Source: Moraxellaceae bacterium | Lineage (GTDB): Bacteria; Pseudomonadota; Gammaproteobacteria; Pseudomonadales; Moraxellaceae | Length of the DNA stretch: 64,000 nucleotides | Direction of reading: 5' to 3' | Assembly: GCA_003543245.1 (NCBI GenBank) | Contig: DPJB01000007.1 | Coordinates: forward strand, 6,011 to 70,010 | Shown: positions 1 through 64,000 of the stretch, one piece after another | Layout: each line of letters begins with the position of its first letter | Numbering within the stretch: position 1 is the stretch's first letter | The notes under the pieces: model-generated | Database searches by the model: none | What the model was told of the DNA's origin: nothing | What the model saw: the letters and a program-made list of their open reading frames with translations, nothing else | Translations under genes and position numbers: made by a program

Positions 1-1
1 C

Positions 2-1645
2 ATCGCACTGTTGCAGGACCCGGGCATTTCCCTCGATGAGTTGTGCGAGATCGTGCAGGGACCGGACTTGCCGACGCGCGCCGAAATCATCACGCCGCGC
101 AACGAGCTGATCAACATGTATGCCACGGGTCGTGGCGGCTACCGCATGCGTGCCGTGTACGAAGTGGAAGATGGCGACATCGTGGTGACGGCCCTGCCGC
201 ATCAGGTGTCCGGCGCCAAGATACTGACGCAGATTGCAGACCAGATGCAGGCCAAGAAGCTGCCGCTGGTGGCAGATCTGCGTGACGAATCCGATCACGA
301 AAACCCGACGCGTCTGGTCATTGTGCCGCGCTCGAACCGCGTTGATGTCGACCAGTTGATGAATCACCTGTTTGCAACCACCGATCTGGAAACCACCTAT
401 CGCGTCAACATGAACGTGATCGGGCTGGATGGCCGTCCCCAGGTCAAGAACCTGATGGACTTCCTGACCGAGTGGCTGGAGTTCCGGTTGCTGACGGTGC
501 GTCGTCGCCTGCAGCATCGCCTCGACAAGGTGGAAGCGCGCCTGCACATTCTTGACGGCCTGCTGATTGCTTTCCTGAATATCGATGAAGTCATCCGCAT
601 CATCCGTGAGGAAGACAAGCCCAAACCGGTGTTGATGGAGCGCTTTGGTATTTCCGATATCCAGGCCGAAGCGATTCTTGAACTCAAGCTGCGTCATCTC
701 GCCAAACTAGAAGAGATGAAGATTCGCGGCGAACAGGATGAGCTGGAAAACGAGCGCAAGGGACTGGAAAAGATCCTGGGCTCACATGCCGAAATGAAGA
801 AGTTGCTGGTGCGTGAATTCACCGAAGACATGAACAAGTATGGCGACGAGCGTCGTTCGCCAATTGTCATGCGCAAGGAAGCCCAGGCGCTCTCCGAGAC
901 CGAGCTTTCGCCCAGTGAAGCCGTCACTGTCGTGCTGTCTGAAAAGGGCTGGGTGCGGCAGGCCAAGGGTCACGATGTCGATGGTGCGGCGCTTTCCTAC
1001 AAGGCGGGCGACAGCTTTTTTGCCAGTGCCGAAGGCCGTAGCAATCAGCTGGCGCATTTCATTGACTCGACCGGGCGCAGCTACTCCGTGCTGGCGAGCA
1101 GCCTGCCCTCTGCGCGCGGCCAGGGTGAGCCGCTGTCCGGCAAGCTCAATCCGCCGCCGGGCGCGCAGTTCCGTGGCCTGCTCATGGGCGAGAACAAGCA
1201 GTCCGTGGTGCTGACAAGCAGTGCGGGTTACGGCTTTGTGACCACCCTGGGCGATCTTGAGGCGGGGAACAAGAACGGCAAGGCCATCCTGAATGTGCCC
1301 GATGGTGCCAGTGTGTTGACGCCTGCACTGGTGGCAGCGCTGGAGACGGACCTGCTGGCAGTGCTGAGTACCGAGGGGCGTTTGCTGGTCTTCCCGGTCA
1401 GGGATTTGCCTCAGTTGTCCAAGGGCAAGGGCAACAAGCTGATGAATATTGCGTTGGATGAAAACGAGACCGTAATGGCCGTGGTGACTCTGGCTGAGGG
1501 GCAGAAGCTGACCGTGCAGGCTGGCTCTCGTCACATTACGCTCAAGGCCAGTGATCTTGAGGTTTATCGCGGGGAGCGTGGCCGTCGTGGCGCCAAGTTG
1601 CCGCGCGGGTTCCAGAAAGTGGATGGCATGCGCGTCGAGGTCTGA
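2..1645 (+). CDS. parC: DNA topoisomerase IV subunit A, C-terminal ~547 aa (5' end lies outside the window)
   Basis: The reading frame is open from the window edge. The translation shows typical GyrA/ParC tower and C-terminal beta-pinwheel sequence ([45 protein letters not shown]). Its position upstream of serB and fimX matches the Pseudomonas order as I recall it. Confidence 0.9.
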
Positions 1646-1725
1646 CGACAGGCGGGCGAAGCATGGCAGCAGGATGAGGCTATGCTTGCTTGTGGTGTAT
1701 TCGGGAGGATGGGCAAGTGACGGTA

Positions 1726-2244
1726 ATGGCATTACAAAAGTCGGTACTGACGCTTGATGACCTTGCACGACTCAGTGCCGAAGAGCTGGGCGGCCTGTAT
1801 CAGGCGGGTGACGTCCCGGCCAATCTTGCCGTGCTCAATGGCGCCACCAGGGGGCGCATGCTCGCGGTGACCGCGCTGGATGGTTCGCCGCTGGCGGGGC
1901 TGGTGAGAACCATCGCGGCATCACGATTTTTCCCCTGGGAAGGCAAGAGCTTTGATACCCGTGCCAGGAAGAGCGGGCATGGCGACAACCGCCTTCGCCT
2001 GCCGTTCTATCGCGGGCACTGGTTCGGATTCCGGACCCGGTTTGGCCGGTCACTGCTGGATGGTGCCGAGTGCATCATGCTCGACTACGACAGCGTTGCA
2101 AATCCGCGCCCTGTCCGTCGCATTCGTGATGAGTTGCGTGAAGTGGTGCCGGGCTTGTACATGGGGCCTGCCATGTGGCGTCGTCGCAAGGGTGGCCCGT
2201 TGCTGTTGCTCTGGTTTGCACTCGACACACGACAGTCACGCTGA
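1726..2244 (+). CDS. conserved hypothetical protein (172 aa)
   Basis: The ORF is 1690..2244. I prefer the internal ATG at 1726 (MALQKSVLTLDDL). Codon usage matches the neighbours and a hairpin terminator follows. I recognise no domain. Confidence 0.55.
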   Translation: MALQKSVLTLDDLARLSAEELGGLYQAGDVPANLAVLNGATRGRMLAVTALDGSPLAGLVRTIAASRFFPWEGKSFDTRARKSGHGDNRLRLPFYRGHWFGFRTRFGRSLLDGAECIMLDYDSVANPRPVRRIRDELREVVPGLYMGPAMWRRRKGGPLLLLWFALDTRQSR

Positions 2245-2290
2245 AGCTGGCCGGCGGTTATGAGCGGGTCACAACGGATGTAGACAGATG

Positions 2291-2316
2291 AAAAACCGGC
2301 CATGTGGCCGGTTTTT
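2291..2316. terminator. bidirectional rho-independent terminator
   Basis: The sequence aaaaaCCGGCCatgtGGCCGGtttttt is a GC stem flanked by an A-run and a T-run. It lies between two convergent genes. Confidence 0.7.
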
Positions 2317-3435
2317 TCAGGCCGTTTCAGCCGGGGTGAGAATGTGCAGGCTCTGGTTGCTGATGAGCTGCTGGTATTCGGGGGCAAATGCCTCGACGAC
2401 GGCAACCTGCAGGGAGGTGTCGTCGCTGACAGCAAGACGGAACGCGGCGCCAAGCCGGCAGGGCAGGGAAATGGCAGCTGTCGGCACGGTGGTCAGAATG
2501 GTGCCAGTCGGAGCCGTGCGCGCCAGGATTTCTGCCTGGGTGGCATCGGCGTGACCATGAGTGACGCCAGCCTTGCACGGCAGGCTGAGGCGGCCACACG
2601 CACGTCGTTCTTCACCGGCATCATTGACCAGTTGCAGAAACAGCTGGGCAGCTGCCAGGGCGCAGAACGGCCTGTCTTCATTGTCGCCGGTGTGAAAGTG
2701 AACAACGACACCATCCACGCCAAAAGGTGTTTCAACTTCGCCGCCATAAAGCCGGGCGGCACGATCAATGAGCTGATCAAAAACCGTGAGCATTTCATCG
2801 GCCATCGCGGCATTGACGCGTCGCAGCAAGCCGTTCGGATCGTCCAGCACAATGTGCAGATGGCTGCCGGGGGTGATGGTGGCAGGGATATCTGCTTGCG
2901 GAACTGGTGCCGCAGGTGTGGGGCGGTTTTCCGGATGCATCGGACGGGCACCACGTGCTGGTGCAGGCTCACTGCGTGCCATAAAGAAGCCGCCAGCCAG
3001 AACCAGCAGGTGGAGCAGGGCGGAAAGCCCGATGTTGCCCAGACTGCCACGGACAATGTCACCGCGTGACGGCGTCTGCAGGCGCAGGTCGACCTGACCG
3101 AGTGCCTGCTGCTGAAGCTGCATGGGGGCGGAAAAGAGCCGTCCCTGATCATCGGTCTGACCTGCTTCCGAGAGGCGCTCGTTTTGCGGCGTGAAGAGGC
3201 GGACACTGGCGATGCCAGGGTGATTCTCGTAACGGGCTGTCAGTACACTCAGGCTGACCATGTCACGGGCAAGGGCGAGTGGTGCGGCCGCATCGGCGAG
3301 TTGCTGTGCCAGCAGGCTGCCTTGCTGCCCCTGACTGTTCCACAGGGCGGTTTCCGTGCTGTTCACGGCGAGAATGCTGTGCACCAGAAAACTGGCACCT
3401 ACCAGTGCAACCCAACGTCCTGTGCCCTTGCTCAT
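2317..3435 (-). CDS. AhpA/YtjB(Smp)-like membrane protein with an extra C-terminal nucleotide-cyclase-like region (372 aa)
   Basis: I take the start at ATG 3435 (MSKGTGRWVALVGASFLVHSIL, an N-terminal TM helix). The longer ORF reaching 3900 would overlap serB. The gene is divergent from serB, as ytjB/smp is in E. coli. The N-terminal periplasmic part resembles YtjB and there is a second TM (IGLSALLHLLVLAGGFFM). Confidence 0.6.
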   Translation of the reverse strand: MSKGTGRWVALVGASFLVHSILAVNSTETALWNSQGQQGSLLAQQLADAAAPLALARDMVSLSVLTARYENHPGIASVRLFTPQNERLSEAGQTDDQGRLFSAPMQLQQQALGQVDLRLQTPSRGDIVRGSLGNIGLSALLHLLVLAGGFFMARSEPAPARGARPMHPENRPTPAAPVPQADIPATITPGSHLHIVLDDPNGLLRRVNAAMADEMLTVFDQLIDRAARLYGGEVETPFGVDGVVVHFHTGDNEDRPFCALAAAQLFLQLVNDAGEERRACGRLSLPCKAGVTHGHADATQAEILARTAPTGTILTTVPTAAISLPCRLGAAFRLAVSDDTSLQVAVVEAFAPEYQQLISNQSLHILTPAETA

Positions 3436-3567
3436 CGTCCTGCCCCTGCCAATAACTGTTCCATTATACCGGGTCATCGCGCTGACGTATCGTTCCGTGT
3501 GTCTGTGAGCTGCCGATGCCGACGGATAATTGCTAGAATCGCCCGAAATCCGCCAGACGACCCGAGC

Positions 3568-4797
3568 ATGCGCGAAATCATCCTTATCACTATTGCTGGC
3601 CCCGATCGCCCTGGTATCAGCGCCCGTATCACGGGGCTGCTTGCCGACCATGACGTCAATATTCTCGATATCAGTCAGGCGGTCATTCATGACCATCTCT
3701 CGCTGGGTATGCTTATTGAGACTCCCTCCGAACAGGAGTCGGCCCTGCTCATGAAGGCGGTGCTGTTTGCGGCGCATGACATCGGCCTGACAGCCCGCTT
3801 CACGCCGATTACGGCAGAGAGTTATCAGCAGTGGGTGGCCGGGCATGGCAAGTCGCGCTATATCGTGACGCTGCTCGCGCGCAAGATCACGGCCGAACAT
3901 ATCGCCGCCGTGTCAGGGCTGGTGGCGGCGAACGATCTCAATATTGACGGGCTCTCGCGTCTGTCCGGTCGCGTGCCACTGGAAAATGAAACCGGAACGC
4001 CCAGCGATACGCGCAAGGCCTGTGTCGAGTTTTCGGTGCGTGGCGAGCCACGGGACATCAATGGCATGCGGGCGGCATTCCTGCGCCTGGCCAACGAACT
4101 CAACCTGGATATTGCTTTCCAGAAAGACAACGCGTTCAGGCGTAACCGCCGCGTGGTCTGTTTTGACATGGATTCGACCCTGATCGAGCACGAAGTCATT
4201 GATGAGCTGGCCAAGGCTGCCGGCGTTGGCGACAAGGTTGCGGCCATTACCGAGCGCGCCATGAACGGTGAACTCGATTTCACCCAGAGCTTCAAGGCGC
4301 GTGTTGCCTTGCTGAAGGGGCTTGATGCCAGTGTGCTGGAAGGCATAGCGGCCAACCTGAAACTCACCGAGGGTGCCGAACAACTGATCGGTACGCTCAA
4401 GGCGCTGGGCTACAAGACCGCCATCCTGTCAGGCGGTTTTACCTATTTCGGTGAGTACTTGCAGAAAAAGCTGGGCATTGACTATGTGCATGCCAATGCA
4501 CTGGAAATTGTGGATGGCAAGGTCACCGGTAATGTGATCGGGCATGTGGTGGATGGCCAGCGCAAGGCAGAATTGTTGCGGGAAATTGCCGGTAAGGAGG
4601 GGGTGAACCTGGAGCAGGTCATTGCCGTGGGGGATGGTGCCAATGACCTGCCCATGTTGGGAATCGCCGGTCTGGGGATAGCCTTCCGTGCCAAGCCGAT
4701 GGTCAAGCAGAATGCCAAGCAGGCGATTTCCACGCTGGGGCTGGATGGCATCCTTTATCTGCTGGGTGTGCGTGACCGTGATCTGGACTTGCGCTGA
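3568..4797 (+). CDS. serB: phosphoserine phosphatase SerB with N-terminal ACT-like domains
   Basis: The start is ATG 3568 (MREIILITIAGPDRPGISARITGLLADH, ACT-like). The HAD motifs are present: VVCFDMDSTLI (DxDST), SGGF, and GDGANDLPML. Confidence 0.9.
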   Translation: MREIILITIAGPDRPGISARITGLLADHDVNILDISQAVIHDHLSLGMLIETPSEQESALLMKAVLFAAHDIGLTARFTPITAESYQQWVAGHGKSRYIVTLLARKITAEHIAAVSGLVAANDLNIDGLSRLSGRVPLENETGTPSDTRKACVEFSVRGEPRDINGMRAAFLRLANELNLDIAFQKDNAFRRNRRVVCFDMDSTLIEHEVIDELAKAAGVGDKVAAITERAMNGELDFTQSFKARVALLKGLDASVLEGIAANLKLTEGAEQLIGTLKALGYKTAILSGGFTYFGEYLQKKLGIDYVHANALEIVDGKVTGNVIGHVVDGQRKAELLREIAGKEGVNLEQVIAVGDGANDLPMLGIAGLGIAFRAKPMVKQNAKQAISTLGLDGILYLLGVRDRDLDLR

Positions 4798-4928
4798 CTT
4801 TGCTGGCGGTATGTCAGCGGAAGCTGAGGCAAACTTCTACGAGCAACAAGCCAGCCAGGCCATAGCGGCCTGACTTAAACGAAATGGCCCCCACGAAACC
4901 CGGGGTGATTCAGAACTATTGTTCAGCT

Positions 4929-6193
4929 TTAGGGGAGGGTTACATAGGCGCCTGTACTCGAGTCGGTAATCGCAAGGCCGCCATGTGCTGGCGGACTCAC
5001 CAGTTTGTAACGGTCAAAGTTGCCATCCGCATCGGTAGCAGCCGGCAGGGTGCCGTTGTATACGCTGTCTTCCGAAATCAAAGTACCCTGAACAGCATCC
5101 GTTGGCGCAGCATTCATGCCGGTAATAGTAATACTGAGCGTGCTGGTCGCGGTCGCCCCCGATGTGTCGGTGACTGTGTAATCGGCAGACACGGTCCGAG
5201 TCGCAGCTTGCGCCAACGTGGCGTTAGCTACATCTGCAGTCGGGTCATAGCTGTAACTGCCATCACTATTCAATAGCAAGCACGCCGGGGGTATTCCGGT
5301 GATTGCAAAGCTTAAGGAGTCACCGGTATCGATATCGTAATCGTTGCCGGCTACAGACCCATTGATCAGAGGGCCATTTTCTTGTGCGGTCGCCACATCA
5401 GTCACCACCACCGGCGCATCGTTGGTGCTGGTAATAGTGATAGTGAGTGCGCCCTGGTCGCTCAGGCTGCCGTCGGTGACGGTGTAGCCGGCGACGCTGC
5501 CGGTGATGGTCGCGCCTTCGGCCCGCCGGCGCTGTCGTCCTGCGCGACGGGTGCGCCGTTGCCCATAATGGTAAATATGTGCTCAACCTCTACCGTTATG
5601 GGGTTGCCTGAGGTATCTGTCACGATAACTAAGGCATGTATTTTATGGGTGCCTGCAGTGCCGAGAGCGCGCCCCCGAACCGCGATAGAAAATGTTTTAT
5701 TGTCGGGATTGATCGTCGTAACCACTTGGGAGCCATCGGGTAACGATAAAGTCACTACGTCGCCGGCGTTTGCTCCTCGCATCCAGCCCGAAATCGTTAC
5801 ATCTGCTCAAGCTTGAATAAGGGAGAGCACGTTATCCCCAGTGATGGGCTCAAGCTTGATGACGGGATCTTTTGCGGCGGATGATCTGTTATTTTTAAAG
5901 GCCCCCGACATTGATGTGCCGCTAAAAAGCCCAGGCAAGGCTACTACTGGAATCAACAGTGGCAGGACGGAACTGGAGTCGAGAAATGCGACAGTCACGT
6001 CCCCGATTGGTTGTTCATCTAGGTAGAGCCCTTCTATGCGAATAACTTATCCTCCGACCAACACTAGCAGTTACGCTGATCCTTCGTGCGCAATTGAAGC
6101 AACATCCTCCTGCGAAAACAGATAGTTGCTGTTGGTGACATCTGGCTCGACAACGTACGTTCCAGCCTTGAAAGGAATTTCGAGGGTCGACAT
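4929..6193 (-). pseudogene. 5' remnant of a giant BapA/LapA-type (Ig-like/VCBS repeat) adhesin gene
   Basis: An AAGGAG RBS precedes ATG 6193 (MSTLEIPFKAGTYVV..). In-frame stops lie at 6071-6073 (TAA), 6047-6049 (TAA) and 5807-5809 (TGA). A frameshift occurs near 5520. Motifs include VIRIEGLYL, ITGDNVLS.., APVAQDDSA, and NDAPVVVTDVATAQENGPLINGSVAGNDYDIDTGDSLSF. The remnant has no RTX repeats or C-terminal secretion signal. Confidence 0.7.
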
Positions 6194-6694
6194 ATCTGGC
6201 AGCTCCTTTGCAGATGTTGGCATCAGTTAAAATGTAAGTGTGCCTTAGAGTGGCGCTGCGCCTATGCGATTTGATTGCCAATGTAATTACTTAAACGTTG
6301 CTGAGCCTGTCGCTTGCCTCCCCTGCAGGAAGAGTGATCGATAATCAGCTGGGGGGGCAGCGGCTGACTGTCCTCAAGTAGGTGGCGCGATTTGCAGGGG
6401 AGCAAGTGGTTGGGTAAGTGCATAGTCGGTAGACATAAGCAAAAACCACCATCGCAAGCACTGATTGAAGAAATACATGCTATTAGTCGGTGCGATAACT
6501 ATCTAAGGGATTACCGGTAGAAAATAGTCGATAAGTGGCGTGGCCAGTTCGGTTAATCATGATGTGAATCAATAAGTATATGCATTGGATTTGTGCGTGG
6601 GATATAGGTGCTATAAATACTAGATGTCGGCACTTTCGCGGTTTTCATGTATCAAGGACGGATATCCCCTCGGGTCAAGAAGAAGGAGATATTT

Positions 6695-7741
6695 ATGGAG
6701 TCTACGTTGGTTGAAATGCGTCCAATAAAAGTGGCTGTGCGGCTATTTGATGCTCGCGAACATTGGCATCTTAGTCGCGCAATCGAAGCGGGGGCGCGCA
6801 TGGCCGGATTCCCTCTGCAGGTTGATGTTCCGGCTGGGGAGGCTGATATTTTGGTGGTGGCGCCCGAGGAGCCGGGTGCAGAAGTTCTATTGCGGGGGCG
6901 TGCCGGTCAGCTTTATCCACTTCCCGTTGCCTATGGTTTGGGGTGTGATGCGACGCACGTCTTGGATCGGCCTGCACGTGCTAGGGATGTTAAGGAGCTG
7001 CTGGAGAGGATCGTTCCAGGCATCATGTCGGCTAAGCCTCTGCACGGTGCCGCAGAGGTTGAGGCGGAGGGCTTAAGGGTGTACTCGCTACCTTTTGGAG
7101 TGAGAAATCTGCAGGCGGTTCTCGAGAACATCATTGAGTCACATCACAATGGTAATCCCTTAGAGGTTTCCTGCGCATCCGGAGGCTCGCTTATATTGAT
7201 TCCGCGCTTGCGGAGGGTATTCGGCGCTAAGCATAAGAGTGCCCATGAGGTGGCTGCCTGCATTAGTGAGGCCGGCGAGCCGACGATTAGGATATTGAGT
7301 CACGATGAGGCTCGTGAGCGTTGTGAGGGAAGCGGTCTTAATGCTGTTTCGCTGGAGTCTGTGGCATGGGAGCTGTCGATGATGGCCGTACCTACTCCGG
7401 TCAATTATAGCAATATTCATGGTCTCTTGGTCAGGCTTAGACGATGGCCGAATTTTTCTCTGCTGCCTCATCGTCAAGTACACCTGCAGCTTGCTGCTTT
7501 GTTGGTGCGCAAACAGATGCCCGTTGCTGAGCTGCTTCAACGGATGCCGAATGAATTTGACACGCTGGCCCGATTTCTCAATGCCTGCTGCGCGATTGGA
7601 GTGCTTGAGGTTTCGCCAGTGGCAGACTCTATAAAAGTGCCAGAGTCGTCTGGCGAGATTGAGTCTGGCGAGATTGAGTCTGGGGGGGAGGTAAAGGCGG
7701 GGATTTTTCGGAAGCTAATCGCGAGGCTTGCGCGGCGATGA
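6695..7741 (+). CDS. hypothetical protein, first gene of the GTPase operon; possible pseudo-receiver N-terminus and DUF742-like winged-helix C-terminus (348 aa)
   Basis: An AGAAGGAG RBS sits 6 nt before ATG 6695. The stop overlaps the next start (ATGA at 7738). The C-terminal segment LPHRQVHLQLAALLVRKQMPVAELLQRMPNEFDTLARFLNACCAIGVLEV resembles the HTH-like core of CvnC/DUF742. Function is not established. Confidence 0.6.
   Translation: MESTLVEMRPIKVAVRLFDAREHWHLSRAIEAGARMAGFPLQVDVPAGEADILVVAPEEPGAEVLLRGRAGQLYPLPVAYGLGCDATHVLDRPARARDVKELLERIVPGIMSAKPLHGAAEVEAEGLRVYSLPFGVRNLQAVLENIIESHHNGNPLEVSCASGGSLILIPRLRRVFGAKHKSAHEVAACISEAGEPTIRILSHDEARERCEGSGLNAVSLESVAWELSMMAVPTPVNYSNIHGLLVRLRRWPNFSLLPHRQVHLQLAALLVRKQMPVAELLQRMPNEFDTLARFLNACCAIGVLEVSPVADSIKVPESSGEIESGEIESGGEVKAGIFRKLIARLARR
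7649..7690 (+). repeat. 15-bp direct tandem repeat, about 2.5 copies (tctggcgagattgag), followed by a G7 run
   Basis: Two identical copies lie at 7649-7663 and 7664-7678, followed by a partial third copy. They encode SGEIE-SGEIE-SGGEV near the C-terminus of the first operon gene. Confidence 0.85.
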
Positions 7742-8301
7742 ACGAAATCTATGAGCTTAAGATTGTGATTACTGGGTGTGTTGGTGCCGGCAAGAGTACC
7801 GCGATTTCTGCAATTAGCGATATTCCGGTAATTTCTACCGAGGTTGACGCATCAGATGAGGTCGCAAAGGAAAAGAAGACTACAACGGTTGCCATGGATT
7901 ATGGCGAGGTTACCTTGGAGGACGGTCAGATTATAAAGATATATGGTACGCCGGGGCAGAAGCGCTTTGCTTATATGTGGGAGATATTGGCAGAGGGCGC
8001 GCTGGGTATCATTATCTTGCTTAATGACAAGCGTCCTGATCCTGTAGGTGATATGGATATGTACTTGGAAAATTTCAATGAACAGATTCGCCAGTCGGTG
8101 GCTGTTATTGGGGTTACTCATGCCGAGGATGATGCTGAGGGAGTGGCAATGTCAAAATACTACGACTATCTTTCGGAGCGCGGGCTTAATCATCCAGTCT
8201 TCTCGGTCGATGCGCGGGATAAGATGCAGATGAGGCTTATGCTGGAAACCATGGCGGCAATTATCGGCAGCGAGGAGATGTTGGATGGAAGAGTTGATTG
8301 A
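7738..8301 (+). CDS. Ras-superfamily small GTPase, CvnD/MglA-like (187 aa)
   Basis: It has the P-loop GCVGAGKST, the segment KKTTTVAMDYGEV, and a G3 motif YGTPGQKRF (PGQ as in MglA and CvnD). Overall it resembles conservon CvnD 'ATP/GTP-binding protein'. It is translationally coupled on both sides. Confidence 0.8.
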   Translation: MNEIYELKIVITGCVGAGKSTAISAISDIPVISTEVDASDEVAKEKKTTTVAMDYGEVTLEDGQIIKIYGTPGQKRFAYMWEILAEGALGIIILLNDKRPDPVGDMDMYLENFNEQIRQSVAVIGVTHAEDDAEGVAMSKYYDYLSERGLNHPVFSVDARDKMQMRLMLETMAAIIGSEEMLDGRVD

Positions 8302-8698
8302 GAGCGAGCCTCAGAAGCGAATCAACGGATACTTGCGTGCGCTCGTGGAGCGGGTTGATTCTTGTGTAGGAGCAATCATTACCACTGTTGATGGGCATCT
8401 CGTGGCGCGTGCTGAGAGATCAGAGTTGCCGGCGAAGCGATTAGCAGCGATGGGTAGTACTTTGATGTCGCTCGGTAATACGATCACGCGTGAGCTTGAT
8501 ATGGGTAAATGCCGCAATGTGATTTCAGAGAATGAGAATGGTGTTGTAGTTTTTCTCCAGGTTTCGCCAAAGTCAGTTCTTGTTGCTGCGTGCAGCGATC
8601 GTGGCAGTCTGGGCATGATGCTAAGTGCTGCCAAGGCGTGTATTGATGAAATATTGCTAGATTCAAAGTTAAATGCTTCAAAACCACAACAACAGTAA
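8285..8698 (+). CDS. Roadblock/LC7 (MglB/CvnB-like) domain protein (137 aa)
   Basis: The sequence VDSCVGAIITTVDGHLVARAE...RLAAMGSTLMSLGNTITREL...VISENENGVVVFLQV...VLVAACSDRGSLGMMLSAAK follows the Robl_LC7 pattern. The start overlaps the GTPase 3' end by 17 nt. Confidence 0.8.
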   Translation: MEELIESEPQKRINGYLRALVERVDSCVGAIITTVDGHLVARAERSELPAKRLAAMGSTLMSLGNTITRELDMGKCRNVISENENGVVVFLQVSPKSVLVAACSDRGSLGMMLSAAKACIDEILLDSKLNASKPQQQ

Positions 8699-8712
8699 GG
8701 AAGGGTATAAAA

Positions 8713-9120
8713 ATGGCTACACTTAATGAGATATGTAAGGGAATTCTGGGTGATGTGGAAGGCGCTGTGGGGTGTGCAGTGGTTGACCTGAATTCGGGTC
8801 TGATGCTGGCAAGTGCGCACAGTGTTCCCTATTTTTCGCAGACGTATATCGATGCGGTGGCTGCTGCATCTGTGGAAATGTTTCGTGGCAAGAATATCGT
8901 GGCTGTGGAGAAGCTGCTGGCCTCACAGCGTGGCGTTCCTGTCAGTAAGAGCATTCAAGAGATGCAGATGACGACGGCAGGAACGTTCCACTTCATGTCT
9001 GTAATTCCAGAAAAGCCGGATGCACTGGTTGTTCTGATTACTTCGCGCAAGGCCAATCTTGGTATGGGTTGGTCTGCGCTGCGTCGTGCCTTGGGTGAGA
9101 TAGCGCCTCTTTGTCCTTGA
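8713..9120 (+). CDS. second Roadblock/LC7-like protein (135 aa)
   Basis: The sequence LGDVEGAVGCAVVDLNSGLMLAS...AAASVEMFRG...MQMTTAGTFHFMSVIPEKPDALVVLITSRKANLGMGWSALR fits the Roadblock pattern but is more divergent. An aaggaagggtataaaaATG RBS is present. Confidence 0.65.
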   Translation: MATLNEICKGILGDVEGAVGCAVVDLNSGLMLASAHSVPYFSQTYIDAVAAASVEMFRGKNIVAVEKLLASQRGVPVSKSIQEMQMTTAGTFHFMSVIPEKPDALVVLITSRKANLGMGWSALRRALGEIAPLCP

Positions 9121-9196
9121 GGGCGATTTATATTTCCGATTGGGCTAGATATCGGGGGCGATTTTGTTGTCTCCCCCGGTATGTCGTGGATTTCAC

Positions 9197-10702
9197 ATGG
9201 ATATCTATGTTGTCGGTGCAATAGGAGGTTGTCCTGTTTCTGAGGTGGCGATCAGGGATGTGCTGGCGCATCCTGTTGAAATAAATACCGGTAATGGTTT
9301 TATAGGGCGACCCGGGACGCGGCTCTGTGTTTCGGAAGCTTATGTGGCAAAGATCAAAAACGACTTTTCGATGGCGGAGCGCGAAGCCAAGGATTGGTGT
9401 CGTCTGCAGTTGGAGAAGGAGTGTGGGTTTGGGATCTATCACTCAAGCAGAACATGGTTTTGTTTCAGTAATGGAAGTGGTTATGCGACTGCAAACATTA
9501 CGAGCAGGTTGCCTGTTCTTTCGCAGGTATTGAGTACGGCTGAGGGGGAGGATTACTGTGACCTTCTGATTCAGCTTGTCGACTTCTATTTCAGCTTTTA
9601 TCGACGCTGTGGGCGACGTCAGGATGAGGGGCTGACAAATTACGGTGTTGATGAGGGGCGTCTCTGCTATCTGGATGATGATCTGTATGAGGTTGATAGT
9701 GGCCTGTCCTTTGCGGTTAGTTTGGCGGGGTATTTTCGAGCGATTCCTGGGGTAGGTGTTGATGCTGCCAGGCGGCTAGGGGAGGCCCTGAGGGCGCAGA
9801 TGATGTTGTTGGGGCGGAATTCGCCCGATACATTTGCGCGCAATTTTCGTGATACGTTCCTCTCTCAGGAAAAGGAGCCGTTGCGGGCGGCGCTTCTGGG
9901 GGCGCTATTGCCGGAGCCAGTGGTTGGCGCGCAACGACAGGATGGCTTGGTGCCTATGGCGGGTCGGGTTGCTGTGCTGGCCGATATTCACGCCAATCTG
10001 AGGGCTCTCACCGCTGTATTGGCAGATATGGCGAAGCTCGGGCTGGAGCAGGCGATTGTCCTTGGGGATGTGGTTGGTTACGGGCCTGATCCAGCTGCCT
10101 GTGTCGAGATGCTGGAGCAGCGAGGCTTCCAGATCATTCGTGGAAACCATGATGAGGCAGCAGGAACAGGTAAAATCATGGCGGGCTCTAGTCGAGCGGC
10201 TGCATGGTCAATTCCATGGACGCGCGAGCAGTTGTCGGATAGTCAGCGTGAGTGGCTTTCCGAGCTTCCGCTTTATTTGCGAAGCGATGATTTTCTTGCA
10301 GTGCATGGTGCCCCTGTCGATCCTACATTCATGAATGCTTATGTTTACGCTATGACAAGTGATGCTAACTTGGATTATCTTCAGAAGCAGCGTATTCGTC
10401 TCTGCTTTCACGGGCATACGCATGTTCCCGGATGTTGGTATCGCGATCAGGGGGGGGTGACTCGGTTTAGCAAGGATCGATCGCAATTGCACTCGTCAGC
10501 GAGTACCTTGCTTGTGTGTCCTGGCTCTGTGGGGCAGTCTCGTGACGGATCGGATGCGGCGAGCTATCTGGTCTATGATGGCGCGATCCGGTCATTCGAG
10601 TGGCGACAGATAAACTATGACATTGATGGTCTGCGGCGCGATATGTCGGATCTGGGGTTCCCTGAATTTGTCCAGCGTCTTTATGCTTCCGTTGCAGATT
10701 AG
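9197..10702 (+). CDS. fusion of an uncharacterised ~270-aa N-terminal domain with a C-terminal calcineurin-like metallophosphoesterase (about 501 aa)
   Basis: The MPP motifs are VAVLADIHAN, LGDVVGYGPDP, GNHDE, LAVHGAP and FHGHTHVPG. The start is uncertain: TTG at 9164 or ATG at 9197. I chose the ATG. Confidence 0.8.
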   Translation: MDIYVVGAIGGCPVSEVAIRDVLAHPVEINTGNGFIGRPGTRLCVSEAYVAKIKNDFSMAEREAKDWCRLQLEKECGFGIYHSSRTWFCFSNGSGYATANITSRLPVLSQVLSTAEGEDYCDLLIQLVDFYFSFYRRCGRRQDEGLTNYGVDEGRLCYLDDDLYEVDSGLSFAVSLAGYFRAIPGVGVDAARRLGEALRAQMMLLGRNSPDTFARNFRDTFLSQEKEPLRAALLGALLPEPVVGAQRQDGLVPMAGRVAVLADIHANLRALTAVLADMAKLGLEQAIVLGDVVGYGPDPAACVEMLEQRGFQIIRGNHDEAAGTGKIMAGSSRAAAWSIPWTREQLSDSQREWLSELPLYLRSDDFLAVHGAPVDPTFMNAYVYAMTSDANLDYLQKQRIRLCFHGHTHVPGCWYRDQGGVTRFSKDRSQLHSSASTLLVCPGSVGQSRDGSDAASYLVYDGAIRSFEWRQINYDIDGLRRDMSDLGFPEFVQRLYASVAD

Positions 10703-10731
10703 CCGCCTTGGATGTGAAAACTGGAGGCGTT

Positions 10732-11637
10732 GTGAATAATTATCATTTGGAGGATTTGGCTCTTGTAAGGCGCTCTGCCGCGACGCTCCGTGGCTGCATT
10801 GATGATAGCCTTCCCTATTTTATTTCTTCGCTTTCTTCGGGTTTTCCGGGGATTGGCAGTCTCTTGCCAACAGTTGAGGCTCAGCGCAGGAAGTTCAGTG
10901 CGATGCTTGCGACACTGGGTAGTGAGCGAATGTTTGAGGATCGTGAGTTCATTATGAGTCAGATGGGGCGTCGTCATGCTTCGTATGGCGTTATCAAAGG
11001 GCACGTCCCCGCACTTGAGATGGCCCTAATGGCAACAGTTGAGCGTTTTGATGGGGAAGTAACGCTACGGGCTCTGGATGCGTGGAAGAGAGTGCTGGGT
11101 GAATATCTTAGGCTCATGTCCGAGTCCTTGCCCGAGTTGTCCAGCATGGGAGGCGTTGTGGAGGCGGCGGTCGGCGATTCTCGAACCTCTACCCTGCTGG
11201 ATGATGTTGGTGGGGAGGCAGTCGTCGAGGCGGTGCACAGAAGGTTCTATCGGGAAGTATTTGATGACCCATGGATTGGAATATTCTTTTATGGAAAGAG
11301 CATTGATTCTCTTGTTATGAAACAGACTAAGTTCATGGTTGCTGCTTTCGGGGGGGGGGATGATTACAAATGGGAAGCTCCCGACGTTGCGCACTTACAC
11401 ATGTATATCACTGATGAGCAAGCCGACATAAGAGAAATAATTCTGCGTAATGCTATTCGTGAGCAAGGGCTATCAGCCTCCGTCGAGGAGCGTTGGCTTG
11501 CTACGGATCAGTCTTTTCGGTCGGCTATTGTCAAGACTAGTATTGAGTCTTGTCGGGTGCGTGGGCCAGGTCAAGTCCCGCTCGCTGCCCGTCGGCCCGA
11601 GGGATATCGGGTGCCAGTCTTGCTTCCCAGAGACTAA
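10732..11637 (+). CDS. two-domain globin: N-terminal 3/3-type globin-like domain plus C-terminal truncated (2/2) bacterial-like globin (about 301 aa)
   Basis: A GGAGG sits 4 nt before GTG 10732; the ORF track starts at TTG 10708. The N-terminal half has MGRRHASYGVIKGHVPALEMALMATVERF...ALDAWKRVLGEYLRLM, a classical proximal-His/G-H helix pattern. The C-terminal half has VEAVHRRFYREVFDDPWIGIFF...KQTKFMVAAFGGGDDYKW...VAHLHMYITDEQADI, a Bac_globin pattern. Confidence 0.7.
   Translation: MNNYHLEDLALVRRSAATLRGCIDDSLPYFISSLSSGFPGIGSLLPTVEAQRRKFSAMLATLGSERMFEDREFIMSQMGRRHASYGVIKGHVPALEMALMATVERFDGEVTLRALDAWKRVLGEYLRLMSESLPELSSMGGVVEAAVGDSRTSTLLDDVGGEAVVEAVHRRFYREVFDDPWIGIFFYGKSIDSLVMKQTKFMVAAFGGGDDYKWEAPDVAHLHMYITDEQADIREIILRNAIREQGLSASVEERWLATDQSFRSAIVKTSIESCRVRGPGQVPLAARRPEGYRVPVLLPRD
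11350..11359 (+). repeat. G10 homopolymer inside the globin CDS
   Basis: The run was read directly: ttcGGGGGGGGGGat, encoding F-G-G-G-D. It is the longest of several poly-G runs in this island: G7 at 6351-6357, G7 at 7682-7688 and G8 at 10450-10457. Confidence 0.9.
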
Positions 11638-11667
11638 GGGGGCTTGCTCGCGCTACGGGATACTCTG

Positions 11668-11925
11668 TTAATGGAATATCCTGCGCAAATTGAGATGTTC
11701 CATTGTAAGCCTCCCCTGGAACTGGACATCAGTTCCTAGAGGCTTCGGCCAATTGGGTCTCGTACCGTTGTCTACCCGAATCGACTGAGGCAAGGGGCGC
11801 CAGCCTTTCACCTGCTCAAGTGTGCGGATCACACGAGCGGATGGCATCGATGTGTCCACCTCGATGGCCAATGCCTCCCGATTAAACTCGTCGATCAGAT
11901 TCAGCGTACGGAATCTGGCGGCCAT
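11668..11925 (-). mobile_element. IS3-family transposase (OrfB/rve) remnant
   Basis: The sequence FRTLNLIDEFNREALAIEVDTSMPSARVIRTLEQVKGWRPLPQSIRVDNG matches the IS3 integrase core, and the downstream part is scrambled or deleted. There is no intact OrfA/OrfB and I found no terminal repeats. Confidence 0.65.
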
Positions 11926-12008
11926 TGAGTGGGCTAACGCCCAATGCCTATGCCAGGCAACTGGCTGGAAAAACGGATACAGTAACCACGGACTCTAAAG
12001 CTGCGTGA

Positions 12009-12618
12009 TACTCAAAAGCGGGAGGACGTCGACCAGCTCTGTTCAAGCTGGCTGAGGCTGGTGACGCAGCAAAGTCCGAAGTACTGCGGGCGCGCCGGCA
12101 GCTCAACGAGTTGCTTGCTTTGGTTATCAGCAAACGCAATGCTTTTCGTCAGGAGGCGCAGTTCGAGCTAGTCAAGACGCACGCCGAGCTCGCTCAGACC
12201 GAGCAGGTCTACACACAGCGCGGGGCGGCGTTGGGATCGACTTTCCTGCGCGCGCCCATGGCCGGCATTGTCAATAACGTGCATGACCACGCGCGGTGCT
12301 GTGCTGCGCGCGGGCGACAAGCTACTGCAGATCGTGCCCTCTGATGACCCACTCATCGTAGAGGCCAAGGTGGCGCCCGCTGACGTCGCCTTTCTCCGTA
12401 ACGGCCTGCGTGCTAGTGTCAAGCTTGATGCTTGGGACTACACGTTATACGGCTCTCTTAAAGGCAGGGTGGTGTACATCAGCCCGGACACGCTCGAAGA
12501 GGAAATGCACGGCGAGATGCGTCCGTATTATCGTGTGCATATTCAGACCGACAGCAATACTCCCGAGGGTCGCAAGCCGCTGCGCCGCACGGTAGACGAG
12601 GCGATGCATGAGCCCTGA
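12009..12618 (+). pseudogene. HlyD-family type I secretion membrane-fusion protein remnant (5'-truncated, frameshifted, 3'-divergent)
   Basis: The coiled-coil part is AEAGDAAKSEVLRARRQLNEL...AELAQTEQVYTQR. APMAGIVNNV then shifts frame near 12285 into TTRGAVLRAGDKLLQIVPSDDPLIVEAKVAPADVAFLRNGLRASVKLDAWDYTLYGSLKGRVVYISPDTL. The usual C-terminal TM-proximal end is missing. Confidence 0.75.
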
Positions 12619-12623
12619 TGCCT

Positions 12624-14693
12624 TCAGCCCTGCGAGTCATAATGCATGGTGTCGCCGGGGGGCTGCAGGAAATAACCTTGCAGGAAGTGCACACCAAGTG
12701 TCCACAGCTTTGACAGGGTCGTGGCATTTTCGACATACGACACAATGACTTTCTTCTCGTCAGCCGCCAGATCGGCACAAATTTTCTTCATGGCACCCAG
12801 GCTCTGCTCGTTGCCCAGGTCTTCGGTGAAGGAGCGATCCAGCTTCACGTGCGACACGGTGACATGCTTGAGCGTATTGAGCGGATTGAGGGTGGTGCCA
12901 AAGTGGCTGATGGCTACCGGGCAGCCGGCTTGCGTGAGTGCAAAGGTCTGCTCCTTGGCGGCTTGCAGGTAGGTCACCATGTCGCTTTCGGCGAATTGCA
13001 GGACAATGGGCTGGCCGCTCGGATTAATGGCCTTGGAGAGCTTGCTGATCCATGCTGGCAGGCTTGTGTCCTGCAGGGACTCGGCCGTGAGATTGACCAT
13101 CATGCGGGATTTTGGGCTGATCTTGGTGTGCTCCTTCAACTGCTTGGCTGCATTGAGCATTACCCAGCGGTCTACCTTGGCACCCAACTGGTTGGCGATG
13201 GCGATCGGCATGAATACATCCGGCGTGAGCACTTTGCCGTCCTGCAGCGGCAGGCGGACAAACACCTCATAGAACTCGCCACCTTCACCCATGACGTCGA
13301 CCAGAGGCTGGTATTGCAGCTTGAACTTGCTCTGCTCGATGGCATCGATCAGCAACTCCAGCATGGCGGAATCGGAGCTGGAGGCTTTTTCGGCCAGATT
13401 GAATACTTCGACACCATTGCCCTTGGCCAGCTTGATCTTTTCCGATGCCGATATGGCGCGGCTGAGCATTTCAGCGGAGTTGGGGGCGGTTTCGCCCACG
13501 ATGGTAATGCCGATGCTCAGACTGGTTTGCTGTGTCTTGCCGTCGGGCAGGGCAATCAATTGATCATGCACTTCCTTGCACAGGATCTCTGCTTCAGCCT
13601 TGGCCTTCTCTACTTCCAGGCCGGGCACGAGCACGGCAAAAGCCGCGTCACCAAAGCGGGCGGTATCGGTACTCCTGAAGTGCTTGCCAAGGAGTGTGGC
13701 AACAAACTTGATGACGGCATCCGTTCCTGCGAGACCGGATGAGGCAGCGATCTGCGTCAGGTTGTCGATGGCCAGGTAGAACAGGGCAGATCGGGACTTG
13801 TCCTGATGCGACTTGCGAACAGCATCTGCCAGAGTGGTTTCGAAGCGCTGTCGGTTGGCGAGGCCAGTAAGGGAGTCGACGTTGGTGGCCACTTTCAGCT
13901 TCTCGGCAAGCTCTGCCGCCTTGCCGTCGTCACGGCGGATGATGATCTGTGTGCAGGGCTCGCCATCGTAACTGGCGGCTGACAGTTGCATCATGGCGTC
14001 AATTTTCTCGCCATCGGCCTTCATGCCATGGAAGCGCAGGTCAGCAGAAATGCTTTCTCCCTTGTTGTAGGTTTTCAGGTAGTCCTTGAAGTTGCTCAGG
14101 TCTTCCTTGGCCACCAGGTCAACAATTGGCATGCCTTCAAGGTCATCCGCACTTTCATGCCCGAACAGCTCGGCATAGGCCATGTTGGCGTAGATGTGCA
14201 TGCCGTCATGTACATAGGCAATCGCATCGCGAGAGTTGTCGAGCAGAAGTTCACAGCGCTTTTCGGTCTCGGCCAGTTGCGCCTCGGCCTTGCGCCGTAC
14301 GCGACGGCTTTGCAGGCTGGCCAGCTCGCGCTTGATAGCCAGTACCAGATGCGGGTGCGTGTCATGAACCACGGCATCGCACGCGCCGGCCTGCAGGCAC
14401 TCCACCACGATTTCCGGATCGTATTTTTCGAGCAGGACGATGCAGGGAATGTCCTTGTCCAGCTTGCGGACATGAGACAGTGCGATGTCGAAGGTGACAC
14501 CGTTGGTGATCTCGCCCACCAGCATGATGTCCCAGGGATTGTCCTTGAGCGCATCCGCGAGGCTGTCCGCGTCAGACACCATTTCCGGACGCGTCGCAAT
14601 GCCGGAGTTCTTCAGGGCATTGATGACCTGCTCGGTGTTGTCCTGCGATTCGTGCAGCACGAGCAGTCGGATGGTCTCGTTCTTGGGAGGCAT
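12624..14693 (-). CDS. fimX: FimX-like REC-PAS-GGDEF(degenerate)-EAL(degenerate) c-di-GMP protein (689 aa)
   Basis: It has an N-terminal receiver-like domain and a PAS region (LLLDNSRDAIAYV). The GGDEF position reads RFGDAAF and the EAL position reads YEVFVRL (EVF). Length and context (serB side, PilZ gene, psd) match P. aeruginosa FimX as I recall it. Confidence 0.8.
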   Translation of the reverse strand: MPPKNETIRLLVLHESQDNTEQVINALKNSGIATRPEMVSDADSLADALKDNPWDIMLVGEITNGVTFDIALSHVRKLDKDIPCIVLLEKYDPEIVVECLQAGACDAVVHDTHPHLVLAIKRELASLQSRRVRRKAEAQLAETEKRCELLLDNSRDAIAYVHDGMHIYANMAYAELFGHESADDLEGMPIVDLVAKEDLSNFKDYLKTYNKGESISADLRFHGMKADGEKIDAMMQLSAASYDGEPCTQIIIRRDDGKAAELAEKLKVATNVDSLTGLANRQRFETTLADAVRKSHQDKSRSALFYLAIDNLTQIAASSGLAGTDAVIKFVATLLGKHFRSTDTARFGDAAFAVLVPGLEVEKAKAEAEILCKEVHDQLIALPDGKTQQTSLSIGITIVGETAPNSAEMLSRAISASEKIKLAKGNGVEVFNLAEKASSSDSAMLELLIDAIEQSKFKLQYQPLVDVMGEGGEFYEVFVRLPLQDGKVLTPDVFMPIAIANQLGAKVDRWVMLNAAKQLKEHTKISPKSRMMVNLTAESLQDTSLPAWISKLSKAINPSGQPIVLQFAESDMVTYLQAAKEQTFALTQAGCPVAISHFGTTLNPLNTLKHVTVSHVKLDRSFTEDLGNEQSLGAMKKICADLAADEKKVIVSYVENATTLSKLWTLGVHFLQGYFLQPPGDTMHYDSQG

Positions 14694-14820
14694 GCGTGAG
14701 CGATTTCCTACGGTCTCGGAAGAAGGCGCCTATTCTGGCGCTCCCCCGTGTTTTTGCAAAGAGTATAAAGCAGGCATATCCGCTTTCCTGAGAGGCGGGT
14801 TGCCGATGTCCCTTGCAATG

Positions 14821-16647
14821 TCAAAGACTTGCCCAGATGGAGTCAAAGTCCTCGTCGTCATGTGCACTGTTGGTGCGTGTAGCAGCAGCTTCGCCTTCGG
14901 TCGGGCGTCGCATAAGGGTGAATTCGAACTGGCTGAAACTCTGTGTGGCGCTGACCTGCTGGGTCAGCTGTGCCTTGACCTCTTCGCCGTCCAGGTTCAG
15001 CACCAGCTTGTAGCCGGTCCGGAACGTCAGCGCCGGGGTGATCAGTGTGGCCGGACGACTGATGGCTTTCATCTCCGGCAACAGCAGTGTCCGCATGTAT
15101 TCGGAGGCTTCACCGGTTTTCTTGATGACGCGCGCTCCGCAAGGCTTGGCTTTGGGTGCCAGGACTTCGACGCCCAGTTGCGCCCCGTGACCTGGCAACT
15201 GCTTGACCCAGCGGATGACGCCCACGCTCCAGCCATTGTGGCCATCTTCGCGCAGGCCGAGGATTTCGCCAGCCTTCACGCTGGCCGGGACATCCCCGAT
15301 CCACTCGATGCAATAGCCGCCCGGGCTGATGTTCACGATCTGGCATTGATGGGTGTCGTAACGGTCAGGGCCTGTCTGGGCCTTTTCCTGGAAGGCAAGC
15401 TTGTACTCGTGCTGTTCATTGCTTTCAACGTTGCCAAAGGCCATGGCCCAGACGTCCTTGCCATTCCGGTCATCGGGGCGATGGCTTGCGCCGCCAAGTG
15501 GCTTGGGCTTGAGGAAGGGGTTGTCCTCGTCCGCAATCATGAAGCGGCTCTGGATGCCCTGCATCATGGTGTCGAAATCATGCTTGCCGGCCAGAAAGTA
15601 ATGCGAGGCAGTGAGACCAAGGGATATCTCCAGCATGCCGTCATGCATGACACGGGAAAAGCTGCGCTCACTCAGCTCGCTCCATGCCTGCACCAGATGC
15701 TGCAGCAGGGCCGAGTTGAGTGCGGCTTCGCCACTGGACTTGGGGCTACCTTGCTGGGCCAGTTTGAGCAGTTCGGTCAGGCGTTCCACCAGCGCGGTAG
15801 GGACAATGGCGCGGACGTGGTCTGCCGCTCCAGCCTGTGCCTGTGAACGGTAGGTGGGGGGTGCGTCCTTTGCCAGGTCAAACACAAAGAGTTCGCCGGA
15901 ACCACTGAACTCACGAAGCCTGACCAGAGGCGCCCATATTTCGCTCAGCTGGCCGATCTGGGCGATTTCGCTCTGGCGCAGCTTGTTGGGTTTGCAGGTG
16001 GCCAGCAGGAGCGCCTGGATATAAGCCTCTTCCAGAGTGGTTTTTTCAGCATGGCGGTGGAGCATGTCACTGACCGGAACCAGCAGCAGTTGCTGCTCGG
16101 CGCCCAGCAGATAAAGCGTGTGAAGCTCCAGCCAGAGGTTGGGTGGTGTGTTCAGGTAGAGCTGTGTGGAGCGCAGCAGGTTGCCGGTAAGCTCCGAGAT
16201 GGCGCGCTGGGTGGCGACAGAGGCCAGGCGGATGCTTTCAGGTTCGCGCTTGCGTGCCAGCTTGTCCAAGCCTGCCAGTGCGACAAGCTTGTAGCCGGTG
16301 GCAAGATGGCTTTGCATGGCCTGTGCCAGCGTGGCGACCTTGGTGGCCCGCTCCGGCAGCATGACTGACTGGTTGAGATAGTGTTTTGACAGCGAGTTGC
16401 AGAGGGCGTGAACGGTCGGGCGCAGGATTTCCAGCAGATCCAGCCGCTCTGCGGCGTCAACTTGCAGGCGAGTCAGCTCCTGCAGTGTCTGGAATACCTG
16501 GCGCGAGGTTTCGCCGACATTCATCATGGGCAGAGCGTCAACCCACTCCTTGAGCTTTTTGGGCTGGTGATTGACGAGGCTCAGCCGGCTCAGGTCCTGA
16601 GCCGGAAGACGTTGCCGCAGGGGTTCAGCGTTGCTGACCATGGACAC
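14821..16647 (-). CDS. large PilZ-domain protein (608 aa)
   Basis: The C-terminal region QIVNISPGGYCIEW...GEILGLRE...WSVGVIRWV fits the PilZ beta-barrel NxSxxG motif. The ~430-aa N-terminal region is uncharacterised. By position it is syntenic with the gene next to fimX in Pseudomonas. Confidence 0.7.
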   Translation of the reverse strand: MSMVSNAEPLRQRLPAQDLSRLSLVNHQPKKLKEWVDALPMMNVGETSRQVFQTLQELTRLQVDAAERLDLLEILRPTVHALCNSLSKHYLNQSVMLPERATKVATLAQAMQSHLATGYKLVALAGLDKLARKREPESIRLASVATQRAISELTGNLLRSTQLYLNTPPNLWLELHTLYLLGAEQQLLLVPVSDMLHRHAEKTTLEEAYIQALLLATCKPNKLRQSEIAQIGQLSEIWAPLVRLREFSGSGELFVFDLAKDAPPTYRSQAQAGAADHVRAIVPTALVERLTELLKLAQQGSPKSSGEAALNSALLQHLVQAWSELSERSFSRVMHDGMLEISLGLTASHYFLAGKHDFDTMMQGIQSRFMIADEDNPFLKPKPLGGASHRPDDRNGKDVWAMAFGNVESNEQHEYKLAFQEKAQTGPDRYDTHQCQIVNISPGGYCIEWIGDVPASVKAGEILGLREDGHNGWSVGVIRWVKQLPGHGAQLGVEVLAPKAKPCGARVIKKTGEASEYMRTLLLPEMKAISRPATLITPALTFRTGYKLVLNLDGEEVKAQLTQQVSATQSFSQFEFTLMRRPTEGEAAATRTNSAHDDEDFDSIWASL

Positions 16648-16892
16648 GATCCCGTGTGTTGTTGTTGTGCCCTCTGACGGGTATGGGCCTTGCAGGCCGT
16701 CCCACAGAATTTATTCACTGATCTGGCATTCTTAACCACACCGACCTGCGGGGGCAACCTCAAAAACCTGAAACGGGTTGATTTTTGTCGCGAAAGGTCT
16801 TGTTTCCCGTAGAGAAAAGCTGGTTGGGTCTGCCAGTCCTGATGTGGTTCTGCGGGTGCCGGATCTGTTGCATCGGGGGCTGGCTTTATGCA

Positions 16893-16908
16893 GAATGACA
16901 TGTCATTC
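16893..16908. promoter_or_regulatory. 16-bp perfect palindrome GAATGACATGTCATTC, putative TetR operator
   Basis: The palindrome was read directly. It lies 15 nt upstream of the tetR start, and a near-identical copy lies upstream of the monooxygenase gene. Confidence 0.5.
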
Positions 16909-16923
16909 AGTTTTGGTGGTGTC

Positions 16924-17547
16924 ATGTCCAGCCGTCCGAGTCGTGAAGAACGTGCCGAACTCAAGCGAGAGCGCATCCTGGAGGAGGCGCTTACTGTCTT
17001 TTCTGAAAAGGGCTATCACGGTGCCAATATTGCGGATATCGCCAGGCGTCTCGAAATGGGGCATGGCACTTTTTACCGCTATTTCGAAAACAAGCACGAT
17101 ATCTTCATCGAGCTGATCAACCGTGTGCTGCAACGGCTGGCGGTGGTGATGACCGAACAGAATCCGCACGAGGCCAACAGCCGCGAAGACTATCGGTGCC
17201 AGCTGGAGGGTATCGGGGAAACCTTCATGCGCCTGTACTGGGAAGACCCGCGTATCGGCCGCCTGGTGTTTTATGAGGCGATGGGGGCCGGGGCCGAAGT
17301 GCGCCAGACGCTGGAGCGCATGAATGACCTTTCCGTGCTGGCAACCCAGGAGTATCTGCGTAACGGCATGGCCAAGGGGTATATGCGGGCCGATCTGGAT
17401 GTGCCCGTGACAGCACGGGCGCTCATGGCGATGGTGTTTGAGGGGTGCCGCCAGGTCATGCGCGAACCCGACCAGAACCCGGAGCAGGCAAGCCGGCGCT
17501 GGATTGCCGCTGTCATGGCCATCATTCTGGACGGCATTACCCTCTGA
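16924..17547 (+). CDS. TetR/AcrR-family transcriptional regulator
   Basis: The TetR HTH is present: RERILEEALTVFSEKGYHGANIADIARRLEMGHGTFYRYFENKHDIF. I chose ATG 16924, downstream of the operator palindrome. Confidence 0.85.
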   Translation: MSSRPSREERAELKRERILEEALTVFSEKGYHGANIADIARRLEMGHGTFYRYFENKHDIFIELINRVLQRLAVVMTEQNPHEANSREDYRCQLEGIGETFMRLYWEDPRIGRLVFYEAMGAGAEVRQTLERMNDLSVLATQEYLRNGMAKGYMRADLDVPVTARALMAMVFEGCRQVMREPDQNPEQASRRWIAAVMAIILDGITL

Positions 17548-17590
17548 TCATGGGCGGGGCAGGAGAATCCTGCTTTTTTGCGATGAAACG

Positions 17591-17606
17591 GAATGATGTG
17601 TCATTC
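17591..17606. promoter_or_regulatory. second operator-like palindrome GAATGATGTGTCATTC
   Basis: It matches the 16893 palindrome at 14 of 16 positions. It lies 33 nt upstream of the monooxygenase ATG at 17640. Confidence 0.5.
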
Positions 17607-17639
17607 ATTTTTTCCACTGCAGTGGCAGGAGTCTGGTAA

Positions 17640-19157
17640 ATGAAGCAGTCGGCAGCAGGCGCGGTATCGGCACGCCAGCCTGAACATGAGGTGGTGATCA
17701 TTGGGACCGGTTTTGCAGGGATTGGTGCGGGTATCCGCTTGCGGCAGTCCGGGATTACAGCCTTTGTCATGCTGGAGAGTGCGGACGATCTGGGCGGGAC
17801 CTGGCGCGACAATCATTACCCGGGCATTGCCGTGGACATTCCGTCGTCGACCTATTCGTTTTCCTTTGAGCAAAACCCGTCGTGGTCCCGTGTGTTTGCG
17901 CCGGGACGCGAGCTTTATGCCTATGCCAATCATTGTGTAGACAAGTACGGGTTGCGTCCGCATTTGCGCTTCAATACGCGGGTGGAAAAAACAGTGTTTG
18001 ATGCGGACAACCGTCTGTGGGAGATCCATGACCAGCAGGGCCGAGTCATGACTGCGCGCTTTGTGGTCAGCGCCACGGGTTACCTTACTCAGCCGAAAAA
18101 TCCGGATATTGCCGGGATTGAGACGTTTTCACGTCCCATCCTGCATACGGCACGCTGGGATCATTCGTTGTCGCTGGCAGGCAAGCGGGTTGCGGTGATT
18201 GGTACGGGGGCGACAGCCGTGCAACTGGTGCCGACGATTGCGCCCGAAGTCAGGCAGTTGCATGTGTTTCAGCGCACGCCGATATGGATTTTCCCCAAGC
18301 CGGATGCAGAAATTCCCTGGGTGCTCAAAAAACTGTACGAGCGGCTGCCGTTCACGCAGGGCTCGGCTCGCATGGCCACCAACATCAGCACGGAGCTGAT
18401 CATGGTGCTGGGCGTGGTCTATACGAAACAGATGAAGCCGCTGATCAAGACGGTAGAAGCAATCTGTCGGCAGCACTTGAAGAATCAGGTGAGTGACCCG
18501 GAGACGCGTCGCAAGTTGACGCCTGATTACGGATTTGGCTGCAAGCGTCCAAGCTTTTCCAGTGATTACCTGAAGACGTTCAATCGCAGCAATGTTGAAC
18601 TGGTGACAGAGGGAATTGAAAGGATTACGCCGACTGGCGTCGTCACAAACGATGGGCAGGAGCGCGAGGTTGATGTGCTGGTGTGTGCGACCGGCTTCAA
18701 GGTGTTCGAGAATGGCAATACTCCAACCTACAAGGTGTATGGCGTGAACGGACTGGAGCTGGGGCAGTTCTGGGACGAACAGCGTTATCAGGCCTACCAG
18801 GGCGCCTCGGTCCCGGACTTTCCCAATTACTTTACGGTGATGGGGCCGTATGCCACGACCGGTGCCTCATGGTTTGCCATGATCGAGTCGCAGATGGCGC
18901 ACATCATGCGCTGCATCACGACCGCACGTGAGCGCAGGGCGACGTGGGTCGAGATTCGTCGCGAGGTGCATGATGCCTATTTTGCCGAGATCAGGGAGCG
19001 ACAGCTGAGTACGGTTTTCTACAACAATCATTGTGCAGGGTCGAACAGCTATTACTTTGACCGGCATGGGGATGCGCCGTTCCTGCGGCCGTCATCGGGG
19101 CTGGAGCTGTGGTTGCGCAGCCGCTATTTTCCGATCGGGAACTACCGTTTTGCCTGA
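17640..19157 (+). CDS. flavin-dependent (Baeyer-Villiger/EthA-type) monooxygenase (505 aa)
   Basis: The FAD motif is VVIIGTGFAGIGAG. DDLGGTWRDNHYPG is the BVMO/FMO fingerprint region. The second Rossmann motif is VAVIGTGATAVQ. Confidence 0.85.
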   Translation: MKQSAAGAVSARQPEHEVVIIGTGFAGIGAGIRLRQSGITAFVMLESADDLGGTWRDNHYPGIAVDIPSSTYSFSFEQNPSWSRVFAPGRELYAYANHCVDKYGLRPHLRFNTRVEKTVFDADNRLWEIHDQQGRVMTARFVVSATGYLTQPKNPDIAGIETFSRPILHTARWDHSLSLAGKRVAVIGTGATAVQLVPTIAPEVRQLHVFQRTPIWIFPKPDAEIPWVLKKLYERLPFTQGSARMATNISTELIMVLGVVYTKQMKPLIKTVEAICRQHLKNQVSDPETRRKLTPDYGFGCKRPSFSSDYLKTFNRSNVELVTEGIERITPTGVVTNDGQEREVDVLVCATGFKVFENGNTPTYKVYGVNGLELGQFWDEQRYQAYQGASVPDFPNYFTVMGPYATTGASWFAMIESQMAHIMRCITTARERRATWVEIRREVHDAYFAEIRERQLSTVFYNNHCAGSNSYYFDRHGDAPFLRPSSGLELWLRSRYFPIGNYRFA

Positions 19158-20056
19158 GTGTGTGCCGGACTGGTGACGGCCTTGCGGCAATGATCCAGAA
19201 AGGCCTCCAGCCCCTGGGTCCGGTATTTCTGGCGGTGTATCAGCAGGTAGAGCTCGCGCTCAAGATTGAGGAATGGCGTGGGCAGGACGACCACGCTGCC
19301 GGCGGCCAGTGCGTCTTCCAGTGTGCGCCGTGATGCGCACCCAATCCCGATGCCGGTCTCCACGGCGCGCTTGATGGCCTCGGTATGGCCGAACTCCATG
19401 AGCAGGTTAAGACGGCTGATGCGCCCGAGTATGGCGTTGTCGAATATTTCGCGGGTACCGGAGCCGGGCTCGCGCAGGATCCAGTCGGCTGCCGCCAGAT
19501 CGTCGGCGGCAATCGTTCGAGCGCTGGCCAGCGGGTGCGCGGGTGCGGCAAAAATCACCAGTTCGTCGCGGCACCAGGGAATGACCTCGATGTCGGGCTG
19601 ATGGCAAAAGCCTTCAATGAACCCGACATCAATCTGGAACTGCTCCAGGGCCTGGATGACATGGCGGGTATTGGCAACATCCAGCGTGACCTGGGCACCC
19701 GGATGATGCTGCATGAAGCTGCCTATCATGCCGGGCAGCATGTAGTTGCCGATGGTCAGGCTGGCCCCAATGCGAAGCTGGCCGATCAGTGCGGCATCAC
19801 TGGAGGCTATTGACTCGATTTCGCTGACGCGGGCAATCGCATCAAGGGCCTTGGGCAACAGCAACCGGCCGGAATCGTTCAGTTGCAGGCGCTTGCCGAC
19901 CCGATCAAACAGCTTTCTTCCCAGTTGTGTCTCGAAGTCGGACAGCGACATGCTGGTCGCACTCTGGGTGATGTTGAGGCTTTCAGAGGCACGGGTAACG
20001 TTGCCGCTCTGGGCGACCGCGATGAAGACTTCCAGTTGTTTCAGGGTGATACGCAT
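19142..20056 (-). CDS. LysR-family transcriptional regulator (304 aa)
   Basis: The LysR HTH is present: MRITLKQLEVFIAVAQSGNVTRASESLNITQSATSMSLSDFETQLGRKLFDR. The 3' end overlaps the convergent monooxygenase gene by 16 nt. Confidence 0.9.
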   Translation of the reverse strand: MRITLKQLEVFIAVAQSGNVTRASESLNITQSATSMSLSDFETQLGRKLFDRVGKRLQLNDSGRLLLPKALDAIARVSEIESIASSDAALIGQLRIGASLTIGNYMLPGMIGSFMQHHPGAQVTLDVANTRHVIQALEQFQIDVGFIEGFCHQPDIEVIPWCRDELVIFAAPAHPLASARTIAADDLAAADWILREPGSGTREIFDNAILGRISRLNLLMEFGHTEAIKRAVETGIGIGCASRRTLEDALAAGSVVVLPTPFLNLERELYLLIHRQKYRTQGLEAFLDHCRKAVTSPAHTQAKR

Positions 20057-20296
20057 GGTCGATTCATCAGAAAAGCTGATAATGAATCAACCCTATCAGG
20101 TTTGGCGGGCTTTGAAATCCCTTCCCTGTTGATTCCTCCGGGTATTGCTGCAGCTGCAGGAAGTTGTGGCTGGCAGACTTTTGCATTGCCCTGACCTGTC
20201 CGCTTCGTACCCGAATGCGGTATGGTCGGTCGTGGTTTTCTTGCTGGAACAGGCGTATCCCTGCCTGTCAGCCTCTGTGTTTACAGGTCTTGCATA

Positions 20297-21109
20297 ATGT
20301 CGTCTCTTCCGCCGTCGTCTTCCGCCACCCCGTCCTCTTCTGCTGCTCAGCGCAGTGTGCTGGTGATTGATGACTCGTCAGAAGATCTGGCCTTGTTGAC
20401 CGAATACCTGCGGCATGCCCGGTTACGGATTGCGGTGGCGTTTGATGGTCGTGAGGGTTACCAGAAGGCTTCCGTCATGCTGCCGGACCTGATCCTGCTG
20501 GATGTCCGCATGCCGCGTACGGATGGCTTTGCCGCCTGCCGCTTGCTGAAGGCGGACCCAAGGACCCGCGATATTCCGGTGATCTTCCTGTCGGGCTGCA
20601 ATGAACTGGATGACCGACTGCAGGGCTTGCGTCTGGGTGCTGTCGATTACATCAGCAAGCCGTTTGCGCCAGAGGAAGTGATGGCGCGCGTCAATATTCA
20701 TCTGGATTTGCGCTCGCGTCTGGTGCACCAGACGGTAGCAGCGGTGCCGGAAGAGTCCTTGTCTGCACTCAACAGCACGGTGGTTGCAGCCATGGAAATA
20801 CTGCAGCGGGACATTGGCAATCCACCTTCATTGCCCGAGCTTGCGCATCAGGTGGGCACCAATGAACGACGGCTTACCGAGCTGTTTCGTGAGTCCACCG
20901 GGATGCCGGTGTTTGCCTGGCTGAGGGAGGAGCGATTCCTGATCGCGTGCCGCATGCTGGCGGAGAGCGAGATCGACATTCAGCAGATTGCCGATCATGT
21001 CGGCTATGGCAGTGCCGGCAATTTTACGGCGATGTTCCGTGATCGCCTGGGTGTTACGCCCCGGGATTATCGGCAGTCGCAACGTGATCGCCGGGATGAT
21101 ATCAAATGA
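20297..21109 (+). CDS. response regulator, REC + AraC-type HTH output
   Basis: The receiver shows [11 protein letters not shown]...[13 protein letters not shown]...ISKPF. The C-terminal AraC HTH shows [17 protein letters not shown]...[30 protein letters not shown] chose ATG 20297. The stop overlaps the kinase start (ATGA). Confidence 0.85.
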
Positions 21110-23799
21110 GTACACGCATTGGCTTGCGCGCAGTGGCGCTGGTTGTGCTGTGTTTGCTGGCAGGACTCGTTCGGGCGCATACGGCCGCTGTGGATGCCGG
21201 GCACGACGGGAAGATTATTGCACTGGGTGCCGCACCACTGCTTGTGCTTGATGATCATGTTTCAGTGTTGCGTGACCGCACGGGAAAACTATCAGTGCAA
21301 CAGGTTGCTGATCCGGCGAGAAGTGCGGATTTTCATCTTGCGACCAGCAAGGATCTTGCGCCTGGCTATACGCATGATGCGATCTGGGTGCGTTTTACGC
21401 TGCAAAACCAGTCGACATTGCCACAAACCCGGTACCTTGAAATTGGTCCCCCGCGACTGCAGGATGTCAGGCTTTATTTTCATGACGGCAATAGCTGGAT
21501 ATCCCGGGCGGCAGGCCTGCGTGTGCCAGTGAACCAGCGTGAGGTGTTTTCACGGCAGTCGGTTTTTACGCTTGATCTTGTGGCGGGTGAAGTGCGCACC
21601 TTCTATGTCCAGGTGGTCAGCGGCAATGCCATCATGATTTCGGCCCGGCTGTGGCAGCCAGAATCGTTTTATGATGATGAGCGCTTTGTGGATATGGTGA
21701 ATGGTATCCAGTTTGGTGCCATTTTCCTGTTTTCTGCTTACGCCATGCTGCTGTTCTTCACGACACGAGAGCGTGCATTCCTGTACTTTTCCATTTCGAT
21801 GCTGACGTACGGTTTTTATGATGTTGCCATTCTTCAGTATGGCTTCGAGTTCATCTGGCCGCACTCGCCGGACTGGTCGCAGCGCAGCCCCGGGGTTTTT
21901 CTGGGGTTGGGGGTGGCATCCACCTGCTTTCTGATTGTCGAACTGGCGCAGTTGCGCGAGCGTTTCCCTCGCATTGCAGGTGTCATGCAGTGGATGGCAT
22001 GGGCGGCTCTTTTTCTTGTGCCGCTAATGCTGGTTGCAACGTACTCTTCTGTCGTTCCTCTGGCCAATGCACTGGCAATGTTGCTGGTGGTGACAAGTCT
22101 TGGTGTGAGTCTGGTGGCGGTATACCGGGGCTATCGCAGTGCCTGGCTTTTGCTGCTCGCTTTTGCAATGTTCTGGTTTACGTCAGCGCTTCGCCTGAGT
22201 CAGATTTTCGGATTTTTGCCGCATGGGCTGTGGGTGGATTATGCGCAGTCATGGTCGTTTGTCCTGAGTGGCATGGTCATGGCTGTGGTGCTGGCAGACA
22301 AGGTGACGCAATTCCGGCTGGAGCGGGAGCAGGCGCAGAGGGCCGTGCTGGCGGAACGGCTGGTGTCGGCACGACGTCTTGAAAAGCAGGTGACGGAGCG
22401 TACGACGGAGTTGCTGGAGGCCAAGGACAAGGCCGAAGAAGCCAGTCGGGCCAAGTCCACATTCCTGGCGCATATGAGTCACGAGTTGCGCACGCCATTG
22501 CACAGCATTCTGGGCTACAGCCGGCTGGTCCTGGACACGGATCTGGGGATGGTCAATCAGCGGCGCATCGAAGCAGTACAGCGCAGTGGCCGGCATCTGT
22601 TGACGCTGATTGACGAGCTGCTGGATTACGCCCGTGGCGAATCCGGTCGCCTGCAACTGGAACCTCGTCCGGTATATCTGCGGGCGCTGCTGGAGTCGGT
22701 AGTGGAGGATGTGTTGCCGCTGGCGCAGTCAGTGGGGGCAGACCTTCATACTGATATTGATCAGGCCCTGCCGCCAGTTGTACAGGCAGATGCGGTGCGC
22801 TTGCGACAGGTCTTGGGCAATCTGCTGACCAATGCCTGCCGGCACAGTCACGCCAGCCGTATCAGCCTGCAGGTCAAGTTGTTGCCGGAAATGAAGCTGG
22901 CAGCTGATCAGGCGACGCTGTGGATTGCCGTGCGTGATAACGGTACAGGCATTCCTGAAGCGGCTCGTGAGCGGATTTTCCGTCCGTTTGAACAGGTGGC
23001 GGCTACGGCAACCAGCCAGGGGGTGGGGTTGGGGTTGGCCATTGCCCATCAACTGGTGGGTCTGATGGGCGGGGTGTTGCAGTGCGATTGCCCGGCGACC
23101 GGTGGCAGCCTCTTTCATTTTCGCATCACGCTGTCGCTGGCCGCCGAGTCGGACCTGGCGGCAGTACAGGGGCCCCTCGCCCCGCATCAGTATGAGGGCA
23201 GGGTCCGGCGTATTCTGGTGGTGGACGATATTGCCGAGAACCGTGCGTTACTGGCGGACATTCTGGCCAGTTCGGGTTTTGACCTGGCGCTGGCAGCAAA
23301 CGGTGAGGCAGCGCTTTCCCTGCTGGCAACGCAGTCATTCGATGCCGCCATTATTGACCAGTTCATGCCTGGCTTGAGCGGGTGGCAGGTGCTTCGCCGC
23401 GCGCGGGAGCAGAAATGCTTCCTGCCCTTCCTGCTGCTCTCTGCCACCCGTCCGGTGCCACCAGTGGACTGGCCTGCCGACTTGTCATTTGCGGCAACCC
23501 TGATGAAGCCTGTTGATCCGGACGGATTGCTCCGCGCACTGGGCGGGGTACTGGGTCTGGGTACTGAGGAAAGCCTTCCCCGCCATCGTGCGGTCAACCC
23601 CCCACAGGAGTGGTGTCGTCCCTCTGCCCAAAGTCTGGATCGCCTGCTGCAGGCGGTGGAAATGGGGCAGGTGACAGACATTGAAGAGTGGGTGGATGAC
23701 ATCATCACGACCCATCCTGAGTCACAGGAGTTTGCACAGATTGTGCGCGATGCGGTCCGGCGGCTCGATTTCACAACCATTCGCCGGCTTCTGGAGTAG
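21106..23799 (+). CDS. hybrid sensor histidine kinase with 7TMR-DISM-type periplasmic and 7-TM input, HisKA, HATPase, REC and a ~110-aa C-terminal extension (897 aa)
   Basis: It has a signal/TM, then an extracellular region, then about seven hydrophobic helices (aa ~200-400). The H-box is [20 protein letters not shown], the ATPase G-boxes are DNGTGIP and GVGLGLAI, and the receiver shows [11 protein letters not shown]...[11 protein letters not shown]. Confidence 0.85.
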
Positions 23800-24033
23800 C
23801 TTGCCGCTTGTCGTGATTTCTGGCGGCCTGGTCAGAAACGCCCTTCTTAAAGTCGCTTCCCCATAAAAACCAGCAGGTTGAGCATAAGTCTTTACTACCC
23901 CAAAAGAGGTAATTTTGGAGAGTAAATGTGAACTGCTTCGCATTTTTCACACCCGGGGTGCCGGGTACGGACGAGTAAACCCAGGAAGGGGCCGGAGCGG
24001 GACACATAACCAGTGCAACCAACCGGGGCTTCC

Positions 24034-25029
24034 ATGACACATTCTACTTATCTGGCCAGGATGGCACTTTTGATGGCAGCGGTGCTGGCGCCGGCTGTCC
24101 ATGCTGCAGGAACCGCAGCAGGCACGGATATCACCAACACCGCCACAGCCACCTTTACTGATCCAGGTGGTACGCCGGTGACGGTGCCGTCTAATACGTC
24201 AATCTTGCAGGTCGACGAAATTCTGGATGTGACAGTGGTGTCAAATGATGCCGGCAACGTGGCTGTCACCACTCCTGATGCCGACGTACCGCTCAAGTTC
24301 ACCGTGACCAACATCGGTAACGGTGACGAGACCTTTGCGCTGACGTTCAACAACGCGCTGGGTGGCGACCAGTTCAATCCCTCCAATACCCGTATTTATC
24401 TCGATGCCAACGGCAATGGCACTTTTGAAATCGGCACGGACACACTGTATGTGGCCGGAACCAATGACCCCGTGCTGGCGGCTGATGGCACCCGGGTCGT
24501 GTTTGTGGTCAGTGATATTCCGGGCAGCCTTGCCAATACCAATGTTGGTCTGGTCAGCCTGATTGCCGAGGCCGTTACCGTACAGGCAACGCCGGGTGCC
24601 GATGCACCGGGTACCGCATTTGCCGGTCAGGGTGCGCTGGGCAGCGATGCCGTCGTGGGTAGCACGCAGGCTGATGCCACGGCGCAACGCGGTTTTGTGG
24701 TGTCGCAGGTAACCACAACATTCACCAAGAGCCAGGCCGTGGTGAATGATCCTGTGTTCGGTACCAATGCCGTGCCGGGTGCCACCATTACTTACACCCT
24801 TGAACTTGATGCTACCGGCTCCGGCAACCTGACCGGTGCGGCAATCAGTGACCCGATTCCTGCCGGCACCTCCTATGTTCCGGGCTCCCTCACGCTCAAT
24901 TCTGTAGCACTGACTGATGTGGCGGATGCCGATGCAGGCAGCGTGGTTGCAGGAACGGTGACGGTCACTCTGGGGACGGTTGCTGCACCGGCAACAAATA
25001 CGGTCACCTTCCAGGTGACGATCGACTGA
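24034..25029 (+). CDS. secreted DUF11-type (conserved repeat domain) protein, subunit-like (331 aa)
   Basis: The signal peptide is MTHSTYLARMALLMAAVLAPAVHA|AG. The mature N-terminus is AGTAAGTDITNTATATFTDPGGTPVTVPSNT. The C-terminal DUF11-like segment is VVNDPVFGTNAVPGATITYTLELDATGSGNLTGAAISDPIPAGTSYVPGS. The start is ambiguous (GTG 24013 or ATG 24034). Confidence 0.7.
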   Translation: MTHSTYLARMALLMAAVLAPAVHAAGTAAGTDITNTATATFTDPGGTPVTVPSNTSILQVDEILDVTVVSNDAGNVAVTTPDADVPLKFTVTNIGNGDETFALTFNNALGGDQFNPSNTRIYLDANGNGTFEIGTDTLYVAGTNDPVLAADGTRVVFVVSDIPGSLANTNVGLVSLIAEAVTVQATPGADAPGTAFAGQGALGSDAVVGSTQADATAQRGFVVSQVTTTFTKSQAVVNDPVFGTNAVPGATITYTLELDATGSGNLTGAAISDPIPAGTSYVPGSLTLNSVALTDVADADAGSVVAGTVTVTLGTVAAPATNTVTFQVTID

Positions 25030-25036
25030 TTGGGGG

Positions 25037-25594
25037 TTGGCAATGACTTTATTGATGACTTTGTTGAGTGTGTGCTGCCGGAAAATGTCTTCAGTGTCGG
25101 GGCGCGGTGTTGCTGCTGCGTCTGTGTTGCTTCTGTCGATACTTGCGTCGCCGGTGTTTGCGGCGCCGGAAGCGGCGGCCGGCCTGCAGTTGAAAACCGA
25201 TGCCTTTCGTGAGGTGGAAGTTGTCGGCAAGGGCGGCAAAAAAGAAAAGCAGTTGCAGGCACTGACGCGTGCACTGCCAGGGCAGGAAGTGATCTATGTG
25301 ATCACGTATCGCAATACCGGCACCAAACCTGCTGAAAAGGTAGTGGTGAATAACCCGGTACCGAAAGGGCTGGCTTACCAGTCCGGTTCGGCGCAGGGCA
25401 ACGGTGCGCTTGCCGAAGTCTCGGTTGATGGTGGTAAGCAGTACGGCCAGCTGGACGCACTCAGGATTACGGGTGCTGATGGCAAGCCACGTGCGGCAAA
25501 AGCTGAAGATGTAACGCATGTGCGCTGGACTGTCGCTGCGGCGGTCAAGCCCGGCAGCGAAGGCAAGGTTACCTATCGCGCGCTGCTCAAGTAA
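25037..25594 (+). CDS. small secreted single-DUF11-domain protein (185 aa)
   Basis: It has a signal peptide. The DUF11-like segment is LPGQEVIYVITYRNTGTKPAEKVVVNNPVPKGLAYQSGS...VRWTVAAAVKPGSEGKVTYRALLK. It starts 7 nt after the previous gene. Confidence 0.7.
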   Translation: MAMTLLMTLLSVCCRKMSSVSGRGVAAASVLLLSILASPVFAAPEAAAGLQLKTDAFREVEVVGKGGKKEKQLQALTRALPGQEVIYVITYRNTGTKPAEKVVVNNPVPKGLAYQSGSAQGNGALAEVSVDGGKQYGQLDALRITGADGKPRAAKAEDVTHVRWTVAAAVKPGSEGKVTYRALLK

Positions 25595-25799
25595 TTCCCC
25601 GTCAGCGCTGTTGTGCTGATGGCGCCTGGCGCCTGCCTGTCCTGGCGGGTGCCGGGCGATTGTTCTCGGGAATACCTGTTTTGCCGGATGCCGGATGCAT
25701 CCGTTCAATCGCCTGATGGTCTGGGCACATCGATCAAAAATGGATTTTGACGCTTGCGTGGTGGCAATCGCCGCCGCGTTGCGTTGCCGGTTGAGTCCG

Positions 25800-25836
25800 G
25801 AAGCAGGAGGAGTGCGGTCCGGACTCCTCCTGCTTC
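25800..25836 (+). terminator. strong hairpin (14-bp perfect stem), possible attenuator or partial terminator
   Basis: The arms GAAGCAGGAGGAGT and ACTCCTCCTGCTTC flank a 9-nt loop, followed by tggtgttgt. It lies in the 312-nt gap between cluster genes 2 and 3. Confidence 0.4.
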
Positions 25837-25906
25837 TGGTGTTGTATGCAGTGTGGTTTCGGGCCGTATCCAGTTCCTTGAACATAACGTGTGGAGTGTA
25901 TCCATC

Positions 25907-27049
25907 ATGAAAATCAGAAAAAACGGAGTCAGGTTTGCGCTTGCAGCAAGTCTGACACTGTGCGCTCTGCCGGAGGCCTTTGCGGCCGGTACGGCGGCGG
26001 GCACAGACATCAACAACACCGCTTCGGTGGATTACGAGGTGGGTGGCATCAACCAGCCTGATGTGTCCAGTAATACGCTGACCTTCAAGGTCGATCGCAA
26101 GATCAATCTGACAGTGGCTGAAGTGGGTGGTGCCTCAACTGAGGTTGTGCCGGGCTCATCGGCCCGGGTGCTGACATTCACGGTAACCAACAACTCGAAT
26201 GCCCCGATGGACTTCCGTCTGGTTGCAACGCAGGACGCCATCAGTGCCACGACGGCGTTCGGGGATACCGACAGTTTTGATGTGACTGCGCCGTTGGTGT
26301 TTGTCGACGTCAACAATAACGGTGTTTATGACTCCCTTGTTGATACCGCCACATTCATTGATGAACTGCCGGCGGACATGCCGAAGACGGTCTTTATTGT
26401 CTCCACAATACCGGCTGGACAGATCAATGGCGATACAGCGGGTCTGACACTGACGGCAGTGGCTGCGCAGAGCACTGACGGCACTGGCGCCTATGTTGCT
26501 ACAGCCACCACCCTCGCGGCTGATGCTGTAGAAACCAACACTACCAGCACGGATAACGCTGCGTTCGTCGATACCGTGTTTGGTGATGTGGCCGGTGATA
26601 CCGATGGCGCAGGCGATGGTCGTCACAGTGACAACGACGAGTATGACGTTGTCACTGCTGCGATTGTTGTGGTGAAAAGCTCCACCGTGGTCAGTGACCC
26701 CTTCAATGGCACCAGCTTCCCCAAGGCCATTCCGGGCGCCGTTATCGAGTACTGCCTTGATGTGCTGAACAGCGGTACTGCTGCTGCTGGCTCCATCGTG
26801 CTGAGCGATGCCATTCCTGCCAATACCACGTATGTGGCTGGCAGCATCAAGTCGGCACCGACGGGTACGGGTTCGACATGCGATGTCGGAACCGGTCTTG
26901 CCGAGGATGACGACAACGCAGACGGTGCTGAAGTGGACGGTGCTACTGGCGACTTTGGTGCAACGGCGGCCGGTACGGTCACTGTACGCGCCGATAGCAT
27001 CGGTGCCAGTTCGCGTTTCAAGACGACATTCCGCGTGACAGTGGACTAG
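25907..27049 (+). CDS. secreted DUF11-type protein, paralogue of the 24034 gene (380 aa)
   Basis: I chose ATG 25907. The signal peptide is MKIRKNGVRFALAASLTLCALPEAFA|AG. The mature N-terminus is AGTAAGTDINNTASVDYEVGG. The C-terminal segment is VVSDPFNGTSFPKAIPGAVIEYCLDVLNSGTAAAGSIVLSDAIPANTTYVAGS. Confidence 0.7.
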   Translation: MKIRKNGVRFALAASLTLCALPEAFAAGTAAGTDINNTASVDYEVGGINQPDVSSNTLTFKVDRKINLTVAEVGGASTEVVPGSSARVLTFTVTNNSNAPMDFRLVATQDAISATTAFGDTDSFDVTAPLVFVDVNNNGVYDSLVDTATFIDELPADMPKTVFIVSTIPAGQINGDTAGLTLTAVAAQSTDGTGAYVATATTLAADAVETNTTSTDNAAFVDTVFGDVAGDTDGAGDGRHSDNDEYDVVTAAIVVVKSSTVVSDPFNGTSFPKAIPGAVIEYCLDVLNSGTAAAGSIVLSDAIPANTTYVAGSIKSAPTGTGSTCDVGTGLAEDDDNADGAEVDGATGDFGATAAGTVTVRADSIGASSRFKTTFRVTVD

Positions 27050-27077
27050 TCGTCCTGATTCGCTCAGGGAACTGGAT

Positions 27078-27112
27078 GAGCTGTCCGGCCAAATGTTCAG
27101 GCCGGACAGCTC
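27078..27112 (+). terminator. hairpin (13-bp perfect GC-rich stem) after gene 3, possible partial terminator or mRNA stabiliser
   Basis: The arms GAGCTGTCCGGCC and GGCCGGACAGCTC flank a 9-nt loop. There is no clear T-run afterwards. Confidence 0.4.
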
Positions 27113-27154
27113 CCTTCAGACACGGTACGTTTTATCACTGATGCAAGTGAGTAC

Positions 27155-30100
27155 ATGACCAGATTTGTCAGGACATTATTGCGTTCGGCCTGCTTGCCAG
27201 AACTGCTGCGCCTTGTGTGCGCGGCAGTTCTGGCAAGCGGGCTGCTGCCGTTTGTGGCGGGCGCAGCAGAAGTCCTGAATACGGCAACCGCATCGTTCAC
27301 GAATGCCGGGGGGCTTCCCGTTACCCTGACATCCAACACGACGACGTTGCTGACCGTTCCACCACCATCACCATCCACGGTGACTTTTTATCAATATGCT
27401 CCCGGCGTGACGGGGAGTGTGGCGATCCCGTTTGATGGGGGCGAGTTTGACGACACCGGCAGTGGTGGGTTTCAGCCGCTGCCCGCTCCTGTTGATCTGA
27501 GTGGCAATGTCATCAGTCTTGCTGCTCCCGTTGATGTCCGGCAGACCACGGTTTTTCATGCGGATGAGCCGGTTTTCATTACGCTGACGGATGCCAATCG
27601 CAATACCGATCCCGTTATTCGCGAAATCATTGAGGTTCGCCTGACCAGCAGCACGGGTGATAGCGAAATTCTGCGCTTGCAGGAAACCGGGCCGAATACA
27701 GGCGTGTTTGCGGCCGTCATACAGACGGTGTCGCCTGCACAGCCGGTGACTTCGATGGATGGTCGCCTGTCTGTTGCCATCAACAGTACGCTGACGGTTG
27801 ATTATCAGGATATTTTCTACCCGCCAGACACATCCCTCACCGATGCCCTGGTGGACCCGTTCGGTATCGTCTTTGATTCCGTCACCGGCCTGCCGGTTGA
27901 TGGTGCCTCGGTCACCATCATCAATACCGTCACCGGCCTGCCTGCCCAGGTGTTTGGTGATGACGGCGTCAGTACATACCCTGCCACGGTGGTGACGGGC
28001 GGAACCGTCACGGACAGCAGTGGCTTTGTTTACAATCTGCCAACAGGCGGTTTCCGCTTTCCGTTTGTGCGCCCGGGCAGTTACCGTTTTGTGGTGACGC
28101 CGCCGGGCGGCTACGTTGCCCCCTCTACGGTTGCGCCAGGCAGTTTGCCGGACGGGCCGTCAGGTCCTTACGCCATTGCAGCCGGCTCATACAGCGATGT
28201 GTTTGTTGTGGTGCCTGGGCCTGCCCTGAATATTGATATTCCGATTGATCCCATGGCGCCAGGTCTGGTCATGCAGAAGTCGGTGTCGAAAACCGAAGCG
28301 TCGGCAGGTGACTTCCTGCAGTACCGCCTGAGCGTGCAGAACACGGATGCCGCCCTGACGGCCACAGCAGTGACCGTGACGGACCGCTTGCCTTTCGGCA
28401 TGAAGTACCAGTCCGGCTCACTCATCATCAATGGCGTAAAGCAGCCTGATCCGGTGGTTGCAGCCGACAGCCGTACACTCAGCATTGCACTGGGAAATCA
28501 GGCGCCATCAAGTACGACGCAGATCAGTTATGTCGTCATGCTGGGTGCCGGTATCGCCATCGGTGATGCAGTTAATTCTGCGCAGGCGTCCGGCAATGCA
28601 GGCGGCATGGTCTCGAACGTGGCGCGGGTGGCGGTGCGTATCAAGGCCCCGCTGTTCAGTGGTGACTTCACAATTATCGGCCGTGTGTACGACGGCGACT
28701 GCACCACGCCCTGGGACCAGTTGCGTGGTGTGGCCAATGCCCGTGTCATGCTGGAAGATGGCACGTATGTAGTGACGGACGCCGATGGCCAGTACCACTT
28801 TGAAGGTGTACGCCCCGGTACCCATGTGGTGCAGCTGGATGCGGAAACCTTGCCGGGTGGTCTGGAGCCGGTTTCCTGCATCGACAATACCCGTTTTGCC
28901 GGTCGGAACTTCTCGCAGTTTGTTGATGTCAACGGCGGTGGTTTGTGGCGTGCAGATTTCCATACGCGTGTGCGCACAGCTGATGTAGGCATTCGCATGC
29001 AAAGCCGTCTGGATGTCGTGCCTGCAGGCTCATCGCAGACGGGCGCGGTGGTGCAGGGGCTGACGCATCGCATTGATGTGATTGGTGCACTGGCAGTCGA
29101 TAATCTGAGCGTCATGGCGATGCTGGCGCAGGGTACCGTGTATGTGCCCGGCTCCGCACGACTGGATGGCAAGCCGCTGGCTGATCCGGTTTTGTCAGGG
29201 GATGTGGCCAGCTTCACGCTGGGCAAGGCTGATCAGGGCAACTGGGCACATGTGATCGAGTTTTCCTCACGGCCCGTGGTGAAGTATCAGGACCCCGTCT
29301 TCAACAGATACACACTGCATGCAGAGTTTGACAGTTGTAGTGCCGAGTTATCACCTGCTGTGCAGGCTGAACTGAAACGGTTGGTGACAAAGCTGCAGGA
29401 TCAGGACATTGATGCCATTGCCCTGACAGGTCATACCGATAACCGTGCCTTGACGGCTCGCTGCAAGAGGACGTTTGCGGACAATTACGAGTTGTCTCGT
29501 GCCCGCTCCGGTGCAGTGGCGATTGTGCTAGCCAGAGAGCTGGGGCTGAAGCCCTCGCAGGTGGCGGTAACAGGGCGCGGGGCGGATGCACCCTTAACAG
29601 GTAACGACACGGCCAAGGGCATGGCCCGGAATCGCCGGACGGACGTTATCGTGGGACATCGCCAGCGCAATCAGGCACCGGTGGTATTACCGACACAGTG
29701 CGAGTCACCTTATCTCGCCAAGGCAGTAGCACGATTTGAAGCGATACCCGGAAAGTCGGCCCAGACGCCTGCGGCCGAAATTCGTCTGAGCTGTCCGATG
29801 ATGGCGGCACCTGTTGCGCCTGCTGCAGCGCAGTCAGAAGTGCCTGCTAGTGCTCCTGCTGTAACCACTGTGGTCAGCACCACGGCAGAAAGCGGGTATG
29901 CCAAGGTGGCCGTCAATGGGGCTGCCCGGCCGACGTTGCCGGCGGATATGCAGGCTCGTCAGAAAGAGCGTCTTGCTACTCTGGATGACGTATCTGCCAG
30001 TGGTGCCAGCAATGACTGGTTCAGCGTCAAGGCATCGGGGCCGGTGTGGCTGTTCCCGGCCGAAGATCACAACCCCCGTTCTCCGGCAGTGCGTATTGCC

Positions 30101-33100
30101 ATCCGGCATGCCCCGGGCGAGTCCGTGATTCTCCGGGGGCCGGATGGTCTGGTGGTCAGTGCGCTGAATTTTGATGGCGTCCAGAACAGCCCTGATCGCA
30201 AGTCGGCTGTCAGTGTCTGGCGTGGTGTGCCTCTGAAGGAGGGTGCCAATCGTTTCACGGCAGAGATTCTGGCGGCAGATGGAAGTATGGTAACAAGCCT
30301 TGAGCGCGTCATTCATTATGCCAATGCGCCGGTGCGTGCCGAGCTGGTGCCCGAGCAGTCCATCCTGATGGCAGATGGTATTAACCGTCCGGTACTGGCC
30401 ATCCGTTTGCTGGATCGTGATGGCAAGCCGGTGCGTGCCGGGGTCACCGGTCCGCTGGACATCAGTGCTCCCTATGTTTCATGGGAGCAGGTACAGCGTG
30501 AGCAGGAACGTCAGCTCGCAGGCATGGAGAGGTTCCAGCCGCATTACCAGATCGAGGGCGACAACGGTATTGCGTATGTCGAACTTGCCCCAACGACAGA
30601 GTCAGGTGCGGCGGTAATTTCCCTCACCTTCCAGACCGGACCGGACACCTCCCGTCGCCAGGAAGTGCGCGTCTGGCTGGAGCCGCGTGCGCGCGACTGG
30701 GTTGTGGTGGGTTTTGCCGAGGGCACGGTCGGTTACAACACGCTCAAGGACAATGTGCAGCCGCTGCTGAACGAGGGTGTGGAAGAAGGTGCATGGAGCG
30801 ACAGCCAGGTCAGCCTGTATGCCAAGGGCCGCGTGCTGGGCAAATGGTTGTTGACCATGGCGTTTGACAGCGACAAGAAGCGCGACAATGAGGGCCTGCT
30901 GTCCACGATCGATCCGAACGAGTACTACACGCTGTACGGTGATGGTGCCGAGCAGCGCTATGACGCGGCCAGTCAGGAAAAGCTGTACCTGAAGATGGAG
31001 CGTGGCCAGTTCTATGCACTGTTTGGTGATTTTGAAACCGGGCTTAGCCAGACCCAGTTGTCGCGTTACAGCCGTACCCTGAATGGTATCAAGGCAGAAA
31101 ACGCCAGTGGTCCTGTGAACTTCATCGTGTTCGCTGCCGAAACGCCACAGAATTTTGCCCGTGATGAAATCCAGGGCGATGGCACCTCCGGACTGTATCG
31201 CCTGTCCAATCGTGGCATTGTCCTGAACGGCGAACAGATCCGCATTGAGACGCGCGATCGCCTGCATAGCCAGAACATCCTGCAAAGCCGCACGCTGATG
31301 CGTCATATTGATTACGACATTGATTACAGTGCCGGTACCCTGTTTTTCCGTCAGCCGGTCAACAGTCGTGACACCAACTTCAATCCTGTGTTCATCGTGG
31401 CCGAATACGAAACGTTCGGTGTGGCGGACGAGTACCTGAATGCCGGTGGCCGTGTGGCAATGAATCTCAACGGCGACAAGGTGACGGTGGGGGTTTCTGC
31501 CCTGCGCGATGAAAACAGTCTGGGTGCCACAGACCTTAATGGCGCCGACCTGAAAGTGAAGCTGGCAGCAGATTCCGAATTGCGGGTTGAAGCGGCGTTC
31601 AGTGAGGGTCAGCAGGGGCAGTTGTCGCCGGATGGTCAGGCCTGGCTGGCCGAGCTGGAACATCACACCGGCAAGATTGATGCGCTGCTGTATGCGCGTC
31701 GTCAGGATAGCGGCTTTGGCGTCAGCCAGCAGAATGCGGCGGAAAGTGGCCAGCAAAAAATCGGTGCGGATGGCCAGGTGCGTCTGGGTGGCAACTGGTC
31801 GGTGCTGGGCCAGGTCTACAATCAGGAAAACCTGAACACGTCGGATACCCGGGATGCCGTACTGGGTAAATTGCAGTACCAGACGGATCGCGGTGCTGTG
31901 GGTGTGGGCGCGCAGGTCGTCAATGATGCTGCTGGCAGTGGCACACTGGCAGGACAGGACTTCCGCTCCGAGCAGGCCACCGTCTCTGCCAATCGTTTCT
32001 TCATGAACCGCAAGCTGGAGCTGAGCGCTCAGGCCGATACAGCGTTGGGCGGTACCAGTGACAGCGTCGACTTCCCCAATCGTTATGTGTTTGGTGCGGG
32101 GTATGCGCTGACGGATAATGCCCGCCTGCTGATCGGCCAGGAGTTTACGGACGGGGGCTCGTTTGATACCAGTACCACGCGCGCCGGTATTCAGGTGATG
32201 CCGTGGAAGGGCGCCCGTCTGAACAGTACCCTGAACCAGAGCCAGATGAGTGAAAACGGCCCGCGGACATTCGGCCAGTTTGGCCTGACCCAGGCCGTTT
32301 TGCTGACGGACAAGTGGGGGCTGGATTTCAGTGCCGACAGCAGCCATACCTTCAATGATTCCGGCAAGCCGGTACTCGTCATTAATCCGGCGCATCCGGT
32401 GACGCCAGGTGGCACCCTTAACTCCTCCGTGGGGCTTACCGAGGACTTCAATGCTTTCAGTGCCGGAGCCACGTATCGTGAAGCGATCTGGAGCTGGAAT
32501 GGTCGTGCAGAAACACGGAACGGCGAAACCACAGACCGTTACGGGCTGGTGACCAACTTCCTGCGCCAGGCGATGTCTGGCGTGGCCTTTGCATCGACGG
32601 CTGAAATGTTCCGTACCGAAGAAAACTCCGGTGCAGACGGTTTGCTGGCCAGTCTGGACCTGTCATGGGCATGGCGCCCGCTTGGTGTGCAGTGGTCCAT
32701 TCTGGATCGGCTGGAGTTCCGCTACGAAGACATCGAGAGCGGTAGCGGCGTGGCAGGAAGTGGACTGTTCGGTAACAACAGCCTGATTGCCAATAATGCC
32801 AGCACCCGTCGCATCATCAATAATCTGGCGCTTAACCGTGTCTCGCGTGAATGGACGGACAAGGATCGCCAGGGCAACCTGTTCCGCCGTTACGAGCGCA
32901 ACCAGTGGTCGCTCTATTATGGCGCCAAGTATGCGATGGATACATTTGATGGCGAGGAGTATTCCGGCTACACCGATTTGCTCGGTGTGGAGGTGCGGCA
33001 CGATATCAGGAACTGGCTGGATGTCGGCGTGCAGGCCAGCTCGCTCAATGCGTGGAGCGCCGGTAACCATGCCTACTCCGTCGGGCCCATGGTAGGCGTG

Positions 33101-33283
33101 TCGCCGGTGACCAACGGCTGGATCACGCTGGGTTATAACTTCCGCGGCTTTACCGACCGTGATTTTGATGCAGCGCGCTACACAGCAGCGGGCCCGTACC
33201 TGCAACTGCGCTTCAAGTTTGACCAGAACAGCTTCAGCCGACGTGACCAGGACTCGGTTGCGACGGACAAGGTGGCACCATGA
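27155..33283 (+). CDS. 2042-aa secreted multidomain protein: prealbumin/Cna-B-like and DUF11 modules, internal OmpA_C-like peptidoglycan-binding domain, ~1100-aa C-terminal predicted beta-barrel
   Basis: It has a signal peptide. The mature N-terminus is AAEVLNTATASFTNAGGLPVTLTSNT. A CarboxypepD_reg-like module reads GIVFDSVTGLPVDGASVTIIN...GSYRFVVTPPGGY. A DUF11 module reads GDFLQYRLSVQNTD..VTVTDRLPFGMKYQSGS. The OmpA-like domain (nt ~29309-29655) reads LTGHTDNRAL...NYELSRARSGAV...NRRTDVIV. The C-terminus has alternating-pattern strands ending GPYLQLRFKF plus a short tail. Confidence 0.75.
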   Translation: MTRFVRTLLRSACLPELLRLVCAAVLASGLLPFVAGAAEVLNTATASFTNAGGLPVTLTSNTTTLLTVPPPSPSTVTFYQYAPGVTGSVAIPFDGGEFDDTGSGGFQPLPAPVDLSGNVISLAAPVDVRQTTVFHADEPVFITLTDANRNTDPVIREIIEVRLTSSTGDSEILRLQETGPNTGVFAAVIQTVSPAQPVTSMDGRLSVAINSTLTVDYQDIFYPPDTSLTDALVDPFGIVFDSVTGLPVDGASVTIINTVTGLPAQVFGDDGVSTYPATVVTGGTVTDSSGFVYNLPTGGFRFPFVRPGSYRFVVTPPGGYVAPSTVAPGSLPDGPSGPYAIAAGSYSDVFVVVPGPALNIDIPIDPMAPGLVMQKSVSKTEASAGDFLQYRLSVQNTDAALTATAVTVTDRLPFGMKYQSGSLIINGVKQPDPVVAADSRTLSIALGNQAPSSTTQISYVVMLGAGIAIGDAVNSAQASGNAGGMVSNVARVAVRIKAPLFSGDFTIIGRVYDGDCTTPWDQLRGVANARVMLEDGTYVVTDADGQYHFEGVRPGTHVVQLDAETLPGGLEPVSCIDNTRFAGRNFSQFVDVNGGGLWRADFHTRVRTADVGIRMQSRLDVVPAGSSQTGAVVQGLTHRIDVIGALAVDNLSVMAMLAQGTVYVPGSARLDGKPLADPVLSGDVASFTLGKADQGNWAHVIEFSSRPVVKYQDPVFNRYTLHAEFDSCSAELSPAVQAELKRLVTKLQDQDIDAIALTGHTDNRALTARCKRTFADNYELSRARSGAVAIVLARELGLKPSQVAVTGRGADAPLTGNDTAKGMARNRRTDVIVGHRQRNQAPVVLPTQCESPYLAKAVARFEAIPGKSAQTPAAEIRLSCPMMAAPVAPAAAQSEVPASAPAVTTVVSTTAESGYAKVAVNGAARPTLPADMQARQKERLATLDDVSASGASNDWFSVKASGPVWLFPAEDHNPRSPAVRIAIRHAPGESVILRGPDGLVVSALNFDGVQNSPDRKSAVSVWRGVPLKEGANRFTAEILAADGSMVTSLERVIHYANAPVRAELVPEQSILMADGINRPVLAIRLLDRDGKPVRAGVTGPLDISAPYVSWEQVQREQERQLAGMERFQPHYQIEGDNGIAYVELAPTTESGAAVISLTFQTGPDTSRRQEVRVWLEPRARDWVVVGFAEGTVGYNTLKDNVQPLLNEGVEEGAWSDSQVSLYAKGRVLGKWLLTMAFDSDKKRDNEGLLSTIDPNEYYTLYGDGAEQRYDAASQEKLYLKMERGQFYALFGDFETGLSQTQLSRYSRTLNGIKAENASGPVNFIVFAAETPQNFARDEIQGDGTSGLYRLSNRGIVLNGEQIRIETRDRLHSQNILQSRTLMRHIDYDIDYSAGTLFFRQPVNSRDTNFNPVFIVAEYETFGVADEYLNAGGRVAMNLNGDKVTVGVSALRDENSLGATDLNGADLKVKLAADSELRVEAAFSEGQQGQLSPDGQAWLAELEHHTGKIDALLYARRQDSGFGVSQQNAAESGQQKIGADGQVRLGGNWSVLGQVYNQENLNTSDTRDAVLGKLQYQTDRGAVGVGAQVVNDAAGSGTLAGQDFRSEQATVSANRFFMNRKLELSAQADTALGGTSDSVDFPNRYVFGAGYALTDNARLLIGQEFTDGGSFDTSTTRAGIQVMPWKGARLNSTLNQSQMSENGPRTFGQFGLTQAVLLTDKWGLDFSADSSHTFNDSGKPVLVINPAHPVTPGGTLNSSVGLTEDFNAFSAGATYREAIWSWNGRAETRNGETTDRYGLVTNFLRQAMSGVAFASTAEMFRTEENSGADGLLASLDLSWAWRPLGVQWSILDRLEFRYEDIESGSGVAGSGLFGNNSLIANNASTRRIINNLALNRVSREWTDKDRQGNLFRRYERNQWSLYYGAKYAMDTFDGEEYSGYTDLLGVEVRHDIRNWLDVGVQASSLNAWSAGNHAYSVGPMVGVSPVTNGWITLGYNFRGFTDRDFDAARYTAAGPYLQLRFKFDQNSFSRRDQDSVATDKVAP

Positions 33284-36200
33284 AATGTGATCACACAATG
33301 AACAAGTCATTTGCAGCCAGAGTCATGCCGGGCCTTCTGGTTTGGCTGTGTTCACTGCTGTTTCTGCTGGCGACACCTGCCTGGGCCGCGTTCAGCATTA
33401 CCAAGACATCATCGCCGGTTTTCTATACGGACTCTGCCAAGAATCTTTACTGCAATTACGAGTCCTTCAGGGTCACTAGTACGACCGCAGTGACCGATGC
33501 CTGGACCCGCATCGACACCTTTTCATCGTCTTTGGGGAGTGGCAGTTATGAGGATGGAAAATTTCATTTTGGTTCTTTCTATGCAGGAGAGAGCAAGGCT
33601 GCGTTCTTCTATGTGTGCTCTTCCTTTTCGGGCAGTACGCTGGCGGGACAGGGCTATAGTGTCCGCATCTACGACCGCGATCCTGCGCTGATCGGTGCCA
33701 GCCAGCTGGCATCGCAGTCATTCTCGGTCTCGATTGACAATACGGTGATCCAGGCCAACCCGAATACGGTGAGTGTGATTTTTTCCGGCCCCAATCCCGG
33801 GGTGCTGGGCGGCATCATTACCATGGTGGTGGAGGGTGATACCGGTACCATCGGGTGTGTGAACCCCCCGTCCACTTGCGCTGGCGCGCAGGCAGGCCCC
33901 TTGGCATTCACGGCGGCATCACTGCAGGACTGGCGTGCCGATGCCTATGAAATGATTGGTTCGAATATCGCGCTGACGGGCGGCAATTCCGGTTCCTACG
34001 ATAACCAGCTCTACATTCCGGTACTGTCTGCCTCCAGCACTACCAGCTACAAGGCGACCTATTATTTCCGTGCAGCCAGTACCACGTCGGTCACGACAAC
34101 GCTGTCACCCATCGGCTATATCGCCAGCGGTACCCAGATCAAACACACCAGTACCACCAACGGCGCCTATTCTGGTGCAGGTTTGTTGCCGATTGAACCG
34201 GCGATCAACACGCTCACGGTTTCTGACAAGCTGGTCAGTGATGCTACCCTGCCGGCGCAGGGCGGACGTGTCACCTACACAATCCGTGTGCACAACAGTG
34301 GCTCTGATCCGGCCAATCTCGACAGCATCTATGACACGCTGCCTGCGGGTGTCAGCTATGTCGCAGGATCGTCGTCATTCAGCGGTGTTGCCCTGCCTGA
34401 TCCGGTGGTCTCCGGGTCTGACCGGATATGGTCATCGTCCTTCAGTATCCCGGCCAACGGTACGCGTGATCTTGTCTTCCAGGCGGATATCGCTGCCGCG
34501 CCGGGCACCTACGTCAATCAGGCTTCGGCCCGTCTGGGCAGTACCATCATCGATACCACACTCAGTACCGGCGATTATGTGCCGGCGCTGGCCTCCACCG
34601 TGGTCCTGAGTGCGCCAGTCATTGCCAAGTCATTTACGCCAACGGCACGCGCCGTGAATGGCAGCAGCCAGATGGTGATCACACTGACCAACAACAATGC
34701 GGCACATGCATTGAGCAGTGTGTCGTTCACCGATACCTATCCTGCCGGACTGATCAACATCAATCCGGCCGGTGTAGTGACGAGCTGTGCTGCGGGTACG
34801 CTGACCGTTAGCGCCAGCAGCATTGTACTGACAGGTGCATTCTTGCCTGCAGGCAGCAGTTGTACGGTCACGGCAGACACCACTTCCGCAAGCCCTGCGA
34901 TCTACACCAATACCACGGGCACGGTGACGTCGAGTAATGGTGGTACGGGCAACAGTGCGGCTGCCGGCGTCACGTTCACAACACTGCCCACCATCAGCAA
35001 ATCATTTGCTGCGGCCACGATTCCCGTGGGCGGCGTGACCACACTGAATTTCGTGATTACCAATAATGGTTCTGTCGGCATTACGTCGCTGGCATTCACG
35101 GACCTGTTCCCGTCGGGGCTGGTACTGGCATCGCCAACTGCGCTGACGCCTGTGGCGGCGTGTGGCGGTACAGTTGAGTCATGGGATGGTACGACGACAT
35201 CAGCGCTGGCAGCCGGGGCCCCCGGTTTGCGCCTGACCGGTGGTGTGCTGGCAACGGCAGGGGGCAGCTGCACTTTCAGTGTCAATGTCACGGCAGCCGC
35301 AGCGGCAAATTATGACAACACGACCAGTGGCGTGAGCTCATCCCTGGGCACCACCGGACCGGTTAGCAACACCGCCAGCCTGCGCGTACTGGCACCACTG
35401 GTGCCAGCCAAGTCTTTCAGTCCTTCCACCATTGGAAGGGGACAGAGCTCGCGGTTGATCGTTACGTTGACCAATCCCAACCCTGTGGCCATCACGGGAG
35501 CGGCTTTCACCGATACCTATCCTGCAAACCTGTTGAATGCTGCAACACCGAGCCCCGGTGGCTCTTGCGGAGGGATTGTTACTGCAGTGGCTGGTGGCGG
35601 TTCACTGGCGTTGTCTGGCGGCACAATTCCTGCCAGCGGCAGTTGTACTGTCGAGACAAATGTCACGTCGGATGTCGTGAATGTCAGCGGCTACGTCAAC
35701 ACCATTGCCGCAGGTGCAGTGAGCTCCGCTGATGCAGGTAGCAGCACGGTGCCCGCGTCGGCAACCCTCATTGTCAATGCGACACCAACTCTTACCAAGA
35801 GCTTCAGCTTTGATGTCGCAGCGGCTACTACCACCATGACGCTGACGATTACCAATAATCACACAGCAGGAATCAGTGGCCTGTCCTTCACGGATGTTTT
35901 CCCGTCCGGCATGCTGGTCGACAGTCCGCTGACAGGCACAACCAGTTGTGGTGGAACACTTGAGGGCTGGAATGGCAGCACTGCATCGGCGCTGGCCGCG
36001 AATGCGCAAGGGATACGTCTGACCGGAGGAGCCATTGCGGGAGCCTATCCGGCCAGCTGCAGTATCACCTTGCGTATTCGTGTCACCAGCGGTGGGGTTT
36101 ACCTGAACCAGACCAGCGGTGTCGCCATGACGGCGCCGTTCTCGGGAACCGGATCGGTCAGCAATATCGCAACCTTGATTGCACCCATCGTGATCAAGAC

Positions 36201-38220
36201 GTTCACGCCGAATACCTTGGGTGCCAACGATCTGTCGCGCATGGAGTTGCAGATCACGAATCCATCGCCATCGACAGCGTTGACGGGTCTGGCCATTAGT
36301 GACACTTATCCGGCCGGCAATCTCAGTACAGGTGTGTTCATGCAGAATGCGCCGACACCCAATGCGACGAGCAGTTGCGGCGGAACCCTGACGGCGGCGG
36401 CCAGCACCTCGTCACTATCCCTTGCGGGCGGTTCGCTGGCAGCAGGCCAATCCTGTTTGCTGGCGGTGGATGTCCGGGCCAACCCTGGCACAGTGCCCGA
36501 TACCTACTACAACGTCACTGGTCGTGTGCGTTCCAGTCAGGGGATAGGCTCCACTGCCGCAGATGCCCTCTATATCGTGCGTGCCCCGACCATCACCAAG
36601 TCCTTTCTCTCCAGTCCGGTGACACTGTCAGCAGGCTCTGCAACCAGTGTCTTGCGCCTTGTGCTGGAGAGTAATCACACGGCCACGATCAATGGCGTGT
36701 CTTTTACGGATACGTTCCCGTCCGCGCCGGCACAGATGCGTTATGTGAATACCGTGTCAAATGGCTGTGGTGGTACGTTGACGGATGCTTTGGGAGCCGC
36801 ACTGGTGCCTAACTCGAGTGTCGGCCTGCGCCTGAGCGCGGTGACGCTCACGGCAGGCCAGGTGTGTACGCTGGATGTCACGGTTTCGGTGCCTGCCGCC
36901 GGGACTTATTTCAACCAGACGTCTGGCGCAACAGCGACCACCAGCGGGTTTACCTCTCCAGGACCGGCCAGCAACATTGCCTCTCTGGTGGCTAATTTGT
37001 CGGCGCCCACCGTCAGCAAATCCTTTGCTGTGGCTCAGGCCGGTGTAAATGTACCGGTGACCATGACCATTACGCTGAACAATCCCAATACGGAGGTTGT
37101 TACCGGCGTCAACCTGACGGATACCTATCCGGGAACACTGGTGAATGCTCCAGCTCCCGCTCTCGGCAATTCTTGCGGAGGCAGTGCAACGGCAGCGGCA
37201 GGCACGGCTTCGCTGGCACTGGTGGCAGGCAGTATTCCCGCGTCCGGCTCCTGCACCATCACAGTGTCGGTGCAGGCCAGCGCGGCAGGCGCATTGACCA
37301 ACTCAACCGGTGCGGTGATCTCTGCCAACGCCAACGCAGCAACCGCAGCAACGGCCAGCATCACTTTCCTGTTGCCGCCGACGGTTGCCAAGTCCTTCAG
37401 TCCTGCCAGCCTGTATACAGGAGAGGCAAGCCTGCTGACGATCACGTTGACCAACCCGAACACGCTCGCCATTTCGGGTGCTGCGTTCACGGACAACTAT
37501 CCTGCCGGCCTCGTAAATGCAGTGGTGCCGGGGGCGGCAACCACCTGTAGTGGAGGCGCTGTGAACGCCGCATCCGGCGGCAGTGCGCTGGCACTGTCCG
37601 GTGCAACACTGGCAGCGAGCAGCAGCTGCACAGTGACGGTGAGTGTGTGGAGTGCCGTCGCCGGCGTTTATCAGAATAATACGGGTGCAGTAACGACCAC
37701 CAATGCGGGCTCGGGAGCATCAGCCAGTGCCACGCTGACCGTCGTCATGCCGCTGCCGTCCCTGAGTGTCCTCAAGATGGTGGCGGTGGTATCCGATCCC
37801 GTGAACGGGTCGGTCAACCCGAAATCCATTCCGGGGGCGCTGTCCGCCTATTCAATACGGGTCACCAATAGCGGTCCTGGCACAGTCGATAACAACACCC
37901 TCATTGTTTCAGATCCCTTGCCGGCAAATGTTGAGCTGTTTGTGGGGGATTTTGATGGTGCCGGGTTGGGCCCTGTTACCTTTGTCAACAGCACTCCAGG
38001 AAGTGGTCTGAGCTGGGTATACACGGCTCCGGGCAATATGACGGATGGCATCGATTTCTCGAATGACAATGGTGCGACCTGGACGTATGTCCCTGTCCCG
38101 GATGGCAACGGTTTTGACAGTGCCGTGACCAATATACGCCTCAGGCCACAAGGTGTGATGAGTGCGGCTGGTGCAACGAATCCTTATGCCGAATTCATTT
38201 TTCGGGTCAGGATCAAGTAG
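33280..38220 (+). CDS. 1646-aa secreted repeat protein (novel N-terminal region, DUF11 domain, eight Cys-pair repeats, terminal DUF11 domain)
   Basis: The start ATGA overlaps the stop of the previous gene. The signal peptide is ..LLFLLATPAWA|AF. Repeats begin (A/S/T)KSF.. and each has FTD.(Y/F)P and two Cys. The terminal domain is VVSDPVNGSVNPKSIPGALSAYSIRVTNSGPGTVDNNTLIVSDPLPANV. Confidence 0.8.
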   Translation: MKCDHTMNKSFAARVMPGLLVWLCSLLFLLATPAWAAFSITKTSSPVFYTDSAKNLYCNYESFRVTSTTAVTDAWTRIDTFSSSLGSGSYEDGKFHFGSFYAGESKAAFFYVCSSFSGSTLAGQGYSVRIYDRDPALIGASQLASQSFSVSIDNTVIQANPNTVSVIFSGPNPGVLGGIITMVVEGDTGTIGCVNPPSTCAGAQAGPLAFTAASLQDWRADAYEMIGSNIALTGGNSGSYDNQLYIPVLSASSTTSYKATYYFRAASTTSVTTTLSPIGYIASGTQIKHTSTTNGAYSGAGLLPIEPAINTLTVSDKLVSDATLPAQGGRVTYTIRVHNSGSDPANLDSIYDTLPAGVSYVAGSSSFSGVALPDPVVSGSDRIWSSSFSIPANGTRDLVFQADIAAAPGTYVNQASARLGSTIIDTTLSTGDYVPALASTVVLSAPVIAKSFTPTARAVNGSSQMVITLTNNNAAHALSSVSFTDTYPAGLININPAGVVTSCAAGTLTVSASSIVLTGAFLPAGSSCTVTADTTSASPAIYTNTTGTVTSSNGGTGNSAAAGVTFTTLPTISKSFAAATIPVGGVTTLNFVITNNGSVGITSLAFTDLFPSGLVLASPTALTPVAACGGTVESWDGTTTSALAAGAPGLRLTGGVLATAGGSCTFSVNVTAAAAANYDNTTSGVSSSLGTTGPVSNTASLRVLAPLVPAKSFSPSTIGRGQSSRLIVTLTNPNPVAITGAAFTDTYPANLLNAATPSPGGSCGGIVTAVAGGGSLALSGGTIPASGSCTVETNVTSDVVNVSGYVNTIAAGAVSSADAGSSTVPASATLIVNATPTLTKSFSFDVAAATTTMTLTITNNHTAGISGLSFTDVFPSGMLVDSPLTGTTSCGGTLEGWNGSTASALAANAQGIRLTGGAIAGAYPASCSITLRIRVTSGGVYLNQTSGVAMTAPFSGTGSVSNIATLIAPIVIKTFTPNTLGANDLSRMELQITNPSPSTALTGLAISDTYPAGNLSTGVFMQNAPTPNATSSCGGTLTAAASTSSLSLAGGSLAAGQSCLLAVDVRANPGTVPDTYYNVTGRVRSSQGIGSTAADALYIVRAPTITKSFLSSPVTLSAGSATSVLRLVLESNHTATINGVSFTDTFPSAPAQMRYVNTVSNGCGGTLTDALGAALVPNSSVGLRLSAVTLTAGQVCTLDVTVSVPAAGTYFNQTSGATATTSGFTSPGPASNIASLVANLSAPTVSKSFAVAQAGVNVPVTMTITLNNPNTEVVTGVNLTDTYPGTLVNAPAPALGNSCGGSATAAAGTASLALVAGSIPASGSCTITVSVQASAAGALTNSTGAVISANANAATAATASITFLLPPTVAKSFSPASLYTGEASLLTITLTNPNTLAISGAAFTDNYPAGLVNAVVPGAATTCSGGAVNAASGGSALALSGATLAASSSCTVTVSVWSAVAGVYQNNTGAVTTTNAGSGASASATLTVVMPLPSLSVLKMVAVVSDPVNGSVNPKSIPGALSAYSIRVTNSGPGTVDNNTLIVSDPLPANVELFVGDFDGAGLGPVTFVNSTPGSGLSWVYTAPGNMTDGIDFSNDNGATWTYVPVPDGNGFDSAVTNIRLRPQGVMSAAGATNPYAEFIFRVRIK
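34615..37750 (+). repeat. eight tandem, diverged coding repeats of roughly 105-140 aa inside the 1646-aa gene
   Basis: Repeat starts read from the translation are AKSFTPTARA, SKSFAAATIP, AKSFSPSTIG, TKSFSFDVAA, IKTFTPNTLG, TKSFLSSPVT, SKSFAVAQAG and AKSFSPASLY. Each has ..SCGG.. and ..SC(T/S).. cysteines. The boundaries are approximate. Confidence 0.75.
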
Positions 38221-38252
38221 TGATGCTGCCAAGCTCCAGATGCGAGTTACCT

Positions 38253-38290
38253 GCATGAAAAAGCCCGCATGAATGCGGGCTTTTTCATGC
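38253..38290. terminator. bidirectional rho-independent terminator
   Basis: The sequence GCATGAAAAAGCCCGCAtgaaTGCGGGCTTTTTCATGC is a perfect 17-bp inverted repeat with A and T runs. It lies between the convergent repeat-protein gene and psd. Confidence 0.85.
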
Positions 38291-38306
38291 AGGTGTTGCC
38301 GGGCCG

Positions 38307-39179
38307 TCAGGACAGGCGCATGCCCAGCATTTCACCCATGCGGGTGGGGGTGCCTTCCTTGAACTTTACGTCCCATGCGGCCACCTCCGGACCAAACACG
38401 ACGATGGCAGTGGAGCCCAGACGGAATCGCCCGATTTCTGCTCCTTTCTCCAGCACAATCGGCTCGCGTGGCGTGGTGCTGTAGTTGGTGACACGCACGC
38501 CTGGTTTTACGGGCGCCACGACTCCAGCCCACACGGTTTCGATGCTGGCCACAATCATTGCGCCAACCAGCACCACCGCCATAGGGCCGATCTCGGTGTC
38601 AAAAATGGCAACGACACGTTCATTGCGTGCAAACAGGCGGGGCACATTTTCAGCGGTGCGTGTATTCACCGAAAACAGGTCGCCCGGTACAAACACCATT
38701 TCACGCAGCGTGCCGGTGAACGGCATGTGCACGCGGTGATAATCCTTTGGCGAAAGATAGACAGTGGCAAACTGTCCGCCTTCAAACGCTTTGGCACGTT
38801 CCTTGTCTCCACCGAGTAGCTCGCAGAGGCTGTAGTAGTGCCCCTTTGCCTGAAAGACGATATCGCCCTGGATCGGGCCAAGCTGGGAAATGGCGCCGTC
38901 GGCCGGGCAGACAATGCTGGCCGGATCGGCATCAACCGGGCGTGCTCCCGGTTTGAGTGCGCGCGTAAAGAAGGCATTGAAGTTTTCATAGGCTAGCGGG
39001 TTTTCTTCCACGGCCTCGCTCATATCAACCTTGTAGCGGCGCGCAAAGAAATCAATGAACGTATTCTTGATGAGGGGTGAGCGGGACTCTGCCAGCCAGC
39101 CCACGGCGCGCGACAGCAGGTGTTGCGGCACAAAATACTGGGGCAGGGTAAGGAGTTTGTCGCGGGTTTCAGGCGTCAT
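38307..39179 (-). CDS. psd: phosphatidylserine decarboxylase proenzyme
   Basis: The full-length match pattern includes the self-cleavage motif in [11 protein letters not shown] (LGST). Confidence 0.92.
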
Positions 39180-39283
39180 CGTGGCGTCTCGGAAAATTGG
39201 GGAGTCCTCTGTATGGGAGAGGCGGTCCGGGTGCGGTCAGGCAGTGTGTTCAGGAGGGCCGTGAGGCTCGGTGTTGAGGAGGC

Positions 39284-40093
39284 TCAGGTCTCAACCGGCG
39301 TATCAGACCGGTTACCCCATTCGCTCCACGAGCCGGCATAGCCTTTCAGTTTTTCAAAACCAAGCAGCTTGCCGACCAGATAGGTAAAGCCGGAGCGATG
39401 GTGTGTCTGGCAATGGGTAATGACGGTCTTGTCGCCGGTGATGCCAATGGCTGCCAGCTCTGCACGAATCTCGTCCAGTGGCCGCACGCGCAGGGCGTTG
39501 GCGCGGTCCATGGCGCGTGTCCACTCATAGTGCTGTGCCCCGGGTATGTGGCCGCCACGTTGGGCCAGAATACGGGTGCCGGCATATTCTTCGGGCGAAC
39601 GTGCATCCCAGATCACATGATCGGCATCGCGGTAGTGAGCCAGTACATAGTCGGCGTCAGCAACAGGTGCGGCCTGCAGGGAAACGACCGCCTGTGACGG
39701 TGTTGCCGCATTCGGCGTGTTTTCCACCGGCAGACCGGCGGCCAGCCAGGCGTGAATGCCACCGTTCAGGTAGGAGTAGTGACGATGGCCAATGGCATCC
39801 AGCGTCCAGATGAAGCGTCCGGCCCAGCCGCCGCCCTCATCGTCATAGACCACCACATGCGTGTCCGGCGTCAGGCCCATGGCAGAGAAGGCTTCGATCA
39901 GACGTTCCACTGGTGGCAGGCGCCCCGGTGCGGGCAGCTCGCCGGACACCAGTTGTTTGCCGTTCACCAGAATGGCCCCCGGCACATGCGCCTGCTGGTA
40001 CACGGACTCCTTGCCCAGATCAACGATGAGCAGGTTGGCATCCTGCAGGTGGGCGTTCAGCACTTCAGGTTCGAGCAGCAGGGGCAGCGACAT
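39284..40093 (-). CDS. thiosulfate sulfurtransferase (tandem rhodanese domains)
   Basis: It has two rhodanese domains and the catalytic loop CQTHHRSG. Its position next to psd matches rhdA in Pseudomonas. Confidence 0.85.
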   Translation of the reverse strand: MSLPLLLEPEVLNAHLQDANLLIVDLGKESVYQQAHVPGAILVNGKQLVSGELPAPGRLPPVERLIEAFSAMGLTPDTHVVVYDDEGGGWAGRFIWTLDAIGHRHYSYLNGGIHAWLAAGLPVENTPNAATPSQAVVSLQAAPVADADYVLAHYRDADHVIWDARSPEEYAGTRILAQRGGHIPGAQHYEWTRAMDRANALRVRPLDEIRAELAAIGITGDKTVITHCQTHHRSGFTYLVGKLLGFEKLKGYAGSWSEWGNRSDTPVET

Positions 40094-40232
40094 GAGTTAA
40101 AGCCTCGCGGAATTCTGGCACGGATTGTAAAGCACTCGGGCGCCAGCAGAAACCGGCACAGGCGGGATGGTGAATACGGTATGGCGATAAGCGCCCTGCT
40201 TGATTACGCTGTCAGCACTACGGAGGACGTTC

Positions 40233-41189
40233 ATGCATACCCTGTTTCCCGATATCCATCCTTATGCCACCCACCGCCTGCCCGTCGCTGCACCGCATGT
40301 GCTGTATGTGGAAGAGTGTGGCAATCCTGATGGCCTGCCAGTGCTCTTCCTCCATGGTGGGCCGGGTGCCGGCTTCCAGCCCTGGAATCGCCGCTTCTTT
40401 GATCCCGAGCGTTACCGCATCGTGCTGTTTGACCAGCGCGGCTCTGGACAGTCGACCCCGCATGCCCATCTGGATGGCAACACCACACAAGCGCTGGTTG
40501 AAGACATTGAAACCCTGCGCCGGTTTCTGGGTATCGAGCGCTGGGTGGTGTTTGGTGGCTCGTGGGGTTCCACGCTGGCGCTGGCCTATGCCGAAGCCCA
40601 TCCGGAGCATGTGGTTGGCCTGATCCTGCGCGGTATTTTTCTGTGCCGCGACCAGGATATCCGCTGGTTCTATCAGGATGGTGCCAGTCATGTGTACCCG
40701 GATTACTGGGAGGACTATGTCAGGGTGATTCCGGCGGCAGAGCGTCATGACTTTGTGCAGGCGTTTTACCGGAGGCTGACCGGCACCGACGAGATTGCCC
40801 GCATGGCGGCAGCAAAAGCGTGGTCGGTATGGGAGGGCTTGTGTGCCACGCTAAAGCCGAATGCGAGTGTGGTGGATCATTTCTCCGATCCGCATATTGC
40901 CATGGCGCTGGCACGCATTGAGTGTCACTACTTCATCAACCAGTCATTCATGCGACCCAACCAGCTGATTGAGGATGCCCGCCGGCTGGCAGATATTCCG
41001 GGTGTGATCATTCATGGTCGTTACGACATGGTCTGTCCGCTGGATAATGCCTTTGCCCTGCACAAGGCCTGGCCGCAGGCAGAGTTGCAGATTGTGCGCG
41101 AGGCGGGTCATGCCGCGGCAGAGCCAGGGATTATTGATGCACTGGTGCGGGCGACAAACGAGTTTGCCAGACGGTTCGGCAAGCGTTGA
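40233..41189 (+). CDS. pip: prolyl aminopeptidase (proline iminopeptidase), alpha/beta hydrolase
   Basis: Motifs are LFLHGGPGAG, FDQRGSGQSTPHA and the nucleophile elbow GGSWGSTLALAY. I chose ATG 40233. Confidence 0.88.
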   Translation: MHTLFPDIHPYATHRLPVAAPHVLYVEECGNPDGLPVLFLHGGPGAGFQPWNRRFFDPERYRIVLFDQRGSGQSTPHAHLDGNTTQALVEDIETLRRFLGIERWVVFGGSWGSTLALAYAEAHPEHVVGLILRGIFLCRDQDIRWFYQDGASHVYPDYWEDYVRVIPAAERHDFVQAFYRRLTGTDEIARMAAAKAWSVWEGLCATLKPNASVVDHFSDPHIAMALARIECHYFINQSFMRPNQLIEDARRLADIPGVIIHGRYDMVCPLDNAFALHKAWPQAELQIVREAGHAAAEPGIIDALVRATNEFARRFGKR

Positions 41190-41205
41190 GCCGGGCGGGC
41201 GACAT

Positions 41206-41952
41206 TCAGGCGTCTGATGCCGTGCGACGTTTTTCCATCAGGCGGCCAAAGAAAAGCCCCGCCTCAAACAGCAGCCACATCGGCACTGCCAGCATTGCCA
41301 TGGAGATGGCATCTGGCGGTGTCAGGAACATGGCAACAAAGAAGCAGCCCACGATCACATAGCGGCGCTTGTCGATCAGGCTGTCGCTGCTCACGATGCC
41401 GGACCAGATCAGCATGAACACGGCCACCGGGATTTCAAAGGTAAAGCCGAACACCAGGAACAGCTTCAGCACAAAATCCAGATAGAGATTGATGTCCGTC
41501 ATCATCGCCACGCCTTCCGGTCCCACTTTCGTGAAGAAGCCCAGTACAGCCGGCAATGTGATGAAATAGGCAAAGGCCACACCCACGTAGAACAGCAGCA
41601 CGCTGGAGACCAGCAGCGGCACGGCAATCTTCTTTTCATGCGTGTAGAGCGCTGGGGCAATGAACCCCCAGATCTGGTGCAGCAGATAGGGCACAGCAAC
41701 AAACAGGCACACAAAGAACGTCAGCTTGAACGGTGCCATGAAAGGCGCCGTCACATCGGTCGCAATCATGGTGCTGCCAGCGGGTAACAGTTCACGCAGG
41801 GGCAGTGAGACGGCGGCGTAAAGGTCGTTGCGGAAATACACCAGGGCAAAGAACAGCACCACCATGACGCTGATGATACGCATCAGTCGTGTGCGCAGCT
41901 CGATCAGGTGGGCGACCAGCGGCATGCTCTCGTGCGGGGTGTTGTCATTCAT
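41206..41952 (-). CDS. tatC: twin-arginine translocase subunit TatC
   Basis: It begins MPLVAHLIELRTRLMR and has six hydrophobic segments. It overlaps the tatB stop. Confidence 0.92.
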   Translation of the reverse strand: MNDNTPHESMPLVAHLIELRTRLMRIISVMVVLFFALVYFRNDLYAAVSLPLRELLPAGSTMIATDVTAPFMAPFKLTFFVCLFVAVPYLLHQIWGFIAPALYTHEKKIAVPLLVSSVLLFYVGVAFAYFITLPAVLGFFTKVGPEGVAMMTDINLYLDFVLKLFLVFGFTFEIPVAVFMLIWSGIVSSDSLIDKRRYVIVGCFFVAMFLTPPDAISMAMLAVPMWLLFEAGLFFGRLMEKRRTASDA

Positions 41953-42491
41953 GAGGGCGAACTGTCATCAGGTGATGTGGCGGGGCGCAGATTGGCGTTT
42001 TTCTGTGCGGCCAGCCATTCGCGGTAAGCAGCTTCGTCCTCGACAACGGGTGTGACAGCGGCAGCGGGATCGGCGGCTACGGCCTCAGGGGGCAGGCTGC
42101 TTGTGTCGGGCGCGGGGTCTTCAGGCAATGCCTTGCTGGCAGTGACTATTGAAGTGGCAATCGAGCTACCAACCGCAGTGGCAGGCGGCAGGCTGGAGTG
42201 GATATGGTTTTCCATGTCCTGAAGCCGGGTCGCCACTTCCTGGAAGGGCTGCTGGATGTTCAGGTCTTCGCCGGCATCGCGGACTGCATCAATTTCCTTT
42301 TGCAGGCGTTCACGCATTTCCTGCGCCGAGACTTCGCGCTCGATCTCGGCCTGCATGTTGCCGACCATGCGTTTGATGCGGCCGATCCATGCCCCCGCCA
42401 CGCGCGCTGCATGGGGCAGTTTTTCCGGACCGAGCACAACCAAGGCCACAATGGCCATGAGGATTAGCTCACTAAAGCCGACATCAAACAT
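41949..42491 (-). CDS. tatB: twin-arginine translocase subunit TatB
   Basis: The N-terminus is MFDVGFSELILMAIVALVVLGPEKLP, followed by an amphipathic helix and an acidic/Pro-rich tail. Confidence 0.9.
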   Translation of the reverse strand: MFDVGFSELILMAIVALVVLGPEKLPHAARVAGAWIGRIKRMVGNMQAEIEREVSAQEMRERLQKEIDAVRDAGEDLNIQQPFQEVATRLQDMENHIHSSLPPATAVGSSIATSIVTASKALPEDPAPDTSSLPPEAVAADPAAAVTPVVEDEAAYREWLAAQKNANLRPATSPDDSSPS

Positions 42492-42509
42492 GCATCAGTT
42501 CCGGCAGCA

Positions 42510-42746
42510 TCAGACGTTGTCTTTCTTCTCGGACGAGGTCTTCTGCGCAGTCTGGTCCTGCTGGGACAGCTGTGCGGGTGGTGTGGCATCAGCAGGCTTG
42601 TCGTCCTCGCTCTTCATGCCTTCCTTGAAGCCCTTGAAGAAGCCGCCAAGATCCTTGCCGGCATTCTTGAGCTTGCCGGTGCCAAAGACCAGTACAACAA
42701 TGACCAGCAACAGGAGGATGTGGGGAAGGGATATTCCGGACAGCAT
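42510..42746 (-). CDS. tatA: twin-arginine translocase subunit TatA
   Basis: I chose ATG 42746. The N-terminus is [34 protein letters not shown]. Confidence 0.9.
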
Positions 42747-42750
42747 GGTG

Positions 42751-43110
42751 TTACTCCGCAGATGGGGATGGGGTGGAGGGCTGACGGGCAGCCTTTTCGG
42801 CATGGCCGGAGACGTTGAAGCGTCGTGCCAGTTCGTCAATGATGCGCTCAGGCGGCACATTGAAATGGGAAAGCATGACCAGCGTGTGAAACCAGAGGTC
42901 GGCAGTTTCATAGACCAGATCGTCGGTCTGGCCGCTTATGTCGGCATCCTTGGCCGCGAGCAGGGTCTCGGTGCACTCTTCGCCGACCTTTTCCAGAATC
43001 TTGTTCAGGCCCTTGTGGTAGAGGCTGGCCACATAGGAGGACTCGGGCGCCGCCTGCTTGCGCTCCTCAAGAACCCGGGCCAGTTCGGCCAGTACATCAG
43101 TATTGCTCAT
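42751..43110 (-). CDS. hisE: phosphoribosyl-ATP pyrophosphatase
   Basis: The sequence reads [12 protein letters not shown]...[24 protein letters not shown]...[11 protein letters not shown]. Confidence 0.9.
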
Positions 43111-43511
43111 GGTGATGGCAGATCGTCATGGTGATGATAGATGGCCTCGGGGTCCTTGAGCACGGCGTCTACCGTTACCCACTGACCATTCTCGAAGCGG
43201 CGATAAAAGCAGGATTCCCGCCCGGTATGACAGGCAATCCCGCCCAGTTGCTCAACCTGGAGGATAATGACATCACCGTCACAGTCCAGGCGCAACTCAT
43301 GCAGCTTCTGGATGTGGGAGGACTCCTCACCCTTGCGCCAGAGCTTTTGGCGGCTGCGCGACCAGTAGATGCCCCGTCCTTCACGGGCTGTCAGCTCCAG
43401 CGCCTCCCGGTTCATCCAGGCCACCATCAGCACCCGGCCGGTACGGTAGTCCTGAGCAATGGCCGGGACCAGCCCCTGTTCATCCCAGCGTACGTCATTC
43501 AGCCAGTTCAT
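43107..43511 (-). CDS. hisI: phosphoribosyl-AMP cyclohydrolase
   Basis: I chose ATG 43511 ([21 protein letters not shown]...). Motifs are [17 protein letters not shown] and DCDGD..CHTG. The upstream extension of the ORF has no HisI similarity. Confidence 0.88.
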
Positions 43512-43801
43512 GCTCTTGTATCGTGGCCAGTAAAGAGTGACGAGGATACCCGATAAGTGGCGCCGGGCGTAGTCATCTGCTGCCTCAGGACCATGGCCTG
43601 GGGATGGTTCCGGGTCGCCTCCAGCGGGGTGGCCGGCAATTTCCGTAATCCCTGCTAGGCTGACCTGAGCTGCTGTCAATCGTTTGCCGGGTTGCGCTGA
43701 GTCAAGGCGTTCAGGGGGGGTATGACCATAACCTTTGATTGGAGATCACTCTTCAGGCATGGCTCATACACGAGCAGCCAGAACAACAGTGAGGCGGTTA
43801 A

Positions 43802-43987
43802 ATGAAAATGATTTTCATTAAGTTCATGAGGGAGGAGGCAGGCGCATCCTCGGTGGAGTACGCCATTCTCGCTGCAATCATCTCCATTGCTGCGATTGCG
43901 ACCATTGCAATTATCGGTCGTGATGTTGATGCAAGGTTTGCGGAGACCTTGCGGCTGATTGAGCAGGGTCAGCAGTCGGGGCCGTAA
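43802..43987 (+). CDS. flp: Flp/Fap-family pilin, copy 1
   Basis: The Flp motif is present: EEAG|ASSVEYAILAAIISIAAIATI. Confidence 0.8.
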   Translation: MKMIFIKFMREEAGASSVEYAILAAIISIAAIATIAIIGRDVDARFAETLRLIEQGQQSGP

Positions 43988-44083
43988 GTTTACTGAGGGC
44001 GAGGGTTTCCTCTGAACGCTGCAAGCAATAAATGGTTAGTTGATATGCATCAGTTGGTTTTAAGGAAATCAAGACAGAATCTG

Positions 44084-44111
44084 TTGCAACCTGATTATTC
44101 GTTTATATACT
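44084..44111 (+). promoter_or_regulatory. putative sigma70 promoter for flp copy 2 (TTGCAA-16 nt-TATACT)
   Basis: The hexamers were read in the AT-rich spacer between the two flp genes. There is no experimental support. Confidence 0.3.
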
Positions 44112-44228
44112 GAAGTTGTGTGTTGTGGTTGATGAAGACGTTGGTGTCAACTGATTTGTGGCCGCATCAAAGTTGTTGTGTCGAGAGTTGTTTTTGGCCA
44201 TGTGGCCTTTCTTGCAAGGAGAAAGTTA

Positions 44229-44417
44229 ATGAAAAACCTGATGAACAAGTTTCTGCGTGATGAGTCCGGTGCAACAATGGTTGAGTACGCCATTCTGGTT
44301 GCCCTGATTTCGATTGCTGCCATTGCCACCATCGTTCTGGTGGGACAGAAGGTTGATGATGCATTTGACAAGGTTCAGACCGAACTCTCCAATGCCGGAA
44401 CCGGATCTGGCACCTGA
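44229..44417 (+). CDS. flp: Flp/Fap-family pilin, copy 2
   Basis: The RBS is caaGGAGaaagttaATG. The Flp motif is DESG|ATMVEYAILVALISIAAIATI. Confidence 0.85.
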   Translation: MKNLMNKFLRDESGATMVEYAILVALISIAAIATIVLVGQKVDDAFDKVQTELSNAGTGSGT

Positions 44418-44502
44418 TTATTTCAGGCTGCATGGTGTTGGCGGGCGCCTTCGGGCGCTCGCCATTCCAGCTAAAAGAATAAAAACGTTGTGAGTAAATG
44501 GA

Positions 44503-45039
44503 ATGCGCGAATGGACCATGCTTTTCCTGTTGGCCGTGATCGTGTTGCCGGCAGCATGGATTGATTTTCGTCAGCGTCGTATTCCAAATGAATTGTGTCT
44601 TGCCGGCATTCTGCTTGGCGTGATGTATCACCTGTTGACTGCCGGATTGACCGGTGCCGGATTTTCCCTGCTTTCTTTTCTGCTCGCATTCGCAGCGGGT
44701 TTTCCGCTCTGGTTGCTGGGGTGGATGGGTGCGGGTGATGTAAAGCTTGTTGCTGCGGTAGGCGCAATTGTCGGGATGAAGCTGCTACTTCCTGTTCTGG
44801 CGGGAGTTGCGATTGCCGGTGGTGCTGTTGCACTTGTTTATCTGGTTGTCTTGCGTCTTCAGGATGAGCCGCTGTATGTGATTGTGGCCTCATCGCTGGC
44901 ATCTCAAAAAAACGGGGGTCTGCAGACGCAGGCAGCCATTGATGGTGTACCTGAGCCGGTGGCAATGAAGAAAAAAGGCATTCCTTATGCAATACCTGTG
45001 GCACTTGGCAGTTTGGCGGCTATTGTTTATGTGAGTTGA
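44503..45039 (+). CDS. tadV: A24-family prepilin peptidase (TadV/CpaA)
   Basis: It is a polytopic membrane protein with WIDFRQRRIPNE and WMGAGDVKL (two catalytic Asp contexts). Confidence 0.85.
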   Translation: MREWTMLFLLAVIVLPAAWIDFRQRRIPNELCLAGILLGVMYHLLTAGLTGAGFSLLSFLLAFAAGFPLWLLGWMGAGDVKLVAAVGAIVGMKLLLPVLAGVAIAGGAVALVYLVVLRLQDEPLYVIVASSLASQKNGGLQTQAAIDGVPEPVAMKKKGIPYAIPVALGSLAAIVYVS

Positions 45040-45092
45040 TGCTGAGGCATGGCATTCGTATTTAATGGCGCGATTTTATCGAGGAGCGCGTG

Positions 45093-46028
45093 ATGCAGAT
45101 TAGAGCATTGATCATGCTGGCGGTGGCCCTGGTACTAGGGGGTATTACCGTATTTCTCGTCAACAACTTCCTGCAAAGTGAGGTTGGGGACCAGGGGCGG
45201 GTGCAGAAGTTGCGCACAGTGCCGGTTGTTGTGGCAGCACAGGATATCAAGTCAGGTACAAAGCTTGAGGCCGTGATGCTGACAGCTGTTGACTGGCCGT
45301 CTGAAACGGTGCCCGATGGCGTCTATGCGGATGTAGCAACCGTGATTGGTGAAAAGCCTCCTGTGCTGTTGCAGGAAACCAAGCGCGGTGAAGTCATCCT
45401 GCCGTACAAACTGTCTCCGCACGGTGCCCGTGGCGGGTTGCCGGCGCGTATTCCTGAAGACATGCGTGCAACCACCATCCCGGTTTCTGAAATCACCGGC
45501 GTGGCAGGTTTCATTGCGCCTGGCGATTTTGTGGATGTACTGCATACATCGGCAGTAGGACGCAGTGACGAGCTGCCGGTGACCAGGGTGCTCATGCAGA
45601 ACGTACAGGTGCTGGGTATCGACCAGATAAGCTCACAGGACGATGCCAAGCCAAAAATTGTGAATGCAGTGACGTTGCTTGTGAACCCGGAGTCTGGTCA
45701 GCGGCTGACACTGGCGCTGGCGACTGGCTCGCTCAGCTTGCTGCTGCGTAACGAGTTTGATGCATCGCTGCTTGCTACAAAAGATATTGCCTGGCGCCAG
45801 CTGGTGCCAGAAGAAGCGGTCGCCGTTGTAGAGCAGCCAAAGGTGGTCAGGCGCGAGCGTCGTGTCGTCACGATAATAAAGCAACAGGCACCAGCAACAG
45901 CACTTCCGGCAAAAACCTCAGATCGTGTTGAGGTAATTCGTGGGCTGAATGTCTCTCGACAGGATGTCCCCAGCACACCGGCAGCCAATGATGCGACGTC
46001 AGCAAAGCCTGACGAGGCAAAACCCTGA
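45093..46028 (+). CDS. cpaB: Flp pilus assembly protein CpaB/RcpC
   Basis: It has an N-terminal TM, a SAF-like segment VPVVVAAQDIKSGTKL, and an RcpC-type C-terminal region. Confidence 0.8.
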   Translation: MQIRALIMLAVALVLGGITVFLVNNFLQSEVGDQGRVQKLRTVPVVVAAQDIKSGTKLEAVMLTAVDWPSETVPDGVYADVATVIGEKPPVLLQETKRGEVILPYKLSPHGARGGLPARIPEDMRATTIPVSEITGVAGFIAPGDFVDVLHTSAVGRSDELPVTRVLMQNVQVLGIDQISSQDDAKPKIVNAVTLLVNPESGQRLTLALATGSLSLLLRNEFDASLLATKDIAWRQLVPEEAVAVVEQPKVVRRERRVVTIIKQQAPATALPAKTSDRVEVIRGLNVSRQDVPSTPAANDATSAKPDEAKP

Positions 46029-46042
46029 GTACTGGAGAGATC

Positions 46043-47509
46043 ATGAACAAGTGCATGAAGCTGCACGCCCTCGGGGCGGCCATATTGGCATCGTTGCTGG
46101 TAGCAGGGCCGGTGCAGGAGTCTTTTGCTGCGGATACAGATACCGTGGCGCTGGAATTTGGTGAGCGCAAGCCAACAGACCTTCGTCTGGCCATTGGCCA
46201 GTCACAGATCATCCAGTCCAGCGTTCCACTGGAGCAGGTGGTTATCGGTAGCCCGGATGTCGCGGATATCAAGTTGTTGTCATCCCGCCGCGTACTCATT
46301 CTGGGCATCAAGCCGGGGCGCACGAATCTGGTTTTTCGCCAGAAAGACGGTGATCTGGTTGCGATCATGAATGTCAGCGTGGGTTACGACCTGAGTGGTA
46401 TCAAGTACAAGCTTCATGAGCTGATGCCACACGAGCCGGCAATGGAGGTACGTGACACCAATGACCGTGTCATCCTGTCCGGAGAAGTGTCCAGCACGCT
46501 CTCAATGGACAAGGCACTGTCTGTGGCGCGGAGCTTTGTGCCGGCAGAAAAAGTGACCAACCTCCTGCAAGTGGCAGGTGGCCAGCAGGTCATGCTTGAG
46601 GCCCGCATTGCCGAAGTCTCGCGCACCTCCATGAAAGAGCTCGGTATCCAGGCACAATATCTGGATGGTTCGGGGAATTTCGGTGTGGTGATTGGCAAGC
46701 CGCTGGTTGGTTCCTTCGGCACCATCAGTCCGCCAAACTTCAGCTCTGCCAGCACCCTGAACCCGGTCAGCAGTCTGCTGATTCCGCCCAATTCGTTGCG
46801 TGTAAGCCTGCAGGCGCTGGAAGAAAAAGGGCTTGCCAAGACACTGGCTGAGCCCAATCTCGTCGCTCTGTCAGGTCAGGAAGCCAACTTCCTTGCGGGT
46901 GGTGAGTATCCAATTCCGGTTAATCAGGATGATACCGGTAACGTCACGGTTGATTACAAGACATTTGGTGTCGGACTTCGCTTCACACCAACCGTCCTGA
47001 ACAGTGACAAGATCAACCTGAAGCTGCTGTCGGAAGTGTCGGAAGTGGATGCCATCAATTCGTTCACGGTCAATGATCTCAGATTGCCGTCATTCTCTAC
47101 TCGCCGCGCAGGAACAACGGTTGAGCTGGCAGATGGCCAAAGTTTTGCGATTGCCGGCCTGATGACGAACAGTATGGACAATGCCATTTCGCAGTTTCCG
47201 ATTCTTGGCAACATACCCATTATTGGTGCGCTGTTCCGCTCATCAAAATACCAGCGCAACGAGTCTGAGCTGGTCATAGTTGTCACGGCACGTCTTGTCG
47301 GGCCGGTGAACAAAGGGCGTCTTGCGTTGCCAACAGACGTGATCATGCCACCAAACGATGTTGACCAGTATCTGCTCGGGCGACTGCACGGGAAGGATGT
47401 CAAACGGCCAGAGTCGTCATCAACGAGTACCAATGGCGCAACTACTGGTGGGGTGGAAGGTGTATTCGGGCATCAGCTGAGCCAGGAGAATGGCAATGTC
47501 AAACGTTAA
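46043..47509 (+). CDS. cpaC: Tad secretin CpaC/RcpA
   Basis: It has a signal peptide, a BON/T2SS-N-like region and the secretin core LAEPNLVALSGQEANFLAGGEYPIP...IPIIGALFRSS. Confidence 0.88.
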   Translation: MNKCMKLHALGAAILASLLVAGPVQESFAADTDTVALEFGERKPTDLRLAIGQSQIIQSSVPLEQVVIGSPDVADIKLLSSRRVLILGIKPGRTNLVFRQKDGDLVAIMNVSVGYDLSGIKYKLHELMPHEPAMEVRDTNDRVILSGEVSSTLSMDKALSVARSFVPAEKVTNLLQVAGGQQVMLEARIAEVSRTSMKELGIQAQYLDGSGNFGVVIGKPLVGSFGTISPPNFSSASTLNPVSSLLIPPNSLRVSLQALEEKGLAKTLAEPNLVALSGQEANFLAGGEYPIPVNQDDTGNVTVDYKTFGVGLRFTPTVLNSDKINLKLLSEVSEVDAINSFTVNDLRLPSFSTRRAGTTVELADGQSFAIAGLMTNSMDNAISQFPILGNIPIIGALFRSSKYQRNESELVIVVTARLVGPVNKGRLALPTDVIMPPNDVDQYLLGRLHGKDVKRPESSSTSTNGATTGGVEGVFGHQLSQENGNVKR

Positions 47510-47762
47510 GGTTTTGCTCGTAGCAGGTGCTGCCATGCTGATGACGGCTTGTGGTGCTACGCCGTCCATGTCAAAGGACCTGGGTGTCAGCGTCGGAATA
47601 AATACGGCAAGTCAGATGATTGATCCAAAAGCTTCGTCACGGGATCTTGTTCCGCCAACGCTGGATGGAATCAAGGCGGAAAAGGCGATGGATCGTTATC
47701 GCAAGGATCGCCCAGAGGAGAGCCGTGCAAAGCTGGTCGAGAATCTGGGTAGCAGCAATTAA
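47496..47762 (+). CDS. small Tad-associated lipoprotein
   Basis: The lipobox is AAMLMTAC|G. Its position after the secretin fits a Tad accessory gene. The family is not recognised. Confidence 0.55.
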   Translation: MSNVKVLLVAGAAMLMTACGATPSMSKDLGVSVGINTASQMIDPKASSRDLVPPTLDGIKAEKAMDRYRKDRPEESRAKLVENLGSSN

Positions 47763-47773
47763 GGGGGTGTGTC

Positions 47774-49165
47774 GTGATGCTGCAAGTGCGTCGTCAACGT
47801 GGTGCCATACTGATCATGACAGCAATATTTGTTGTCGTGCTGATCGTGGTGGCGGCATTGGCTATGGATATCGGACGCCTTGTAGTGTTGCGCAGTCAGC
47901 TTCAGAATGCTGCCGACTCCGCGGCGATTGCCGCAGCGGTAGAGCTTGATGGTGAAGATGGTGCGCGCGAGCGGGCTATGGCAGCCGCTCGCGAGGCCAT
48001 CAGGCACGATAAAAGCTTTGCGCGCATTCAGGATCTGCTGGGGGCGGGTGGGTTACCGGATGAGGCATTCAGCTTCTATTGTGTGGTTGGTGCTGAATAC
48101 GATGTTGATCCCGATGATGTCACTGATTTTGGTATTTACTGTAATGGCGCTGATGACGGTTCCGGAAAGTATGTAGCCAGTACGGATGCAGAGTCGCATT
48201 ACGTACGTGTTGATCTTGACCCGGCCAAAGCCGCAGGCCGCTTTACACTCGATCTTTTTTTCCTGCCGGTGCTCAAGCTGTTTGCGCCGGCTACGGCAAC
48301 CGAGGCTGCAGTCCGTGCCATGGCGGTTGCAGGAAAACACTCCATTCAGTGCAATTATCCTCCAATGGCGGTATGTGATCCGTTCGAGGGGCAGGGCAAG
48401 ACATTCAAGAATGACATGCCTGTCGGGACGACCATTGTCCTGCGCGACCAGGGTGCTGGTAATGGCAACTGGGCACCTGGAAATGCCGGGTTCCTGATGA
48501 GTATCGCCGGCGAAACTGGCGCAGATGCAACTGCAGACTCTCTGGCATTTCCGGATGATGATGGCTGCTCGCCGAGAAGTGTTACGTCCGAGCCGGGGCA
48601 GATGACCCAGAAAACCACGTCAGCCATCAATACCCGGTTTGACATGTATGACTCGCACTTCAAGGCGAACCAGTGGCAGAAATGGCCCCCGGCACCAAAC
48701 GTTTATGAGTATGAAGATGCAGCATCGCCAGTGGCAGTGCCTGGTCTTGATGTTGCCCGTTTCAGGCAGCCAGACTGGAATTATGCCGCTTGGCAGGCTG
48801 CCCAGATTGCCATGTATGGAGCCCTGACCAATGTTCCTCCCGAGTGGGCGGCGAAGCAGCCTCGCATGTGGGATGTCTATCAGTGGGAGATTGCCAATAA
48901 CCGGATTCTCAAGAAGCCCGTCAACGCGCATACCCCTGCGGGTTCGGCAGAGCGCCGTGTGTTTGCTGTTGCTGTTCTCAGTTGCCAGGCCTTGGGCGTA
49001 AAGGGGCGAGTCACAGTTCCGGTCAATAGCCCGGATGGTTTTGCCAAGATATTCATCTACAAGCAGGCAAAGGGGCCATCCGGAGCAGAGATTTACGGTG
49101 AATATGTCGGTTGGTTTGGTGAAGGAGAGGCAAACTACCATGTCGAAGTCCAGCTCTACGAATGA
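47774..49165 (+). CDS. tadG: TadG-like pilus assembly protein (TadE/G-like N-terminus)
   Basis: The N-terminal segment is QRGAILIMTAIFVVVLIVVAALAMDIGRLVVLRSQLQNAADSAAIAAA. Confidence 0.75.
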   Translation: MMLQVRRQRGAILIMTAIFVVVLIVVAALAMDIGRLVVLRSQLQNAADSAAIAAAVELDGEDGARERAMAAAREAIRHDKSFARIQDLLGAGGLPDEAFSFYCVVGAEYDVDPDDVTDFGIYCNGADDGSGKYVASTDAESHYVRVDLDPAKAAGRFTLDLFFLPVLKLFAPATATEAAVRAMAVAGKHSIQCNYPPMAVCDPFEGQGKTFKNDMPVGTTIVLRDQGAGNGNWAPGNAGFLMSIAGETGADATADSLAFPDDDGCSPRSVTSEPGQMTQKTTSAINTRFDMYDSHFKANQWQKWPPAPNVYEYEDAASPVAVPGLDVARFRQPDWNYAAWQAAQIAMYGALTNVPPEWAAKQPRMWDVYQWEIANNRILKKPVNAHTPAGSAERRVFAVAVLSCQALGVKGRVTVPVNSPDGFAKIFIYKQAKGPSGAEIYGEYVGWFGEGEANYHVEVQLYE

Positions 49166-49628
49166 GCAGGGCGTGGCGATGGTCGAGTTTGCGATCATCC
49201 TTCCCTTGTTGCTGTTCATTTTCCTGGGTATTGCCGAGTTGGGGCGCGCACTGCATTTTCAGCACCGGTTAACGAATGCCGTAGAAGCGGGTGCCCGCTA
49301 TGCCGCCCGGGCAACAGGGGCTGTAGATGAAACTGATTGCTCGCCAACTGCAGGATGGGCTGCTGTTGAATCAGCAACACGTCAGATGGTGACTTACGGG
49401 CAGATGGATGTGGCAGCAAAACCTCTTGTGCCTGGTCTGGACGTCAATGCTGTCGATGTCAGTATCGCAGTACGCAGTGCGACTGGCGTGACGGATCCTG
49501 TTTGCGTGGTGAAAGTATTTGCAACCGTAAAATACGAAGGACTGTTTGGCGTACAGCTTATTCCTCTGCTGAACATAGATCAGCCGACCCTCGGGGCGAC
49601 AAGTGAGGAGCGTTATGTTGGTGAATAA
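49140..49628 (+). CDS. TadE-like pseudopilin
   Basis: The TadE motif is EQGVAMVEFAIILPLLLFIFLGIAELGRAL. It overlaps the tadG 3' end. Confidence 0.75.
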   Translation: MSKSSSTNEQGVAMVEFAIILPLLLFIFLGIAELGRALHFQHRLTNAVEAGARYAARATGAVDETDCSPTAGWAAVESATRQMVTYGQMDVAAKPLVPGLDVNAVDVSIAVRSATGVTDPVCVVKVFATVKYEGLFGVQLIPLLNIDQPTLGATSEERYVGE

Positions 49629-50121
49629 TCAGAAGAATCAATCTGGCGCTGCCATGGTCGAGATGGCACTGGCACTAACGATTTTCATGATGATTGTGAT
49701 CGCCATTTTCGAATTTGCCATGGCAACATTTGCCTGGCACAGGGCTTCTGAGGGTGCGAGGCAAGGATTGCGTAAAGCAATTGTGTCATCGCCCGCCACG
49801 GGAAGTGCGCTTGCATTGACTTGCCCAGGTGGAATGCCGGTTATTGTGACGTGTACGACGGCGGCATGTCAGCCAACACTTAATGCCATTCAGCGTGTGG
49901 CGCCATTTGTGCAGGGGGATCAGGTAACGGTGACCTATGCATGCTCTGATGCGGGGAATCCTGAGCGGCCTGCAGCGCTTGCCATACCGGAGGTGGTTCT
50001 TGAAATAAAGGGACTGGCGTATACCTTTGCCATCCCCGGGGTTATCGGACTTGGTACCACCATGCAGCTTCCCGATGTGAAGGTTTCGCGAACTGGCGAA
50101 GATCTTTTTACATCAAATTGA
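49615..50121 (+). CDS. TadE/TadF-like pseudopilin
   Basis: A GAGGAG RBS precedes ATG 49615. The motif is QSGAAMVEMALALTIFMMIVIAIFEFAMA. Confidence 0.7.
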   Translation: MLVNNQKNQSGAAMVEMALALTIFMMIVIAIFEFAMATFAWHRASEGARQGLRKAIVSSPATGSALALTCPGGMPVIVTCTTAACQPTLNAIQRVAPFVQGDQVTVTYACSDAGNPERPAALAIPEVVLEIKGLAYTFAIPGVIGLGTTMQLPDVKVSRTGEDLFTSN

Positions 50122-50153
50122 TGAATAAAACGCCCATTTTGTAAGGACGTATC

Positions 50154-51365
50154 ATGCAGACGACATTGAATATTCTGGCACTTACCCATTCTGACAAGAC
50201 CAGCAAGGATATTTCGGCCTTTCTGGATGGTGTGGATGGCGTTGTGGCGAACGTACAGCTTCAGGAGGGGGGTATTGTTCTTCCCGGTGAAGATGGATTA
50301 CCTGACGTGCTTCTTTATGAAGTGGTCGATCCATCGTCAGCTGAGCTGGTCCTGCTTGAAAACTTTGTTGCAGCAACCAGGGGAAAGACGATTGTTCTGG
50401 CGATTGGTCGTTCCTCGGATACCGATCTTCTACGGCGACTCATGCGTGCAGGCGTCAGGGATGTCATTCCAAGCCCGCTGGTGCGACAGGAGCTTGTGAC
50501 GACATGCACCCAGTTGCTGTCTGACAAGCGTATCAAGATGGAGGATGCCAATGGTGCCATTCATGCTGTATGCGCCTTCATGGATGCCAAGGGCGGAATC
50601 GGTGGTACAACAATTGCCGTAAATGTTGCTGCCGTGCTTGCTCATGACCGCAAGGTAAAAACATGCCTTATTGATTTTGACATCGGCTTTGGTTCCTGTG
50701 CCCATATGCTGGATCTCAAGCCAACCAGTTTTGTGACGGATGCCATTCAGCAGGCTGATCGGCTTGATGTGGTTTTCCTCAAGGCGCTGATGACGGAGCA
50801 TGATTCCGGTCTGCATGTGCTGGCATCGCCGGCCAATCCGGCTTCTGCGGCTGATCAGCTGAGGCCCGAGGTAGTCCAGAAGATTATCGGGTTGGCGGCG
50901 GAAATATATGATGTGGTGATTGTGGATGTTCCGCGTATCACGGCGCCGTGGGCGATGGAGGCGTTACGTGTCTCAAGTCGTGGTTTTGTGGTCATGCAAA
51001 ATACGCTGGCGGTCATTCGCGATGTAAAAATCCTGCTTGACTACATGCCCCATGTCGGTATCGACATGCACAAGATAGAGCTGATCAATAACCGTGCCAT
51101 GGCCAAGTCTCAAAGTGTATCGATTGAGCAGCTCAAGCAGACTCTTGGTAGAGATCGCATTCATCGTGTGAGGAACGACTATCACTCGGCGCTGGCGGCT
51201 GCAGACCAGGGAATTCCTGTTTACAAGGTGGAGTCAGGTGGGGAGTTGCTGGAGGATGTCCGGCATCTTGCCAATTCAATCTGGCAAACACATGAGCCTG
51301 TGGCCAGCGGGCGCTCCAGTTTCCTGGCCCGCCTTTTCAATCATCGCAAAGCCACACCGAACTGA
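50154..51365 (+). CDS. tadZ: TadZ/CpaE (receiver-like N-terminus + ParA/MinD-like ATPase domain)
   Basis: The deviant Walker region is AFMDAKGGIGGTTIAVNVAA. The architecture is typical of CpaE. Confidence 0.8.
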   Translation: MQTTLNILALTHSDKTSKDISAFLDGVDGVVANVQLQEGGIVLPGEDGLPDVLLYEVVDPSSAELVLLENFVAATRGKTIVLAIGRSSDTDLLRRLMRAGVRDVIPSPLVRQELVTTCTQLLSDKRIKMEDANGAIHAVCAFMDAKGGIGGTTIAVNVAAVLAHDRKVKTCLIDFDIGFGSCAHMLDLKPTSFVTDAIQQADRLDVVFLKALMTEHDSGLHVLASPANPASAADQLRPEVVQKIIGLAAEIYDVVIVDVPRITAPWAMEALRVSSRGFVVMQNTLAVIRDVKILLDYMPHVGIDMHKIELINNRAMAKSQSVSIEQLKQTLGRDRIHRVRNDYHSALAAADQGIPVYKVESGGELLEDVRHLANSIWQTHEPVASGRSSFLARLFNHRKATPN

Positions 51366-51383
51366 TTCGAGGGAGTTCCTGTC

Positions 51384-52679
51384 ATGCCACAGTCTTTTGC
51401 TGCGCCAATGGATCTGCAGGTTCTCAAGGGAAGGATTCATCGTCAGGTGATGGAGCAGATGAATCTCCGGATTCTGGATCAGTTGCCAATTGAACAGGTA
51501 CGGCAGCAGATCGGTAATCTGGTCAGGGAAATGCTGGTTAAAGAAGATTTGCCGCTCAACCAGCATGAGCGAGACCAGATATCCCAGGAAGTCCAGGATG
51601 AAATTCTCGGGTATGGCCCGATTGAGCCCCTGCTGAGGGATCCGACGGTTTCCGATATTCTGGTTAATACTGCAAAGCGGGTTTATGTAGAGAGAAAGGG
51701 CAAGCTGGAAAAGACAGATGTCATTTTTCAGAATAATGACCATCTTCAGCGAATCATCGAGAAGATTGCGACATCAGTTGGCCGTCGTATCGATGAGTCG
51801 TCACCTATGGTGGATGCGCGTCTGCCCGATGGCTCTCGTGTAAATGCCATTATTCCCCCGTTGTCCATTGATGGTCCGGTGCTGTCCATTCGAAAGTTCA
51901 GTGTCGATCCGCTGACGATGCGTGATCTTCTTAATTTCAAGTCCATTGCGCCCCCCATGGCCGAATTTCTAGCGGCAGCAGTGAAGGCGCGCATGAATAT
52001 TCTCATATCAGGGGGTACGGGCTCTGGTAAAACCACGTTGCTGAACGTGATATCCGGAAATATTCCGGATAACGAGCGAATCATCTCGATTGAAGACAGT
52101 GCGGAACTGCAGCTACAGCAGCCACATGTGGTGCGTCTTGAAACCCGTCCGCCCAATATTGAAGGGGTCGGTGAGGTCAAGCAGCGCGATCTGGTCAGGA
52201 ATGCGCTGCGCATGCGCCCGGACCGCATTATCGTGGGTGAGGTTCGTGGTGCGGAGGCGCTTGACATGTTGCAGGCCATGAATACCGGTCATGATGGGTC
52301 ATTGACAACAATTCATGCCAATACTTCGCGCGATGCACTGACTCGTCTTGAGCACATGGTCGGTATGAGCGGCATGACGCTGGCAACTGCGGTTATCAGA
52401 CAGCAGGTTGCTGCAGCCATTAACCTGATTATCCAGTCAGAGCGCATGTCGGACGGTCGTCGTATAATTTCCAGTATCCAGGAGATTACCGGCATGGAAG
52501 AGACTGTGGTCAACATGCAGGAAATTTTCAGCTTTGTTCGCAAGGGTGTGGATGAGCGAGGCAAGGTTATTGGCGAGTTTCGCGCATCAGGTATAAGGCC
52601 GCGCATGCTGAAGCGCTTTCAGGAACGAGGCATCCTGATTGATGAGAACTGCTTTGATCCTGACAAGGTCTATCTGTGA
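51384..52679 (+). CDS. tadA: Tad secretion ATPase TadA/CpaF
   Basis: Walker A is SGGTGSGKTT, Walker B is IIVGEVRG, and the His box is TGHDGSLTTIHAN. Confidence 0.9.
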   Translation: MPQSFAAPMDLQVLKGRIHRQVMEQMNLRILDQLPIEQVRQQIGNLVREMLVKEDLPLNQHERDQISQEVQDEILGYGPIEPLLRDPTVSDILVNTAKRVYVERKGKLEKTDVIFQNNDHLQRIIEKIATSVGRRIDESSPMVDARLPDGSRVNAIIPPLSIDGPVLSIRKFSVDPLTMRDLLNFKSIAPPMAEFLAAAVKARMNILISGGTGSGKTTLLNVISGNIPDNERIISIEDSAELQLQQPHVVRLETRPPNIEGVGEVKQRDLVRNALRMRPDRIIVGEVRGAEALDMLQAMNTGHDGSLTTIHANTSRDALTRLEHMVGMSGMTLATAVIRQQVAAAINLIIQSERMSDGRRIISSIQEITGMEETVVNMQEIFSFVRKGVDERGKVIGEFRASGIRPRMLKRFQERGILIDENCFDPDKVYL

Positions 52680-52692
52680 CGGGGCGTGATCG

Positions 52693-53679
52693 ATGAATAC
52701 GTGGACGATCTACCTCATCTCGTTTGTGGCATTTGTGGCAGCGCTTGCGCTGGTGCAAGGTCTTTACATGCTCTGGCAGAGCCTCAATGTTGAACGTACC
52801 GTACGTGTCAATCGCCGTTTGAGGTCGCTGTCTGCGGGTGGCGTTAACCGTGAGCAGGCACTTGATCTGCTTCGGCAACGTGCATTCAGTGATATGCCTG
52901 CACTTAACCGGCTGCTTGTGCGAATTCCTCGAATGCATGCCGTGGACAGGATGCTCGAGCAGGCTGGCATGGATATCACGGTATCAAGGTACATGCTCAT
53001 CCAGTTTATTCTCAGCATGATTCTGCTGGTTGTGCTGTTGCTCTTTACGCCAGGAAATCCTTTTGTTGTTGTGCCGGTCGCACTGATTACCGGATTCTTC
53101 GTGCCCTATCTCTATGTGATGCGTGAGCGTCGTAAGCGCCTTGATTTGCTGAGTTCCCAGTTGCCGGATGCCATGGATTTCCTGGCTCGGTCGATGCGCG
53201 CAGGTAATCCGTTCACCGCATCGCTTCGGAATGCGGCGGATCAGCTGCATGAGCCTATTGCCAGCGAGTTCAGGACGACGTTTGAGGAAATGAATTTCGG
53301 TCTGGATGTCGAGCGTGCAATGATTGATCTTGGTGCCCGTGTGGGTAATGACGAGCTTCAGTATTTCATTACGGCAGTGCTTATCCAGCGCACCACTGGT
53401 GGCAATCTTGCCGAGGTCCTGAATCGTATTGCCAATGTCATGCGCTCGCGTGAAACCACGCGGCGAGAAGTCAGGATTCTTGCGGCAGAAATGAAATATT
53501 CCGCAAATGTTCTTATCGCATTGCCCTTTGTGGTTGCAGGTGCACTGACCATTACCAACCCGTCATATCTTGCGACTTTGTTCGAGAGTGAGCTTGGTCT
53601 GGTTATTATCGGGATTCAGCTGCTGCTGATGGCCACAGGTTTTGCAGTGGTTCAGAAGATGGTGGATATTCGCGTATGA
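52693..53679 (+). CDS. tadB: Tad inner-membrane platform protein TadB
   Basis: It has the T2SSF-like domain LPDAMDFLARSMRAGNPF and terminal TM helices. Confidence 0.8.
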   Translation: MNTWTIYLISFVAFVAALALVQGLYMLWQSLNVERTVRVNRRLRSLSAGGVNREQALDLLRQRAFSDMPALNRLLVRIPRMHAVDRMLEQAGMDITVSRYMLIQFILSMILLVVLLLFTPGNPFVVVPVALITGFFVPYLYVMRERRKRLDLLSSQLPDAMDFLARSMRAGNPFTASLRNAADQLHEPIASEFRTTFEEMNFGLDVERAMIDLGARVGNDELQYFITAVLIQRTTGGNLAEVLNRIANVMRSRETTRREVRILAAEMKYSANVLIALPFVVAGALTITNPSYLATLFESELGLVIIGIQLLLMATGFAVVQKMVDIRV

Positions 53680-53689
53680 GGATTTCAGC

Positions 53690-54631
53690 ATGACCATCAA
53701 TCTTGGTCTGATTCTTCTTCTGGTATTTGTGACCACTGTTTTCATCATCATGGGTGCGTCACACTGGCTTTTCGGAACGTTCTCACCGCTGCGGCGCAGG
53801 TTGCGCGAGATCGCCGATCCAAAGGTTCAGCACACGCAGACAGGCACTCGTGAGGGGGCGTTCACGGTTCATTTCATCGAGCCTGTTGCAAAGGTCATGT
53901 TGCCGGCCGAGGACTGGCGCAAGTCGCGCCTGAAAAGTCGTCTGGTACAGGCGGGTTTCCGTCAGCCAAAGGCTGTGTCCTGGTTTCTGGCAGCCAAACT
54001 GATTGCTGCATTTGTTTTGCCCATGCTGGTTGTTTTGCCCTTGTTGCTGATGGGCATGCTGGGTGAGAAAGCGGCGATTGGGGTTGCCTTGCTGAGCGTG
54101 GCCGGGCTGATCGGGTTCTTTGGGCCGGATATTTTTCTGCAGCATCGTATAGAGCAGCGCCAGAATACGATCGCTTCCTCATTTCCTGATGCGCTGGACA
54201 TGCTCGTGGTGTGCGTCGAGGCGGGGCTTGGCCTTGATGCAGCCATCAACCGCATTGCCAGCGAACTGGGGCATGCTCATCCGCTGATTGCCGAAGAGTT
54301 ACAGTTGGTGTCACTGGAGTTGCGTGCCGGCAAACAGCGTGAAGCGGCGTTGCGCGGATTGTCTGATCGTACCGCTGTTGAAGAAATCAGTGCCCTGACC
54401 AGTATTCTGGTCCAGTCCGAGCAGTTTGGTACCAGTATTGCCAGTGCACTGCGTGAGCATGCCGATGGCATGCGGCTGGTGCGTATCCAGAATGCTCGCG
54501 AGAAGGCGGCCAAGCTGCCTGTGAAGCTGATCTTCCCGATCATGTTGTTCATCTTTCCGGCACTTTTTCTTGTTATCCTTGGCCCGGCGTTCATTCGCAT
54601 CTTTTATGGCTTTATCAGGATGGGTCAGTGA
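53690..54631 (+). CDS. tadC: Tad inner-membrane platform protein TadC
   Basis: I chose ATG 53690. It has the T2SSF-like domain FPDALDMLVVCVEAGLGLDAAI. Confidence 0.8.
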   Translation: MTINLGLILLLVFVTTVFIIMGASHWLFGTFSPLRRRLREIADPKVQHTQTGTREGAFTVHFIEPVAKVMLPAEDWRKSRLKSRLVQAGFRQPKAVSWFLAAKLIAAFVLPMLVVLPLLLMGMLGEKAAIGVALLSVAGLIGFFGPDIFLQHRIEQRQNTIASSFPDALDMLVVCVEAGLGLDAAINRIASELGHAHPLIAEELQLVSLELRAGKQREAALRGLSDRTAVEEISALTSILVQSEQFGTSIASALREHADGMRLVRIQNAREKAAKLPVKLIFPIMLFIFPALFLVILGPAFIRIFYGFIRMGQ

Positions 54632-55527
54632 AATACTCGGTTGTGCTTGCTCGTGCCACTTCATGCGTACTGCTGGTGCTGATGGTCTCTGCCTGCAATA
54701 CCAGCTCCAAGCCAAAAAAAGCCAAGGAAGAGCTCAAGACTCCGGCGACGCCAGAGCAGGTGCGTGCAGATGCGGAGCGTGCGTCCCACTTCGGTGATCA
54801 TGCCTCTGCACTGGCTGGATGGCAGAATCTGCTGGAGAAAAACCCCGACGATCCGGTTGCCTTGCGTGGATTGGGCGAGACCTACCTTGCAGCCGGTGAG
54901 CCTGCGATGGCGCTGGTCGCGTTTGACAAGGTAATCACGAAGAGCCCGCAGGACATGGATGCTCTGGAGGGTCGGGCACTTGCGCTGGTTTCGCTTGGAC
55001 GGAGAGAGGAGGCAAGAAAGGATATTGAGGTCTTGCAGGAGGTTTCACCCCCCAGGTGGCGTACCTTGAATGCGATGGGCTTGTTGCTGGATCTGGGAAA
55101 TGAGCGAGATCGGGCCCAGCAGTATTACACCCAGGCGCTGGCCCTGCAGCCAGGCCACCCGATGATACTGAACAACATGGGCTACTCCATGCTGATGGCG
55201 GGTAACTATGTTGCTGCGGAGAAGTGCTTCAGGGATGGCTTGCGTATGACGCCGGATGGCTCGCACCTGCATGCCAACATGGTGCTGTCGATTGCCTGGC
55301 AGGGTGATTATGCCCGTGCACTTGCCGAGGCGGTGAACCGTCAGCCCAGGGAAGAGGCACTCAACAATATTGGTTACATCGCATTGCTGCGCAAGGACTA
55401 CAAGGCAGCAATCAGTTACTTCGAGCAGGCAATGGAGGCCAGCCCCCGCTGGTATCCGCGGGCGGCAGCCAATCTGGAGCGGGCCCGGGCAGAAGCGGCG
55501 AATGCATCAGTACGGCTGCCCAACTGA
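54628..55527 (+). CDS. tadD: TadD-like TPR lipoprotein
   Basis: The GTG start overlaps the tadC stop. The lipobox is LMVSAC|N. It has multiple TPR-like repeats. Confidence 0.75.
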   Translation: MKYSVVLARATSCVLLVLMVSACNTSSKPKKAKEELKTPATPEQVRADAERASHFGDHASALAGWQNLLEKNPDDPVALRGLGETYLAAGEPAMALVAFDKVITKSPQDMDALEGRALALVSLGRREEARKDIEVLQEVSPPRWRTLNAMGLLLDLGNERDRAQQYYTQALALQPGHPMILNNMGYSMLMAGNYVAAEKCFRDGLRMTPDGSHLHANMVLSIAWQGDYARALAEAVNRQPREEALNNIGYIALLRKDYKAAISYFEQAMEASPRWYPRAAANLERARAEAANASVRLPN

Positions 55528-55533
55528 CCCCGG

Positions 55534-57156
55534 TCAACGGCTGATTCGCCACACCCCGGCAATGCCGATCAACATGCCACCCAGCATGGTTGCTGTGCCA
55601 CTCGTGATCATCATCACTCCCCCACCGATACCGAGCAGGGCAATGAAGTCGCGCCTGCGGGCAACGCGCATCTCCTGACGCAGGGTGCTGAACTCGCGCA
55701 GTTGCCGCTCCTGCCACTGACCGTTCTGCCGCATTTGCGTCAGGGCATCGAGTACCAGATCCGGCATGTCGGGCAGGCCGGTAATCAGTGCCGGGGCTTG
55801 CTCGCTCAACCGTTTGATGAGTGCCGAGGGGCCGATCTGGTCGTTGAGCCAGCGGCTCAGGAGCGGGCGACCCAGCGTCCAGATGTCGAGCGCGGGGTAC
55901 AGGCTGCGGCCCAGTCCTTCCACATGTACCAGTGTCTTGATGAGCAGGACCAGCTGTACTGGAATTTCCAGATGGTGTTCGCGCGCCATGTCGAGTACTG
56001 CCAGCAGCGTTGGTCCGAACTGGATCTGGTCAATCGGTTTTTCCAGTACCGGCGCAATGATGCGCTGTACCTCGTTGGTCAGCTGGTTAAGGTTGGCCCC
56101 CGGAGGCAGCCAGCCGGCACGATATGCAACCCGGATGATTTCGCCGTAGTCACGTGAGACCAGAGCCAGTGCAATGCGGGCAACAGTGAGCTGATCTTCG
56201 CGGGCCAGATGGCCGACGATGGCGACATCCAGGGCAATGTAGCGCGGATTGGCCGGGTTGGCGGTTTCCACAAAGACATTGCCCGGGTGCATGTCGGCAT
56301 GAAAAAAGTTGTGGTTGAGCAACTGCGTGAAAAAGATGGCGAAACCTTTTTCGGCCAGTTGCTGGCGACTGATGTCCAGTCTGGCAAAGCTGGCATGATC
56401 ATCGACGGGGACGCCATAAATGCGCTCTGCCACCATGATGTTTGTGGTGCACCAGGCATCGTGCACTTCTGGCACATACAGCATGTCCGAGTTGAGGAAG
56501 TTCTTGCGCATCTGGCGGGTATTGGCGGCCTCGCGCAGGAGATCGGTTTCATCGAGCAACGTTTGTTCGTAATCACGTGCAATGCGGTGCGGATGAAACT
56601 GTGCCAGTTGCGGGAAGCTGGCCTCCAGCCAGGCAGTCAGGTCGCGCAGCAACGCCATGTCCTGCCGGATTTGTGCGGCGACGCCAGGGCGCAGGATTTT
56701 CACAACCACTTCACGCCCATCGGGCAGGGTAGCGGTATGTACCTGCGCAATGGAGGCAGCCGCCAGGGGCTGTTCGTCAAAGCGGGAGAACTTTTCCTTG
56801 AGCGGGGCGTTGAGCTCGGTCTCGACAATGGCCATGGCAATGCGCGACGGAAACGGAGGCACCTGATCCTGCAGCTTCACCAGCTCATCAAGGATGTTGG
56901 CCGGCAGCAGGTCGCGCCGTGTTGCCAGTAGCTGGCCCAGCTTGATGAAGAGCGGGCCCAGTTCCTCAAAGGCTTCGCGCAGGCGGGCGGGGTGTCGCGC
57001 CCGTGCGCCAGCCAGCCACCAGGCGGGGTGCAGGCGCAGCATCATGATCAGCAGTGTGCCGCGAACGCCCGGCGGTGGCGGCAACAAGGTATCAAGCCGA
57101 TAGCGTGCAATAACCGTCCAGATGGCGAGCAGTCGGGGCAGGTGAGTCAGCATCAT
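55534..57156 (-). CDS. ubiB: ubiquinone biosynthesis regulatory kinase-like protein UbiB (ABC1 family)
   Basis: The ABC1 motif is FDEQPLAAASIAQVHTATLPDGREVVVKILRPG. It also has HADMHPGN and C-terminal TM helices. Confidence 0.92.
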   Translation of the reverse strand: MMLTHLPRLLAIWTVIARYRLDTLLPPPPGVRGTLLIMMLRLHPAWWLAGARARHPARLREAFEELGPLFIKLGQLLATRRDLLPANILDELVKLQDQVPPFPSRIAMAIVETELNAPLKEKFSRFDEQPLAAASIAQVHTATLPDGREVVVKILRPGVAAQIRQDMALLRDLTAWLEASFPQLAQFHPHRIARDYEQTLLDETDLLREAANTRQMRKNFLNSDMLYVPEVHDAWCTTNIMVAERIYGVPVDDHASFARLDISRQQLAEKGFAIFFTQLLNHNFFHADMHPGNVFVETANPANPRYIALDVAIVGHLAREDQLTVARIALALVSRDYGEIIRVAYRAGWLPPGANLNQLTNEVQRIIAPVLEKPIDQIQFGPTLLAVLDMAREHHLEIPVQLVLLIKTLVHVEGLGRSLYPALDIWTLGRPLLSRWLNDQIGPSALIKRLSEQAPALITGLPDMPDLVLDALTQMRQNGQWQERQLREFSTLRQEMRVARRRDFIALLGIGGGVMMITSGTATMLGGMLIGIAGVWRISR

Positions 57157-57788
57157 GTCGGCTCGGTGGTATCAAGTTTGCTGACGCGCTTTTTCAGGCG
57201 CTCAAGCCGTGCCTCCACGCGTTCAATGTCGGCACGCAGATCCTGGTTGTCGCCAAGGTATTCTTCGACTTCCCAGCGAACCGGCACAATTTCCTTTTCT
57301 TCGCGCAGGTATTCACCGGTGTTGCGCAGGAAAACATTGGCGGTGCGTTTGGCCAGGCCAAACAGGCCCTTCAGGCCCTGCGATACCGGGTGAGACAGCG
57401 TATCGCCAAAAACCCTGGCCATGCCGGCTTCCCAGTCGATATCCAGGTCGCGCGCCAATGCGTGCAACTCCTGCACCAGCATGACATCACCATGCACTTT
57501 CACCGGACCGCCAATAAAGTGCGCATCATTACTGAGTGCCATTTTCAGCAGTTCGATGCTGGGCGCTTCTATGGTGGCGTGGGGGTGGCGATCCCCTTCG
57601 CTACGCAAATACACCCCGTCACTCTCCAGCCAGACAAACAGGCCCAGTACGGGGCTACGGGTTTCAACATAAAGACGCTTGCCGGCATAGGCCTGCAGAC
57701 GTTGAGCGGTGGCAGGGTCCAGCAACAGGGCCTGACGAATCAGGCTTTCCAGTGCTTTCAGTGCCAGTACCTGAGGAAGCGAGGTCAC
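57153..57788 (-). CDS. ubiJ: ubiquinone biosynthesis accessory factor UbiJ (SCP2 domain)
   Basis: It lies between ubiE and ubiB with overlapping stops and starts. It has an SCP2-like N-terminal half and a coiled C-terminus. Confidence 0.8.
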
Positions 57789-58561
57789 AGCTTGAATCCG
57801 CGGTGCAGGGCGACAATGCCGCCGGTGAGGTTGTGGTAATCCGTGCGTTCGAAACCGGCGGTTTCCATCATGCCCTTCAGGGTTTCCTGATCAGGGTGCA
57901 TGCGGATGGACTCCGCCAGATAACGGTAACTGTCTGCATCCTGCGTGATGATCTTGCCCAGTGCCGGCAGCACGCTGAACGAGTAGGCATCATAGGCCTT
58001 GGACAACGGCTCGATCACGGGCTTGGAGAACTCCAGCACCAGCAGGCGGCCACCCGGCTTCAGCACGCGATACATTGATGCCAGCGCCTTGTCCTTGTCG
58101 GTGACGTTGCGCAGTCCGAAGGAAATGGTGAGCAGATCGAAGGTGTTGTCGGCAAACGGCAGGCACTCGGCATTGGCCTGCACAAACTCCAGGTTCTGCG
58201 TAAGGCCGGTATCAATCAGGCGATCACGTCCCACACCCAGCATGGAGGCATTGATGTCGGACAGAATGACCTTGCCGGTGGGGCCGACACGCTTGCTGAA
58301 GGCCTTGGCCAGATCGCCCGTGCCGCCTGCAATATCGAGCACTTGCTGACCGGGGCGGACGCCAGCCATTTCAATGGTATAGCGCTTCCACAGGCGATGA
58401 ATGCCGAACGACATCAGGTCGTTCATGACATCGTAGCGGGCCGCCACGGAATGAAAAACCTCGGCGACTTTCTTTGCCTTTTCGGTGGCAGCAACGGTCT
58501 GGTAGCCGAAGTGCGTGGTGCCTTCGGACGTTACGGGGGGAATGGGCTTCTGGTCGGACAT
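57785..58561 (-). CDS. ubiE: demethylmenaquinone/ubiquinone C-methyltransferase UbiE
   Basis: I chose ATG 58561. Motifs are [26 protein letters not shown] and the SAM motif [11 protein letters not shown]. Confidence 0.92.
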
Positions 58562-58645
58562 GATGGCGTCGTCAGCAACGGAGCCGGCATTGTCGACCGG
58601 CCCCGTCAATGGTGCAAGCCGGAAAGGCTGATGGCTTGCGTCAGA

Positions 58646-59434
58646 TCAGGGATTGAACGGGTCTGGCGTGCCGGCGCAGAGGGCGTCAACGATGGCGCGT
58701 TCCTTGCCGATGAACTGGTTGAGGAAGTCCTGTGCAGAGCCCATCGGGCGCATGACGGCAAAGCCACGGTCCAGAAAATCGTAGAGGCCGCCAAGTCCGG
58801 CCATTTTGGCGGGACGGTGGGCAATCTTGAAGGTGGCATAGATCACGCGGGAGCGTACATAGCGATCCAGTCCGCCGCCCAGTTCGGCCAGCAGGTCAAG
58901 CTGATGGTGACGCGCCGCCTGATAGTCGCAGGCCCGGTATGCCTCGATGACGGCGGCCTCGGTGATGTCGGTGATCCCCATGGTTTCAAACAGCATGGTG
59001 GTGAGGGCTTCATCCAGCTCGCCGGTGATGGCGTTCAGCTCCAGCGCCACGGCCGAGGTGCGCATGACCGAGTCAGGCAACAGGCGGGTGGCAATCGGGA
59101 GGGCGCGCTCCACTTCGCGGGCCAGTTCGGTCAGGTCCAGGCCGCCATAGAGGTCACTGAGGAAAAACTGGGTGACTTCACGGTAACGGGGGTCTTCGAG
59201 CAGGTCGGCATGGGTGCGGGTGAGGCGGCCGGCCAGCCATTTTTGCAGGGTGACGAACTTTTCCTGAAAGGCCGCATCATGATGCCCGCGCCAGGCACGG
59301 TAGCGGCCCAGTTCGTAACGCATTTCATCCGCAAGCGTCTTGATGTCTTCCTTGCGCAGGGGCTGGCCTTCCGGGGTATAGACAAGATCGGGGGTCTGGG
59401 GGCCGGTGCTGGCTGCGTTCATCGAGGGCTCCAT
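58646..59434 (-). CDS. conserved hypothetical protein (possibly an FFLEELY-motif-type family; contains QFFLSDLYGG)
   Basis: It is a clean 262-aa ORF with host-like codon usage. It occupies the slot that holds the pha genes in Pseudomonas. The family assignment is a weak recollection. Confidence 0.5.
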   Translation of the reverse strand: MEPSMNAASTGPQTPDLVYTPEGQPLRKEDIKTLADEMRYELGRYRAWRGHHDAAFQEKFVTLQKWLAGRLTRTHADLLEDPRYREVTQFFLSDLYGGLDLTELAREVERALPIATRLLPDSVMRTSAVALELNAITGELDEALTTMLFETMGITDITEAAVIEAYRACDYQAARHHQLDLLAELGGGLDRYVRSRVIYATFKIAHRPAKMAGLGGLYDFLDRGFAVMRPMGSAQDFLNQFIGKERAIVDALCAGTPDPFNP

Positions 59435-59607
59435 GTGCGGGTGTTAACAGGTTGATCTGAAAGGAGAAATTATTTCCGTCACATCAATGCATGCCTGCGT
59501 GTGCAGGGGCGGGCGGATTGTACTGTGCGGTGGGCCCGATGGGCAGGCCAGGACCGTGAGCAAATGTGACCGTCTGGCGGATAATGCCCCGGGACATCAG
59601 GGATGGC

Positions 59608-59964
59608 TCAGGGGGTAAAGGTCTGTGTTGCGGGGGCTGTGGCCGCTGTCGCTTGCAGGTACGTGGTCCAGAGTTGCTCCCGGTGCAGGCAGAGATGCCG
59701 CAGGGTGTCCCAGCTGTACAGGCCGGTATTGTGGCCATCCGAAAACACGAGGCGCACGGCGTAATTGCCGACAGGCTCGATGCTGGTGATTGTCACCTGC
59801 TGCTTCTGCAGGGGCAGAACGCCACCACGTCCGTCATGACCCTGAACCTCGGCAGATGGCGAGTGCACACGAAGGAACTCGGCGCTGAGGGTAAACGTGC
59901 CGTCGTCCCAGGTCAGGACCAGCTCGCGCTCGGTTTTGCGGTAGCGCAATTCAGTGGGTTGCAT
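59608..59964 (-). CDS. DUF971 (gamma-butyrobetaine hydroxylase-like N-terminal) protein
   Basis: The sequence reads LVLTWDDGTFTLSAEFLRVHSPSAEV...IEPVGNYAVRLVFSDGHNTGLYSWDTL. It lies next to hslU, as in Pseudomonas. Confidence 0.75.
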   Translation of the reverse strand: MQPTELRYRKTERELVLTWDDGTFTLSAEFLRVHSPSAEVQGHDGRGGVLPLQKQQVTITSIEPVGNYAVRLVFSDGHNTGLYSWDTLRHLCLHREQLWTTYLQATAATAPATQTFTP

Positions 59965-60029
59965 AGGTCAGGTGTGCCGGTAACAGGGCATGGCACCGGC
60001 ACAGGTCATGCCGGCACCATGCGGGTTGA

Positions 60030-61373
60030 TCAGAGAATGAACCGGCTCAGGTCTTCATCCTGTACCAGTCCGCCCAGATGCTGCTCTACATCGGCCGCAG
60101 TAATCGACAGGACCTTGTCGTGATGCTCGGCCGCAAGATCGGCAGCATCGAAGGAAATGTCTTCCAGCAGCTTCTCAAGTACCGTGTGCAGGCGGCGGGC
60201 ACCGATGTTCTCGGTACGTTCGTTCACCTGCCAGGCGATTTCGGCCAGGCGCTTTACACAATCCGGTGTGAACTCGATGCCAAGCCCCTCGGCTGCCAGC
60301 AGCGCCTGGTATTGCTGTGTCAGCGAGAAATGCGGCTCGGTCAGGATGCGCTCGAAGTCGGATGGCGACAGTGCTTCCAGCTCCACACGGATAGGCAGGC
60401 GGCCCTGCAATTCCGGGATCAGGTCCGACGGGCGCGACAGGTGGAAAGCGCCGGAGGCAATGAACAGGATGTGATCCGTTTTCACCATGCCGTACTTGGT
60501 GTTCACGGTGCAGCCTTCGATAAGCGGCAGCAGATCTCGTTGCACGCCTTCGCGCGAAACGTCGGCGCCCCCGTGGCTGTCGCCACGACGGCAAACCTTG
60601 TCGATTTCGTCGAGAAAGACGATGCCGTTCTGCTCGACGGCATGCAGGGCTTTTGCCTTGATTTCTTCCTCGTTAAGCAGTTTGCCGGCTTCGTCTTCCT
60701 GCAGGCGCTTCAGGGCTTCTTTTACCTTTATACGCTGACTCTGGCGCTTGCCCTGGCCCATGCTGGAGAACAGGTTCTGCAGCTGGCTGGTCATGTCTTC
60801 CATGCCGGGAGGCGCCATGATGTTCACACCCATGGCGGCTTGTGGCAGATCGATTTCAATTTCGCGGTCGTCCAGCTCTCCTTCACGCAGTTTCTTGCGG
60901 AAAATCTGCCGGGTGGAGTTATCGGTCCTGTTGCTGTCATTGCCATCGCCAACGCGTGCCGGTGGCAGCAGCGCATCAAGAATGCGTTCTTCGGCCGACT
61001 CAAAGGCACGGTGCTCCACCTTCTGCATTTCCTGTTCGCGCGTCATTTTCAGCGCCATGTCGGCAAGGTCGCGGATAATCGTTTCGACATCGCGGCCGAC
61101 ATAACCGACTTCGGTGAACTTGGTGGCCTCGACCTTGATGAAAGGGGCGTTGGCGAGTCTGGCCAGACGGCGGGCAATTTCGGTTTTGCCAACACCGGTC
61201 GGACCGATCATCAGGATATTTTTCGGCGACACTTCATTGCGCTGTGCTTCAGGCAGCTGCATGCGGCGCCAGCGGTTGCGCAGTGCCAGGGCCACGGCAC
61301 GCTTGGCGGCACTCTGGCCGACAATATGACGATCAAGTTCATGCACGATTTCGCGCGGCGTCATCTGGCTCAT
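60030..61373 (-). CDS. hslU: ATP-dependent protease ATPase subunit HslU
   Basis: The N-terminus is [17 protein letters not shown], Walker A is [15 protein letters not shown], and another motif is IVFLDEIDK. Confidence 0.95.
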
Positions 61374-61921
61374 GCCGTTTCTCCGTTTTTTGCCGGTTCG
61401 GCCTCAAGCGTTTCAATCATGAAATTGTGGTTGGTGTACACACAGATATCGCCAGCAATGGTCAGGGACTTTTCCACAATGGTGCGGGCATCCAGATCAG
61501 TGTTTTCCACCAGGGCGCGTGCGGCTGCCATGGCGTAGTTGCCACCTGATCCGATGGCGAGTACGCCTTCTTCAGGCTCGAGCACGTCACCGTTGCCGGT
61601 GATGATGAGCGATGCCGTCTTGTCGGCGACGACCAGCATGGCTTCCAGGCGGCGCAGGGTGCGATCCGTCCGCCAGTCCTTGGCCAGCTCGACCGCGGCC
61701 CGCAACAGATGGCCGGAATGCTTCTGCAGCTTGGCCTCGAAATAGTCGAAAAGGGTAAAGGCATCGGCCGTGCCACCGGCAAAGCCGGCAATGACCTGAT
61801 TGTTGTAAAGACGGCGAACCTTGCGGGCCTTGCCCTTCATGACGGTGTTGCCGAGAGAAACCTGGCCGTCGCCGCCGAGGGCAACGAGATTGCCACGGCG
61901 GACGGATACGATGGTGGTCAC
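61370..61921 (-). CDS. hslV: ATP-dependent protease subunit HslV
   Basis: A GTG start at 61921 gives (M)TTIVSVRR with the required N-terminal catalytic Thr. The longer ATG start at 61957 would bury it. Confidence 0.9.
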
Positions 61922-61998
61922 GGTGACCTCTGTGTGGACGATGGATCGTTCACACAAGATGGTGACGCCCGGCAGGAATTCAAGCGGGCGGCTGTGGA

Positions 61999-62634
61999 TC
62001 AGTTCTGCTTGAGGATCAGCGTGTCCACGCCATTGGCGCGCAGGCTGCCGCGTGCGGCTTGTGCCGCTTCCTTGCCCTTGAGGGGGCCCACGACTACCCG
62101 ATACCAGTCATCCCCTGGTTTGACGGTAACCTTGAGGATTTTGACAGGCAGCCCCAGCAGCAGCACCTCGGCGCGGCGGCGATCGGCCTCACGCTCGCTG
62201 CGGAAGGAGCCGGCTTGCAGTACATATGGTGTGCGGTCACCCTGCTCTGCCGGCTTGACCTGCGTGGCGGCCTGGCTGGCTGCTTCAGACGTCTTCTTGC
62301 TGGGCAGCACTTCCTGATTGGGCAGCAAGGTATAAAAGTCAAAGCGTGGTTCTTCACCCGGGCCATCCGCCGGATTCGGGGAGGTATTGGCGGGTAGCTC
62401 GGCCTCGGCCGTGGCAGCAGCGGCTTTGCTCGCCTTTGCCGCGACGGATGCCGGCTCGGCCCGGTGCTCCCAGAGATACATCAGGAACGCCACAAATAGC
62501 CCAATCATCAGGCCTGCTGTCAGCAGCAGCCATCCGGGCGCTCCGTTTTTCTGCGCTTTTCTGGGGGGCGGATTCCGGCTGGCGCCCTGGGTTTTCTTGC
62601 GCGCCGGTTTGGCGGGGGCTTTTGCGCGGGCCAT
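61999..62634 (-). CDS. SPOR-domain membrane protein
   Basis: I chose ATG 62634. It has a basic N-terminus, one TM ([21 protein letters not shown]) and a C-terminal SPOR segment ([26 protein letters not shown]...WYRVVVGP). Confidence 0.8.
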
Positions 62635-62638
62635 GACC

Positions 62639-64000
62639 TTACATTTTCTCCGGAGCAGATACACCCAGCAGGCCAAGGCCATTGGCAATGACCAGCTTTA
62701 CGGCCAGTGCCAGCGTCAGGCGGGCATTACGGACGCGCGCATCATCCACCAGCACCTTGTTGCCGTTGTACCAGGTGTGGAAGTCCTGGGCGAGGTCGCG
62801 TAATGCGTAGGTGAGCTGGTGTGGCGCACGATTGCGCGCAGCATTGGCCACCATTTCCGGCCACGCTGCCAGACGCTTCAGCAAGTCATCCACGTTGCTT
62901 TCCGGCAGTTCGGCCAGGGCTGCAAAGCCGGCATCGGCATCATGGGTCAGGCCCCGCTCTGCAAGCTCGCGGAACATGCTGGCGACACGTGCATGCGCGT
63001 ACTGCAGGTAATACACGGGATTGTCTGCACTCTGCGAGCGGGCGAGGTCGATATCAAACTCCAGATGCTGTTCCGGCGAACGGGTGAGATAGAAAAAGCG
63101 TGTGGCATCGTTGCCGGCTTCCTCGATCAGTTGCGCCAGTGTCACAAAATTACCGGAGCGCTTGCCCATTTTTCCGGAGGACAGGGTCACGAACTGGATC
63201 AGCGCGACATGGAACTTGTCACCCTGGCCGGTGAGGGCTTCGATGGCTGCACGTACACGGGCAATGTAGCCATGATGGTCGGCGCCCCAGACATCAATCA
63301 GCGTATCAAAGCCGCGGCTCAGCTTTTCCAGATGATAGGCAACGTCGGCAGCAAAATAAGTGTGCAGGCCGTTGTCACGCACCAGTACGCGGTCTTTTTC
63401 GTCGCCCAGTTTTGAGGTGGCCAGCCAGGTGGCGCCGTCCTTCATGTAGACATGTCCACGCTCGGTCAGCAGCGTGATGGCTTTTTCAATCGCGCCATTG
63501 TCCATCAGGCTGCGTTCAGAGAACCATTGGTCAAAGTGCACGTTGAATGCATCCAGCGTGGCACGAATGCTGTCGAGCTGCGCATTCAGTCCGAAGTCCT
63601 GCACGGCGCGATAATTATCTTCACCAAGCAGCAACTGCACGCGCTGGATTACGGCGTCGATGTAGTCTTCTTTCTGCGTCTTGATGTCATCAGTGTCGCC
63701 TTCCGGATCGTCCGGCAGGCCATCAATGATTTCAGAAAACTCGTTGAAGTATTTCATGCCCGCTTGCACAAACAGGTCTGTGCCGCAGACTTTTACATAG
63801 TCGGCAGGATAGGCGCGCGAGGGAATCCGCACGGTTTCCCCGGCGGCTTCGAGATAGCGCAGATACACGGACACGGCGAGCACATCGGCCTGGCGACCGG
63901 CATCATTGATGTAGTACTCGCGATGCACCTTGTACCCGGTTGCTGCAAGAATGGTTGCCAGTGCCGAGCCGTAAGCAGCACCGCGGCCATGACCGACATG
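62639..64000 (-). CDS. argS: arginine--tRNA ligase, C-terminal ~453 aa (5' end outside the window)
   Basis: The frame is open to the window edge. The sequence has HVGHGRGAAYG.., YYINDAGRQ, the KMSKR-like GKMGKRSG, and an anticodon-binding C-terminus. Confidence 0.92.
   Translation of the reverse strand, partial: HVGHGRGAAYGSALATILAATGYKVHREYYINDAGRQADVLAVSVYLRYLEAAGETVRIPSRAYPADYVKVCGTDLFVQAGMKYFNEFSEIIDGLPDDPEGDTDDIKTQKEDYIDAVIQRVQLLLGEDNYRAVQDFGLNAQLDSIRATLDAFNVHFDQWFSERSLMDNGAIEKAITLLTERGHVYMKDGATWLATSKLGDEKDRVLVRDNGLHTYFAADVAYHLEKLSRGFDTLIDVWGADHHGYIARVRAAIEALTGQGDKFHVALIQFVTLSSGKMGKRSGNFVTLAQLIEEAGNDATRFFYLTRSPEQHLEFDIDLARSQSADNPVYYLQYAHARVASMFRELAERGLTHDADAGFAALAELPESNVDDLLKRLAAWPEMVANAARNRAPHQLTYALRDLAQDFHTWYNGNKVLVDDARVRNARLTLALAVKLVIANGLGLLGVSAPEKM

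Follow-up and report, generated by a model that had tools for sequence, protein, structure and literature searches.

The Group 3 MglA system of the beta- and gammaproteobacteria has been described computationally as a gene set for an uncharacterized protein, one homologue of MglA, and two of MglB (Wuichet & Sogaard-Andersen 2014, PMC4316618), and a Snodgrassella example of this group exhibits colonization and motility phenotypes (PMC11112851). In the actinobacterial conservon, the DUF742 protein MfpC (CvnC) acts as a GEF (PMC11343762) and the Roadblock protein MfpD (CvnB) is the probable GAP (PMC13015309). HGbRL of Methylacidiphilum infernorum is a globin-Roadblock/LC7 fusion that has been proposed to serve as a globin-coupled sensor via Roadblock (PMC4476040).

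This study analyzed a window of 64,000 nucleotides, the whole stretch of Moraxellaceae DNA under consideration, in which six co-directional ORFs at 6695-11637 combine elements of these systems. An earlier reading made from the sequence alone had described six tightly packed genes with two overlaps and knew of no characterized system of this composition. The packing and both overlaps were borne out by the ORFs and by independent gene calls in public assemblies of the same sequence. Our literature search found no paper describing the six-gene composition as a whole, but the g1-g4 core fits the already described Group 3 MglA system, to which it was assigned by gene set, order, and motifs.

Gene layout and the GTPase, Roadblock, and globin proteins

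The genes and domains of the cassette are as follows.

g1, 6695-7741, + strand: 348 aa; ATG at 6695 with an AAGGAGA ribosome-binding site ahead of it
g2, 7738-8301, + strand: 187 aa; small GTPase of the MglA/CvnD type
g3, 8285-8698, + strand: 137 aa; Roadblock/LC7 protein of the MglB/CvnB type
g4, 8713-9120, + strand: 135 aa; predicted divergent Roadblock protein
g5, 9197-10702, + strand: predicted kinase-like domain plus metallophosphoesterase; alternative TTG start at 9164
g5 N-terminal domain (aa 1-240), 9197-9916, + strand: predicted protein-kinase-like fold, previously without annotation
g5 C-terminal domain (aa 257-501), 9965-10702, + strand: calcineurin-like dinuclear metallophosphoesterase
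g6, 10732-11637, + strand: 301 aa; predicted two-domain globin; alternative start at 10708 (309-aa ORF)

The overlap between g1 and g2 is the ATGA at 7738-7741, and that between g2 and g3 comprises 17 nt (8285-8301). The intergenic gaps are 14 nt (g3-g4), 76 or 43 nt (g4-g5), and 29 or 5 nt (g5-g6), the second values applying to the alternative starts. From this spacing, we infer that the six genes are co-transcribed as one operon. Neither g2 nor either domain of g5 or g6 has lost its predicted catalytic or ligand-binding residues.

The g2 protein matched PF03029 (ATP_bind_1) at 6e-10 and carries the motifs GCVGAGKST and TPGQ, in agreement with the CvnD/MglA-type GTPase recognized previously. 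Its family is invariant in the P-loop GxxGxGK[ST], the TT of switch I, the G3 motif G-T-P-G-Q, which has Thr for Asp as in MglA, and the G5 motif D-A-R, and the G4 motif is not NKxD. An unusual G4 together with a DAR G5 has been reported for MglA Groups 2 and 3 (PMC4316618), and the g2 family agrees with this description.

The fast-evolving g1 protein is predicted to begin with a pseudo-receiver-like region; its C-terminal region is conserved and is probably a winged helix, and it ends in a short amphipathic tail that is likewise conserved. Searches of Pfam, NCBIfam, and PDB sequences yielded no match for g1, the best signal being a sub-threshold one to the winged-helix OMT dimerization domain (E 0.0035). 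The earlier description of g1 as DUF742-like had to be abandoned: PF05331 (DUF742) matched 0 of 12 members of the g1 family, even at E<=1. Homologues of g1 are also present in the cassettes of Moraxella bovis and Zoogloea, and g1 is the counterpart of the uncharacterized conserved protein in the Group 3 MglA systems.

Both Roadblock/LC7 assignments of the sequence-only reading withstood the profile searches. The g3 protein is clearly a Roadblock protein, matching Robl_LC7 at 1.5e-7, MAPKK1_Int (MP1 family) at 6.9e-7, which is above the Pfam threshold, and the PDB entries 7f8m (8.6e-8), CvnB5 (3leq; 2.4e-5), and Rv3364c (4.1e-5). As a single sequence, g4 had no match in Pfam; its family profile matched MglC (7ct3) at 1.4e-3 and Robl (7f8m) at 0.058, and alignment of the g4 family with the g3 family by hhalign yielded a probability of 79.5% (E 1.5e-5). 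These profile comparisons identify g4 as a predicted Roadblock protein that is divergent yet very conserved.

The g6 protein is, as its sequence matches indicate, a 3/3 globin (approximately aa 20-135) followed by a group I truncated hemoglobin (approximately aa 150-270) and a conserved tail, consistent with the two-domain globin noted previously. Bac_globin matched aa 162-273 of the 309-aa ORF at 4.7e-10, and the C-terminal half matched 1dlw in the PDB at 1.3e-8, while aa 37-130 of the N-terminal half matched the 3/3 globins 3s1i and 3ubc at approximately 1e-4. A proximal histidine is retained in both halves; the family invariants are G79-x-R81-H82 in the N-domain, with H82 as the proximal His, and Y173 (B10), Q198 (E7), and H221 (F8) in the C-domain. 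The predicted heme-binding g6 may sense gas or redox state.

Recurrence of the genes and the genomic island

The comparison covered 26 other loci carrying the kinase-like/phosphoesterase fusion and 59 loci carrying a stand-alone phosphoesterase. The fusion was accompanied by g4 in 18 loci, g1 in 13 (upstream of the GTPase), g2 in 11, g3 in 10, and the double globin in 5, whereas none of g1-g4 or the double globin was found at the 59 stand-alone loci. The full six-gene order was repeated in two loci with unrelated flanks (L008 and L091), a Marinobacterium locus contained g1-g4-g5 only, and a Thiomargarita locus contained g5 alone. The same genes occur together in distant taxa, which argues for co-conservation and against a random juxtaposition, and the cassette very probably represents one conserved functional module with the domain identities listed above.

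Because the GTPase is missing from some loci and the globin from most, neither is obligatory for g5. The sequence-only reading had placed a heme-type sensor, together with a phosphoesterase, in the position of the kinase; the globin is a genuine part of the cassette, but its presence in only 5 of the 26 loci shows that the module in general must receive its input in another way, and g6 is an accessory. Among the six genes, g4 is the most strongly conserved, with an identity of 55-77% across gammaproteobacterial, zetaproteobacterial, and Nitrospira loci, where that of g5 is 33-49%, and of 46% in the two Myxococcota loci; in locus L007, g4 is fused to an upstream protein. On the basis of the 18 fusion loci that contain it, g4 is the constant neighbor of g5, and g4-g5 is the invariant partnership of the module. 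Some variant loci carry an Arf-like GTPase and an ABC-ATPase/DSP-phosphatase fusion inserted between g4 and g5, and these variants support a reading of the module as phospho-signaling.

The cassette is located in a compositionally foreign, horizontally acquired island: its GC3 is 0.46-0.54 compared with 0.70-0.73 in the adjacent genes, and it is flanked by a transposase (rve) fragment and truncated genes. These features, the different genomic contexts of L008 and L091, and a weak NCBIfam match to an anti-phage phosphoesterase (E 0.011) would suit a mobile-island cargo with a conflict or defense role, such as an anti-phage or toxin function, rather than housekeeping signaling. However, PADLOC returned no credible match for the six proteins, the sole matches being sub-threshold ones for g2 (E 0.024 and 0.03), the cassette contains no nuclease, protease, pore, or NADase effector, and the plasmid search yielded no match. 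Moreover, in Moraxella and Zoogloea, the homologous core of GTPase, Roadblock, and g1 genes forms a chromosomal signaling set with PAS and solute-binding partners. We therefore consider a defense role very improbable.

The two domains of g5

The N-terminal domain of g5, described earlier as an unknown domain of approximately 270 aa, folds in the AlphaFold2 model (pLDDT 94.9) as a protein-kinase-like domain. The best 50 of 1,347 Foldseek matches in the PDB were all kinases (E approximately 1e-4, TM-scores 0.35-0.48), with PknG, WbdD, STK17B, LegK7, maltokinase, AceK, and PknB among the listed neighbors and AceK among the best matches (TM up to 0.48). Across 36 sequences with identities down to 27%, K52, D143, N148, and D160/D161 do not vary and E75 hardly varies; K52 was placed on beta3, E75 on alphaC, D143/N148 in the catalytic loop, and D160/D161 at the DFG position (D-x4-N and DD motifs). 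The domain had no match among Pfam and PDB sequences, and thus no sequence-level tie to any kinase family, and it has no clear glycine-rich loop. It comprises only 240 aa, with helices straight after the DD motif in place of an activation segment. In the model, the domain is nevertheless confidently predicted to be protein-kinase-like, and none of the expected catalytic residues is missing. Of 1.84 billion cluster representatives searched with a profile of the domain, only 335 matched; almost all are approximately 500-540 aa long and hence phosphoesterase-fused, indicating that the kinase-like domain occurs almost only in this fusion.

The C-terminal half matched Metallophos_2 at 1.9e-17 and Metallophos at 2.3e-14, and its motifs (D263-x-H265, G290-D291, G316-N317-H318-D319, H370, and G406-H407-x-H409) are invariant; the domain is intact and agrees with the metallophosphoesterase noted previously. 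Its nearest structures were 3rqz, 1nnw, and SapH (3qfm), that is, uncharacterized enzymes and an Ap4A hydrolase/phosphodiesterase, followed by PP1, PP2A, and lambda phosphatase. Because of the proximity to an Ap4A hydrolase/phosphodiesterase, the substrate could be a nucleotide rather than a protein. In such a case, g5 would combine a kinase with a matching hydrolase for a small molecule, such as a nucleotide second messenger, Ap4A, or a phosphorylated lipid or sugar, and the role of the GTPase and Roadblock proteins would be confined to regulating or localizing g5. The small-molecule kinases WbdD and maltokinase among the N-domain neighbors, the lack of an activation segment, and the YfcE phosphodiesterase family as the best NCBIfam match are consistent with this possibility. 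However, the protein kinases PknG, PknB, and STK17B and the PPP protein phosphatases are equally close, the tight genetic coupling to the small, highly conserved g4 better suits a protein partner or substrate, and the related loci add a DSP-type protein phosphatase. A small-molecule substrate appears unlikely.

These findings also bear on the earlier statement that the kinase is absent. Domain searches and neighboring gene calls revealed no histidine kinase within or adjoining the cassette, and to this extent the statement holds; the kinase-like fold and invariant catalytic residues of the g5 N-domain contradict it otherwise. A conservon without a kinase, in which the sensor kinase has given way to a heme sensor and a plain phosphoesterase and the GTPase switch responds to gas with hydrolysis as its sole output, would accommodate the missing histidine kinase, the genuine globin and phosphoesterase domains, and the conservon-like GTPase and Roadblock core. 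It accounts poorly for a kinase-like half that essentially never occurs without the phosphoesterase, for a g1 that is not DUF742, and for the scarcity of the globin, and we regard it as quite doubtful. Since the N-domain is kinase-like with complete catalytic residues, g5 probably supplies the kinase function of the module, fused to its own phosphatase-type domain, and we lean toward g5 being catalytically bifunctional.

Proposed mechanism and comparison with known systems

The explanation that we favor, with some reserve, is a horizontally acquired cytoplasmic signaling module built on an MglA/MglB-type GTPase switch, in which g5 would set the phosphorylation of a target. By analogy with MglA/MglB and the conservon, a dimer platform of g3 and g4 would control the nucleotide state of g2, and g1, with its pseudo-receiver and winged helix, could be an exchange factor, an output partner, or both. 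The g5 protein would take the place of the conservon histidine kinase, its kinase-like and metallophosphoesterase domains together determining how far a target is phosphorylated; this target most likely belongs to the module itself or is a bound protein. The g4 protein may be a dedicated docking or regulatory subunit of g5, and g6, where present, would bind heme and relay an O2, NO, or redox signal to the complex. A globin input combined with a protein substrate is a tentative proposal whose probability we would put slightly below even.

The cassette matches the Group 3 MglA system in gene set and order, gammaproteobacterial host, and GTPase motifs (Thr G3, non-NKxD G4, and DAR G5). In contrast to that system, which was published without an enzyme or sensor partner, a defined subset of loci carries the kinase-like/phosphoesterase fusion after the second Roadblock gene, often with the double globin, and this second Roadblock, g4, belongs to a distinct, unusually conserved lineage tied to g5.

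The resemblance to the conservon (CvnA-D/MfpB-E), already pointed out from the sequence, extends to an ATP_bind_1/MglA GTPase, a Roadblock protein, a helix-turn-helix-type accessory, and an enzymatic signaling partner in one operon, and the logic of a Roadblock GAP and an accessory GEF is probably common to both. Unlike the conservon, the cassette has no CvnA-type membrane histidine kinase and no DUF742 protein, its gene order differs, it has two Roadblock genes and a proteobacterial host, and the fusion and the globin fill the enzymatic and sensory roles.

With HGbRL, g6 shares the 3/3 globin subgroup, its N-domain matching HGbI (3s1i) and, weakly, HGbRL (3wfw); however, g6 is a separate two-domain (3/3 plus 2/2) protein linked to Roadblock only by operon membership, and the cassette also has a GTPase and a kinase/phosphatase enzyme. 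Similar to AceK, g5 is a single polypeptide predicted to add phosphate to and remove it from a target, but AceK uses one kinase-like active site for both reactions, whereas g5 pairs a kinase-like domain with a separate dinuclear metallophosphoesterase. In the eukaryotic Ragulator/MP1-p14, a Roadblock heterodimer platform binds the Rag small GTPases and scaffolds the kinase MEK1; the MP1-family match of g3 invites comparison, and a scaffolding role of g3 and g4 is proposed by analogy only, with no orthology implied. Compared with all of these systems, the cassette joins a known type of GTPase switch to an undescribed enzyme, predicted to be kinase-like and phosphatase-type, and to a double globin.

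Gene layout and genomic setting of the cassette

A sequence-only reading had placed six co-directional genes, here called g1 to g6, at 6695-11637, and this arrangement was confirmed by open reading frames and by independent gene calls. The six genes were called identically on the same sequence in a 207-kb sediment-metagenome contig. The cassette and its flanking features are listed below.

Features of the cassette and its flanks
4929-5411, minus strand: cadherin/Big_9 gene fragment, upstream of the cassette
6695-7741, plus strand: g1, open reading frame with AAGGAGA ahead of its ATG
7738-8301, plus strand: g2, open reading frame
8285-8698, plus strand: g3, open reading frame
8713-9120, plus strand: g4, open reading frame
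9197-10702, plus strand: g5, open reading frame; an alternative TTG start at 9164 is possible, and homologues begin at the ATG
10732-11637, plus strand: g6, open reading frame; alternative start at 10708
11668-11925, minus strand: rve (integrase-core) transposase fragment of 85 aa, directly downstream of g6
12268-12618, plus strand: truncated HlyD-family gene, beyond the rve fragment
12624-14693, minus strand: PAS-GGDEF-EAL protein, directly downstream of the island, on the strand opposite to the cassette
14821-16647, minus strand: FimW-family protein, downstream of the island, on the strand opposite to the cassette

The ATGA overlap of g1 with g2 and the 17-nt overlap of g2 with g3 both proved exact, and the remaining intergenic gaps were 14-76 nt. 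A scan of the cassette for promoters and terminators revealed no convincing internal terminator, and promoter-like sites were fewer than in shuffled sequence.

The source of the cassette is labelled a Moraxellaceae MAG by NCBI. The GC content of the cassette was 0.52, compared with 0.59 in the remainder of the window, and its GC3 was 0.46-0.54, compared with 0.70-0.73 in serB, the GGDEF-EAL gene, and fimW. The HlyD region was degraded and contained in-frame stops. The GC3 contrast, together with the flanking rve, HlyD, and cadherin fragments, points to probable horizontal transfer of the cassette into a type I secretion adhesin locus that has decayed. A megablast search against plasmids returned no match to the cassette. 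FimW, whose family is represented downstream, is a regulator of type IV pili linked to c-di-GMP. Elsewhere in the window, a complete Tad/Flp pilus locus (44503-54631, plus strand) encodes a prepilin peptidase, RcpC, a secretin, TadE/G-like proteins, a ParA-like ATPase, a TadA-type ATPase, and two TadB/C proteins; its GC content was also lowered (0.51-0.55).

Domain assignments of the six proteins

The protein encoded by g2 was identified as a small GTPase by a Pfam match to PF03029 (6e-10), and its nearest named homologues were from Moraxella, Zoogloea, and Methylococcales. In a 14-member alignment of the family, the P-loop was invariant and switch I carried TT; the G3 motif was G-T-P-G-Q, in which Thr replaces Asp, the hallmark of MglA; the G4 motif was G-x-T-[HR] rather than NKxD; and the G5 motif was D-x-R, with D158 and R160 invariant and DAR in g2 itself. 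The earlier assignment to the CvnD/MglA type was thereby upheld, as was that of two Roadblock proteins. The first of these, g3, is a standard Roadblock protein (Robl_LC7, 1.5e-7) with PDB matches to 7f8m (8.6e-8) and CvnB5 (3leq, 2.4e-5). For g4 no Pfam match was found; a profile of its 20-member family found MglC at 1.4e-3, and hhalign aligned it with the g3 family with a probability of 79.5% (E 1.5e-5). These two matches, both from profile comparison, identify g4 as a divergent Roadblock protein.

The proposal that g1 is a DUF742-like protein was not supported: none of the 12 members of its family matched PF05331 at E<=1. A protein homologue search returned only 3 relatives of g1, its 12-member family profile had no PDB match, and no Pfam family recurred among the 12 members. 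A beta-alpha pattern bearing a [KR]-P motif was visible in the g1 alignment, as was a block of conservation at the C-terminus, and the sole Pfam match of g1 was a sub-threshold winged-helix match (E 0.0035).

In the fusion protein g5, the C-terminal half is a metallophosphoesterase (Pfam matches of 1.9e-17 and 2.3e-14), as had been read from the sequence, and its DxH, GD, GNH[DE], H, and GHxH motifs were invariant in 36 of 36 full-length homologues (27-59% identity). Its fold matched 3rqz at 6e-19; the nearest structures were 3rqz, 1nnw, and the Ap4A hydrolase/phosphodiesterase SapH, with PPP protein phosphatases next. The structural neighbours of the two g5 domains would allow either a protein or a small molecule as the target of g5, and this is the main uncertainty of the mechanism proposed below.

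Because the phosphoesterase half dominated the fold search with full-length g5, the N-terminal domain was modelled and searched separately. AlphaFold2 returned a pLDDT of 92.3 for the whole protein and of 94.9 for the N-terminal domain alone. All of the best 50 of 1,347 Foldseek matches of this domain in the PDB were kinases, with E-values from 1.2e-4, probabilities of 0.90-1.0, and TM-scores of only 0.35-0.48; the matches listed included PknG, WbdD, STK17B, KSR2, LegK7, maltokinase, AceK, and PknB. Across aa 1-240, T41, K52, W87, D143, N148, Y158, D160, and D161 were invariant among the 36 homologues, and E75 was nearly so. In the model, K52 sits on the third strand and E75 on the long helix after it, D143-x4-N148 lies in a loop behind a short strand, and D160/D161 follow the next hairpin. 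These predicted positions match the beta3 Lys, the alphaC Glu, the catalytic loop, and the DFG positions of protein-kinase-like enzymes. No clear glycine-rich nucleotide loop is present in the domain, only a conserved G37-x-P-x-T41 loop.

No sequence link to a known kinase family was found in Pfam, NCBIfam, or PDB sequences, and the domain profile had no PDB sequence match even at E<=10. The assignment of the g5 N-terminal domain as kinase-like is therefore a prediction from the modelled structure and motif geometry. Among 1.84 billion clusters, the domain profile found just 335 representatives, almost all of them 500-540 aa long and thus phosphoesterase-fused. These approximately 335 clusters define a new small kinase-like family, at present annotated only as 'metallophosphoesterase'. 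The sequence-only reading had described the cassette as kinase-less; no histidine kinase is encoded, and that part stands, yet the invariant kinase-type residues and the kinase-like model of g5, which that reading missed, indicate that the cassette is not without a predicted kinase-like domain.

The two-domain globin g6 was likewise borne out. Its C-terminal half is a group I truncated haemoglobin (2/2; Bac_globin 4.7e-10, 1dlw 1.3e-8), whereas its N-terminal domain (aa 37-130) matched the 3/3 Hell's Gate globins 3s1i (8e-5) and 3ubc (1e-4) in the PDB and the Pfam Globin family only below threshold (E 0.09). Among five family members, G79-x-R81-H82, which includes the proximal His, was invariant in the N-terminal domain, as were Y173 (TyrB10), Q198 (GlnE7), and H221 (HisF8) in the C-terminal domain. 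The truncated-haemoglobin domain is followed by a tail of approximately 35 residues that is conserved among the double globins (11533-11637 in g6), with C274, G280-Q281, P289, and Y292 invariant and a second Cys in most members. Only the two globin domains and this short tail were seen in g6, and no transmitter domain.

Conservation of the neighbourhood

The cassette was compared with 26 other loci that encode the kinase-like/phosphoesterase fusion, 24 of which came from genome and metagenome scans and two of which (L091 and L092) were added to these. Partner genes were detected by applying family HMMs to the open reading frames of each locus.

Partner genes at the 26 other fusion loci
g4: 18 of 26, plus a fragment at one contig end
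g1: 13 of 26
g2: 11 of 26
g3: 10 of 26
Two-domain globin: 5 of 26

All six genes recurred in the same order in two loci, L008 and L091, where the flanking genes were unrelated, and this recurrence argues against a random juxtaposition. The closest relative was L091, whose g5 is 59% identical and which carries two tandem g1 paralogues upstream of the GTPase (1434-4043). The globin was adjacent on the opposite strand in L011 and L018 and lay 5 kb downstream in the Nitrospira locus L013. The globin is a real part of the cassette; the role proposed for it, that of a sensor replacing the kinase, was overstated in view of its count among the fusion loci.

Carriers of the fusion include Methylococcales, Thiotrichaceae, Chromatiales, Woeseiaceae, Marinobacterium, Zetaproteobacteria, Nitrospira, and Myxococcota; among cultured organisms, Methylomicrobium lacus carries g1-g2-g4-g5 and Marinobacterium halophilum DSM 17586 carries g1-g4-g5. 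The Marinobacterium locus has no GTPase, and in Thiomargarita-type loci g5 occurs without partners. The identity of g4 was 55-77% across gammaproteobacterial, zetaproteobacterial, and Nitrospira loci and 46% in two Myxococcota loci; over the loci where g4 was compared, the identity of g5 was 33-49% and that of g1 was 17-41%. Judged by these identities, no other gene of the cassette comes close to g4 in conservation. In the Enhygromyxa locus L007 (5949-7985), the gene immediately preceding that of the kinase-like/phosphoesterase fusion encodes a 678-aa DUF4388-domain protein whose C-terminal end is a g4-like Roadblock domain.

In three loci (L013:6350-9845, Nitrospira; L021:2099-4484, Methylococcales; L026:6346-9956, Woeseiaceae), additional genes lay between g4 and g5 or g6, namely a g4 paralogue and, after it, a protein of approximately 550 aa that contains an Arf/SRP-receptor-beta-like GTPase domain. 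Two of the three also encoded an ABC-ATPase fused to a DSP-type phosphatase. Stand-alone phosphoesterases of Chloroflexota and Dormibacterota, which are 40% identical, were ruled out as sharing the partners of the fusion gene in the cassette, none of which occurred at any of 59 such loci.

Proposed switch and comparison with known systems

Bacterial Ras-like GTPase/Roadblock systems are understood chiefly from Myxococcus polarity and the actinobacterial conservons. For the proteobacterial Group 3 MglA systems, a gene set described by computation, we know of no established input, output, or mechanism. In the cassette, g3 and g4 may form a Roadblock platform for the GTPase g2, with g1 as an exchange factor or an output partner. 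The g5 protein, with g4 as a dedicated partner, would determine the phosphorylation state of a target, and g6, where present, could provide an O2, NO, or redox input. The composite reading is a haem-gated G-protein switch, in which a g3/g4 Roadblock heterodimer controls the MglA-like GTPase and scaffolds an unrecognised kinase family with its own opposing phosphatase; we offer it tentatively and consider it rather unlikely to be correct. If true, bacteria would have their own counterpart of Ragulator/MP1 logic, with a Roadblock platform acting jointly with a small GTPase and a kinase, and gas or redox sensing would for the first time be linked to a bacterial small-GTPase cycle. The Group 3 class gains a candidate enzymatic partner, a kinase-like domain invisible to sequence databases and permanently fused to a phosphoesterase, and in some lineages a candidate haem sensor; the input and output of such switches therefore become accessible to testable hypotheses.

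We set aside a known anti-phage defence system, because PADLOC returned no credible match for the six proteins; four of the six had no match at all, and g2 had two sub-threshold matches (E 0.024 and 0.03). The likeness to an actinobacterial conservon held in part. Counterparts of CvnB (Roadblock/LC7) and CvnD (ATP_bind_1/MglA-type small GTPase) are present as g3 and g2, but CvnA has no counterpart, HisKA and HATPase_c being absent from the six genes and the adjacent genes, and the DUF742 protein CvnC is also missing. GEF activity in conservons belongs to the DUF742 protein (PMC11343762), and the Roadblock protein there probably acts as a GAP (PMC13015309). Globin-coupled sensors combine a globin and a transmitter in one polypeptide, unlike g6. 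For HGbRL, in which a globin is joined to a Roadblock domain, a sensor role has been proposed (PMC4476040).

The earlier interpretation was partly right; the published system that it missed is the Group 3 MglA system defined by Wuichet and Sogaard-Andersen in beta- and gammaproteobacteria (PMC4316618). Its gene set is a conserved unknown protein, whose N-terminus was predicted to be receiver-like and whose C-terminus to be a winged helix, an MglA homologue, and one or two homologues of MglB; Group 3 and conservon GTPases share a DAR G5 motif and an unusual G4 motif that departs from [NT]KxD, and neither a phosphoesterase nor a globin is mentioned for Group 3 (PMC4316618). The g1-g2-g3-g4 order was confirmed in a source labelled Moraxellaceae, and g2 has both a non-[NT]KxD G4 and the DAR G5, so that by gene set, order, and GTPase motifs g1-g4 fit the Group 3 description.

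Moraxella bovis and Zoogloea carry a different cassette (L089:3281-8198 and L090:3690-8186) with homologues of g2 (approximately 50% identity), g1, and g3, in which g4, g5, and g6 are absent. In gene order it runs from a Roadblock protein through a PAS protein, a solute-binding protein of the phosphonate type, and two unknown proteins, one of them resembling g1, to the GTPase and finally an unknown protein of 208 aa. The common core is thus combined with different accessory parts, which suggests that sensors may be exchangeable on one GTPase core.

Incomplete literature searches on the combination of Roadblock, metallophosphoesterase, and GTPase and on kinase-like/metallophosphoesterase fusions found nothing relevant, and a survey of globin neighbourhoods mentioned none of the cassette partners. 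This agrees, as weak evidence from incomplete coverage, with the earlier remark that no characterised system of this composition was known to the reader. The composition of the cassette thus appears to be new, whereas its GTPase/Roadblock core, g1-g4, fits the published Group 3 set.

Follow-up and report, generated by a model that had tools for sequence, protein, structure and literature searches.

The chaperone-usher systems (PapC, FimD) combine an outer-membrane barrel and periplasmic Ig-like domains with an operon of Ig-fold subunits, each subunit having an incomplete fold and an N-terminal extension. The locus described here, a cassette of four genes (S1, S2, S3 and a gene for a giant protein) followed by a large gene, BIG, lies in a window of 64,000 nucleotides, this being the whole stretch of DNA that was analysed. 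It resembles chaperone-usher loci in these respects and in its proposed polarity, with a tip that would lack a donor and a shaft that would have both donor and acceptor; PapC was also among the Foldseek matches of the giant barrel (2vqi, E = 4e-5). However, the cassette had no Pfam match to Usher or PapD and no two-domain chaperone, and its barrel is predicted to contain about 32 strands, against 24 in an usher. The donor would be a 31-aa hairpin of the CLIPPER fold rather than a single pilin-fold strand, and the giant pore protein has a donor tag and pilin-like stalk of its own. The joints may also be locked covalently. The original prediction had suggested an anchored platform or usher-like pore. 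This fits the operon context, in which genes for pilin-like subunits precede the giant and a gene for a large adhesin-like protein follows it, but none of the tests run on the giant identified it as an usher.

At loci of the TasA superfamily (AbpX), major and minor subunits are encoded with a tip and a cell-wall anchor, and donor strands join them (10.64898/2026.01.04.697558); BsaA uses isopeptide bonds in a donor-strand 'exchange and lock' mechanism (10.1101/2024.11.04.621531). An intermolecular isopeptide secures the donor strand in BsaA and in the Sulfolobus threads, as it may also do in the cassette. Two-component and c-di-GMP genes occur near TasA-superfamily loci, and also near the cassette within the 64-kb window. 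In contrast, TasA-superfamily systems belong to monoderm bacteria and archaea, use SLH, LPXTG or membrane anchors and a dedicated signal peptidase, and have no outer-membrane pore. Homology was not established, as the S1 N-domain matched AbpX only at E = 0.03 and the S1-family profile failed to recover AbpX.

The structures nearest to the N-terminal 800 aa of the giant were those of sortase pili (EbpB, basal; BcpA, SpaD and RrgB, shaft; E = 3.5e-12 to 1e-8), which likewise have isopeptide-type Ig domains and a basal pilin that ties the fibre to peptidoglycan. Here, however, the organism is diderm, the pilin-like module is fused to a barrel, and the proposed wall attachment would be non-covalent, through an OmpA-like domain, in some clades only. 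The giant single-chain barrels SlpA (30 strands), LptD (26) and SprA, from the type 9 secretion system (36), likewise have periplasmic regions N-terminal to a very large barrel, and SlpA joins a wall-binding domain to its barrel; there is no sequence-level relationship to these proteins, and both the partners and the domains are different. In the type V pili of Bacteroidia (FimA/Mfa1), subunits polymerise through strand exchange and use no chaperone-usher pair, while the outer membrane holds a terminal subunit that serves as anchor. Those subunits are lipoproteins that take the lipoprotein export pathway and are activated proteolytically, whereas inspection of the five sequences S1, S2, S3, giant and BIG identified no lipobox; the folds also differ.

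Composition and conservation of the cassette

The giant protein is encoded by the fourth gene of the cassette (Table 1). Its family numbered at least 1235 proteins when clustered at 90% and 3237 representatives when clustered at 50%, from more than 530 species; the barrel was C-terminal in all members. The order S1-S2-S3-giant was kept in virtually every locus with enough flanking sequence, across Alpha-, Beta- and Gammaproteobacteria, and the genes flanking the cassette across loci were unrelated housekeeping genes. No sortase, PapD-like chaperone or ATPase was found at the cassette loci examined, nor an LPXTG motif in any of them. The cassette is a widespread, unnamed and self-contained four-gene unit; its probable role is the export and anchoring of a surface fibre, by a mechanism that has not been described so far.

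After its signal peptide and tag, S1 has an N-domain containing a DxNxNG loop, then a CLIPPER-like C-terminal domain. S2 lacked both the N-terminal tag and the conserved Lys, had NP.P in place of D.LP, and stopped at the strand where S1 and S3 also stop; it is a candidate cap or tag-binding chaperone. The N-terminal tag was also absent from BIG, a candidate tip adhesin. BIG-like downstream proteins at 18 related loci had variable N-termini and a common C-terminal domain that stops at the same strand as in S2, and none of the 18 carried the tag.

Table 1. Positions of the cassette, its domains and adjacent features in the window
Feature	Position (nt)	Strand	Basis
Response regulator, REC + AraC HTH	20222-21109	+	Pfam
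7TMR-DISM hybrid histidine kinase	21106-23799	+	Pfam
S1, pilin-like subunit, 338 aa, start codon uncertain	24013..25029	+	Pfam, sequence comparison
S1 N-terminal tag	24106-24219	+	Profile mapping
S1 C-terminal CLIPPER-like domain, truncated before last hairpin	~24685-25026	+	Profile mapping
S2, single small CLIPPER-like Ig protein	25043..25594	+	Sequence comparison
Strong stem-loop between S2 and S3, 15 pairs (12 G-C), no T-run	25623..25658	+	Sequence
S3, 380 aa, full-length S1 paralogue (31% identity), same truncated C-terminal CLIPPER-like domain	25907..27049	+	Sequence comparison
S3 N-terminal tag	~25985-26098	+	Profile mapping
Giant, signal peptide, Sec-type, aa 1-37 (...FVAGA/AEV)	27155..27265	+	Read from sequence
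Giant, N-terminal tag, aa 38-68 (EVLNTATASF..SNTTTLL), then Pro-rich linker PPPSPS	27266..27358	+	Homologue conservation, profile mapping
Giant, pilin-like stalk: two beta domains aa 75-366, CLIPPER/DUF11 aa 371-495, CarboxypepD_reg/SdrD_B-like aa ~505-600	27377..28954	+	Pfam, AF2, Foldseek
Giant, Ig module with OmpA-like domain in one loop, aa ~605-720 + 853-880	28967..29794	+	AF2 strands either side of OmpA; relatives compared
Giant, OmpA-like (MotB/TssL-type) peptidoglycan-binding domain, aa 725-835	29327..29659	+	Pfam, NCBIfam, alignment, Foldseek
Giant, Ala/Pro-rich linker, probably disordered, aa 881-960	29795..30034	+	pLDDT 36-49
Giant, two Ig-like domains, aa 961-1177, second invasin/Big-like	30035..30685	+	AF2 pLDDT 80-92; weak Invasin_D3 match, E 0.21
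Giant, most conserved segment of family, aa 1181-1412 (VVGFA.GT.GY, LYAKGR, YGDG, FGD..TG, DYDIDY..GTLFF)	30695..31390	+	Invariant columns
Giant, predicted outer-membrane beta-barrel, aa 1413-2020, ~32 long antiparallel strands, ends ...YLQLRFKF	31391..33214	+	AF2, strand listing, Foldseek
Giant, 22-aa C-terminal tail + stop codon	33215..33283	+	Sequence
BIG, 1646 aa, 8 DUF7933 repeats + DUF11	33280..38220	+	Pfam
BIG C-terminal ~150 aa, S1/S3-type truncated domain (K..DP, D.LP, ends FRVRIK)	~37759-38217	+	Sequence comparison

Anatomy of the giant protein

The predicted open reading frame of 2042 aa was present at 27155..33283 on the forward strand, with an ATG start, and its stop codon overlaps the start of the following gene (ATGA, 33280). 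Its domains run in the order signal peptide, 31-aa tag, pilin-like Ig modules, OmpA-like domain, Ala/Pro linker, two Ig-like domains and C-terminal strands. The AF2 model of the stalk had a pLDDT of 88.7, and the nearest structures by Foldseek were BcpA, SpaD, EbpB (a basal pilin), SdrD and RrgB (E = 1e-12 to 1e-8). Most modules named by the original prediction could be located. Pfam recovered the first DUF11 (CLIPPER) module at aa 371–480 (29.4 bits, cut-off 24.6), which is a complete domain with Asp410 and Asn474 invariant in the homologue alignment, and the SdrD-B-like module as a CarboxypepD_reg/SdrD_B match at aa 524–563 (E = 8.6e-10). The supposed prealbumin-like module gave only a weak CarboxypepD_reg match at aa ~237–320 (E = 2.4e-4, under the Pfam cut-off), although AF2 modelled a confident beta domain there. 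The second DUF11 module was not borne out, there being no Pfam match on aa 601–720; AF2 nonetheless modelled a beta-sandwich in this region.

The OmpA_C-like domain was matched by Pfam at aa 725–827 (E = 4.7e-14; 52.9 bits, cut-off 27.2), by TssL/MotB-type entries in NCBIfam, and by PomB in Foldseek (3wpw, TM 0.65). Its GHTD, LSxxR and NRR motifs aligned with the solved OmpA-like domains 9v99, 4b62 and 5u1h, and the Asp and Arg that bind peptidoglycan were kept. The Ala/Pro linker followed, as claimed, at aa ~881–960 (pLDDT <50).

Beyond the linker, what had been described as a barrel-like region of ~1100 aa proved to be composite: aa 1413–2020 form strands as expected, but aa ~961–1177 are Ig-like and aa 1181–1412 were in part poorly modelled (pLDDT 30–88; below 50 for aa 1181–1276). 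The latter segment may add further strands to the barrel and carry an inserted plug-like domain; alternatively, it may be a gate. AF2 modelling of aa 850–2042 gave a pLDDT of 72.6 overall and of 80–92 across most of aa 1413–2020, where a strand-by-strand listing identified 32 strands of 8–19 residues each with dyad (alternating) hydrophobicity. Every Foldseek match at a probability of ~1 was to SlpA, LptD, MtrB, SprA or PapC, with TM-scores of about 0.1–0.3 and 5–10% identity, such that the resemblance to known barrels is loose only. The region therefore models as a transmembrane-type barrel and not as a beta-helix, and the C-terminal part is predicted to be a very large beta-barrel of ~32 strands, possibly more. 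The last ~1200 aa had no match in Pfam, NCBIfam or PDB sequences. The aromatic RFKF motif, originally taken as the protein terminus, sits at aa 2017–2020 with a 22-aa tail after it; such a tail is atypical for a beta-signal, and counts against the interpretation as barrel and fibre base.

A shared tag and a split CLIPPER domain

The 'subunit-like' motif noted at the N-terminus of the giant was real: BLASTP aligned residues 35–65 to S1 with 55% identity (pairwise E = 1e-5), and the similarity between the two proteins was limited to this 31-aa tag. The motif was also present in S3, and tag and Pro-rich linker were kept in giants from all three proteobacterial classes. CLIPPER domains form a Lys-Asp-Asn isopeptide (PMC12617251). 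The tag Asn was kept in at least 90% of 46 giant homologues, and in at least 80% of 101 S1/S3 homologues, where Lys239, Asp-Pro and Asp280 in the C-terminal domain were kept as well.

In profile coordinates, the C-terminal CLIPPER domain of S1 and S3 stops just short of its last hairpin, and the mature N-termini of S1, S3 and the giant carry exactly that missing hairpin, isopeptide Asn included. Alone, the S1 C-terminal domain covered DUF11 positions 11–83 of 114; with the tag appended, the match reached 98–99, and the DUF7507 score rose from 21.0 to 35.8 bits, extending to position 103 of 105. The tag alone mapped to DUF7507 positions 85–103, and a reversed tag, used as a control, produced no gain. 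A custom HMM from 59 complete repeats gave the same complementarity, with acceptors covering positions 11–91 and tags 92/93–120. Against composition-matched shuffles the gain on adding the tag was modest (z = 0.9–3.9), and it was absent for the BIG C-terminal domain in the same test.

Some features would also accommodate pairing within a single chain. Since AF2 modelled the giant's tag as four short strands (pLDDT 78–88), it appears docked onto part of the giant's own chain, and may simply belong to its first domain. In S1 and S3, the C-terminal domain may be completed in cis by the tag of the same chain, as a circular permutation. Both chains end in Asp or Asn, and this terminal residue could be an alternative intramolecular isopeptide partner for the conserved Lys.

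Topology and assembly of the proposed fibre

An OmpA-like domain between supposedly extracellular modules and a barrel had been presented as a topological puzzle, which was dissolved by comparison with relatives. The domain is optional: relatives from Lysobacter, from Burkholderiales and, without exception, from Sphingomonadales do not have it, and most family members lacked any recognisable peptidoglycan-binding domain. Where present, it occupies two different loops of one Ig module, depending on clade. Because it sits in the loops of its host at two sites, the host module should be in the same compartment as peptidoglycan, that is, periplasmic. The simplest topology would place all parts of the giant N-terminal to the barrel in the periplasm, the arrangement known from ushers, LptD, BamA and SlpA. 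Counting against a periplasmic stalk, pilin-like and isopeptide-type domains are typically extracellular.

The preferred reading, to which a probability of roughly one half is attached, is that the giant is a non-usher export pore fused to the basal anchor of a donor-hairpin fibre. It would be the outer-membrane component of an S1-S2-S3-giant fibre cassette, here with a large tip-type protein encoded next to it. The barrel would form the conduit across the outer membrane; in the periplasm, the two Ig-like domains would lie beside it, followed by the flexible Ala/Pro linker and the pilin-like stalk, and in the source clade the OmpA-like domain in the last Ig module of the stalk would clamp the assembly to peptidoglycan. 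The tag would supply the final hairpin that the truncated CLIPPER-type domains in S1, S3, S2 and the tip protein lack, such that subunits join head-to-tail, each donating its hairpin to the truncated domain of a neighbour; a Lys-Asn isopeptide may then lock the joints in S1, S3 and the tip protein. The fibre would thus be polar, the tip being acceptor only, the shaft donor and acceptor, and the base (the giant) donor only. It would pass through the barrel, its base being held in the periplasm by the giant's tag, and hence by peptidoglycan.

If the giant were instead an autotransporter-like, self-displaying adhesin, the stalk would be threaded through its own barrel to the cell surface, leaving the OmpA-like domain and barrel-proximal Ig domains in the periplasm, and S1, S3 and BIG would attach outside. 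The structural neighbours of the stalk in Foldseek are indeed extracellular pilins and MSCRAMMs, the 80-aa disordered linker could span a pore, and a barrel so wide could perhaps pass folded Ig domains. However, the OmpA-like domain lies inside the last Ig module of the stalk, in two loops according to clade, which would keep at least that module periplasmic, and no linker of pore-spanning type occurs N-terminal to it. Known autotransporter barrels have 12–16 strands, against ~32 here, and self-display was considered unlikely, even though CLIPPER domains typically occur in extracellular stalks (PMC12617251). The precise match between the tag and the part missing from the truncated domains, and the conserved Lys/Asp/Asn triad, which a mere address label would not explain, count against another possibility: an export pore without polymerisation, akin to two-partner secretion. 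S1, S3 and BIG would then be separate surface or secreted proteins, the tag a targeting signal read by the giant or S2, and the giant's own tag an autoinhibitory plug or pseudo-substrate. This would suit an autonomous 31-aa module that is joined to unrelated downstream domains, found at the mature N-terminus of three proteins and docked in cis by AF2 in the giant, as well as the strict conservation of the cassette; it is nevertheless improbable, given also that BIG and S2 have no tag and would need some other signal.

The lowest probability was assigned to a structural role in the envelope, in which a porin-like giant barrel and periplasmic stalk tether the outer membrane to peptidoglycan (cf. 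SlpA/OmpM, OmpA) and the neighbouring proteins are independent, with no part in a fibre. The top Foldseek matches were Deinococcus SlpA complexes (8ae1, 8agd) and the OmpA-like binding residues are intact, but TM-scores to SlpA were just 0.21–0.25, the giant has no SLH domain or coiled coil, and a peptidoglycan-binding domain was not recognisable in most family members. A tether would also leave the strict association with tag-sharing, pilin-like proteins unexplained.

Two further elements may concern expression. The response regulator and histidine kinase upstream of the cassette occurred there only in the closest relatives (L001, L004, L015 and L081), and are likely to be clade-specific regulators of the cassette. 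The stem-loop between S2 and S3 is a possible attenuator or mRNA-stability element.

Distribution and gene order of the cassette

The giant, a 2042-aa protein, belonged to a large family. A search with its C-terminal barrel region recovered at least 1235 proteins in a collection clustered at 90% and 3237 representatives at 50% clustering (1291 at E <= 1e-30), in all of which the barrel was C-terminal. A relative of the giant was encoded in more than 530 representative genomes, among them Moraxellaceae, Microbulbifer, Lysobacter, Steroidobacteraceae, Burkholderiales, many Sphingomonadales and Asticcacaulis. An exact look-up of the window protein in public assemblies was negative. The best match in the representative genome set was 67% identical, and a Logan assembly (run SRR32573202) contained a 97% relative whose gene order agreed with that of the window. 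The family was labelled in its sources as 'OmpA family protein', 'DUF11 domain-containing protein', 'uncharacterized repeat protein (TIGR01451 family)' or 'hypothetical', and in no other way. The 'OmpA-like domain-containing' adhesin of Acinetobacter silvestris (9IFR) was rejected as a relative because its architecture differs, the OmpA domain being C-terminal and a barrel being absent.

In the window, the giant was preceded by S1, S2 and S3, all of which encode signal-peptide proteins that contain CLIPPER-type repeats (CLIPPER is the current name for DUF11). These three genes and the giant constitute the cassette; the giant was also translationally coupled to BIG, a candidate tip adhesin. Comparison by tblastn of 80 related loci from three proteobacterial classes showed the order S1-S2-S3-giant in nearly all loci whose upstream sequence was long enough. 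At the exceptional loci (L013, L016, L018 (Lysobacter), L010, L019, L020 and L035), either both pilin-like genes lay downstream of the S2 homologue or a single gene gave the best match to both S1 and S3; gene order and copy number are therefore not absolutely fixed. Clustering of all ORFs in the related loci produced no further conserved partner, and BIG-like genes were confined to some clades, as were the upstream response regulator and 7TMR-DISM kinase. In Sphingomonadales the cassette lay amid housekeeping genes. In the 97% relative, tatC, tatB and tatA followed psd and rhodanese genes, at a place occupied in the window by a 248-aa ORF. This ordinary housekeeping context speaks for a chromosomal location of the cassette and against one on a mobile element.

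No account of the cassette was found in the searchable literature, the coverage of which was incomplete, under DUF11, OmpA, usher, donor-strand and isopeptide topics, and both the giant family and the cassette appear to be uncharacterised. The putative assembly pathway is currently without a family model, and even the conservative result closes an annotation gap, by defining the family, cassette and topology of proteins that now carry labels such as those above.

Coordinates of features in the window
Feature	Position	Strand	Remarks
ORF without Pfam match	6647-7741		in low-G+C stretch
Metallophosphoesterase	9164-10702		in low-G+C stretch
Protein with bacterial-like globin domain	10708-11637		in low-G+C stretch
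PAS-GGDEF-EAL protein	12624-14693	-	c-di-GMP turnover; ~10 kb upstream of cassette
S1	24013-25029	+	338-aa ORF
S2	25043-25594	+	~183 aa
Stem-loop	25623-25658	+	directly after S2, before S3; 15 pairs, 12 of them G-C
S3	25907-27049	+	380 aa
Giant	27155-33283	+	2042 aa; ATG start
Cys pair FDSCSAEL and LTARCKRTF	29255-29420		giant aa ~701-755
BIG	33280-38220	+	1646 aa; 8 DUF7933 repeats and DUF11
ORF at place of tat genes	41206-41952	-	248 aa
Tad/Flp-type pilus cluster	45090-55527	+	RcpC/CpaB, secretin with pilus N-terminal domain, TadE/G-like, ParA/TadZ-like ATPase, CpaF-type T2SSE ATPase

Domains, predicted barrel and probable topology of the giant

The ORF of the giant was as originally predicted. 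Pfam identified three domains within it, DUF11/CLIPPER (aa 371-480), CarboxypepD_reg/SdrD_B (aa 524-563) and OmpA (aa 725-827). The CLIPPER domain was complete and scored above the cut-off (PF01345, 29.4 bits against 24.6); across 46 homologues Asp410 and Asn474 were invariant and Lys376 was the majority residue, so that the domain carries the Lys-Asp-Asn triad of a putative isopeptide bond. A previously noted 'prealbumin-like module' agreed with a CarboxypepD_reg match of low significance at aa ~237-320, whereas the 'second DUF11' received no support from Pfam at aa 601-720, although a beta-sandwich occupied that position in the AlphaFold2 model of aa 36-900 (pLDDT 88.7). The best Foldseek neighbours of the stalk, i.e., the pilin-like Ig modules of the giant, were sortase-assembled pilins and MSCRAMMs, namely BcpA, SpaD, the basal pilin EbpB, RrgB and SdrD (E from 3.5e-12 to 1e-8).

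The last ~1200 aa matched nothing in Pfam, NCBIfam or the PDB by sequence, and searching the PDB with the family profile recovered nothing beyond the OmpA and Ig modules. The AlphaFold2 model of aa 850-2042, which drew on 46 aligned relatives (mean pLDDT 72.6, pTM 0.62), began with a disordered Ala/Pro linker and two confident Ig-like domains (aa ~961-1177), followed by the most conserved segment of the family (aa 1181-1412, pLDDT partly below 50) and then by 32 strands of 8-19 residues, linked by short turns and longer loops (aa 1413-2020). Many of these strands displayed alternating hydrophobic residues. Foldseek matches in the PDB at a probability of ~1 comprised SlpA, LptD, MtrB, SprA, PapC, TonB-dependent receptors and TamA, with TM-scores of just 0.1-0.3 and identities of 5-13%; since every one is an outer-membrane barrel, the region was considered barrel-like, in line with the original prediction, and not a soluble beta-helix. 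No close relative of it has been solved. More than 32 strands are possible, should aa 1181-1340 contribute any, and a plug-like insert may be present at aa ~1333-1400. The giant would rank among the largest single-chain outer-membrane barrels known.

The OmpA domain, of the MotB/TssL type, matched PF00691 over profile positions 2-98 of 98 (E = 4.7e-14, 52.9 bits against a cut-off of 27.2), and Foldseek compared it with PomB at a TM-score of 0.65. In OmpA-like domains, the Asp of G-H-T-D and the Arg of L-S-x-x-R bind the diaminopimelate of peptidoglycan. Both residues are present in the giant, because its GHTD, LSxxR and NRR motifs match solved OmpA-like domains residue by residue (GHTD and LSRAR aligning with GHTD/GHSD and LSERR/LSQAR of 9v99, 4b62 and 5u1h); homologues P0002, P0009 and P0034 had these same residues. 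The domain is a predicted peptidoglycan binder, as had been proposed.

Most relatives lacked the OmpA segment. Where it occurred, one Ig module was interrupted (aa ~605-720 and 853-880 in the window protein), at either of two sites: after the strand '...VIEF' in the window's clade, or, as in Microbulbifer and certain other relatives, ~100 residues earlier, ahead of the module's core. The two sites are real; they were assigned by a heuristic motif that left 67 sequences unclassified. Separate acquisitions of the domain are not claimed, because the OmpA segments were as similar across the two site groups (median identity 43%) as within them and a single origin with relocation fits too. A pair of Cys flanked the start of the insert and was kept in the same-site relatives P0002 and P0009 while being absent from the Microbulbifer-type insert; a second pair, CESPYLAK...IRLSC, bracketed the hairpin after the insert and was kept throughout the family. 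Both are likely to be periplasmic disulfides.

The position of the OmpA domain, between putative extracellular modules and a barrel, had been presented as a topological puzzle. Given that a peptidoglycan-binding domain is inserted in the loops of an Ig module, that module should itself be periplasmic, which largely resolves the puzzle in favour of a periplasmic stalk. The simplest topology would locate the whole N-terminal part of the giant in the periplasm, and a fibre, rather than the stalk, would cross the barrel; in other proteins that combine a soluble N-terminal part with a C-terminal barrel, the soluble part is periplasmic. The alternative, that the distal stalk threads outward through the giant's own barrel, is opposed by the lack of a suitable spanning segment N-terminal to the OmpA-bearing module.

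Shared N-terminal tag and truncated CLIPPER domains

S1 and S3 were paralogous over their full length (31% identity, E = 1e-23), while the giant shared with them solely a 31-residue stretch (55% identity) at the N-terminal end of the mature protein, a hairpin referred to here as the tag and followed in the giant by a Pro-rich linker. The tag took the form [IV]-x-N-[TIV]-A ... aromatic ... S-N-[TR]-V and was retained by giants from all three classes (Alpha-, Beta- and Gammaproteobacteria), its Asn being at least 90% conserved. The residues best conserved among 101 homologues of S1 and S3 were this Asn, a Lys that opens the C-terminal domain, an Asp-Pro soon after it and the Asp of D-x-[IL]-P; all 101 stopped right after the strand F-x-V-x-[IV]-[DN]. 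Complete CLIPPER domains contain an intramolecular, Asp-catalysed Lys-Asn isopeptide bond, with the Asn situated in the closing part of the domain (PMC12617251).

Two profile tests show that the C-terminal domain of S1 and S3 is a CLIPPER domain without its last part and that the tag would supply that part. In Pfam, the S1 domain alone spanned DUF11 positions 11-83 of 114, and the match extended to 98-99 when its own or the giant's tag was appended; likewise, the DUF7507 score rose from 21.0 bits to 35.8 with its own tag and 26.0 with that of the giant, ending at position 103/105. A reversed tag produced no gain, and the tag by itself mapped to DUF7507 positions 85-103. BIG-like proteins supplied 59 complete DUF7933 repeats for an HMM (consensus Lys5, Asp39, Asn99), which was covered at 11-91 by the S1 domain, at 13-90 by the S3 domain and at 92/93-120 by the tags; the gain in score relative to 200 shuffled tags was modest (z = 0.9 to 3.9). 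S2 (65 loci) and BIG-like proteins (18 loci) ended on the same strand as S1 and S3 and had no tag. BIG-like proteins kept the Lys and Asp-Pro, while S2 did not keep the Lys and had Asn-Pro where the catalytic Asp would sit. The cassette therefore comprises two donor-plus-acceptor proteins, with both tag and truncated domain, one or two that are acceptor-only and one, the giant, that is donor-only, which is exactly the set that a polar donor-strand fibre would need.

The S1/S3 tag may complete the domain of a neighbour in trans, for which the evidence is indirect: the existence of acceptor-only proteins, the presence of an extra tag on the unrelated scaffold of the giant, and the conserved Lys/Asp/Asn triad. 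Alternatively, S1 and S3 may each complete their own C-terminal domain in cis. In the model of giant aa 36-900 the tag formed four short strands (pLDDT 78-88), and AlphaFold2 therefore docks it somewhere in the same chain; the argument that the giant's tag is an 'orphan donor', expected to be unstructured there, was downgraded for this reason.

A loop resembling a calcium site, D-x-N-x-N-G...D, is conserved in the N-domains of S1 (YLDANGNGTF) and S3 (FVDVNNNGVY). This region of S1 also gave a weak match to AbpX, which forms fibres by calcium-dependent polymerisation. This single-sequence match (E = 0.03) was not recovered with the S1-family profile, and homology to the TasA superfamily was retained as a lead only.

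The proposed fibre and the surrounding genes

The favoured reading of the giant, with a probability of roughly 0.5, is that it fuses an export pore with the basal anchor of a donor-hairpin fibre. Each subunit would use its N-terminal hairpin to complete the truncated domain at the C-terminus of its neighbour, and the fibre would be exported through a dedicated barrel of at least 32 strands. In the full covalent version, which is considered doubtful, the subunits would carry a naturally split CLIPPER domain, the native counterpart of SpyTag/SpyCatcher, a spontaneous Lys-Asn isopeptide bond would lock each joint, and the giant's own tag would covalently capture the last subunit, so that one polypeptide would act as pore, terminator and, by way of OmpA, cell-wall anchor; Proteobacteria would then possess an unrecognised class of surface fibre that dispenses with sortase, PapD-type chaperone and ATP. 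If true, no energy would be needed to polymerise a fibre and retain it in the envelope, the pore being fused to a basal pilin and the peptidoglycan clamp being optional. If the reading holds, it adds a new pilus/adhesin assembly pathway to diderms, one that occurs in hundreds of alpha-, beta- and gammaproteobacterial species; a natural split isopeptide domain, if such it is, would be useful in protein engineering.

The anchored platform or usher-like pore first envisaged is partly supported. In comparison with known systems, the tests for usher membership failed. The Usher profile (PF00577) did not match the whole giant or its segments at E up to 10, no usher appeared in PDB sequence or profile searches, and PapC was only a loose Foldseek match (TM 0.16/0.31). 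Ushers combine a 24-strand barrel and inserted plug with a PapD-like chaperone in the operon, whereas the giant has about 32 predicted strands; no PapD-like gene was found in the cassette loci, S2 being a single CLIPPER-like domain. Autotransporters (type V) have a C-terminal barrel of 12-16 strands with the passenger directly N-terminal, unlike the giant, which has about 32 predicted strands and in which a putatively periplasmic OmpA domain and >500 aa of other domains separate stalk and barrel. SlpA/OmpM tethers join an N-terminal SLH domain to a C-terminal barrel through a long coiled coil, whereas the giant had no SLH match in Pfam and its AlphaFold2 models were almost all beta, with no coiled coil. 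Sortase pilins end in LPXTG and require a sortase gene, but the cassette proteins ended in F.V.I[DN] or FRVRIK, and the 80 loci had no sortase-like conserved neighbour. The giant would work most like an usher combined with a terminator/anchor subunit, and also like the cell-wall anchors of the TasA superfamily or sortase basal pilins; the putative covalent lock resembles that of BsaA (10.1101/2024.11.04.621531) and archaeal threads.

The Tad/Flp-type cluster (G+C 0.51-0.55 against ~0.59) indicates that the organism has a second, conventional fibre system nearby. The window also encodes a PAS-GGDEF-EAL protein; fibre loci of the TasA superfamily are likewise reported to adjoin c-di-GMP and two-component genes (10.64898/2026.01.04.697558). 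Positions 6000-12000 combined low G+C (0.51-0.53) with unusually strong GC skew (0.15-0.26) and are possibly acquired DNA. Finally, the stem-loop between S2 and S3 was very strong and had no T-run. In fimbrial operons, stem-loops after major-subunit genes set differing expression levels, and this one might set the expression of S1 and S2 apart from that of S3 and the giant.
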